NCBI GenBank assembly: GCA_904378095.1
Contig: CAJFHE010000010.1
Coordinates: 446 to 64,445 of the forward strand
Direction: 5' to 3'
Length of the DNA stretch: 64,000 nucleotides
Origin: an uncultured Clostridia bacterium
GTDB lineage: Bacteria > Bacillota > Clostridia > TANB77 > CAG-508
This document shows positions 1-64,000 of the stretch, one piece after another. Position numbers and translations under genes: made by a program. The notes under the pieces are model-generated. The model was not told the origin of the DNA and searched no databases. It saw only the letters and a list, made by a program, of their open reading frames with translations. The number at the start of each line of letters is the position of its first letter. Positions within the stretch are counted from its first letter, which is position 1.

Positions 1-9171: not shown

Positions 9172-10320
9172 CTATTCTTTCTGGGCGTCTTCTATACTTT
9201 TTTCTTTATTTTTATATTCAATAAAATCTGTAATTAGCAATTTCAATACTGCAATAACAGGAACTGATAAGAACATTCCCCAGAATCCAAAATATGCGCC
9301 ACCTAATGATACAGCAAATATTACTAGTAATGGACTTATTTTTAGTGAATTTCCCAATATTTTTGGATTTATTATATTAGCATCAATTTGTTGCAATATT
9401 GTTACTACTATAACCATAACCAATGCCTGCCAGAAGCCACCTGTTAACAAAGTAATCAAAGCAGCAAGTATCACAGCAATAATTGCTCCAAAATATGGAA
9501 TAAGATTAAATACACCTATCATAACTCCTAATAATACCGCATATTTTACTCCCATTATGGACATTGCTATTGAAGTTATTATTGCAATTACAATTCCGTC
9601 AAGCAACTGTCCTGCTAAGAAATTAAAGAAAATATTATTTGTTCTGTCAAAATATTTACCAAAGTTATTATATGTTCTTTCTTTAAAAATGGCTTTTCCT
9701 AATTTTTTAATAAATTCTAATATTTGCTTTCTTTCTAATAATAAATATACTGACACGATTATTGCTACAAAGAAATCAAAAATTTTACCAGCAACATTTA
9801 TAACACCTTTAGCATATTCAGCTAATTTATCCATGTTAACAAACTGCTTTAAGTCAATATTTTTTATACTTTCTATTACATCAAGCACAATTTCGTTCTT
9901 AAGTATAGAATCATCTGGCAAATTGTCTATGTTTGTAATTAGTGAATTATAATAAACTTGAATATTGCTCACCAAATCAATAATACTGCTTGAGACTATA
10001 GGCAGTAAATAATTAATTGCTATAATTAAAATAATTAGTACTATTATATATACAGTAAGAATAGAAAGTCCTCTTGCTCTCTTTTTTATAAATTTTAGCT
10101 TTTTACTTTTTTTATATATACTTTCTATTTTTCTACATGGTATGTATAATAAATATGCAATAAGCAAGCCAACGATAAATGGCATTAGCACATCTAAAAA
10201 GTTCTTTATCCAATTTCCAATTGCCGAAAAGTTATCTAAGGTTTTATAAACTAATATAACAGCCACGGCAAATAAAAACCAATAAAGCCATTTAGTGAGC
10301 TTCCTCTTATTATTTTCCAT
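9172..10320 (-). CDS. AI-2E (PerM/UPF0118) family transporter
   Basis: Multi-TM; NLIPYFGAIIA, QQIDANIINPKILG, LKISPLLVIFAV motifs. Confidence 0.9.
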   Translation of the reverse strand: MENNKRKLTKWLYWFLFAVAVILVYKTLDNFSAIGNWIKNFLDVLMPFIVGLLIAYLLYIPCRKIESIYKKSKKLKFIKKRARGLSILTVYIIVLIILIIAINYLLPIVSSSIIDLVSNIQVYYNSLITNIDNLPDDSILKNEIVLDVIESIKNIDLKQFVNMDKLAEYAKGVINVAGKIFDFFVAIIVSVYLLLERKQILEFIKKLGKAIFKERTYNNFGKYFDRTNNIFFNFLAGQLLDGIVIAIITSIAMSIMGVKYAVLLGVMIGVFNLIPYFGAIIAVILAALITLLTGGFWQALVMVIVVTILQQIDANIINPKILGNSLKISPLLVIFAVSLGGAYFGFWGMFLSVPVIAVLKLLITDFIEYKNKEKSIEDAQKE

Positions 10321-10378
10321 TACTATTTCCTTTCATTTTAAATATTTATACTATATTCAAAATATTCTATAATTATTA

Positions 10379-11146
10379 TTATATTTCTAAATCTAACCCT
10401 ACTGGACAATGGTCGCTGCCCATAACATCAGAAAAAATATAGCTTTCTTTTATTTTTTCTTCTACTGATTTAGAAACTATAAAATAATCTATTCTCCATC
10501 CTGCATTTTTTTCTCTTGCTTTAAACATATATGACCACCATGAATACATGCCAGTTTTGTCTGGATACAAATATCTAAAAGTATCTGTAAAACCAGAGTT
10601 AAGCAATTCTGTCATTTTATTTCTTTCTTCATCAGTAAAACCTGCATTTCTTCTATTCGTTTTGGGATTTTTTAAATCAATTTCCTCATGTGCAACATTT
10701 AAATCTCCGCACATTACAACTGGTTTTGTTTCATTTAATTTCAATAAATATTTTCTAAACTCATCTTCCCATATCATTCTATAATCTAATCTTTCCAATT
10801 CTCTCTTTGAATTTGGAGTATAGCAATTTACCAAATAAAACTTTTCAAACTCTAAAGTTATTACCCTTCCTTCTTTGTCATGCTCTTCTATTCCAATTCC
10901 ATAAGTAACATTAGTTGGCTTTACTTTAGAAAATACTGCTGTTCCAGAATAACCCTTCTTTTCGGCACTATTCCAATAACAATTATATTCTTTGAAAATT
11001 TCTTTTATTTTGTCATCAATTTGCTCTTCTTGCATTTTTGTCTCTTGAATACAAAAAATATCTGCATTTATTTCTTTAAAAAACTCCTCAAAACCTTTTG
11101 TTATAACTGCTCTTAAGCCATTTACATTCCATGAAACTAATTTCAT
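10379..11146 (-). CDS. xth: Exodeoxyribonuclease III
   Basis: SWNVNGLRA, IQETK, GYSGTA, CGDLNVAH, GWRIDYF, SDHCP. Confidence 0.97.
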   Translation of the reverse strand: MKLVSWNVNGLRAVITKGFEEFFKEINADIFCIQETKMQEEQIDDKIKEIFKEYNCYWNSAEKKGYSGTAVFSKVKPTNVTYGIGIEEHDKEGRVITLEFEKFYLVNCYTPNSKRELERLDYRMIWEDEFRKYLLKLNETKPVVMCGDLNVAHEEIDLKNPKTNRRNAGFTDEERNKMTELLNSGFTDTFRYLYPDKTGMYSWWSYMFKAREKNAGWRIDYFIVSKSVEEKIKESYIFSDVMGSDHCPVGLDLEI

Positions 11147-11170
11147 TTATTTCCTCCTTTTTACTCAAAA

Positions 11171-11196
11171 GAGGAGATGGTTATGCCCATCTCCTC
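11171..11196 (-). terminator. Intrinsic terminator after the G5-domain gene
   Basis: GAGGAGATGG/CCATCTCCTC 10-bp stem followed by TTTT on the minus strand. Confidence 0.75.
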
Positions 11197-11225
11197 CACT
11201 TTATTGCTTTTATTATATTTGCATT

Positions 11226-12236
11226 TTATAATGAATTAAAATATACATTTCCACCTATAATTTCACCTGAATGGTATCCTGCAGCTCTAAAAGATAAATA
11301 ATTATGATTTCTTTTACCATTTAGTGCATCTAATACAGCTTGTTTTACATATGATGGATAATTACCATTCAATCTTTTTCTCCAATGATTATCAATAGAA
11401 TAACAGAACTGACTTGGTGCTTTATATTGGCTTAATGGATCTGAGCCGTATTTTTTCCAACTGCTACTTTTTGTTCTGTTACATGCTGTTGTTATAACTG
11501 CTAAAGCTCCATTATAGCTTGAGCTACATTCTTGTGCAGTAATAGCACATAATAAATCTATTTCAGCACTAGAATAAGACCATGTACCATTGTTATATGT
11601 TGTTCTAGAGCTACTACTTCTTGTTGTAACTTGTTTTGTTCTAATTTCTACTATCTTATCTACTGGCTCTTTTACAACTTTTGATGAAATTTTAATTTTT
11701 TCTATTTCTTCACCATTTTGATATTTTACCTTATATGTTACTTCTCTTATACCATCTTTTCCTTCTTGTACAACTCTATCTTGTTTAGTACCGCTTCCTG
11801 TTGTAACATCTTTTGTTATTGTTTCATAAGGTATTTTTTCTTTCTCAACAACTATCTTCTCAATAATTGTACTATAATTATTCAATACATCTTCTGTTGT
11901 TATATCTGATGATTTTTCTACTTCCTCATTATCAGATATTTCAATATTTTCTGATTCTTTTGATATTATTATTGTATTATTATCAGATAATTCTTCACTT
12001 GTATTTGGTGTTACTTTTTCATCTTCTAATAATACAATATGATTTTCGTCTAAAATATCTTTGACACTAGTCTTAGTCGTTAAAACATCCATCTCGTATC
12101 CACTTGATAAAACTATTTTAACATTATTTACCTTGACATTTCCTGCCATTACGCCAACACTTAATAAGAAAATAAGTATAATACTAATACAAACAATCTT
12201 TTTCAGCGATATTGACGCTTTATCATTATTTTTCAT
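11226..12236 (-). CDS. YabE-like cell-wall enzyme: TM + DUF348-like + G5 + SleB/CwlJ-like (Hydrolase_2) domain
   Basis: G5 signature (VVQEGKDGIREVTY...KEPVDKIVEIRTK); C-terminal LLCAITAQE...AVITTACNR...QYKAPSQF resembles Hydrolase_2. Confidence 0.7.
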   Translation of the reverse strand: MKNNDKASISLKKIVCISIILIFLLSVGVMAGNVKVNNVKIVLSSGYEMDVLTTKTSVKDILDENHIVLLEDEKVTPNTSEELSDNNTIIISKESENIEISDNEEVEKSSDITTEDVLNNYSTIIEKIVVEKEKIPYETITKDVTTGSGTKQDRVVQEGKDGIREVTYKVKYQNGEEIEKIKISSKVVKEPVDKIVEIRTKQVTTRSSSSRTTYNNGTWSYSSAEIDLLCAITAQECSSSYNGALAVITTACNRTKSSSWKKYGSDPLSQYKAPSQFCYSIDNHWRKRLNGNYPSYVKQAVLDALNGKRNHNYLSFRAAGYHSGEIIGGNVYFNSL

Positions 12237-12272
12237 ACGAAATTTGTTCCCTCCTTTAAAAGCAACAAAATT

Positions 12273-12301
12273 ATTATAACATATAAATCCTTTCCTGTCA
12301 A
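12273..12301 (-). promoter_or_regulatory. Consensus sigma-A promoter for the G5-domain gene
   Basis: Minus strand TTGACA, 17 nt, TG-T-TATAAT. Confidence 0.75.
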
Positions 12302-12519
12302 ATTTTGGTCAAACTCTCTAAACATCTAGTCTATCAATGTTTTTATAACTTCATTCATTTTTTTAAAATTCGTATATTACTATTATATTCAGCTTGTACC
12401 ACAAATATGATATTTTTTTAAAATTTACAAAAAATTCACATATCTTCCTCATATTGTTGTATAATATGTATTAATATGTTATTATATAAGCAAATTTTAT
12501 GTAAGGAGGAAATAAGTTT

Positions 12520-13074
12520 ATGGTGTGGATTATACTTATAATAGTTGCTGTCATTATAATAGCTTTAATAGCACTTTACAACAGCTTAGTTACAATGAGA
12601 CTTAGAGTAAAAAACGCATGGAGCCAAATTGATGTCCAATTACAAAGAAGATTTGATTTAATTCCAAATCTTGTTGAAACTGTAAAAGGATATATGGAGC
12701 ATGAAGCTGATGTACTTACAAGGGTTACAGATTTACGCTCTTCATGGGCAGATGCAAAGACAGTTGATGAAAAAGCTAAATTAGATAATGAATTGTCTGA
12801 CACTTTAAAAACAATTATGGCTGTAGCAGAAAATTATCCAGATTTAAAAGCAAATCAAAACTTTTCTGAGCTACAAACAGAATTAACAAATACAGAAAAT
12901 AAAATTTCTTATTCTAGACAATTTTATAATGACACTGTAACAAGATATAATACTAAGCTAGAAGTTTTCCCTTCAAATATTATAGCATCAATGTTCCACT
13001 TCACAGCAGAAAGTTTATTTGAAGTTGATACTCCAGAAGCCAAAAAGAATGTAAAGGTTGATTTTGGTAAATAA
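12520..13074 (+). CDS. lemA: LemA family protein
   Basis: N-terminal TM; [43 protein letters not shown]. Confidence 0.95.
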
Positions 13075-13109
13075 TCAATTTTTATACTTATCATGCTTAC
13101 GCATAAATA

Positions 13110-13182
13110 GTTCCACGCGGCACATATATTTTCTATTCTAATACATGGAGAATAAAAAATGTATGTGCCAGCAAGATGGAGC
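13110..13182 (+). other. Extended stem-loop in the lemA-htpX intergenic region
   Basis: 13119-13132 pairs with 13156-13169 (14 bp, one G-U), with inner and outer helices. Confidence 0.55.
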
Positions 13183-13225
13183 GTACCTTATATAGACTAT
13201 TTTACAGAAGGAATGAAAATATATT

Positions 13226-14122
13226 ATGTATGAAGATATTAGAAAAAATAAAATAAAAACTGGTGTAATCGTAGCAATTTTTTTAGTAGTAATTACACTT
13301 ATTGTATATTATGTATGTATGGCCTTTGATTTAGGCTCTATGTCAATTGTAATAGCAATGGTCTTTTCTATTGCAACTTCATGGGCATCATACTATTATA
13401 GTGATAGAATTGTGCTTTCAGTAAACGGTGCACACCCTGCTACCGAAGAGCAATATCAAAAATTAAATAATATTTTAGATGGATTAATGGTTGCATCTGG
13501 CTTAGAGCATAGACCAAGACTATATGTTGTGGATGACCCTCAACCAAATGCATTTGCTACAGGAAGAAATCCAGCAAATTCTGTAATTTGTGTTACGACG
13601 GGTTTACTTGAAAAAATGGATTATTATGAATTAGAAGGTGTTGTTGCACATGAATTATCTCATATAAAGAATTATGATATTAGACTTTCGGCAGTTGTTA
13701 GTGTAATGGTAGGATTTATAGTTATGCTTGCAGATTTTGTTAGTAGAGCTCTATTTTGGGGAAGAGGCAGAGATAATGATAATAAAGGAAATCCAATTTT
13801 AATGATAATCGGTTTAATTTGCTTAATATTAGCCCCAATTTTTGGACAATTAATGCAACTTGCATTATCAAGACGTAGAGAGTATTTGGCTGATGCTAGT
13901 GCAGTTGAGCTTACAAGAAATCCAGATGGTTTAATATCTGCACTTCAAAAATTAGATAGTGATTCAAATGAATTAAAAACAGCCAATACCGCTACTGCAT
14001 ACATGTATATAGTAAGTCCATTTAAAGCAAATGCTAAAGGTGGGAAGAAAAGAAAATCTAGTTTATTTTCAACTCATCCATCTATAGATGACAGAATTGA
14101 AGCAATTAGAAATTTGAAATAA
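13226..14122 (+). CDS. htpX: HtpX-like M48 zinc metalloprotease
   Basis: PNAFATGRNP, HELSH (HExxH), SRRREYLADA, FSTHPSIDDRI. Confidence 0.93.
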   Translation: MYEDIRKNKIKTGVIVAIFLVVITLIVYYVCMAFDLGSMSIVIAMVFSIATSWASYYYSDRIVLSVNGAHPATEEQYQKLNNILDGLMVASGLEHRPRLYVVDDPQPNAFATGRNPANSVICVTTGLLEKMDYYELEGVVAHELSHIKNYDIRLSAVVSVMVGFIVMLADFVSRALFWGRGRDNDNKGNPILMIIGLICLILAPIFGQLMQLALSRRREYLADASAVELTRNPDGLISALQKLDSDSNELKTANTATAYMYIVSPFKANAKGGKKRKSSLFSTHPSIDDRIEAIRNLK

Positions 14123-14128
14123 GCTTAA

Positions 14129-14168
14129 AAACACGGGAGCAGATTTAAATCTGCTCCCGTGTTTCACT
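14129..14168. repeat. REP-like family B palindrome (may also act as a bidirectional terminator)
   Basis: Perfect loopless 36-bp palindrome AAACACGGGAGCAGATTT|AAATCTGCTCCCGTGTTT with TTTCACT at 14162-14168. Confidence 0.8.
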
Positions 14169-14171
14169 TTC

Positions 14172-14963
14172 TTAAATTTCAAAAATCTTACTTGCATTTT
14201 CGTACGTAATTTTTGCTATGTCTTCTAAACTCATTTGTTTAACATTTGCTATCTTCTCTGCAACATATTTTACATTTCTAGAATCATTGCGTTTTCCCCT
14301 ATTAGGCTCTGGTGATAAATATGGACTATCTGTCTCAATTAGTATTCTATCTAAAGGTACCATTTCTATAATTTCAGCAGCATTTTTTGAATTTTTAAAA
14401 GTTATAGGTCCTGCAAATGATATATAAAATCCAAGTTTTAAAGCCTCTTTTACTAATTCTCGATTTAATGGACAACAATGAAATACACCTTTTTTTATCA
14501 CTTCATGCTCTTTTAATATTTGAAGTGTATCCATTACTGCTTCTCTTGTGTGAATTACAATCGGCAAATTTAATTTATTAGCTAAATCTATTTGTTTTAT
14601 AAATGCTTTTCTTTGCAAAAGTCGTTTTTCTTCTTCTTTTTCCCAATAATAATCTAGACCTATTTCACCAATTGCCACTATTTTATTAAATTGCTTTTCG
14701 GTATTTATAAAGTCTGTTAGCTCTTGTAATTGCTTTTCTAGCAAGTCCTCTGTATCCGGTATATCATTTGGCGAAATTCCGGATATGGTATAAATCCAAT
14801 CATATTTTTTTGCAATTTCTAAGGCATATTTTGACGATTCTAGACTATACCCTGCATTAATCAATCTAGTTACACCGGATTCATATATCTTTTCAATTAA
14901 TTCATATCTATCATTATCAAATTTTTCATCATTATAATGAGCATGTGAATCAAAAAGTTGCAT
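14172..14963 (-). CDS. tatD: TatD family DNase
   Basis: DSHAH, AIGEIGLDYY, IVIHTREA, ILIETDSPYLSP. Confidence 0.95.
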   Translation of the reverse strand: MQLFDSHAHYNDEKFDNDRYELIEKIYESGVTRLINAGYSLESSKYALEIAKKYDWIYTISGISPNDIPDTEDLLEKQLQELTDFINTEKQFNKIVAIGEIGLDYYWEKEEEKRLLQRKAFIKQIDLANKLNLPIVIHTREAVMDTLQILKEHEVIKKGVFHCCPLNRELVKEALKLGFYISFAGPITFKNSKNAAEIIEMVPLDRILIETDSPYLSPEPNRGKRNDSRNVKYVAEKIANVKQMSLEDIAKITYENASKIFEI

Positions 14964-14982
14964 CTATAAGTTCCCCTTCCGA

Positions 14983-15384
14983 TTATTTTTCAATCAAAAC
15001 CACTGCACTGGCTACAGCAAAATCTCTAATATGTGAAATACTAACATCTATATTAATTAGTCTGACATTATCACCAGCTTTATTGATATTTTCTTTTAGC
15101 TTATCCACATTTATTTCAGGTTTTCCACTTTCGCTGTTAATTATTTCTATATCTTTCCAAATAACATCTTTTCTACCATCAATATATTCGGAAATTGCCT
15201 TAAACACAGCTTCCTTAGCAGCAAATCTAGCAGCAAAATGCTGATATTTCATTACCTCTGATTTATTGCAATATTCTATCTCTTTTTCCGTATATATTCT
15301 ATTTAAAAAGCTATCACCCATTTCGAGTATAGCTTCTTTAATTCTCTCTACTTCAATAATATCAATTCCAGTTGTAACTTTCAT
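14983..15384 (-). CDS. acpS: Holo-ACP synthase
   Basis: GIDIIEVERI, AARFAAKEAVFKA, SGKPEI, VSISH. Confidence 0.95.
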   Translation of the reverse strand: MKVTTGIDIIEVERIKEAILEMGDSFLNRIYTEKEIEYCNKSEVMKYQHFAARFAAKEAVFKAISEYIDGRKDVIWKDIEIINSESGKPEINVDKLKENINKAGDNVRLINIDVSISHIRDFAVASAVVLIEK

Positions 15385-15418
15385 TACATTATTATCTCCT
15401 TAATTTTAGATTAGTACT

Positions 15419-16672
15419 TTATGCCAAGCTTGCATATATGATTGTGAGCAAATTAATAATCAAAATCACTCCAACAATAACTACAGTCACTTTATTATTC
15501 TTTTTCATTTCTTCAACATTATATTTCTTATATGTAATATCATACTCATTTTTTAGCTTCATAAAAGCGTCTTCTACTTCTAAATTACTCATCCAATTTT
15601 GCTCTAATCTTCCACCAAATTCTTCATTTGTTATATCATGTATCCAAATCTTTTTTGTAAATTCTAAAAATTCTTTTTCTGCTCCTTTAAACCCACGGCT
15701 AAACTTATAATTTAGTTTATTTAACATCATTTTTTTGTATAGTATGAGCATATATGTATATAAATACTCACTTTCAAACTTTTGTGGTACTACCGTAAAA
15801 TTAGTGGTATTTACATTAGATGTGAGCAACACAGTGCTTGCCACTGTAAATCCATATCGTATATATTGGTTTTTATATATTGATTTTTTTTCTTTTAATC
15901 TATCATTTCCTTCAAAGGAATATTCATCATCAATTATTTGAGAATTTGCAGGTTGTACAGAGCGATATTTTTCAAACAAATTATCTAGCACTTGATTTTC
16001 TGCGTTTTCTTCCCAATCTTTTTGGTCTAAACAAGCATACGAATATACGAAAAATTTTTCATCACCTATATTGGCTTTTTTAGAAATAATATCATTTCCG
16101 GTAATTTCTTTAATTAGTACAGATATATCTTTTACATTTTTAAATGAGTTCGACTGAATTTTTATATTCTCATATTCTTTTAAATTGTATGCCTCTGAAT
16201 TTATTTCTCTAAATTTATAATTAAAATTCAAAATGTCTGAAAAGCTATTTGTATTCTCCAAATTTGTTTTAAATACTAGGAAACATATTCCAGAGCTAAA
16301 ACATACAATTTTTATCTCTGATATTTCAAAAAATATCCCATTATTTGTTTCAACTTTTCCTTGTAAATTCTCCGTAATTTGATAATTAAATATATTGCAA
16401 TCATGCTCTGCTAGTAAAGTAGATTGTACAGTTGTGTCTAATTTTTTAAAATCCTTAATTGCGTCTTTGCTTAGTCCAAAAGACCAAAACATATAGTCTC
16501 GAACAACTGGTAAAAAGTATGTGTATAAGTGTAAATCCTTTTGTTTATCAAAAAACCTTATCTTACACTTTGAGTTTCTTAATAAATTTTGTAAATAATT
16601 TTTATATTTTCCCTCTTCTAGCATATACGGATGAATAAAATACGTATATTGATATTTTGTCATAAGTTCCAA
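15419..16672 (-). CDS. Hypothetical protein with a single C-terminal TM helix
   Basis: 417-aa ORF with RBS, co-oriented in the operon; hydrophobic C-terminus; no family recognised with confidence. Confidence 0.75.
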   Translation of the reverse strand: MELMTKYQYTYFIHPYMLEEGKYKNYLQNLLRNSKCKIRFFDKQKDLHLYTYFLPVVRDYMFWSFGLSKDAIKDFKKLDTTVQSTLLAEHDCNIFNYQITENLQGKVETNNGIFFEISEIKIVCFSSGICFLVFKTNLENTNSFSDILNFNYKFREINSEAYNLKEYENIKIQSNSFKNVKDISVLIKEITGNDIISKKANIGDEKFFVYSYACLDQKDWEENAENQVLDNLFEKYRSVQPANSQIIDDEYSFEGNDRLKEKKSIYKNQYIRYGFTVASTVLLTSNVNTTNFTVVPQKFESEYLYTYMLILYKKMMLNKLNYKFSRGFKGAEKEFLEFTKKIWIHDITNEEFGGRLEQNWMSNLEVEDAFMKLKNEYDITYKKYNVEEMKKNNKVTVVIVGVILIINLLTIIYASLA

Positions 16673-16692
16673 AATTAATTCCTCCTATGTTC

Positions 16693-18222
16693 TTACTTAT
16701 CTGTAAAATAGTATAAATTTAAGTCCTCTCCAAGATGCCAGTTTCCAATAAATTCTACTAAAGTGTTATTATCTAAATTATATGAAGGTGCAACCGCTAC
16801 TTCTCCTCTAGAATTTATAGCTCCCCACAATCCATCTTTTTTTACACTTGCATATCCATAATCGTTTTGCTCTCTAGCATCATCATATATATAATTTACA
16901 ATAACATTACCATTTCTATCTACAAAGCCATACTTTCCTTCCTCATTTTGGCTTAAGAATAAAGTATTGCTACTTAATATATCTTTAGCTTCTCTTTCTT
17001 CAAATCTAAAGTTGTAATATTTATATTCATTATTTTGTCTAACTTTTAAATATCCACTTTCAGTATTTAATTCTGAAATAATTACATTTGATAGCCTAAC
17101 ATTCATATCTGTGTCCATTAAATCTGATGTATAATCTTCATTAGTTGCTTCATAGAAGTTTGCTACACTTCTATATACAATATTGGTATAATTAAAGTCT
17201 ACTAGTTTGTTTCCATTTGAATCCATTACTCCATATTTTCCGTCTTGACTTACAATGTAATTACTGCCTGTAGCATAAGAAATGCTATCATAATCTGGAT
17301 TTATTATAGCCTTATTATCTGCAATAGATACTACACCATATTTGTTATTTTCTTCTATTACTGCATTTTCCCCATTCACAGATACTATATTTTCATACTC
17401 TTCTGAAATGAATTCATTTCCATCTGTATCTACAATTTTCCAATCATTGCCTTCTTTTACAATATAATATTTTCCATTTCCATATGCTTGTTTTATATCA
17501 TCATATTTATTCTCTAGGGCAACTGTTTTAGTGTAATTAATTACACCATATTTATCATTCTCATCTACAACTATATATCCATTTTCGTATTGCTCTGATA
17601 TTGGTTTAATCTCTTTATATTCATTATTTATAATTACAGAGCCAACATTATCAACAATTCCATATTTTCCATCTTTTTCAGTAAGTAAACTGTTTGTTAC
17701 TCCTTTAAGAGCTGATATTGAGTCATATTCGCAATTTACCAAAATGCTTCCATTCATGTCTATTATGCCATATTTTCCATTTTGAGAAACCTTAAGAATT
17801 CCAGATTCATACCATAGATTGTTGCTACTATCATAATTTTCTATTGCCTCAACCGTGTCATAATCTGTTAATATCTCTTCTCCTTTTTCATTAAGCACTT
17901 TTGTATCATATGTACCATCATCATAATTTACATTTACTGTACATATAAATATTGGCTTTGTGCTATCTGGAATAACTATGTATTCATCATATTCTGCCCT
18001 GATTATTGTATTTCCTCTAGAATCTATTACTCTCCATTTTCCTTCAGTATATACTGGAAAATATTTTAACGCTACTGTTTTTTCTTGTGTTACACTCTCT
18101 GTGTTAAATAACTTGCTAATTCCTATTATAAACATTACAATTACTGCAATTGCTATGATAACAGCAAATACTTTTTTTACATTCAGCTTTTGCTCTCCAT
18201 CATATCTTTTTCCTCTACTCAT
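16693..18222 (-). CDS. WG repeat-containing membrane-anchored protein
   Basis: N-terminal TM; repeated GKYGIID/GKYGVMD/GKYGFVD...G...I..EYD units; start at ATG 18222 after GGAGGT. Confidence 0.85.
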   Translation of the reverse strand: MSRGKRYDGEQKLNVKKVFAVIIAIAVIVMFIIGISKLFNTESVTQEKTVALKYFPVYTEGKWRVIDSRGNTIIRAEYDEYIVIPDSTKPIFICTVNVNYDDGTYDTKVLNEKGEEILTDYDTVEAIENYDSSNNLWYESGILKVSQNGKYGIIDMNGSILVNCEYDSISALKGVTNSLLTEKDGKYGIVDNVGSVIINNEYKEIKPISEQYENGYIVVDENDKYGVINYTKTVALENKYDDIKQAYGNGKYYIVKEGNDWKIVDTDGNEFISEEYENIVSVNGENAVIEENNKYGVVSIADNKAIINPDYDSISYATGSNYIVSQDGKYGVMDSNGNKLVDFNYTNIVYRSVANFYEATNEDYTSDLMDTDMNVRLSNVIISELNTESGYLKVRQNNEYKYYNFRFEEREAKDILSSNTLFLSQNEEGKYGFVDRNGNVIVNYIYDDAREQNDYGYASVKKDGLWGAINSRGEVAVAPSYNLDNNTLVEFIGNWHLGEDLNLYYFTDK

Positions 18223-18308
18223 ACTGACCTCCAAAAGTGCATATTTTTTTACACATATACTATATCATATTTTAGGGTGTAATTACAACAAAATCATACA
18301 TTTTTCAC

Positions 18309-18337
18309 AAAAAAGTGAGCCAATGGCTCACTTTTTT
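18309..18337. terminator. Intrinsic terminator overlapping the spoIIE stop
   Basis: AAAAAAGTGAGCC-AAT-GGCTCACTTTTTT. Confidence 0.75.
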
Positions 18338-20823
18338 GTAATCCTAGCGACAATCACTGTCATGTCGTCTTTTTGTTTTCCAAAGTCATTATCAATTGCC
18401 TCACTTATTATTATATCGGCAATTTTTTGTGCATCATTTGTTTCCATATCTTCTAATAAATACTTTAGCCATAATTGTTTATTTAGGTATTCTTTATTTG
18501 AATCTATTACACCATCTGTGCACATTACTAATATGTCTCCATCTTGCAAGTCATAGTCATATACAACTAAGTCCACATCATTTAATATTCCTGTTGGAAG
18601 TGACATTGATTTTAGAAGTTGAACATCTCTTCCTCTTTTTACATATGTTGGACATGCACTATTTTTTATAAATTCCATATTTCCATTAAATAAGTCTAAT
18701 ATTTCTATATCTAATGTTGCATACATGTCTTCTTCTGTATTTGCTGAAAGTGTTGAATTAATTAGTTTTAATGATACATCTTTTTCAAAACCTGCTGTTA
18801 ATAGTCTTTCTAGCATTTTGACAGCAATTTTGCTGCTCTTCATTGCTTCTGGGCCAGAGCCCATGCCATCACTTAATGCAAGCAAATATTTTCCATCATC
18901 TAATTTTATTTGCAAGCTACTATCTCCAGATACAGGTGAGCCTTCTTTGGTTGATTTGGCTGAGCCGATTTGTACATTATAGTTGTCATCAGAAATATAT
19001 GTAAATTTACAGCTCTCTTTATTTAATCTTAACCCACATTCTTGTTTTTGCATTATCATTTTTTGCTCTAAAACTTTGCTTAAAATCTTACATATTTTCT
19101 TTATGTCACATTCTGTTCCGTCTGGATTTTCACATGTATCTGTATATACTTCCGCAACATATCTTCCAGAGCTTGTTTGCTTTATTTCTAAGCTTTTTAT
19201 TTCTATCTCTTTTTGCTCTAATATTTTTAATATTTCCTGCTTTTTATCACTAAATTTGTCTTCTTTTTTATTTATATCTTCTGCCATTTTAGATATAGCT
19301 TCTGATACTCCTTTAAGTTGTGAAGACACATTCTTTTTACTTTCATCTAACTTTTTCTTCCAAATGAATCCTATTTTGCTAATTCTATATGAATAGTTTA
19401 TGGCTTTTACCATTTTGTATATATCTTCTTTTGCTTGACTTTTTGTGTTTTCAAATCCTACTATATAATTATTATTTTTCTCTAATATCTTAACAAATTC
19501 TTTTTCTGTAATAACATCATTCTCTAATAAGTAATTAAAAATGTCTGTAATTAGTTTTTCCGTAGGATAATAGATTTCTTCGTATAACATATTATCTTCT
19601 AATTCTTCTATGTTTTTCTTAAGCTCTTCTAAGAAAATATCTATATTTGTTCTTTCTTGCTCTTTTAATTCTTTTTCTGTAAGGATAGTAGCAGCCGCTT
19701 CTCCATAGCTTTCTGCCATGTCATAGATTGTTTCTGACATACTATTTAATTTATATATTGTATCTCTGTTTTCTTCTAAATCTCTTTCTGTAACTTCTGG
19801 TAACAGTTTTGTGCTTCCTACTAAATCTTCTATATTAATTTCTATGCTCTTAGGAATTGCCAATAGTCCAAGTGATGCGATTAGTATTTCTTGAAACATT
19901 ATAAGTTGTACAGTATTGCCATTTGCTGCATATGCAAGTACAACATTTCCCAAAGCAAAACCTACTATTACACCTATCCTGCCAAATCTATTTAATAGTC
20001 CTGCAATCAGTCCAGATATTGCATATGCTGCAATCATTATAGGCTCTGTACCTGTAATAACTCCAAGCACTACTCCTATGGTTATGCCCCCTGTTGCTCC
20101 AACTAATACACCATTTTTCCATCCTAATACTAAAACAATTAATATACTTAAAATGTTTTTAATAGAGAATCCAAATATATTTAAATCTCCAAATGCAGTT
20201 ACAGCAATTGCCAAAAGAAGGCTTGTCCCCATTACTTCTTCTATTGTAAATGCTCTTCTTGCTCCGAAATCTATTATCATTGTGATAGAATTAACAAATA
20301 TCTTATAAAATATATAAGTCGTAATTCCAAGCATGATGCTTGTTAATAGGTCAAATACATAGAATGTTCTAAAGAACATTGGTACTATCTGTACTAGCAC
20401 AACTGCAAAGATTAGATGTCCGCCTATTTTCCTTTTTTCATTTACGTTTTCTTGTATTTTTGGTCTTACAATTAAAATAGATACAAAAAATACTAAAGAA
20501 GTTATAAAATATACTAATAAATTATTAAATCCAAATCGAATAAATGTGCCTATTAGTGATAACACATACATGATACCTATTGGTCTATTGTTTCCTAATG
20601 CTCCTGCAATAATAGCTAGTCCAAATGGTACTAATGAAAATATTAGAGTATTATCATCAAATCCAACCATTGATATCATGAATGTTATTATATATAACAT
20701 TATATTTTGTTTCGCCAATAATCGTTTTAACACATCTTTTGCACTAACCTTTTTACTTTCTTCATTATATTCATTCTGATTGTCTAGTGAATCTCTTGTT
20801 ATATTCTGAAACATACTAACCAC
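18328..20823 (-). CDS. spoIIE: Stage II sporulation protein E (membrane PP2C phosphatase)
   Basis: ~10 N-terminal TMs, C-terminal PP2C (SGDS, ALSDGMGSG, ATLD, TDGVID, DDMTVIV); 831 aa. Confidence 0.92.
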   Translation of the reverse strand: MVSMFQNITRDSLDNQNEYNEESKKVSAKDVLKRLLAKQNIMLYIITFMISMVGFDDNTLIFSLVPFGLAIIAGALGNNRPIGIMYVLSLIGTFIRFGFNNLLVYFITSLVFFVSILIVRPKIQENVNEKRKIGGHLIFAVVLVQIVPMFFRTFYVFDLLTSIMLGITTYIFYKIFVNSITMIIDFGARRAFTIEEVMGTSLLLAIAVTAFGDLNIFGFSIKNILSILIVLVLGWKNGVLVGATGGITIGVVLGVITGTEPIMIAAYAISGLIAGLLNRFGRIGVIVGFALGNVVLAYAANGNTVQLIMFQEILIASLGLLAIPKSIEINIEDLVGSTKLLPEVTERDLEENRDTIYKLNSMSETIYDMAESYGEAAATILTEKELKEQERTNIDIFLEELKKNIEELEDNMLYEEIYYPTEKLITDIFNYLLENDVITEKEFVKILEKNNNYIVGFENTKSQAKEDIYKMVKAINYSYRISKIGFIWKKKLDESKKNVSSQLKGVSEAISKMAEDINKKEDKFSDKKQEILKILEQKEIEIKSLEIKQTSSGRYVAEVYTDTCENPDGTECDIKKICKILSKVLEQKMIMQKQECGLRLNKESCKFTYISDDNYNVQIGSAKSTKEGSPVSGDSSLQIKLDDGKYLLALSDGMGSGPEAMKSSKIAVKMLERLLTAGFEKDVSLKLINSTLSANTEEDMYATLDIEILDLFNGNMEFIKNSACPTYVKRGRDVQLLKSMSLPTGILNDVDLVVYDYDLQDGDILVMCTDGVIDSNKEYLNKQLWLKYLLEDMETNDAQKIADIIISEAIDNDFGKQKDDMTVIVARITKK

Positions 20824-21073
20824 CTCTAACTTTTTATTTATGCATTAATGTTTTCTATGTAGCTTTTCTTTCGTGTAAACAGCTTATTTAATGCTGTTTT
20901 AAATTATAGTTCTTTTCAATAAATTTTTTTGTCACATTTAATCCATAATATAAAAAAGTTTTTTACAAAATGTGATGTGTTATTATTTTTTATTTTAATT
21001 TATAACAGTTTATGCATATAATTTTATCGCAAAATAGCATTTTTTTCAATACATTGCAAAAAAATAGTAAAAC

Positions 21074-21111
21074 TTGGGTGACAGATTTAAATCTGTCACC
21101 CAAATTTCACT
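21074..21111. repeat. REP-like family B palindrome
   Basis: Perfect 30-bp palindrome TTGGGTGACAGATTT|AAATCTGTCACCCAA followed by ATTTCACT. Confidence 0.8.
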
Positions 21112-21116
21112 ATTTA

Positions 21117-24100
21117 TTAGCTATTTTTGCCTTTAAGTACTTTTCTTCTTATTAATACAATTCCTACTACTAAGACCGCTCCAACAGCAAGTGCTATTGC
21201 ACAGTATGTTAATATTTCTCCACTACCAAATGGTGGAAGTATTACTATTCTTTCTGCCATGCTTGTATCTACTTCTGACGCATCTGATAATGTTGGGTCT
21301 TGGTTACCTACTACAGAGTATGCCATTCTTCTACCAGCTGTGTTGCTTGTTTTTACAATTTCGACCATGTTATTATAAGTTAAGTCATCGTCTGTGTTTT
21401 CTGGTGTTATCAATTGCGATAATATTAATGTTTTGCTAATTTCTTGTCCTGGTAATAATGCTTGTTCTCCAAAGTTCTCTGTCTCGATAATTGTATTAAA
21501 TTGTGATAATTGTTCTGTTAATCTAGCATTTACTAAATCACTATTTAGTAAGTTGCTATCTTCTATAAATGTCCATCCGTCTGCAGTATTTGTAGCGTTT
21601 GTACTATTGAATTGGAAGTTATTTGCCACATAGTCTACTACTTGATTTGCTGTTGTTGTAGCAACACTTGCTCCTGATGTATCTCCTTTGTAATAGAAGT
21701 TTTTATTAGCTCCGTCTACATAATCTACTTCACCAACATTTGTAATTTTTACAGTATAAGTAACTTGTATTGTAGCACCATGCATTAATTCTTCATCCAT
21801 TGTAAGCTGTATTAAACCTTTGTCTGCTCTTCTCATTATATCTGTGTCAATTACTTCTCTGAATGAATATCTGTGTCTAGCTTCGTCAGTATAGTACTCG
21901 TCATACATTCCTATTTCTCCGCCATCAAAGTCAATACCACCGTCGTTGCTGTTCATCTTTTCTTCATCTATGCTGTATTCTTTATGGTCTTGCCATAATG
22001 CATTGTTTGCAGCTTCGTTTATATCAAATAGAATTGTATTGTTTGCAAGTGTTACTTTTACATTTGCTACAGATTTATCTATTTCTAGCTGTGCTTTTGG
22101 TCTTTCTGTAAGTCCTAAATCTATATTATTTAATGTGTAGTTACTATTATATTGGTTATCTCCTACATAATCTCTACTTGAGTTGCTTGAGTTGTTTGCT
22201 ATATCTTTTGGTCCTTCTGTTTGTTGTCTATCATATTCAAATTCAACTACTATAACACCTGTTTCTGCTGTCATTTTCGTATTTTCTATTAATTCACCAT
22301 ATAAACTTGAATCTCCGCTATATGCTGATGCTAATACTTCTGCCACATGGTTTGTTACATTGTTTGTACTATAATTATTAACTGCTTCTCTTCTGCTCCA
22401 AATATCTTTTGCATCTGAATAGTTTGTAGAATTACTATCTGAAGCATATATGTCATATCCAAATGTTCCTGTTTCGTTTTGAGATGCTGTATCAGTATAA
22501 CCGTAGTAATTTTCTGATATATCTGTAGGTCCATTTTGGTCTATACCTTCTTGGTATGTTGTTGATTTAAAGTCTTGTCCATTATATGAAACTACATTTG
22601 AGTTACCAGCAACTGCTGTTGCTTCAGTATCTCCATATTGGAATCTTACTATATAGTCACCTGGTATGAAGCTTGAGAAATCATATCCGCCATTGCCTGC
22701 TGTTGTAGTATTTCCCCAATTCCATTCTGTACCGTCTATACATTTTTCTATCAGGTCTACTGTTACGCCTTGTACACCAGTTTCTCCTTCTTGTCTAATA
22801 CCATCACCAATAATAGTATCTGAAGAATTTCCACTGTCTCCAACTGTTTCATTTCTTTGGTCTTCCCATACAACACCATTAGCTTTTCTTATTGCTTCTT
22901 CATCAATAATTACTCTTAAACCTGGTGCTCTATCTGTATCGTCCTCAAAGTTTTCTTCGTAATTTTCGCCTTGTATATCTTCTGATTCAAGGTTACCTGG
23001 GTTAGAGTCTCTATCTAATAATCCCGCTATATCAGATGAACCTTTACTTACTCCATTTGGAAGGCTTGTTCCATCCTTATAATATGTAGAGAATCCATTT
23101 ATTTCTGCTATATTCTCTTTTGGAGTATCTGTTGTTGCATATTTGCCACCATCTAATATTACCCTGTTGTTTTCTTTATTTACTTGGAATGTCAAGTAAA
23201 TATATGCACTTTCACCAGATGCTAATTTTTTACCAGATAATCCTTTAATATATACTGCATTGTACTCATTTCCTGCAATGTCACTTTCTGATGCTGCACC
23301 ATATTTACTGCTATCACTACTATCTGTAGCCTTTGCACTACTAATTTGTCCAACATCTTCACTGACCATTGCATTATAGAATTCATCTTCATTAACAGTA
23401 TTGTTATCATATGTTACCCAAGATAAGTCATCTCTATAAGTATATTCTTTATCATAATAGTCAACAACTTCTTGAATTTGTCCCATTATACTCATTGATT
23501 GATTTCTAACTGTAATCTTGTAAGTCACATAAATTTCTAGTGGGTTTCCTGGATGTCCTTCCGCTATACCTCCTGGTGTATTAAACAAGTAATCTGACTC
23601 ATACAATTCTCTATTATATTCCATACCATAGTATGCATCATAATCAGACATTCTCACATTGATATCCCAATATGTGTTATTATCTGAGCCGCTACTTACA
23701 TTAGTACCTTCTCCATCACCCGAATTTGTATTTCTCTTATCATATTTATATACTACTGTTTTGTTGTTTATCTTTAATGTTGCTCTATATACGTCTTTTC
23801 TAAGAGCCGCATCAAATTCTTGTCTTCTCCATAGACCTAAGTTTATAAAGTATTGTCCATCATATATTGGTTTATAAGTCTTGCCTTCTTCCACTTTATC
23901 GCTTTGGTCATGGCTAATTTCAGCTCCTCTACCAACCTCATTAGAAGTACTATTTATATAGAACATTCCTTTCTCATAATATGGGTATAAATCTTTTTCT
24001 CCCCCTTGAATTAGGTTACCAGTGTAAGCTTTTATTTTACAATCTTCTATAAATTGTAATTTTCTCCAAGTTTCTGTATCTCCTCCGGCAATTTGTGAGT

Positions 24101-26036
24101 AGATACCTTTCATTTCTTCTTCACTTGGGAATTTTTGGTTTGATTCTACAAATGACCTGATTTGTGAACTTACTACACCTTCTGTATATTCGTCTGTTTG
24201 TAAACCATTTTCATCATATTCATATCCATCTATTAATTGAGTTCCGGATTTAGTATATGTGCTTCCATTTAATTCATATCCCATTAACTCTATTTGACTA
24301 AATGATTGGTTATGTCCTTCTACTAATTGACCTGATCCCAAATTATCTGTTGAAGGATAATTCTTTGGTGATGAGCCTATTTCTTGGAATCTACTATCAA
24401 ATCCGCTTCTTTCTCCGTTATCTTCTGTCGCCTTTGAAGTCTTCTTCCATTCCTCAGTATTATATTCTGGCCTCTTATAGTCTGTTGGCAAATATGTCTG
24501 TCCATTATATTCAAAGACAACATAGTATTTTTTCATTGGGTCTAGACCATTAAATTGATAATATCCTTCTTCATCAGTTAAAGTAGAGTTAATATGTCTC
24601 CATACTTCTTTATCTGGATCCTGCTCTAATTGCTCTACTACTGCCATTTCATCATCTTCTGTATATAATGTAACTTTAATATTCTTTAATTTAATATCGC
24701 TATCTGTACGAAGGCCATCTGCAAGCGATTCCTTACCTTCTAAGATATCTTCCCATACATATCCACCCAAATTCATAAATAAATCCTCTTGCTCATCTGG
24801 TGGTGGTGGTGTCCCCTCACCTGGCAAGTAAAATTCTTGCTCATATAATGTTCTTATGGCATCTGCACACATTACTGGTTGCTTTTGAACTGGGTCTTTT
24901 ATACCTATTTTTTCACAATAATAACAGTTACTTCTTGTAATATTTCCTTCTGAATCACGATGGTCATGGTAGTCATAATTTCTATGATAATATGTTACTG
25001 GATCATATTTCCATCCTTGGAAATCCACTTTTTCGCCATTTGCTTGCATATATTGGAATACCACCTTGATAGAATATGCTACTATTCTATTTGGGTCATC
25101 TTCTGCAAGTCCTGCATTTGGATCTTCAAATATTACATCAAATTCTTGGTCACTTTCTGGGTAGACTTGCTCTGTTTCATCAACATAGAGTGGTGACTCT
25201 GGTTCAAAATATTCCGGTGTTTTTTCTTGATTGTCTATTACAAATTTTTGTATTTCTATGTCGTCTCTTACCATTGTACCTTCTCTATTAAAGCCAACGA
25301 CTGTCATTTCATGTACTCCACCAAATGCAATATTGCCATATATTCCTTCAGTATATGTCATTTTATATGGTCCAACTGTATATAATCCTCCTGGTTGGTC
25401 TACTGCAACTAATACTTTTTCATGATTTGTTGCATCTTTAGGGTCCAATCCATTTTTTGGTCTAACTTGGTCATCAAAGTCTTGATAGTTTATTGATTCT
25501 TGGTATAAACTATTGTTATATCCCCATAAAGCTTCATTCTTTAAATCTGAATATGCATCTATTGGCTCATCAGATACTATATATGCTTGCCATGGCTCCA
25601 ATGTGCCACTACCTGTAGCTGTAAAGAATGTCGTTGATTTTAAGCCTTCATATCTGCCGGTTGCACAGCTTCCATGTGCATTAAACTCTAATCCTATACA
25701 AGATTCAGCCTGTGCTTTTGTTATATCATAATAATATGCATCTGCTGGTGTACCATTATGTGTACAGAATATTTGATATCCTGGGTTTTGTGGATTATAG
25801 TGTGGTGCTCCAGAAGTTGTAAAACATTCCCAGTCTCCACATAAATTATATGAGTAACTACCAGGATCTGGTCCTTCTACAATCTGTCCAAAGCTCATTG
25901 CTCTTGAAGTTGCATCAGTTTCTGTTGCATCTCCATCTGCTGCAATTACTTCTTTTGTAAGAATACCACTTGCTACAAATACATTTAAAAGTAGCATTAT
26001 TAAAATTATTGTAGCAATTAAAATTTTACGCTTCAT
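21117..26036 (-). CDS. Giant secreted surface protein with SdrD/Cna-B-like domains and a C-terminal sorting-like signal
   Basis: Signal peptide; two SdrD-B-like units (LGGYVWED...TDEEGYYQF; ANGVVWED...GGYDFSSFIPGDYIVRF); C-terminal LPPFG + TM + basic tail; 1639 aa. Confidence 0.8.
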   Translation of the reverse strand: MKRKILIATIILIMLLLNVFVASGILTKEVIAADGDATETDATSRAMSFGQIVEGPDPGSYSYNLCGDWECFTTSGAPHYNPQNPGYQIFCTHNGTPADAYYYDITKAQAESCIGLEFNAHGSCATGRYEGLKSTTFFTATGSGTLEPWQAYIVSDEPIDAYSDLKNEALWGYNNSLYQESINYQDFDDQVRPKNGLDPKDATNHEKVLVAVDQPGGLYTVGPYKMTYTEGIYGNIAFGGVHEMTVVGFNREGTMVRDDIEIQKFVIDNQEKTPEYFEPESPLYVDETEQVYPESDQEFDVIFEDPNAGLAEDDPNRIVAYSIKVVFQYMQANGEKVDFQGWKYDPVTYYHRNYDYHDHRDSEGNITRSNCYYCEKIGIKDPVQKQPVMCADAIRTLYEQEFYLPGEGTPPPPDEQEDLFMNLGGYVWEDILEGKESLADGLRTDSDIKLKNIKVTLYTEDDEMAVVEQLEQDPDKEVWRHINSTLTDEEGYYQFNGLDPMKKYYVVFEYNGQTYLPTDYKRPEYNTEEWKKTSKATEDNGERSGFDSRFQEIGSSPKNYPSTDNLGSGQLVEGHNQSFSQIELMGYELNGSTYTKSGTQLIDGYEYDENGLQTDEYTEGVVSSQIRSFVESNQKFPSEEEMKGIYSQIAGGDTETWRKLQFIEDCKIKAYTGNLIQGGEKDLYPYYEKGMFYINSTSNEVGRGAEISHDQSDKVEEGKTYKPIYDGQYFINLGLWRRQEFDAALRKDVYRATLKINNKTVVYKYDKRNTNSGDGEGTNVSSGSDNNTYWDINVRMSDYDAYYGMEYNRELYESDYLFNTPGGIAEGHPGNPLEIYVTYKITVRNQSMSIMGQIQEVVDYYDKEYTYRDDLSWVTYDNNTVNEDEFYNAMVSEDVGQISSAKATDSSDSSKYGAASESDIAGNEYNAVYIKGLSGKKLASGESAYIYLTFQVNKENNRVILDGGKYATTDTPKENIAEINGFSTYYKDGTSLPNGVSKGSSDIAGLLDRDSNPGNLESEDIQGENYEENFEDDTDRAPGLRVIIDEEAIRKANGVVWEDQRNETVGDSGNSSDTIIGDGIRQEGETGVQGVTVDLIEKCIDGTEWNWGNTTTAGNGGYDFSSFIPGDYIVRFQYGDTEATAVAGNSNVVSYNGQDFKSTTYQEGIDQNGPTDISENYYGYTDTASQNETGTFGYDIYASDSNSTNYSDAKDIWSRREAVNNYSTNNVTNHVAEVLASAYSGDSSLYGELIENTKMTAETGVIVVEFEYDRQQTEGPKDIANNSSNSSRDYVGDNQYNSNYTLNNIDLGLTERPKAQLEIDKSVANVKVTLANNTILFDINEAANNALWQDHKEYSIDEEKMNSNDGGIDFDGGEIGMYDEYYTDEARHRYSFREVIDTDIMRRADKGLIQLTMDEELMHGATIQVTYTVKITNVGEVDYVDGANKNFYYKGDTSGASVATTTANQVVDYVANNFQFNSTNATNTADGWTFIEDSNLLNSDLVNARLTEQLSQFNTIIETENFGEQALLPGQEISKTLILSQLITPENTDDDLTYNNMVEIVKTSNTAGRRMAYSVVGNQDPTLSDASEVDTSMAERIVILPPFGSGEILTYCAIALAVGAVLVVGIVLIRRKVLKGKNS

Positions 26037-26053
26037 TATGGTCCTCCTTTCTT

Positions 26054-29000
26054 CTAAACTTTCTTATTTTTATTTAAAACATGTTTTTTTATCTCATATA
26101 TGCCAATTATTAATATAGCAATTACTGCAATTATTATTGCTGTATAAGTAACAATTTTACCTGTTACTAAGCCTAATACTAAGTCTGCTTTTGACATATC
26201 ATCTTCATTTGTTGCTCCATTTGCTTCTTCTGAATCTATATCTTGTAATCCTTGTTCATTGTATGTCTCATAAATTTCTGCCGTATTACTTGTTATTCCA
26301 AGTTTATCTTCTGTAATGTTTACTGAAAGTAATAATTTAATTTCTTGTGTGTCTCCAGGGTTCAATCTAGTATTTTCTAGACTAGCATTGTATATATTTC
26401 CATTGTCAGATAAATACCAATCTCTGTTTAATTCTGTGTTAAATGAAAATCCATCTGGTATATAGTCTACAATGTTTCTAACATAACCTGGTACACTTCC
26501 TTCATTTGTAACAATTATTGTATATTCAACTACTGCTGTACTCTTTCCTAAGTTTTGTCCTAAAACTTCAACTTGTGCTACTTTCAAATTGTTATGCTCA
26601 TATTCGCTTGTTCCTATTGTTGGAGTTGATAATGTAACTTTGCTTACATATTTATCAAGTCTTAAGTCAAATTTTGCTGCCTCATACATACCAATATCTA
26701 TATCTCTTGCATTATCATCAGTTATTTGTATTGAATCTGTAATTGCTGCTATTCTTCTTTCTCCGTTTAGAGTTAAGTTTACGTCAATAACGTCTGAGTT
26801 AAACGCTGTATCAACACCTTGTGCTTGATATGTTGTTAAACTATATCTTGATGAATCATATACAAATACTACTAAGTAGTTTCCTGGTTCAAGATTACTA
26901 AACTCATATCTTCCGTTATTAGATGTTGTTGTGATTTTTGGTTCATTTGTATCTACGTCTTGTACAATAGTATTTTGTCTTTGATTTAATAGATATACTT
27001 GTATTCCTGAAACGATTTCTTCTCCATCATCTCTTCTACCATCTTGATTGCTATCTATCCATGCTGTACCAGTAATTCTGTATCTGTTTGATGTTTGTCC
27101 AGGATTATTGTCGTCATTTGGTATTCCTGGATGATTTATATCTGTGTTATATTCTACATAGTTTACAACTTCATTAGTCTCAATATCTGCCATGCTATCT
27201 GATTGTACTAAAATTTTATTTCTAATTTCTTTATCATTTTGATCTGGCAAAAACTCTGTTGTAGCAACTATCTCAACCTCTGTAGTATTTCCTGGGTCTA
27301 GCCAGTTGATTTCTATTGTTAATTTGCCATCTTCTATCTTAGATACAGCTGCAGTATCTCCATTATATGTATAAGTTGCATTTACTTCTCTTATTCCATC
27401 TGGAATTTGGTCTATTATTTTTAAGTTAGTAGCTTGTGAATTTCCTGCATTTGTTACACTAAATTTATATGTAATGTCTTCTCTTTCTTTTACATATCTT
27501 GGAGTAGATGTTAGTTCTGATACCTCTAATTTAACTGGTTCGATTTTATGTTCAAAAACATTTGAGTAGTTTTCTTCGACTCCGTCTCCAGTAGCTGTTG
27601 CTAACATCCTTATATCTCCAGTGTCATCTATAACTTTTGTACTTAGTAAAATATATTTTACTCTTTCTAGTGTTCCTAAAGCAAACTGTAAAGTACGTGT
27701 CGATTCATTATATGAAATGCCATCAGTTATACCATTTTCATCCATTAATGAATTTTTTATTGTTGCACTAGTATATTCTAATCCTTCTGGCAATACAATT
27801 TTAGCAACAACATTATTTATTCCTTCTAGGTCTCTTATATTAGTCAAAGTAATTATAAAATTAATTTCATCACCATTTTTTAGAACTGTATCATCTTCTA
27901 CACTTGGTACCATACTAATTGATATGCTTCCATCATCAATCTGCATTGTATATATATTAGAAGGTATTGGATTTTTTAATTCATCTGTAAAGATTTCTAA
28001 AGAATGCTCTACAGTTTTTGGGAAGTCAGGTGAAACAGCATTTTCATCTGAACTACTGTAATCCCTAATAGCACTATCTTCAACTTGCAAATAATATGAT
28101 ACTTGTCTTTCTTCGTTTGGCTCTAAATCTCCAATTTCTCTAACTAATGGTACTTCTTCATCTACTGGTGCAAAGTTACTATTTAAACGTAATTCTACAA
28201 AGCTCATATAGTGTGGCTCTGGAATTCTTATTCTTACATTATGTGCTGTCTGCTCACCAGTATTTTTTACAGTAGCTGTCATTTTTACAATTTGTCCTTC
28301 TCTTACTGTGTCTATATTAGCAGAAATATCGGCTGAAAGTTGTGGGCCTGTCTCTGTCTTTATTCCTATTACTGCTGATTCTTTACTCTCTGGCATAGCA
28401 CCTATTTCTGATTCATTGTTATAGTACACTTTGTACATTCCATATGATGCACTATTTGGTTCAAGGTTTCCCGGAATTGTAATATCATATGTAAAGTCTA
28501 TTCTTGTTCCTTCTGGCATCTTATAGTCTTCTGCAAATACTATTAAGAAAGATTTTGAATTCGTTGTACCTTCTTCTGTCCAACCATTGTTGACATCTTC
28601 TATGTCTCTAGTAGCATTTACATTGTCTGAATAATATACTTTATAATTTGATGTATCTACGCCTGTAAGTGATAATTGTGTAGATAAAGGGATATTAAAT
28701 GTTGAGCCTAATGAATCGCTTGTATCTATTCTTGTATTTCCTTCTGATGGAAGTCTTCCTAATACAACTATGTTTCCTATGTTGTTTCCATAGTTATTAA
28801 TAATTATTCCATTCATTGTAGCAACTCTTTCGTTTGCATAAGCATCAATTTCTACTGTTTGAGCTTCATCAGACATTGATAAAATATCTTCTGCTCCTTC
28901 TTTATAATTGCTAATACCATTTGCTGCTACAACTCCTGTTGGTGCAACATAGTTAACTGTTTCGTCTAATACTCCCTCTGTTTCTGTTGCTGTTTCATTA

Positions 29001-31045
29001 TTATTTACATATTCCATAGTAATTTTATCATTTCCACTTGGGGTTAATGTATCAAGTGTCAGGTCAGTATTAAGTACTACTATTGCTCCTTTGTAATCTG
29101 AATTTAATGAATATTCTGTTTGTGTACCTTCAAGTTCCACATTAATAATTTTGTTTCCTTTTTCTTCAGATACTTTCGTATCTTTTATTTTTAAACCATT
29201 TGCTAGCAATATGTTAGAACTTTTTAAATCTATTTCTTTAACTGCTTCTGGTAATGTTATTTTTAATGTTGGATTTGTGAATAATGCATTATATTGACTA
29301 GAAGTATCTAATGTTGCTCTAATTTCTACATTTTCATTTTCTACAACTGTGGTTAAATCTGTTTTGCTTACTTCTAGTTCAACTTTTGTTTCAGGCTCTT
29401 CTAATATTATCTCAGTACTTGTTGTAGATTTTGTAGTATTTGTTTCTCCTTCTAAGTCTAATTTCATTTTTACAAAGTTTTTCATTTGCTCTTTTGAGTA
29501 ATCTATGTTTCCACTCAAAGCTTTTACAATATTTATTTCTAGTTGTCCTTCTGTTATTGGTGCAGTGGTTTCTATTGATAATTTATTATTGTTTCCGGAA
29601 TTTATATTTAATACATAAACTCCATTTTCTAGAGTTGTTTCTTTATTTATCTTTCCAAGCTCAATTCCTTTATCATCTTTTACTGTAATAACTCCGTCTT
29701 CACCAAGCATTTTATTAAATATAGCTTGACTGATTTCTATTCGTTTATTATAGGCATAATTATTTCCACCTATTGTTGTAGCACCTGCTGCATTTTTTTC
29801 TGTTAAGAAAGTATCATATCCCTGTGAAAATTTTATTGAATTTGCTAATTTTGCACTATTTACAGTTGATACATATCTTGTATAATACTCTGTTTCAACT
29901 TTTTCATCTGCATCATAATTAGCATATACATATCCTTTACTAATGCTGCTTAGTGCAGATATACTAAAATCAGTAATTTCTCCCGTCTTTTCTGTGTATT
30001 TTATTTCTGCTTCTTTTGTTCTTGTTATAACAGTATCTGCATTATTATATACGCTGATATTTGAATTTACTGTTACAGATGTATTTACTCCATTTTGTCT
30101 AACATAATTATATATTTCTTCTCCTTCAAATATATAATTAACTAAATACTCATCTGTCGCATTTTCCTTCCAAGAAACATTTTCGCCTGTCATATTTGAA
30201 TTGCTTATTGTAACTATTCCGGTATTTGCATCATATGTATAATTGCTATTATTAAAATCTAATCCATCTGTTTTTCCATTTGTTGCTTCTGTTTTTGTTG
30301 CGATAACATTTACTGATGTTGGCCTTATTTTGTTTATTATTGGTGCAACTATTTCTATATTAGTATTTTTTATTGGTAAGCTATTGTCTTTTACTTTGGA
30401 ATTTACTTTTGTTTGAAGCATTACTCCATAGTTTCCATCTGTTACATATGGTATATATTTTGTTGGCTCAACTGTTAATTCTGCTTCTGCTGTATCCTTC
30501 CATGCAAGTTTATTTACAACTTCTTTTTCAATTCCATTCTCTTTTCCGTTACCATCTATGTATGTAGCAGTAAATTTGGCTGTTACTTCTTTACCAAAGT
30601 AATCTTCTGTAATATTTTCTTTTCTTAGTATTTCAATTGGAAGCTCAATAACTATATCAGAGCCATTATTTAATTTATTTAATAATACCTTATTGTTTTC
30701 TACATCAATGCTTTGGATATTCTCGTTTGTAATTTCTCCTTTAAGCTTAAAGTTTGGATTTTGGTATTCTATCACTCCATTTTCCAAATATCCAGAGTTG
30801 TTTACTTTGACATTAAGATATATCTTTGCATCTTCACTATTTATTTCAAATGCTTGATTATGTGAATTGCCATAAAAATATGAGTTAAATTCTACATTTT
30901 TATGATTAGTGCTTGATGTTTGCTCATTTAATTCATCATCACTTAATGCAAAAGTTATAGTATATTCTCCTAATATTGCTAGGTTTGTACCTACTAAAAC
31001 TATTACTAAAAATAAGGCAAGTAATTTGTTTAATAATTTGTTCAT
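26054..31045 (-). CDS. Giant secreted surface protein with DUF11-like and SdrD-B-like domains
   Basis: Signal peptide; repeated (Y/F).(F/I)...N.G motifs; ITGTAWIDSNQDG...GRYEFSNLEPGNY; C-terminal TM + basic tail; start at ATG 31045 after GGAGGT. Confidence 0.8.
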   Translation of the reverse strand: MNKLLNKLLALFLVIVLVGTNLAILGEYTITFALSDDELNEQTSSTNHKNVEFNSYFYGNSHNQAFEINSEDAKIYLNVKVNNSGYLENGVIEYQNPNFKLKGEITNENIQSIDVENNKVLLNKLNNGSDIVIELPIEILRKENITEDYFGKEVTAKFTATYIDGNGKENGIEKEVVNKLAWKDTAEAELTVEPTKYIPYVTDGNYGVMLQTKVNSKVKDNSLPIKNTNIEIVAPIINKIRPTSVNVIATKTEATNGKTDGLDFNNSNYTYDANTGIVTISNSNMTGENVSWKENATDEYLVNYIFEGEEIYNYVRQNGVNTSVTVNSNISVYNNADTVITRTKEAEIKYTEKTGEITDFSISALSSISKGYVYANYDADEKVETEYYTRYVSTVNSAKLANSIKFSQGYDTFLTEKNAAGATTIGGNNYAYNKRIEISQAIFNKMLGEDGVITVKDDKGIELGKINKETTLENGVYVLNINSGNNNKLSIETTAPITEGQLEINIVKALSGNIDYSKEQMKNFVKMKLDLEGETNTTKSTTSTEIILEEPETKVELEVSKTDLTTVVENENVEIRATLDTSSQYNALFTNPTLKITLPEAVKEIDLKSSNILLANGLKIKDTKVSEEKGNKIINVELEGTQTEYSLNSDYKGAIVVLNTDLTLDTLTPSGNDKITMEYVNNNETATETEGVLDETVNYVAPTGVVAANGISNYKEGAEDILSMSDEAQTVEIDAYANERVATMNGIIINNYGNNIGNIVVLGRLPSEGNTRIDTSDSLGSTFNIPLSTQLSLTGVDTSNYKVYYSDNVNATRDIEDVNNGWTEEGTTNSKSFLIVFAEDYKMPEGTRIDFTYDITIPGNLEPNSASYGMYKVYYNNESEIGAMPESKESAVIGIKTETGPQLSADISANIDTVREGQIVKMTATVKNTGEQTAHNVRIRIPEPHYMSFVELRLNSNFAPVDEEVPLVREIGDLEPNEERQVSYYLQVEDSAIRDYSSSDENAVSPDFPKTVEHSLEIFTDELKNPIPSNIYTMQIDDGSISISMVPSVEDDTVLKNGDEINFIITLTNIRDLEGINNVVAKIVLPEGLEYTSATIKNSLMDENGITDGISYNESTRTLQFALGTLERVKYILLSTKVIDDTGDIRMLATATGDGVEENYSNVFEHKIEPVKLEVSELTSTPRYVKEREDITYKFSVTNAGNSQATNLKIIDQIPDGIREVNATYTYNGDTAAVSKIEDGKLTIEINWLDPGNTTEVEIVATTEFLPDQNDKEIRNKILVQSDSMADIETNEVVNYVEYNTDINHPGIPNDDNNPGQTSNRYRITGTAWIDSNQDGRRDDGEEIVSGIQVYLLNQRQNTIVQDVDTNEPKITTTSNNGRYEFSNLEPGNYLVVFVYDSSRYSLTTYQAQGVDTAFNSDVIDVNLTLNGERRIAAITDSIQITDDNARDIDIGMYEAAKFDLRLDKYVSKVTLSTPTIGTSEYEHNNLKVAQVEVLGQNLGKSTAVVEYTIIVTNEGSVPGYVRNIVDYIPDGFSFNTELNRDWYLSDNGNIYNASLENTRLNPGDTQEIKLLLSVNITEDKLGITSNTAEIYETYNEQGLQDIDSEEANGATNEDDMSKADLVLGLVTGKIVTYTAIIIAVIAILIIGIYEIKKHVLNKNKKV

Positions 31046-31405
31046 AATAACCTCCAATTTTTTTATAACATATAAATAAATTATACTACATTTTTACTAC
31101 TATTTCAATACTTTTATGTCTTTTGTGAAACTTTTTATGTATATTTTCTCCTTTTGCATATTTTTATATATAGAAATATTTTTTCATACAATATAATGAT
31201 TATATTTTAGCATCTTTTTGATATTTTTCAACATATAAATTATGAAATTTCTTTTTACTTTTTTTCTTTTTTTACGGAAGCTCATTTTCTAGACAAATAT
31301 TAAATTTATATTACATTTTTATTACAGTTTTGCAAAGTAACAATTTTTATTATTTAACATATTATAATATAGGTTTTATAACATATATTATATTGAGGTG
31401 AGTGT

Positions 31406-31564
31406 ATGGATAACAAGAATAACAATATGGATATGGCTAGTTTAATGGCTATGCTTTCTAAAATGGATAAAAAAGATTTAGAGCAAGGATTAAATAAAGT
31501 AAGCAACATGCTTAAATCTAAGGATGCAGAGCAGATTATAAATGAGATAAAAAAAAGTAAATAA
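31406..31564 (+). CDS. Small hypothetical protein (52 aa, MDNKNNNMDMASLMAMLSK...)
   Basis: Read directly from sequence (below ORF-track cutoff); RBS GAGGTG; first of three co-oriented small ORFs. Confidence 0.7.
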   Translation: MDNKNNNMDMASLMAMLSKMDKKDLEQGLNKVSNMLKSKDAEQIINEIKKSK

Positions 31565-31588
31565 CACAAAAATTTTTATTTTGGAGGA

Positions 31589-31981
31589 ATGTCTATGAAT
31601 GAAAATGATATGGGTAATTTAATGAATCAAATTAATCAAATTCTAAAAAATAACGATGTTCCTGACGAGCTAAAGAATATTGTTAATAATTTAAAGAATT
31701 CTTCCAATAATAAAGATAACAATTCAAATGAAGATAAATCAAGTAGTGATGACAGTGGCTCTCCAGAGCTTGACATTAATACTATTCTTAAAATGAAGCA
31801 AGTCATGGATTCCATGAATTCAAATAAAAATGACCCAAGAACAAATTTGTTATTATCATTAAAGCCATATTTAAAAGAAAGTAGAAGAGAAAAAGTAGAC
31901 CAGTATATTAAGCTATTTGGTTTAGAAAAAGCATTTGAAACCTTTAGCTCCCTAGGTGGTGAGAAGAAGAATGATGTATAA
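31589..31981 (+). CDS. Hypothetical protein, possibly sporulation-associated
   Basis: RBS GGAGG; DPRTNLLLSLKPYL...KVDQYIKL tail recalled from clostridial small proteins. Confidence 0.7.
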   Translation: MSMNENDMGNLMNQINQILKNNDVPDELKNIVNNLKNSSNNKDNNSNEDKSSSDDSGSPELDINTILKMKQVMDSMNSNKNDPRTNLLLSLKPYLKESRREKVDQYIKLFGLEKAFETFSSLGGEKKNDV

Positions 31982-32324
31982 CTTTCCATTTTTTCCACAT
32001 TTTTATCCTAGACCATACTATAATTATCCACAAAATAATGCTAGAAATGTGAATAATAGCAATTCCGCAAAAAGAAATACTGCTTATAATAATGCCAACC
32101 ATCACCATAATAATGAAAAGGGTTCTCATAATCATAATATTTCCAGACAAGAAGATAATATGAATCATAAAACAGAAAAAAAAGATGACATCATATTTGA
32201 AGTTTTTGGCATAAAACTACATTATGATGACATTCTTTTAATCTGCTTAATTTTCTTTCTTTATAACGAAGGCGTTAAGGATGAGTTTTTATTCATTGCA
32301 TTAGTTTTGCTGCTTTTGTCATGA
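31971..32324 (+). CDS. Hypothetical protein with N/H-rich linker and hydrophobic C-terminus
   Basis: Overlaps upstream stop; DDILLICLIFFLYNEG...ALVLLLLS tail. Confidence 0.7.
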   Translation: MMYNFPFFPHFYPRPYYNYPQNNARNVNNSNSAKRNTAYNNANHHHNNEKGSHNHNISRQEDNMNHKTEKKDDIIFEVFGIKLHYDDILLICLIFFLYNEGVKDEFLFIALVLLLLS

Positions 32325-32327
32325 GCT

Positions 32328-32945
32328 TTATTCTAATATAAGCTCATCCTTATCATTTATATATGCAGAAGTTTTAACTTTATGAATTTCTCCTTCATCT
32401 CTTTCTATTTCTTTTACAATATCGGCAATTCTAATTTGGACCGCCTCTATATCAACCGCTTCTATAACGGCATCTTTGTTACCTTTAGCTCCTGCATGCG
32501 CCAAGCCCCTTAAAGCTCCTACCACTACTATATTCTCTCCTGCAACAACTTCTGCCCCAGCATTTACATCACCTATTATTACAATACTGCCTTCAAATTC
32601 TAGTCTTTGTCCTGAGCGTAGAGAGCCTTTATGGAATTTAGTTTCTGAAGTTGCTACTTCTTTATAAAATGTTTTCTTTATTCCGTGTAATCCCAACACT
32701 TTTGGACTATCAAAATCTATTTGAACATCGATAAATTTCTTAATGACTGATTGTATTTCTTCCATTTCCCTGTTCTTCAGAATTTTGCCTGTAATCAGTA
32801 TTGGAGTTTTGTCATCCTTATATAAGTTTTTTAGCTCTAAGATTTTTTTCTTTAAGCATGATACTATTTCTCTTTGCTCAGCATTTTCATCAATTTTTAT
32901 TATTACTTGATTTTTTTTCATATTAATATTAATACAATTATTCAT
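32328..32945 (-). CDS. minC: Septum site-determining protein MinC
   Basis: SLRSGQRL...VIIGDVNAGAEVVAGENIVVVGALRGLAHAG; directly after pbp2. Confidence 0.92.
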   Translation of the reverse strand: MNNCININMKKNQVIIKIDENAEQREIVSCLKKKILELKNLYKDDKTPILITGKILKNREMEEIQSVIKKFIDVQIDFDSPKVLGLHGIKKTFYKEVATSETKFHKGSLRSGQRLEFEGSIVIIGDVNAGAEVVAGENIVVVGALRGLAHAGAKGNKDAVIEAVDIEAVQIRIADIVKEIERDEGEIHKVKTSAYINDKDELILE

Positions 32946-32998
32946 ACTTGGTTTCATTCCTTTCTCAAGTAGCACATCCAGTTAATCTATTTTTATTA

Positions 32999-35074
32999 TT
33001 ATCTAACACTCTCTAAACTCGACTCCGCAGTTTTGTCTTCTGTTATTTCTTCCGAATTCATACCAAAATATTCTTCTATTATTTGCTTTGCTGTATAAGC
33101 TGTATATCCTCCTGAGCCAGCTCCTTCAATAAGTACAACTACTGCTATTTCAGGATTTTCATATGGAGCAAATCCTGCAAACCAACCATGCACAATATCT
33201 TCGTCTTGTGTCTGTGCCGATCCTGTTTTTCCTGCTATTACCATATCTAAATCTGTAAAATATGAATAAGCTGTACCTCCTGCCTCACTGGTAACACCTT
33301 TCATTCCCTGTCTAATTGCTTGTAGATTTTCTTCTGATATATTTAAATCTTCTTCAACCTCATTCTTTGTTCCAAGTTTATTATCTATATAATTTTCAAC
33401 ATCTTCCTTTGAAACCTCTGAGCCATCTGAATTTATTATAGATTTTATTAGGGTTACATCAACATTTTTTCCACCGTTGGCAATCATGCTTATATATCTT
33501 GCCATTTGTATAGGTGTAAATTCATTATAACTTTGACCTATGGATGCAGCTAGTGTATCTGCCAAATACCATGTATAATTTATACTCTCTGCATATGCAG
33601 TACTAGCAAGTGTTCCAGATGCTTCACCTGTAAGCTCTATTCCTGTTCTTTTACCCAATCCATATTTTGAAGCATATTCTGCTATCTTATCTATGCCTAA
33701 TCTATATCCCATTTCATAGAAGAAATAATTACATGAATATTTAAGAGCTTGGGTTACATTTAAGTATCCATGTCCGCTTCTATAATTTCTATAATACCAG
33801 CATACCGGATGATAACTATATGGGTACACACCAGTATCATTAATTCTCGTTTTAGTTGTTATTTCGCCTGTATCTAATGCTGCTGTTGCAACAGCCATTT
33901 TAAATGTAGAGCCTGGTGGATATGCTGAGCTTATTGCTCTGTTTGTATATCTTCCCGTGTTATCTTCTGAATATTCTTCAGAGAATTTTTCTGGATTATA
34001 ATCTGGGTAGCTTGCCATCGCCAAAACTTCTCCACTATTAATATCCATAACAACTACAGCTCCAGCTTTAGCATCATGTTTATCTCCATATTTGCCATTT
34101 GCTATATCTTCTATATTTTGTTTCAACGCTTCTTCTGCAACCTTTTGTAAGTTGGCATCAAGAGTTAATATAACGTCTGAGCCTGCGACTGCTTCTTTTG
34201 AAATATATTCACTAGTAATTGCTCCATCAACTGTCATATCAACTTGTTTTACTCCATCTGTTCCTTTTAAATAATCCTCTAAAACATATTGAATGCCATC
34301 TTTTCCAATCACATCATCATTTCTATATGTATCTTTTCTAGTTTCATACTCAGATTCACTAATTGCTCCTACATAACCTAAAACATGTGATGCTAAACTT
34401 CCTGATGTATATGAAACTGTTGGCTCTGTTGTTACATTCATACCTGATAATTTTGCGTTTTGCTCTCTAATTTGTACTGCAGATGTATCACTTATGTTAT
34501 TAGCTATTTTTACTGATTTGGTTGAGCTATATCCATTTCTAGTAATTTCATATCTTACCACCATAATTTTTCTTGCCAAAGCATTATCCTCTTCAGTAAT
34601 TTCATATTTTTGTTTTAGAGCATTAAAAGCGTCTTCTGCACTAAAATTTTCATCTATATCATTATTCTTTTTCCAATTTTTTTGCTCTTCTTCTGTTTCT
34701 TGGGTGAATTTAAAAGGGTCAATTTCAATTGGCAAATTGTCTATGAATTCATCTTCATTGTTTTCTAATATTTCTATAAATTTTTTTATTGAATTATTTA
34801 GTGTGCTATCATCAACTTTTGTACTATAAATTTCAACACTGTATTTTGTATCTGTTGTAACAAGCTCCACTCCAGTTCTATCTTTTATTGAGCCTCTTGC
34901 TGCCTTTAGGACGCTCTCTCGCGTTAGCCTTGAATTAGATTCTTCTCTATATTCAGCGCCATGTATAATCTGCAAATTAAACAACTGAATAATTAAAATA
35001 ATTCCTATTATGTACACAATTGTTGTAAGTATATTATACCTTAATCTCCCCTCTGTATTATTATTCTTCCCCAA
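32999..35074 (-). CDS. mrdA: Class B penicillin-binding protein (PBP2/MrdA-like)
   Basis: TM, dimerisation domain, SxxK (GSTFK), SxN (YSCN), KTG (GKTGSAQ); in the mre operon. Confidence 0.88.
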   Translation of the reverse strand: MGKNNNTEGRLRYNILTTIVYIIGIILIIQLFNLQIIHGAEYREESNSRLTRESVLKAARGSIKDRTGVELVTTDTKYSVEIYSTKVDDSTLNNSIKKFIEILENNEDEFIDNLPIEIDPFKFTQETEEEQKNWKKNNDIDENFSAEDAFNALKQKYEITEEDNALARKIMVVRYEITRNGYSSTKSVKIANNISDTSAVQIREQNAKLSGMNVTTEPTVSYTSGSLASHVLGYVGAISESEYETRKDTYRNDDVIGKDGIQYVLEDYLKGTDGVKQVDMTVDGAITSEYISKEAVAGSDVILTLDANLQKVAEEALKQNIEDIANGKYGDKHDAKAGAVVVMDINSGEVLAMASYPDYNPEKFSEEYSEDNTGRYTNRAISSAYPPGSTFKMAVATAALDTGEITTKTRINDTGVYPYSYHPVCWYYRNYRSGHGYLNVTQALKYSCNYFFYEMGYRLGIDKIAEYASKYGLGKRTGIELTGEASGTLASTAYAESINYTWYLADTLAASIGQSYNEFTPIQMARYISMIANGGKNVDVTLIKSIINSDGSEVSKEDVENYIDNKLGTKNEVEEDLNISEENLQAIRQGMKGVTSEAGGTAYSYFTDLDMVIAGKTGSAQTQDEDIVHGWFAGFAPYENPEIAVVVLIEGAGSGGYTAYTAKQIIEEYFGMNSEEITEDKTAESSLESVR

Positions 35075-35090
35075 TTTTTCACCACCTTTT

Positions 35091-35636
35091 TTAGAAATAT
35101 CTTGTTAATATATTTCTAGATTTAAATACTTCTTCTAAAGCATGTCCCATTTTTTGTATTAAAGGATAAATTATTATAGCAATTATTAAATTGTATAATA
35201 CTTCTATTAATAATATCTTTATAAAACTAATGATTTCTACGCTTACACCCAATGTAATTATGTTAAATATATAGCAACCAACTTCATATATAATTGTACT
35301 TCCCGCCATCATTAGCATAATTGTAAGTCTGCTTTCTTTTGAAAAACTCTTGTCAAGATACTCTCCTAGTAGTCCTACAACTCCAAGCATTATACCAGAT
35401 ATTCCAATTTGTCTCCCCATAATAACGTCTATGTAAAATCCAAATATTATTCCTAATATTAATCCTAATTTTTTACCTGCAAACAGTCCTATAAAAAGTA
35501 CAAATATTACAAATAAGTTTGGCTCTATACCTGCTATTGTAAACCATGTAAAGAAATTAGACTGTATGAAATAAATTATAAAAAAGACTAATATTAGTAG
35601 TACTATTGAAATTGTTTTTTTCAAACCGGTCCTCAT
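35091..35636 (-). CDS. mreD: Rod shape-determining protein MreD
   Basis: Hydrophobic 181 aa (IEPNLFVIFV) between mreC and pbp2. Confidence 0.88.
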   Translation of the reverse strand: MRTGLKKTISIVLLILVFFIIYFIQSNFFTWFTIAGIEPNLFVIFVLFIGLFAGKKLGLILGIIFGFYIDVIMGRQIGISGIMLGVVGLLGEYLDKSFSKESRLTIMLMMAGSTIIYEVGCYIFNIITLGVSVEIISFIKILLIEVLYNLIIAIIIYPLIQKMGHALEEVFKSRNILTRYF

Positions 35637-35659
35637 TCCTTTCGTGATTAGATTGCTTT

Positions 35660-36475
35660 TTAATTGGTAATTACAAGTACTGTATTTAGTTTATTAAAAT
35701 TAACAGCTGTTTCAACAATAGCATATCTATCTGTTATGTTACTTGTATTTATAACTTCTTTTATAGTTCCTATATGTATTCCTTTTGGGTATATACCACC
35801 AATTCCTGAAGTTTCAACACTGTCTCCTTCTAAAACAACAGCATCTGTTGGTATAAATGTAGCTTTTAATGTTGTTTTATCATCTAATGTTCCTTGAACT
35901 ATTATTGTATCCTCTGTGGTACTAATTGTGCTAGTAACTGCTGTTGCAGTATCTACAATTGTTTGTACTTTTGCGGTATTTGATGTTACAGAAATAACAT
36001 GACCTACTAATCCACTATCTGCAATTACTGTCATATCTTCTTTAATTCCGTCATCTGAGCCCACATTAATTACAATTGTACTGCTGTAATTACTTATATC
36101 CCTATTTATTACATCTGCTGGTATTGTAGTATAATCTTGATATTTTTCTTTTAAGTTTAGATACTCTTTTAATGTCTCATTCTCTGATTTTATTACTTCT
36201 AGCTCTCTTAAAGATTGCTCAAGCTCACTGTTCTTCTGTTTTAAGGATTCATTTTCTTGCTTTAAAGTATCCATATCAGCAAAAAAAGTATCATTTCCAG
36301 AAAGTTTGTTTTTCAAATACGTAAATCCATTTTGTATAGGCATCACAAAAATATTGCATATATTTTCTATATATGACATCTGATTTACATTACTGTTTGT
36401 AAATACTACTAATAATATTAAGATAACAATTGTTATAACGATACCTATTATTCCACGCTTTTTATTTTTATACAT
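35660..36475 (-). CDS. mreC: Rod shape-determining protein MreC
   Basis: TM + coiled coil + IVINVGSDDGI, GLVGHV, TSGIGGIYPKGIHIG. Confidence 0.95.
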   Translation of the reverse strand: MYKNKKRGIIGIVITIVILILLVVFTNSNVNQMSYIENICNIFVMPIQNGFTYLKNKLSGNDTFFADMDTLKQENESLKQKNSELEQSLRELEVIKSENETLKEYLNLKEKYQDYTTIPADVINRDISNYSSTIVINVGSDDGIKEDMTVIADSGLVGHVISVTSNTAKVQTIVDTATAVTSTISTTEDTIIVQGTLDDKTTLKATFIPTDAVVLEGDSVETSGIGGIYPKGIHIGTIKEVINTSNITDRYAIVETAVNFNKLNTVLVITN

Positions 36476-36482
36476 ACTTGTC

Positions 36483-37514
36483 CTACTTTCTATTTCTTGA
36501 ATTTATTAATACCGTTTTTAATCTCTCCAAATCTTCTAATGTTTTACCAGTACCTTTTACCACGCACTCAAGTGGGTCTTCTGCTACGTACACTGGCATT
36601 TCTGTTCTTTCCGAAATCAACTTGTCTAAGTTTTTTATTAGTGCTCCTCCTCCGGAAAGGAATATACCTTTTTCCATGATGTCTGAAGATAACTCTGGAG
36701 GAGTTCTTTCCAATGTTTGTTTTATAATTTCTACTATTTTATCTATAGATTCTTGTATTGCTTCTTCTACTTGTGTTGAAGTAATTTTTACTGTTTGTGG
36801 AAGGCCTGTAGTTAAATCTCTACCACTCACCTCAAGACTCATTTCTGTAACAAGTGGCATTGCACATCCTATTTGCTTTTTTATTTCTTCTGCTGTAGAT
36901 TCTCCAATTGCAAGATTCATTTCTCTTTTTATATAGTTTACAATTTCTTCATCTAGCTCGTCTCCTGCAACTCTAATAGAATTGCTAACAACAACTCCAC
37001 CTAATGATATAACTGCAACTTCTGTTGTGCCTCCACCTATATCTACAATTATATTTCCACTTGGCTCTGCTATGTCTAAGTTTGCGCCTATTGCAGCTGC
37101 CATAGGCTCTTCCATTAAATATACTTCTTTAGCTCCTGCCTGTAAAACAGCTTCTTCTACTGCTCTTTCTTCAACCTCTGTAATACCAGATGGAACTCCA
37201 ACTACAACTCTTGGTCTACCCACATTGTATCTTTTGGCAATTTTATATATTATGTTTTTTAGCATTAATTGCGTAGCTGTAAAATCAGCAATAACACCAT
37301 CTTTTAATGGTCTTATTGCCTTAATTTGCTCAGGAGTTCTTCCTAGCATTTCTTTTGCTTCATGACCTGTGGCAATTATTCTTTGCGATTTTCTATCTAT
37401 TGCCACAACAGATGGCTCGTTTAAAACAATCCCCTTTCCTTTTAAAGTAACCAATATATTCGCTGTTCCTAAATCTATACCTATATCTTTTGAACCTAGT
37501 CCGAAAAAACTCAT
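36483..37514 (-). CDS. mreB: Rod shape-determining protein MreB
   Basis: GIDLGTAN, EPSVVA, RPLKDGVIADF, VDIGGGTTEVA, GGGAL. Confidence 0.97.
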   Translation of the reverse strand: MSFFGLGSKDIGIDLGTANILVTLKGKGIVLNEPSVVAIDRKSQRIIATGHEAKEMLGRTPEQIKAIRPLKDGVIADFTATQLMLKNIIYKIAKRYNVGRPRVVVGVPSGITEVEERAVEEAVLQAGAKEVYLMEEPMAAAIGANLDIAEPSGNIIVDIGGGTTEVAVISLGGVVVSNSIRVAGDELDEEIVNYIKREMNLAIGESTAEEIKKQIGCAMPLVTEMSLEVSGRDLTTGLPQTVKITSTQVEEAIQESIDKIVEIIKQTLERTPPELSSDIMEKGIFLSGGGALIKNLDKLISERTEMPVYVAEDPLECVVKGTGKTLEDLERLKTVLINSRNRK

Positions 37515-37536
37515 AAAATTATCCCTCTCTCCAATA

Positions 37537-38229
37537 TTAATTATTTTTGCTCTTTAAATAAAAAATGCTTTTAAACCCATATTCTCCAATTACAATGTGG
37601 TCCAACATCTCTATTCCCATAATATTTGAAGCTTGCAATAGCCTATCGGTAAAGTCAAAGTCTGACTTACTTGGTGTTGGGTCCCCACTTGGATGATTAT
37701 GTACTAAAATTATCTTTGGTGCTCCTTGTTTTATTGCTTCTTGTAATACATCTTTTGGTTTTAATATTGCAGAATTGGTGCCTCCATAACATACATCTAC
37801 AATTTTAATTATTATATTTTTAGAATTAAGTATAATAGCTTTTACTATTTCTCTTTTTTCATATTTTATTTCTTCCATTAGTAAATCTGCTACATCTTTT
37901 GGTGAACTAATTTGTATTTGATTTGTATTTAAGGGTCTTGACATTCTTTTTGTAAGCTCGCAAATTGCCATAAGTTGCAGTGCTTTTACTTTTCCAATCC
38001 CCTTTATACTCATAAATTCTTCTATTGATACATTTTGTAAAAATCTTAAATTGCTCTCTCCATTTTTTTCCAATGATAATATTTTTTGTGCAATGCTAAC
38101 ACTGCTTTCTTCTTTAGTTCCACACTTTATTATAATAGCAATTAATTCTGCATTTGAAAGTGCACTTGCGCCATACATTTCTAATTTCTCGTATGGTCTT
38201 TCTGATATAGGAAGCTCCTTCATCTTCAT
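37537..38229 (-). CDS. radC: RadC family JAB-domain protein
   Basis: RPYEKL...LSNAELIAII, GIGKVKA, VHNHPSGDPTPS..D, LDHIVIG. Confidence 0.95.
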   Translation of the reverse strand: MKMKELPISERPYEKLEMYGASALSNAELIAIIIKCGTKEESSVSIAQKILSLEKNGESNLRFLQNVSIEEFMSIKGIGKVKALQLMAICELTKRMSRPLNTNQIQISSPKDVADLLMEEIKYEKREIVKAIILNSKNIIIKIVDVCYGGTNSAILKPKDVLQEAIKQGAPKIILVHNHPSGDPTPSKSDFDFTDRLLQASNIMGIEMLDHIVIGEYGFKSIFYLKSKNN

Positions 38230-38273
38230 AATAATTCATCCTTTCCTTTAGCCCCCTATATATTTATATAAAA

Positions 38274-38531
38274 CTACACTTTTCTATATATGAATATGGC
38301 AAGAATCATACCTATAATGCTTGCTATATTTATTTTAAACATTAGTCCAAATGTTAAAGTTATTACATGTAAATCTAATGTTATTGGACTTGCTAGTCCA
38401 AATTCTTGTCCATAAGAAAGCCACCATAAGAAATCCACATTTGATGCAAGCTCCCCTAGTAATCCTCCTACAACAATTCCACATAAAATAAATACAATTA
38501 ATATCCATACATTTTTTTCTCTTGTTGCCAT
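38274..38531 (-). CDS. DUF4321 family membrane protein
   Basis: 85 aa, hydrophobic, usual position upstream of (maf)-radC in Clostridia. Confidence 0.75.
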   Translation of the reverse strand: MATREKNVWILIVFILCGIVVGGLLGELASNVDFLWWLSYGQEFGLASPITLDLHVITLTFGLMFKINIASIIGMILAIFIYRKV

Positions 38532-38814
38532 ATTTATTATATCCTCCTCTTTTGCATATATACATTTATTAAATATTATACTTATGTATTATATCCTGTA
38601 AAGCAATTTTTTTCAAGATTTACAGGAAAAGTTTTCTATTTATTTTTTATTAATATTATGTTACAATAAATTTATTCAAAACTATTCCCTTTTATTTATT
38701 TTTGTGTTATATTTATAGTTACCTTTTTTTAGATTACAAAATATAATACAGTAATTATAATGTTTTTATTACATTATAAATTTTATAGAGCATCGGCTCG
38801 AATGAGAGGTTTTT

Positions 38815-39456
38815 ATGAAGTTTGAAAAACTTAACGAAAATAAAATTAAAATCACATTATCTATGCACGATTTAGAAGAAAAAGATATAAATTTTCATGA
38901 TTTCATGTCTAATTCTTTAGAGTGCCAGGATTTATTTTTAGATATGCTTGAAGAAGCTGAGGAAAAAATCGGTTTTAAAACAAGAAATTGTAAAGTAAAA
39001 ATAGAGGCATTGGCCATGACAGAAGATGATTTTATATTAACTGTTACTAAAATAATGCCAGATACGATGAAAAAGCATTTTTATGTATCTCCAAAGAAAA
39101 AAGTTAAAGCCAAAAGAAAAGTACATAATATACAATCTTCTTATTTGATATATCGTTTTGTTTCTTTTGATGATTATTGTTATTTTATAGACTATTTGTT
39201 AAATAATAAACTTAATGATGCAAACAAAGTTGCTAAAGAAGTATATTTATGTACATATAAAAACGAATATTACTTAGTACTTAATGAGCTCAATACGGAT
39301 TATAAAAAAATAGCAAAATTTTATACTTCAATTACAGAATTTGGCACGTATGTATCAAATCCTGAGCTATTTGTACATAAGTTAAATGAAACAGGAAGAA
39401 TTTTTATTAAAAATAATGCACTTAAAAAGAGTTTTTCGCATTTTGTGAAAAAATAA
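38815..39456 (+). CDS. mecA: MecA-like ClpC adaptor protein
   Basis: MKFEKLNENKIKITLS..DL; YRFVSFDD in the C-terminal domain. Confidence 0.8.
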   Translation: MKFEKLNENKIKITLSMHDLEEKDINFHDFMSNSLECQDLFLDMLEEAEEKIGFKTRNCKVKIEALAMTEDDFILTVTKIMPDTMKKHFYVSPKKKVKAKRKVHNIQSSYLIYRFVSFDDYCYFIDYLLNNKLNDANKVAKEVYLCTYKNEYYLVLNELNTDYKKIAKFYTSITEFGTYVSNPELFVHKLNETGRIFIKNNALKKSFSHFVKK

Positions 39457-39465
39457 GACTTTTAT

Positions 39466-39504
39466 AAATCTTGTTTTTGGGGACGGAGGAAAAAAACAAG
39501 ATTT
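39466..39504 (+). repeat. REP-like family A, copy 3
   Basis: 31-bp core identical to 5865-5895. Confidence 0.85.
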
Positions 39505-39525
39505 TTCTATATCAAAGCACAATAT

Positions 39526-39560
39526 AGGTGACAGGTTAAAACCTGTCACCTTGTTTCACT
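39526..39560. repeat. REP-like family B palindrome
   Basis: AGGTGACAGGTT-AA-AACCTGTCACCT followed by TGTTTCACT. Confidence 0.8.
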
Positions 39561-40578
39561 TTAATATACATAATTTTGTGGATTATATGTTACTCCATTT
39601 TTTCTAACTTCTAAATGGAGATGATTTCCTGTTGAATTTCCTGTTGAGTGAGCCAACTTTTGCAATTACTTCTCCCTGGCTTACCGTTTGACCTGCTGAA
39701 ACAAGCAATTGGCTGCAATGTGCATATACAGTTTGCACTCCATTTCCATGGGAAATTATTACATAAAGTCCATATCCATCATTTGCATTTCCTGAATAAG
39801 TTACAGTTCCTGATGCAGATGCTTTTATCGGTGTTCCATATGGTGCAGCTATATCAATTCCTGAATGTGAATGTGACCTTACACTATCATTACTTCCAAA
39901 CCTTGATGTTATAATACCTGACACTGGATTAATAAGACTAATGCCTAAATTTACTTTTGCATAAGACCTTCCAGAAGTATAATTAGATGCAGATGGAGTA
40001 GAATAAGTAGTCTTTTTTACTACAACTTTCTTCTCATATAATTCTGATACACATTTTTCTACATCTGTAAATTCTTTAAGCTCTTTACCATATTTCTCTA
40101 AAATACCTATATCATCTTGATTTGCACTATCTTTGTCTTCTAATTCATTTACTATTTCTTCCGCTTCTTCAAAAGTAGACACATAAAATTTTTCTTTTTT
40201 ATCATCTGTTATTGCATAATATTTATAATAAGGCGTTGAATCCTCTGTTACTTTTGCATATATCTCTTCATCATTAGTCTGAACATCTTTCTTTAATAAA
40301 CACAATTTATATGTAGGTGTTGCATTTATTTGTCTAAATGCTATATTATTCTCCTCATCTTCAGAAGTATATTCATTAATTCTCTCTTGTAATGCACTTT
40401 TATCTGATGTATAACCTATAACTTCGCCATTTAAGGTTACTTCATATGTAGGATTATAGAATAATACCACTAATCCTACTAAGATTATTGCAGATAAAAA
40501 CATCAAGACTAGTAATTTTATTGATTTTCTTGTGGTTACTGCTACCTTTTTTAAAATATTAATGTTAAACACTCCCAT
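39561..40578 (-). pseudogene. M23 family peptidase with a C-terminal frameshift (4-bp duplication)
   Basis: HxxxD (SHSGID) intact; TGAG duplicated at 39645-39652; removing 4 bp restores GSTGNSTGNHLHLEVRKNG...NPQNYVY and a stop at 39561-39563. Confidence 0.75.
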
Positions 40579-40619
40579 CTTAAAATTTTAACATTAATAT
40601 TTTATATTAAAAAACTTTT

Positions 40620-40661
40620 TTAAACAATTGGAAAATTTTTTTAAATTTTCCAATTGTTTAA
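40620..40661. other. 19-bp-arm perfect inverted repeat (terminator or operator)
   Basis: TTAAACAATTGGAAAATTT-TTTT-AAATTTTCCAATTGTTTAA between a coat gene and the M23 gene. Confidence 0.6.
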
Positions 40662-40714
40662 CTATATTTTTTATTATCTCTTTTTTTCTCTTTTTTGCTC
40701 CGTTTTTCGCTTTT

Positions 40715-40957
40715 TTATTGAAGTGAATTCTTTACTTCTTGTATTTCCGTAACAGTTGCGGGTTGTGCGGGTTTGTAGTACCCCTTTGCTTCTGCTGTTT
40801 TAAAAAGCTCATATTGAAAACTCTCATCACTATTTCTTATTTGTTGTAAAGTCTGTCTAAGCTGCATATTCTCTGTTTCAGATATAGCTGTTTGATATGA
40901 GCCTAAACTTGCTTTTACACCAGCCAAAATATCATTTACCATAGTTTTTTCATCCAT
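40715..40957 (-). CDS. Coat F-like spore coat protein
   Basis: Y.TAISETEN..LRQTL, KGYY motifs; start at ATG 40957 after GGAGGT. Confidence 0.75.
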   Translation of the reverse strand: MDEKTMVNDILAGVKASLGSYQTAISETENMQLRQTLQQIRNSDESFQYELFKTAEAKGYYKPAQPATVTEIQEVKNSLQ

Positions 40958-41009
40958 AAAATTTACCTCCAAAATAATACATAATAACACTATTGTAGTG
41001 TGGCTACAT

Positions 41010-41195
41010 TTAATTATTTAAAAAAGACATTAATTTTTGTTTTGTATTTAAACTGTCTTGTGCAGCCTTAGTAAACATCTGCTTAAGTTGTGGGTCTACT
41101 ACTTGTGAAGCATATGCATTTAATTTTTGATAAGATGTTTCGTGAGAGCCTATAAAATGTCTTAAATTTTGTAACTCTACTTGACTTAAATTTGG
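41010..41195 (-). CDS. Small spore coat-associated protein
   Basis: LSQVELQNLRHFI...DPQLKQMF; typical partner upstream of Coat F genes. Confidence 0.65.
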   Translation of the reverse strand, partial: PNLSQVELQNLRHFIGSHETSYQKLNAYASQVVDPQLKQMFTKAAQDSLNTKQKLMSFLNN

Positions 41196-41264
41196 CATTC
41201 TAATCATTCCTTTCATACATTTTCTAATTTTATTATGTATGAAATTTCAAATTTTATACATTTT

Positions 41265-43553
41265 TTATATAATCTCAAGATTTGCAAATTTTGCCATTAA
41301 TCTCTTATGTCCTACTTTATCAAAAGAAATGTCAAGTTTATAGTCTTCTCCTTCTTCTTCAATTTTATTAATTATTCCTTCTCCGAATTTTTTATGGTAA
41401 ATGCGCTGTCCTTCTTCATATTTAGTTATATCCGTGCCTTCGTTTGTTTTTTTATTGTTTAATGAATTCAAAAAGTTTTCTGCAGTTTTAAATTGGAAGC
41501 CTGATGCTGCTACTCCAAAGTTACTGCTATATTCTTTATCTATCTTGTATGTTTTTACTTTAGAGGATGTACCATATTCCCATTTATATCCGCTATCCTC
41601 AAATTCATTTGACTTTGAATTTTCTAACTGGTCATATCCATCTAATAAGTCTGATGGAATTTCGTTAATAAATCTTGAAACTGCGTTATAGCTTGTTGAG
41701 CCGAATATTGTTCTCTTTTTAGCACATGTTAGGTATAAATATTGTTTAGCTCTAGTAATTCCAACATAGAACAAACGTCTTTCTTCTTCTAACTCTTTTG
41801 GCTCTCCAATGGATTTATTGCCTGGGAATATTCCTTCTTCCATACCAACTAAAAATACAGCTGGGAATTCTAGTCCCTTAGCACTATGTAATGTCATAAG
41901 TGTAACAGAATCGTCTGAATCTTCCATTCCATCTATGTCACTACTTAATGTAATACCTTCCAAAAAATCTCCTAATGTGTTTTCCGCTTCTTCCTCTTCA
42001 AACTCTATTGCAACTGTTAAGAACTCCTCTAAGTTTTGTAATCTTGTTTCTGCTTCTGTTGTATTCTCTAACTCTAGTGCTTTTACATATCCTGTCTTAT
42101 TCAAAGTTTCTTTTATTAATTCAGAAATACTAAGCTCATCAAGTTTTCCTCTTAAGTATTCTATAGTTTCTATAAACTCTGCACCATTTGCTTTTACCCT
42201 ACTTAAGCCATATTCATCTGCGTGTTTTATAATGTCAAACATAGACAATCCCGTTTGCTCAGAAATTTCTTGTATATTATCTATACTCGTCTTTCCAATT
42301 CCACGTTTTGGCTCATTTATAATTCTTTTTAGAGAAATATTGTCTGAGAAATTATATATTAATCTTAAATAAGAAATAATGTCTTTAATTTCTTTTCTTT
42401 CATAGAATTTTAAACCACCAACAATTTTATATGGTACTCCTTCTCTTCTTAAAATTTCCTCTATAGCTCTTGATTGAGAGTTCATTCTGTATAGCACTAC
42501 AAAGTCTGAATACTTAAAATATTCCTCTCGTCTTAAATGATTTATTTCCTCTACAATATATCTTCCTTCATCATATTCATCGTCAGACTTGTGTATTATC
42601 GGAAGATTTCCTTCGTCATTTTCTGTCCATAATTTCTTTTCATATTTATTTTCATTATGCTTTATTACTGCATTTGCAGCTTTTAAAATATTTCCTGTGC
42701 ATCTATAATTTTGCTCTAACTTTATAATTCTCGTTCCAGGGAAATCTTTTTCAAAATTTAGTATGTTAGTAATATCCGCACCTCTAAAGCTATATATACC
42801 CTGGTCATTATCACCAACAACTGTTATATTTCCATACTTAGAAGCTAGGATTGTAACTAAAGTAAATTGCGCTTTATTTGTATCCTGATACTCATCTACC
42901 AAAATATATTGGAACTTGTTTGTATAATACTCTAGAGCATCCTCGTTTTCTGTAAGTATTTTAATGGTATAATTTATAATATCATCAAAATCTATTGCAT
43001 TATTTTCTTTTAGTCTATGTTGATATAGCTCGTATATCCTACCAATAACTTCTTTTCTGTAATCACCTGCATATTTTGTTTGATATGCTTCTGGCGTGAG
43101 CATCTCGTTTTTTCCATTGCTAATTTCAGACAAAACACTTCTATCCGTAAACATTTTGTCATCTATCTTTAATGTCTTCATACATTCTTTAATAAGTGTC
43201 TTTTGGTCAGATGTGTCAAATATTAGGAAAGAATGGTCGAAACCTATCCTGTCTATGTATTTTCTTAAAATACGTACACAAATAGAGTGGTATGTTCCAA
43301 TCCACATGTCTTTTGCAGCCTCTCCAACAAGCTTTTCAACTCTTTCTTTCATCTCGTTTGCGGCTTTATTTGTAAATGTTATAGCCAAAATATTCCATGG
43401 CTTAACATGATTTTCCATCATTAAATATGCTATTTTATGTGTTAATACCTTTGTCTTACCACTTCCAGCACCAGCTATAACCAAACATGGCCCTTCTGTA
43501 GCAAGTACCGCTTCTTTTTGTTTATCATTTAATCCTTCTATTAATTCTTGCAT
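41265..43553 (-). CDS. pcrA: ATP-dependent DNA helicase PcrA/UvrD
   Basis: AGAGSGKT, TFTNKAANEM, VDEYQDTN, VGDNDQGIYSFRGA, LEQNYR, TLHSAKGLEF, EERRLFYVGITRA. Confidence 0.97.
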   Translation of the reverse strand: MQELIEGLNDKQKEAVLATEGPCLVIAGAGSGKTKVLTHKIAYLMMENHVKPWNILAITFTNKAANEMKERVEKLVGEAAKDMWIGTYHSICVRILRKYIDRIGFDHSFLIFDTSDQKTLIKECMKTLKIDDKMFTDRSVLSEISNGKNEMLTPEAYQTKYAGDYRKEVIGRIYELYQHRLKENNAIDFDDIINYTIKILTENEDALEYYTNKFQYILVDEYQDTNKAQFTLVTILASKYGNITVVGDNDQGIYSFRGADITNILNFEKDFPGTRIIKLEQNYRCTGNILKAANAVIKHNENKYEKKLWTENDEGNLPIIHKSDDEYDEGRYIVEEINHLRREEYFKYSDFVVLYRMNSQSRAIEEILRREGVPYKIVGGLKFYERKEIKDIISYLRLIYNFSDNISLKRIINEPKRGIGKTSIDNIQEISEQTGLSMFDIIKHADEYGLSRVKANGAEFIETIEYLRGKLDELSISELIKETLNKTGYVKALELENTTEAETRLQNLEEFLTVAIEFEEEEAENTLGDFLEGITLSSDIDGMEDSDDSVTLMTLHSAKGLEFPAVFLVGMEEGIFPGNKSIGEPKELEEERRLFYVGITRAKQYLYLTCAKKRTIFGSTSYNAVSRFINEIPSDLLDGYDQLENSKSNEFEDSGYKWEYGTSSKVKTYKIDKEYSSNFGVAASGFQFKTAENFLNSLNNKKTNEGTDITKYEEGQRIYHKKFGEGIINKIEEEGEDYKLDISFDKVGHKRLMAKFANLEII

Positions 43554-43658
43554 AGTGTATCTCCTTTTTCTTGTTATACTTATTCATTTTTCAAGTTCTA
43601 TCGAGTTTTTAACCCTATATTTAATTTTTTATTTTTCGTGCTTTTGTTATTATACACT

Positions 43659-43694
43659 AAAACAAACCAATGTTCAATACCATTGGTTTGTTTT
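43659..43694. terminator. Intrinsic terminator after the pilin-like gene
   Basis: AAAACAAACCAATG/CATTGGTTTGTTTT 14-bp stem. Confidence 0.75.
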
Positions 43695-43712
43695 TTTATC
43701 GTTTATGAAATT

Positions 43713-43739
43713 TTGCTCGCGCCATCGTGGTGCTTGCAA
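43713..43739 (-). other. GC-rich imperfect hairpin immediately after the stop of the pilin-like gene (possible DGR IMH-associated element)
   Basis: TTGCTCGCGCCATCGTGGTGCTTGCAA in a very AT-rich background, separate from the terminator. Confidence 0.45.
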
Positions 43740-43741
43740 TT

Positions 43742-46700
43742 TTACTTGACATACAGTTGGATACGAGCTGAGGAGCCATCCGAGGCATTATCAGTTGACT
43801 CGCCCTTGTAACGGAAGGCTGCATAAGGGTAATCATGATAACTATAATTGTAATATCCTCCCCTTAGAACACAAGGTCCGTCGCTACAGTAACAGTATTC
43901 CGTAGTCCATTCACAGCAATTACCAAGCAAATCATGAATATTGCTATAATTATCTGCAGCATATGCTCCCGTTTTTTTCTTAGTTCCTTTATAAAAATTA
44001 CCATATGTTTTACTTTTTGTTGTAGCTAATGTATATCCTTCACTATTTGTTTGACATATAAAATTTAATGCTGTATCCCACGCATAACTACTTATTAACT
44101 CACTTACCACATAAGTATTGCCACTATACATTGCTTCTGCCTGACTCTTTGCTATATCTCTTGTAATATTAACATAAGGAGTAACTCCTGCCTTAACTAC
44201 ATTACCTTTACCCAACTCGTATCTGCCAATATAAAAACCACCATTTCTACTTACACTGTCTTTAAAGGCTCCAATCTGATTATATGCAACTGAACGACTA
44301 TCTCCTTCTCCATAAAAGTAGTAATCAGTTTCATTGGGTTCATCTTGGTCATCTAGAATTCCAGAATCATCACTTACCTCTGTTGCTCCACTTGATGTAA
44401 ATTTTCTTCTACTTAAATTATTTGTCATTTGGCCATCTACTGTTTCATCACTATCCACTGCCAAAGTCACATTGTATGTTCCTGTTGGTATCCATACAAA
44501 TTGGTTACCATCGCCATCCTCTATTACAACTCCTTCTTCTACACTTGTTCCACTATCTGCATCTAAATGGAAACCTCCTGGAATTACTACTGTGTTGCCT
44601 TGGTCGTCTTGTACTGGTGTAGTTGTATCAAATGTTGGTCCGTCCTGACCTTCTGTTGGTTTCGCATCCCCCATATCAGGTACTGCTTTTTCTACTGTTA
44701 TTGCATCTGATATTGTCTCTATTTTATTTCCCGCAATATCCTTTGTTAATACATGTAGATAATATGTGCCAGCTGTGTCTGTTGATAATGTTAATTCTTC
44801 TGGATTTGTTGTAAAACTATTTGTATAACTTCCTTCCTCTATTCCTATATTTCCACTTGTTGTGTTATATACCCATTTACTTCCTGTTACATCTATTCCA
44901 CTTTCATTATCTGTTAATGTAACTGTAGCTGTAACACTTCCATCTGTATCTGTGCTTGTTCCATCTAAGCTTATTGTAGTTGCTTGTGGTACTATTGTTT
45001 CTGTTATACTTGCACTTGCATATTCTCCATGGTTTACTCCATCTGTTAAACGTGCATATACTGTATCAGCATAGTTTAAGTTTGAAATAGTACCATTATT
45101 TGCTATTCCAGTCCAATTGTCTTCTGTAATTGCTCCTATTTGGTATTCAATTTGGTAACTTGTATTTGTACTTACTGAGATACTTGCCTTATTACTACTC
45201 CAGCTTACTGCTCCAAATGTTATTGCTCCTTCTTCTACATCTTCTCCACTTCCATCTGGAATTGTTGCTGTTGTTTGTCCTGCTAAATAGCCTGTTCCTG
45301 TATTATCTGCATTGTCACCTGTAACTTCTACTTTTACATCATAACTCGTTCCTTGGATTAATCCTGTAAATATATATGTGCTTTCTGCAATATTATTTGC
45401 TTTTGCTATATATGCTGTGTCTTCTTCAATACTTTGTTTAATGTAATATGTGTATGTTGGACTTGCTGCCATTCCACTTTCATTGTCACTTGCTGTTACA
45501 TTTACTTTTATACTATTACTTGTTGATGTTCCTAATGTTACATTTACTATTGGTGCTATTTCGTCTCCTATTGTCACTGTTACAAAGTCTCCATGGTTTG
45601 TTCTATCTGTTAATCTAATGTTTACTGTATCTCCATATTTTAGGTCTGAGACTGTTCCGCTGTTTCCTATATTTGTCCAACTTCTATCTGATGTGTCGTT
45701 TACTTGATACTCTATTTGATAACCAGAATCTGTGCTAATATCTATACTTGCTTTGCCATCACTCCATGCTGGGTCAGTTACTATTATCGTTCCATCTTCT
45801 AGTAAGTCTTCTCCTCCTGGAATATCTGTTGTTGTTTGTCCTGCCAAGTAACCTGTCCCTATATTTCCAGCTTTATCTGCTTTTGCTTCTACTTTTATAT
45901 CGTAACTTATCCCTGATTGTAAATCACTAAATGTGTATGTGTTTTGCGATATATCTGTTGCTTCTACTGAATAATCTGCACTTCCACTTTGTTTGATAGA
46001 ATATGTGTATGTTACATTATCTGACATTCCACTTTCTTTATCTACTGCAGACACACTTACTGTTATGCTATTACTTGTTTTTTCTTCCGCAGTTACATTT
46101 ACCTCTGGTACTGTTTTATCTTCTATTGTTGTTTGTTGAATCTCACTGTCATTTACTCCATCTGTTATTTTTGCATATACTGTGTCTCCATGTTTTAAGC
46201 CTGTTATGCTTTGTCCTCTTGTGATTGTTGTCCATTGTCCTTCTGTACTGCCTATTTGGTATTGTAGTGTATATCCTGACTCTGTCGTAGAAATTTCCAT
46301 GCTTGCGGTGCCATCTCCTTGCCATGTTGCTTGTCCAAATGTTATTGTATTGTCAGGTATTTCTGGTACTGGTGGTGTTTCTTCTCCTACTTGTACTGTT
46401 ATTGTTTTTTCTATTGTCGTACCATCATCTAATTTTGCTGTTACTTTTATATCATATGACGTATTATTCTCTAATCCACTAAATGTAAAGGTGTTTGTGT
46501 TGCTTTTTCCTGCTTCTTGCCAAGCTTCTTCTCCTTCATCCGTCTTTTTGTATGAGTATGTGTACTCTGCATTGTCTACATTTTTTGTTACTACTTCTAC
46601 ACTTATACTATTTTCTGTTTTGTCTGTTACTTTTATACTACTTATGCGTGGCTCATTGTTTTTGCCTACATATTCTATGTCCAAGTCTCCATCCGGCTCT

Positions 46701-47050
46701 AGTGTTACTTCGCATACTCTATCTCCTTCTGTCGTTACATCATAGCTTCCGTCTCCATTATCCACTACATCTGTCTCTTTATCATTTATTATTCCTTCTT
46801 CCTCTAAAATGTCAAAATAATGGTCTGGGTCTATGTCTCCTGCTCCATCTATATATGCTGAGCCCTTTGCCATTTCTAATTGCTCTAGTATTCTTGATAC
46901 TTCTGACATTTCTGCTGCTTGTTGTGCTCTTGTTATTAAACCGTTCTCTCCAAATGTGAAATTAATTGCTATTGTTGATAGAATTATTATAATAACTATT
47001 GTAATAACTAATGCAACGAGCGTAATACCTTTATTCTTTAGTTTTTTCAT
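43742..47050 (-). CDS. Large surface protein: type IV prepilin-like N-terminus, FN3/Ig-like repeats, C-terminal FGE-sulfatase/C-type-lectin-fold domain
   Basis: KNKG|ITLVALVITIVIIIIL class III-like leader; repeated ~180-aa units; GGFYIGRYE, HDLLGNCCEWT, RGG motifs; start at ATG 47050 after AGGTGG. Confidence 0.8.
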   Translation of the reverse strand: MKKLKNKGITLVALVITIVIIIILSTIAINFTFGENGLITRAQQAAEMSEVSRILEQLEMAKGSAYIDGAGDIDPDHYFDILEEEGIINDKETDVVDNGDGSYDVTTEGDRVCEVTLEPDGDLDIEYVGKNNEPRISSIKVTDKTENSISVEVVTKNVDNAEYTYSYKKTDEGEEAWQEAGKSNTNTFTFSGLENNTSYDIKVTAKLDDGTTIEKTITVQVGEETPPVPEIPDNTITFGQATWQGDGTASMEISTTESGYTLQYQIGSTEGQWTTITRGQSITGLKHGDTVYAKITDGVNDSEIQQTTIEDKTVPEVNVTAEEKTSNSITVSVSAVDKESGMSDNVTYTYSIKQSGSADYSVEATDISQNTYTFSDLQSGISYDIKVEAKADKAGNIGTGYLAGQTTTDIPGGEDLLEDGTIIVTDPAWSDGKASIDISTDSGYQIEYQVNDTSDRSWTNIGNSGTVSDLKYGDTVNIRLTDRTNHGDFVTVTIGDEIAPIVNVTLGTSTSNSIKVNVTASDNESGMAASPTYTYYIKQSIEEDTAYIAKANNIAESTYIFTGLIQGTSYDVKVEVTGDNADNTGTGYLAGQTTATIPDGSGEDVEEGAITFGAVSWSSNKASISVSTNTSYQIEYQIGAITEDNWTGIANNGTISNLNYADTVYARLTDGVNHGEYASASITETIVPQATTISLDGTSTDTDGSVTATVTLTDNESGIDVTGSKWVYNTTSGNIGIEEGSYTNSFTTNPEELTLSTDTAGTYYLHVLTKDIAGNKIETISDAITVEKAVPDMGDAKPTEGQDGPTFDTTTPVQDDQGNTVVIPGGFHLDADSGTSVEEGVVIEDGDGNQFVWIPTGTYNVTLAVDSDETVDGQMTNNLSRRKFTSSGATEVSDDSGILDDQDEPNETDYYFYGEGDSRSVAYNQIGAFKDSVSRNGGFYIGRYELGKGNVVKAGVTPYVNITRDIAKSQAEAMYSGNTYVVSELISSYAWDTALNFICQTNSEGYTLATTKSKTYGNFYKGTKKKTGAYAADNYSNIHDLLGNCCEWTTEYCYCSDGPCVLRGGYYNYSYHDYPYAAFRYKGESTDNASDGSSARIQLYVK

Positions 47051-47110
47051 AATTTTAACCACCTTTTATTATATATTTTACATATAAGTTATTAATTTTA
47101 TCCTGTCAAA

Positions 47111-47139
47111 ATTATATGTTCAATATTTTGTCTTGTCAA
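47111..47139 (-). promoter_or_regulatory. Perfect consensus sigma-A promoter for the pilin-like gene
   Basis: Minus strand TTGACA (47139-47134), 17 nt, TATAAT (47116-47111). Confidence 0.75.
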
Positions 47140-47215
47140 TATAAAAAACCCAATATTTTTGTATTTTTAGTTATAAATGTTCTAAATATGGTTAACTATA
47201 TGTGGTGATAATATT

Positions 47216-47536
47216 ATGAAAAAACCTTTTGAAATTATTAGAGATTTACGTGAAGATAGAGATTTGAAACAAAAAGATGTTGCTGATTATTTAAAAATGT
47301 CTAGAACTACATACAATCACTATGAATTAGGCCATACAGCTCTTAATGAAGATATTATTATAAAACTTTCAAAATTTTATAACGTTACTCCTAATTTTAT
47401 ACTTAATTATAAAACTGAAAATGAAATTAATGATGTCTCTGTACTAAAATTACAAAAAATGATTGAAGCAGAAAATATTGATGTTGATAAATTGATTAAT
47501 CTGATTAATCTATGTAAAAATTTATTTAAAAAATAA
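47216..47536 (+). CDS. Xre/Cro-C1 family HTH regulator
   Basis: IRDLREDRDLKQKDVADYLKMSRTTYNHYELG; divergent from the pilin-like gene. Confidence 0.9.
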   Translation: MKKPFEIIRDLREDRDLKQKDVADYLKMSRTTYNHYELGHTALNEDIIIKLSKFYNVTPNFILNYKTENEINDVSVLKLQKMIEAENIDVDKLINLINLCKNLFKK

Positions 47537-47541
47537 CTGTA

Positions 47542-47573
47542 AATAGGGAGCCTGCATACAGCAAGCTCCTTAT
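47542..47573. terminator. Imperfect hairpin between convergent Xre and Rpn genes
   Basis: AATAGGGAGC...GCTCCTTATT. Confidence 0.55.
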
Positions 47574-47615
47574 TCATCTTTATATTTTCTAATTAATTAT
47601 CTATATAGAATTATT

Positions 47616-64000: not shown

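Follow-up and report, generated by a model that had tools for sequence, protein, structure and literature searches.

In Treponema denticola, a DGR acts on TvpA and on seven scattered remote targets (PMC5758913). TvpA is a surface protein with a C-terminal variable region (VR) on a C-type-lectin/FGE-type fold (2Y3C; PMC5758913). Published DGRs include remote targets lying over 100 kb away from the reverse transcriptase (RT) (PMC5758913). The gene family described here has the same VR placement, fold and surface location, is likewise multi-copy with paralogues far from any RT, and has TvpA among the top structural matches to its tip. The accessory gene differs, being HRDC in the Treponema cassette and MutS-like plus bAvd in the relatives of our gene. 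Unlike the T. denticola system, the copy studied here has a VR that is static across strains, and no template repeat (TR) or RT was found in the window, by which we mean the whole 64-kb stretch of DNA that was analyzed. DGRs containing an MSL protein ("Architecture D"; Wu et al. 2018, PMC5758913) are matched by relatives L011 and L130-L140, in which the target, a MutS_I-domain protein, bAvd, RT and TR all lie on one strand, whereas the window holds the target-type gene alone, with no cassette parts.

The Bordetella phage BPP-1 protein Mtd and the Thermus aquaticus protein TaqVP (1YU0-4, 5VF4) have a ligand-binding fold in common with the window tip, in which the VR makes up the C-terminal face. 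Mtd belongs to a phage tail fibre, whereas the window protein is chromosomal and carries an FN3 stalk, and the IMH and GC-rich hairpin that directly follow the Mtd VR have no equivalent at the window gene. The type V pili of Bacteroides (bioRxiv 10.1101/2024.11.15.621889) embody the same idea, a DGR-diversified adhesive tip on a fibre-like gut surface structure, but they belong to another phylum and another pilus system; the pilin character of the window protein is a sub-threshold N-terminal resemblance, and this copy does not appear to be undergoing diversification. Here, we compare the window gene with its relatives and conclude that its 3' segment is probably an orphan or fossil VR of a DGR-target-type gene, in which diversification has ended or become extremely rare.

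Results

A surface protein gene with a lectin-like tip

The product of the target-type gene runs from an N-terminal anchor through an FN3 stalk to a lectin-like tip at the C-terminus (Table 1). The gene is called likewise in 16 other assemblies (protein cluster P0241-P0250). An exact look-up of the 1106-aa GTG-start protein gave no match; the form starting at the ATG is on record. The gene is one of a multi-copy family of uncultured gut Clostridia; a search of viral_contigs with the family alignment returned a single distant locus, which indicates that phages are not the main carriers of the family. The limits of the VR homologue were set by alignment with verified VR/TR pairs.

Table 1. Features of the target-type gene and its 3' flank (window positions)
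Feature	Position	Strand	Remarks
Target-type gene	43742..47062	(-)	1106 aa from GTG start; 1102 aa from ATG at 47050; ORF list
N-terminal K-rich leader and hydrophobic segment, MKKLKNKG|ITLVALVITIVIIIIL	46958..47050	(-)	Prepilin-signal-like; Ile +1, Ala +5
FN3-repeat stalk	44640..46650, limits approximate	(-)	fn3 E = 1.4e-12 (Pfam)
C-terminal C-type-lectin/FGE-sulfatase-like tip domain	43742..44626	(-)	294 aa modelled; putative ligand-binding
VR homologue	43755..43900	(-)	GAA TAC (E-Y) codons to CAACT; corresponds to the TR-covered stretch in relatives
Polymorphic VR sites	43773..43807	(-)	3 in all among 17 alleles
Post-stop motif remnant, AATTGCAAGCACC	43729..43741	(-)	Degenerate; family form nnCTGnAAGCTGA; 79 VRs compared downstream of stop
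GC-rich stretch, earlier called a hairpin	43713..43739	(-)	No significant structure
Intrinsic-terminator-like hairpin	43659..43694	.	14 pairs; between target-type gene and pcrA

The AlphaFold2 model of the 294-aa tip (pLDDT 89.6, pTM 0.91) supports a predicted C-type-lectin/FGE-like fold whose nearest structures are DGR variable proteins: the top 11 Foldseek matches were to Mtd, TaqVP, TvpA and CarF (probability 0.63-1.0). The best of these, to Mtd and TaqVP, reached E = 3e-4 to 7e-3 and probability up to 1.0, with TM-scores of only 0.33-0.47 and 10-13% identity. An initial reading of the sequence alone had seen FGE-sulfatase/C-type-lectin motifs in this domain. The fold is borne out by the model, but the Pfam FGE-sulfatase motif is not, PF03781 matching the tip below threshold (E = 0.022, 14.9 bits versus a cut-off of 23.3) and appearing among precomputed matches in one homologue only, P0118.

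Class III signal sequences have Gly at -1, a hydrophobic residue (usually Phe) at +1 and Glu at +5. The N-terminus of the window protein, KNKG|ITLVA, has Ile at +1 and Ala in place of Glu at +5, and the motif [KR]GITL(I/V)ALVITI is kept across the target family. The description of the protein as pilin-like holds as an N-terminal resemblance with sub-threshold profile matches: N_methyl (PF07963) gave E = 0.056 and 13.5 bits, short of the 21.2 required, and NCBIfam pilin models gave E = 0.002-0.03, far below their cut-offs. Precomputed Pfam annotation of neighbors within ∼10 kb showed Zip, PDDEXK_2, HTH, PcrA, Coat_F, M23, MecA, RadC and MreBCD, none of which is a pilus gene; four of the larger genes at 18328-35074 encode SpoIIE, a PBP and two adhesin-like proteins. 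Given the missing Glu at +5, the sub-threshold matches and the lack of pilus machinery among the annotated neighbors, the suggested association with a type IV pilus is no more than tentative.

The 3' segment is homologous to verified variable regions

The window copy is 54-79% identical to other family members. Homologues are alike up to "DLLGNC" and thereafter vary at set positions only, and the window segment can be aligned residue for residue, as a homologue, with VRs whose TRs are verified, having the same fixed scaffold and the same variable slots. The fixed codons CCT TGT GTT, AGG GGA GGA, GCA GCC, CGT and TCA GCT CGT are present as first listed and match the invariant protein-family scaffold (PCV, RGG, AA, R, S-x-R); the TAC, TGT, GAC, TTC, GGC, TCC, GAT and CAT codons reported between them were also found. 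Together, fold and homology uphold the proposal that the segment is a DGR-type VR at the C-terminus of a surface protein of C-type-lectin/FGE fold.

Composition sets the segment apart. Recounting reproduced the previously noted contrast exactly, with GC at 79/180 (0.439) over 43741-43920 versus 34/120 (0.283) over 43921-44040, and a GC of 0.44 is reached by just 0.05% of 180-nt windows across the 64 kb. Third codon positions are C or T in 74% of VR codons, compared with 38% for the remainder of the gene (Fisher p = 1.4e-6), and A-ending codons make up 54% of all codons of the gene. Five of the 17 window codons that align with AAY template codons have A or G as third base, which adenine mutagenesis of AAY cannot produce. 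Among 62 VRs, the fraction of A/G-ending codons showed a weak trend with the post-stop motif (0.175 versus 0.25, p = 0.015), which we treat as supporting color only because the motif window missed the "NPES*" class. In-frame insertions in the window VR compared with its closest relatives were considered as a sign of decay and given little weight, since active family VRs also differ by ±1 codon from their own TR.

Relatives carry active DGR cassettes

TR/RT cassettes were found at L011, L067, L082 and L130-L140. The L011 locus comprises a VR (1570-1708), an RT (IGNYTSQ...YLDD, 2926-3933) and a TR (4044-4179) followed on its 3' side by an RT-14 RNA (RF02921, 119.8 bits); all 30 of its TR-VR mismatches fall at TR adenines and none elsewhere. 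The L130-L140 cassettes consist of MutS_I, bAvd, RVT_1 and TR, and every family TR seen uses AAC/AAT variable codons. Where strains of these relatives have identical TRs and RT regions that are 99.7-100% identical, 17-26 TR-adenine sites separate their VRs, and non-adenine mismatches are absent.

Targets also occur away from cassettes. Paralogues in the metagenome-assembled genomes CAWVJY01, CABUKD01 and HGM13672 have a nucleotide scaffold in common, their variable codons are of the form NNC/NNT, and no RT lies within 10 kb of them. The L070 VR differs from the TR of its own genome (L082) by 21 adenine and four other mismatches, and the L029 VR from the L130 TR by 26 adenine and four other mismatches. 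The adenine-only TR-VR mismatches beside cassettes in relatives, along with this evidence for remote targets, establish that the family is diversified by DGRs. L010 corresponds to the L130 locus at 98-99% identity, but without MSL, Avd, RT and TR, so cassette loss occurs in the clade. When GTDB loci were compared with ENA loci by megablast, the sole link was that of L130-L133 to HGM13672.

No cassette, template or intact candidate cis elements in the window

The initial observation that no RT or template lies in the window was confirmed. Across the 64 kb, no open frame contained YxDD or GxxxSQ...YxDD (regular expressions, six frames), and there was no repeat of the VR (blastn, word size 7), no RT-14 RNA and no TR-flank marker CTAATATTATTCNNGATTATATNTTTTACGGAATATA. 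Further afield, no repeat of the VR occurred in 140 fetched loci. No TR emerged when metagenome and viral collections were scanned with CCTTGTGTTNNNAGGGGAGGA; the scans returned a further allele (L105), an unrelated family member (L100) and chance matches, and a look-up through the neighboring 68-aa protein yielded just contigs of <3 kb that end short of the VR. No cognate TR was present among the seven TRs recovered from relatives: against those of L011, L067, L082, L130 and L136, the best global alignment of the window VR has 29 adenine and 30 non-adenine mismatches, where cognate pairs have 0-7 non-adenine mismatches, and the scaffolds of the L138/139 and L140 TRs are unlike the window VR by eye. 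The prevalent RT clusters P0172, P0227, P0128 and P0131 were considered as the RT of the window species and rejected as cassettes of other species; they have a GC content of 26-29%, no nucleotide overlap with the window and non-cognate TRs.

The "GC-rich imperfect hairpin" that the sequence-only reading placed directly after the stop is GC-rich (16/27), but it does not stand as a structure, folding at -5.2 kcal/mol (z = -0.62), with 50 of 200 shuffles folding as well (DNA fold). It also differs from the hairpin accompanying the active VRs of the family, a covarying element (CTAGCGAACGAAGTACGCTAG) located 65-80 nt past the stop in L011 and L130-L137 and absent downstream of the window gene. The post-stop motif of the family is likewise degenerate here. 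We infer that DGRs of this lineage may use the motif and hairpin as recognition signals.

The variable region is nearly invariant among strains

The 17 alleles, from 16 other independent samples, have three segregating sites over the 179 nt of the VR versus 187 over the 3142 nt of the rest of the gene; these alleles are consensus assemblies in which within-sample variation is hidden, and most were retrieved by exact flanking-protein matches, which favors closely linked haplotypes, although the positive controls were retrieved likewise. The three sites, 43807 A/G (K/E), 43787 T/A (N/K) and 43773 C/A (S/Y), are fully linked and define two VR haplotypes; all are non-synonymous and each has A among its alleles. 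The same two haplotypes account for the 10 distinct proteins (26 contig records) of the 90% protein cluster. Over the 3.5 kb of gene region compared, ONAT22-1_SAMEA6814661 scaffold_583 is 100% identical to the window. Alleles L113 and L124 are only 94.5% identical overall to the window, yet have an identical VR, and in L105 the three VR sites are the sole differences in 1978 nt. The sequence-only reading had a remotely acting DGR diversifying the gene at present and looked to strain variation for its test; by that test the proposal fails, the VR being less variable than the rest of the gene, and the relatives differing at 17-26 sites.

The low variation extends beyond the VR. Segregating sites make up 6-11% of the FN3 stalk versus 0.2% of the adjacent tip domain, polymorphism falling abruptly at ∼44460 and staying near zero across the tip domain and intergenic region. 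Three of the four segregating sites of the tip domain lie within the VR (Fisher p = 0.045 versus the adjacent 567 nt). Both VR haplotypes are seen on diverse stalk backgrounds, and a paralogous tip (the P0002 locus, 81.6% nucleotide identity) is present in the same samples.

Discussion

The homology of the window segment to verified VRs, its codon composition, the lack of a detectable cassette in the window and the near invariance among strains are most readily reconciled if the window copy was diversified in the past and its DGR has since been lost or silenced, as we infer. In the relatives, a cassette of target, MutS-like protein, bAvd, RT, TR and RT-14 RNA produces adenine-mutagenized cDNA from the TR, with its AAC/AAT variable codons, and this cDNA replaces the VR, the last ∼140 nt of the gene, by mutagenic retrohoming, whether the target adjoins the cassette or is a paralogue with no RT closer than 10 kb. 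Such hypermutation in the past would account for the rise in GC, the excess of C/T-ending codons and the Y/S/D/G/N-rich tip set between the fixed PCV-RGG-AA-R-SxR scaffold. The window copy would since have become fixed in its species; it has no intact cis elements and shows drift at positions closed to the DGR. Its VR is nearly invariant across the population, most likely through purifying selection on a fixed ligand specificity.

It is unlikely, though worth weighing, that the gene is still an active remote target, with a DGR elsewhere in the genome rewriting the VR rarely, or with conditions or selection leaving just two common haplotypes. The family does have remote targets, distances above 100 kb from the RT are documented (PMC5758913), the DGR codon signature is largely intact in the VR, and the three linked non-synonymous sites with A alleles are enriched in the VR and stand alone in the 1978 nt of L105. 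Against this, the 17 alleles and the 26 contig records show just two haplotypes, in contrast to the 17-26 sites at which strains of active relatives with identical cassettes differ, and the template codons implied by such a process would be AAG/AAA, mutable to stop, whereas all TRs seen in the family use AAC/AAT. In addition, the post-stop motif and hairpin of the active L011 and L130-L137 VRs are missing, and no cognate TR turned up among the seven TRs or in one metagenome scan. [quoted passage not shown] If true, it would be a case from Firmicutes in which a DGR tunes the lectin tip of a fibre that is pilin-like and carries an FN3 stalk, and targeting could then do without the post-stop motif and hairpin of other family VRs.

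The three-site difference might instead have arisen by recombination or gene conversion with an allele or paralogue, the tip and pcrA forming a recently swept block; the occurrence of both haplotypes on diverse stalk backgrounds, the abrupt drop in polymorphism that persists through the tip and intergenic region, and the presence of the P0002 tip in the same samples all fit this improbable origin. P0002 is not the donor, its VR being separated from either haplotype by far more than three sites, and the idea concerns haplotype origin alone, being compatible with an orphan VR. That the protein has an ordinary lectin tip with no past as a DGR target, and that binding-site chemistry under ordinary selection shaped its composition and Tyr/Ser-rich loops, would agree with the failure to find a TR or RT for this copy, the conservation of its VR like a normal functional domain and the sub-threshold FGE-sulfatase match, but is highly improbable given the slot-by-slot homology to VRs with verified TRs on the same scaffold, the outlying GC of the VR in the window, and C/T-ending codons at 74% in a gene where 54% end in A, which is the footprint of an AAY template and not of amino-acid choice.

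A VR-like footprint (raised GC, C/T-ending codons and a Tyr/Ser-rich lectin tip) identifies membership in the family, not ongoing diversification, which cross-sample comparison of alleles can settle cheaply. DGR surveys usually start from the RT, so remote or orphaned targets are missed. Within the family, VRs with the post-stop motif and downstream hairpin are hypervariable and those without them, in the window gene and in P0002, a truncated paralogue, are frozen, a contrast that offers testable candidate signals marking genes as DGR targets. For the organism, our results suggest a surface adhesin that once sampled specificities through hypermutation and later settled on a fixed one.

Architecture and composition of the target-type gene

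AlphaFold2 confidently modeled the last 294 aa of the target-type protein (pLDDT 89.6, pTM 0.91), and the eleven top PDB matches of this tip model were DGR variable proteins (Mtd, TaqVP, and TvpA) and the FGE-like CarF. The FGE/lectin fold proposed in the sequence-only reading is supported by the structural model, whereas at the sequence level the FGE-sulfatase match remained sub-threshold (E = 0.022). That reading had also tied the protein to type IV pili, a link that was not supported: the N-terminus has no Phe at +1 and no Glu at +5, every pilin model scored below its threshold, and no pilus genes were found among the annotated neighbors of the gene. The reported GC contrast was exact (79/180 over 43741-43920 versus 34/120 just upstream), and only 0.05% of the 180-nt windows of the 64 kb were as GC-rich. 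All fixed and variable codons named from the sequence were found. C or T occupied the third codon position in 74% of cases in the variable region (VR) versus 38% in the gene remainder (p = 1.4e-6); outside the VR, 54% of codons ended in A. The hairpin at 43713-43739, offered as a cis element directly after the stop, does not stand out (-5.2 kcal/mol, z = -0.62), as shuffled sequence folds as well.

Besides a terminator-like hairpin, pcrA lies downstream of the target gene. In strain BRZ_HD NODE_125 (L111, 4324-5856), whose PcrA protein is identical to that of the window, the whole target gene has given way to a multi-pass membrane protein of 510 aa, which follows the end of a giant protein of 10,373 aa. 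Different surface genes therefore occupy the slot upstream of pcrA in different strains.

Features of the target-type gene, its surroundings, and related loci (window coordinates unless a locus of a relative is named)
Feature	Coordinates	Strand	Remarks
Target-type ORF, 1106 aa	43742-47062	minus	VR at 3' end; 1102 aa counted from ATG at 47050
N-terminal K-rich leader and hydrophobic segment		minus	MKKLKNKG, then ITLVALVITIVIIIIL
Stalk			fibronectin-III repeats; fn3 E = 1.4e-12
C-terminal domain			~290 aa
Terminator-like hairpin	43659-43694		downstream of target gene
Adjacent giant ORFs, 1639 and 1667 aa	21117-26036 and 26054-31057	minus	both with SdrD_B, DUF11, and CarboxypepD_reg repeats; resemble adhesins or cell-wall proteins
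Sub-threshold match to Rfam n00280, "Clostridioides difficile sRNA included into helicase gene"	41716-41812	minus	inside pcrA; 42.5 bits vs gathering score 65.2, E = 1.7e-4
Covarying hairpin	L011 1796-1816; L130-L133 8949-8969; L134-L137 8968-8988
Truncated paralogue P0002	L002-L007, e.g. L002 10001-10675		flanked by DHH and MFS genes, with sortase, dockerin, and cohesin genes nearby

DGR cassettes and remote targets in the protein family

The last 194 aa had 132 homologues, and 207 relatives came from scanning species-representative genomes. The 79 loci kept all belonged to MAGs of uncultured Clostridia or Bacillota, in which a single genome often had 4-10 copies, and those sample names that were readable indicated gut or faecal origin. 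The N-terminal motif [KR]GITL(I/V)ALVITI...GEGG(L/I)IxRAQ was conserved family-wide. Homologues were conserved as far as DLLGNC and then followed the pattern xEWTTEYxSxSxxPCVxRGGxYxxSxxYAAxRx(12)SFRxQLYxK, with hypervariability downstream of DLLGNC confined to set positions.

Three loci of the scan carried a DGR-signature reverse transcriptase (RT; IGNYTSQ...Y[LM]DD). At the cassette locus L011, the order was target, MutS-like ORF, Avd-like ORF, RT, and template repeat (TR); all 30 mismatches between VR (1570-1708) and TR (4044-4179) fell at TR adenines, the variable codons of the TR were AAC/AAT, and the structured RNA directly 3' of the TR matched Rfam RT-14 (RF02921, 119.8 bits). Loci found through RT homologues (L130-L140) held cassettes of MutS_I, bAvd, RVT_1, and TR, matching the layout of the "Architecture D" of Wu et al., which contains a MutS-like protein (MSL) (PMC5758913). 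The family of the window protein is a proven DGR target family. Active VRs differed from their own TRs by in-frame ±3 nt within AAC/AAT codon runs, with substitutions at adenines only (L130 8720-8885 versus TR 11066-11212; L136 VR versus TR; L011 1655-1661; L138 VR), which suggests slippage in cDNA synthesis or integration that would add length variation to the tip loops. In L134-L137 the RT (10001-10873) was called at 290 aa rather than 335 aa, with the shortening apparently at the C-terminus, and the adjoining VRs still differed between samples at adenine sites only. In one cassette lineage (L138-L140, 12167-14158), a sortase gene and a pilin gene of SpaA/TED type come immediately downstream of the DGR, a layout by which the DGR family may be tied to sortase-assembled pili.

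Relatives also have remote targets. Paralogues in MAGs CAWVJY01, CABUKD01, and HGM13672 shared an identical nucleotide scaffold and NNC/NNT variable codons with no RT within 10 kb; HGM13672 held at least 10 family paralogues, none with an RT within that distance. The VR of L070 fitted the TR at L082, which lies in the same genome, with 21 adenine and 4 other mismatches, and that of L029 fitted the L130 TR with 26 and 4, respectively. L010 (HGM13672) and L130 represent one chromosomal locus (98-99% identity), but L010 lacks MSL, Avd, RT, and TR, the 3-kb block being missing when L010 10570-10790 is compared with L130 8882-11904. Cassettes were therefore lost or gained between close strains, which are polymorphic for the presence of the DGR cassette.

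Template fit and cis elements of the window VR

As the sequence-only reading had stated, no RT or template lies in the window: the RT motif, a VR repeat, RT-14 RNA, and the TR-flank marker were all missing from the 64 kb. The best global alignment of the window VR with the TRs of L011, L067, L082, L130, and L136 left 29 adenine and 30 non-adenine mismatches; none of these five TRs is therefore cognate. By eye, the L138/139 and L140 TRs had a scaffold unlike that of the window VR. Five of the 17 window codons aligned with AAY template codons of relatives ended in A or G (GGA, CTA, AAG, GAG, and TCG), beyond the reach of adenine mutagenesis of AAY. Active VRs ended in GC-rich ...CAGCT with post-stop nnCTGnAAGCTGA; the window counterpart was CAACT with post-stop AATTGCAAGCACC.

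A covarying hairpin, CTAGCG-AACGAAGTA-CGCTAG, occurred 65-80 nt past the stop of the active VRs next to the cassettes in L011 and L130-L137, and also at several VRs with no nearby RT (L014, L023, L029, L040, L051, L053, and L061). Its stem variants were compensated (CTAGTG/CACTAG, CTATCG/CGATAG, and CTACCG/CGGTAG), and it had no Rfam match. This hairpin could act as a target-recognition or cruciform element in the DGR lineage studied here. It was absent from the window and lost from the static P0002, an N-terminally truncated paralogue (224 aa) at a separate locus, whose tip domain has 81.6% nucleotide identity to window 43861-44624. P0002 had 31 contig records, with identical sequence at the six loci examined. 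Its co-occurrence with the window locus in two samples (ERZ21563605 and ERZ21549410) means that both may reside in one genome.

Population variation of the window VR

Sixteen further alleles from different samples were recovered through exact matches to the flanking PcrA and HTH proteins, supplemented by a single pattern scan and one other look-up; they were 94.5% to 100% identical overall to the window. Among 15 short-read alleles, segregating sites numbered 3/179 nt in the VR, 1/567 in the adjacent tip domain, and 187/3142 in the gene remainder. All 17 alleles comprised only two VR haplotypes, distinguished by three fully linked sites: 43807 (AAG/GAG), 43787 (AAT/AAA), and 43773 (TCC/TAC). 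Two alleles (L113 and L124) had a VR identical to that of the window, although the rest of the 3.5 kb compared carried 180 mismatches, and the 26 contig records of the 90% protein cluster, among which 10 sequences are distinct, showed the same two haplotypes. Within its species, the window VR behaves as a conserved domain and is not hypervariable.

The ongoing diversification by a remote DGR that had been proposed is not supported by this pattern: in positive controls from relatives, with identical TRs and RT regions 99.7-100% identical, VRs showed 17-26 mismatches to the TR, every one at an adenine, and also differed from one another (L130 versus L131; L134, L136, and L137). The allele look-ups favor strains with identical flanking proteins, but the positive controls were picked likewise and their VRs were nevertheless heavily diverged, so the contrast between static and active VRs stands.

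Strains diverged strongly in the FN3 stalk and N-terminal part (44460-47062), where segregating sites made up 6-11% of positions and fell into blocks near 44460-44820, 45540-45900, and 46260-47000; the lectin tip and intergenic region were near-invariant. This pattern is the reverse of that expected for a DGR target and may stem from recombination between stalk repeats or between alleles.

Status of the window VR

By descent, fold, and composition, the window segment is a DGR-type VR. We consider it most likely, with fairly good confidence, an orphan or quiescent VR under purifying selection. Parallels that support this reading are the static P0002, from which the hairpin has likewise gone, and the gain or loss of the cassette between L010 and L130. 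The RT and TR searches reached the 64-kb window rather than the whole genome, which leaves an active remote DGR still acting on this VR a small chance of being correct. Such activity would fit the three haplotype differences, all non-synonymous and with A as one allele at each; the allele L105, in which these sites are the sole differences in 1978 nt (chance of all three falling in the VR, ~7e-4); and the enrichment of segregating VR sites relative to the neighboring 567 nt (p = 0.045). It is nonetheless unlikely, since a retrohoming event in this family alters some 20 sites, and the implied template codons AAG and AAA could mutate to stop codons, whereas every TR seen in the family uses AAC/AAT. 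Targets remote from their DGR are already known, as are MSL cassettes and targets with a lectin fold (PMC5758913, PMC8144416).
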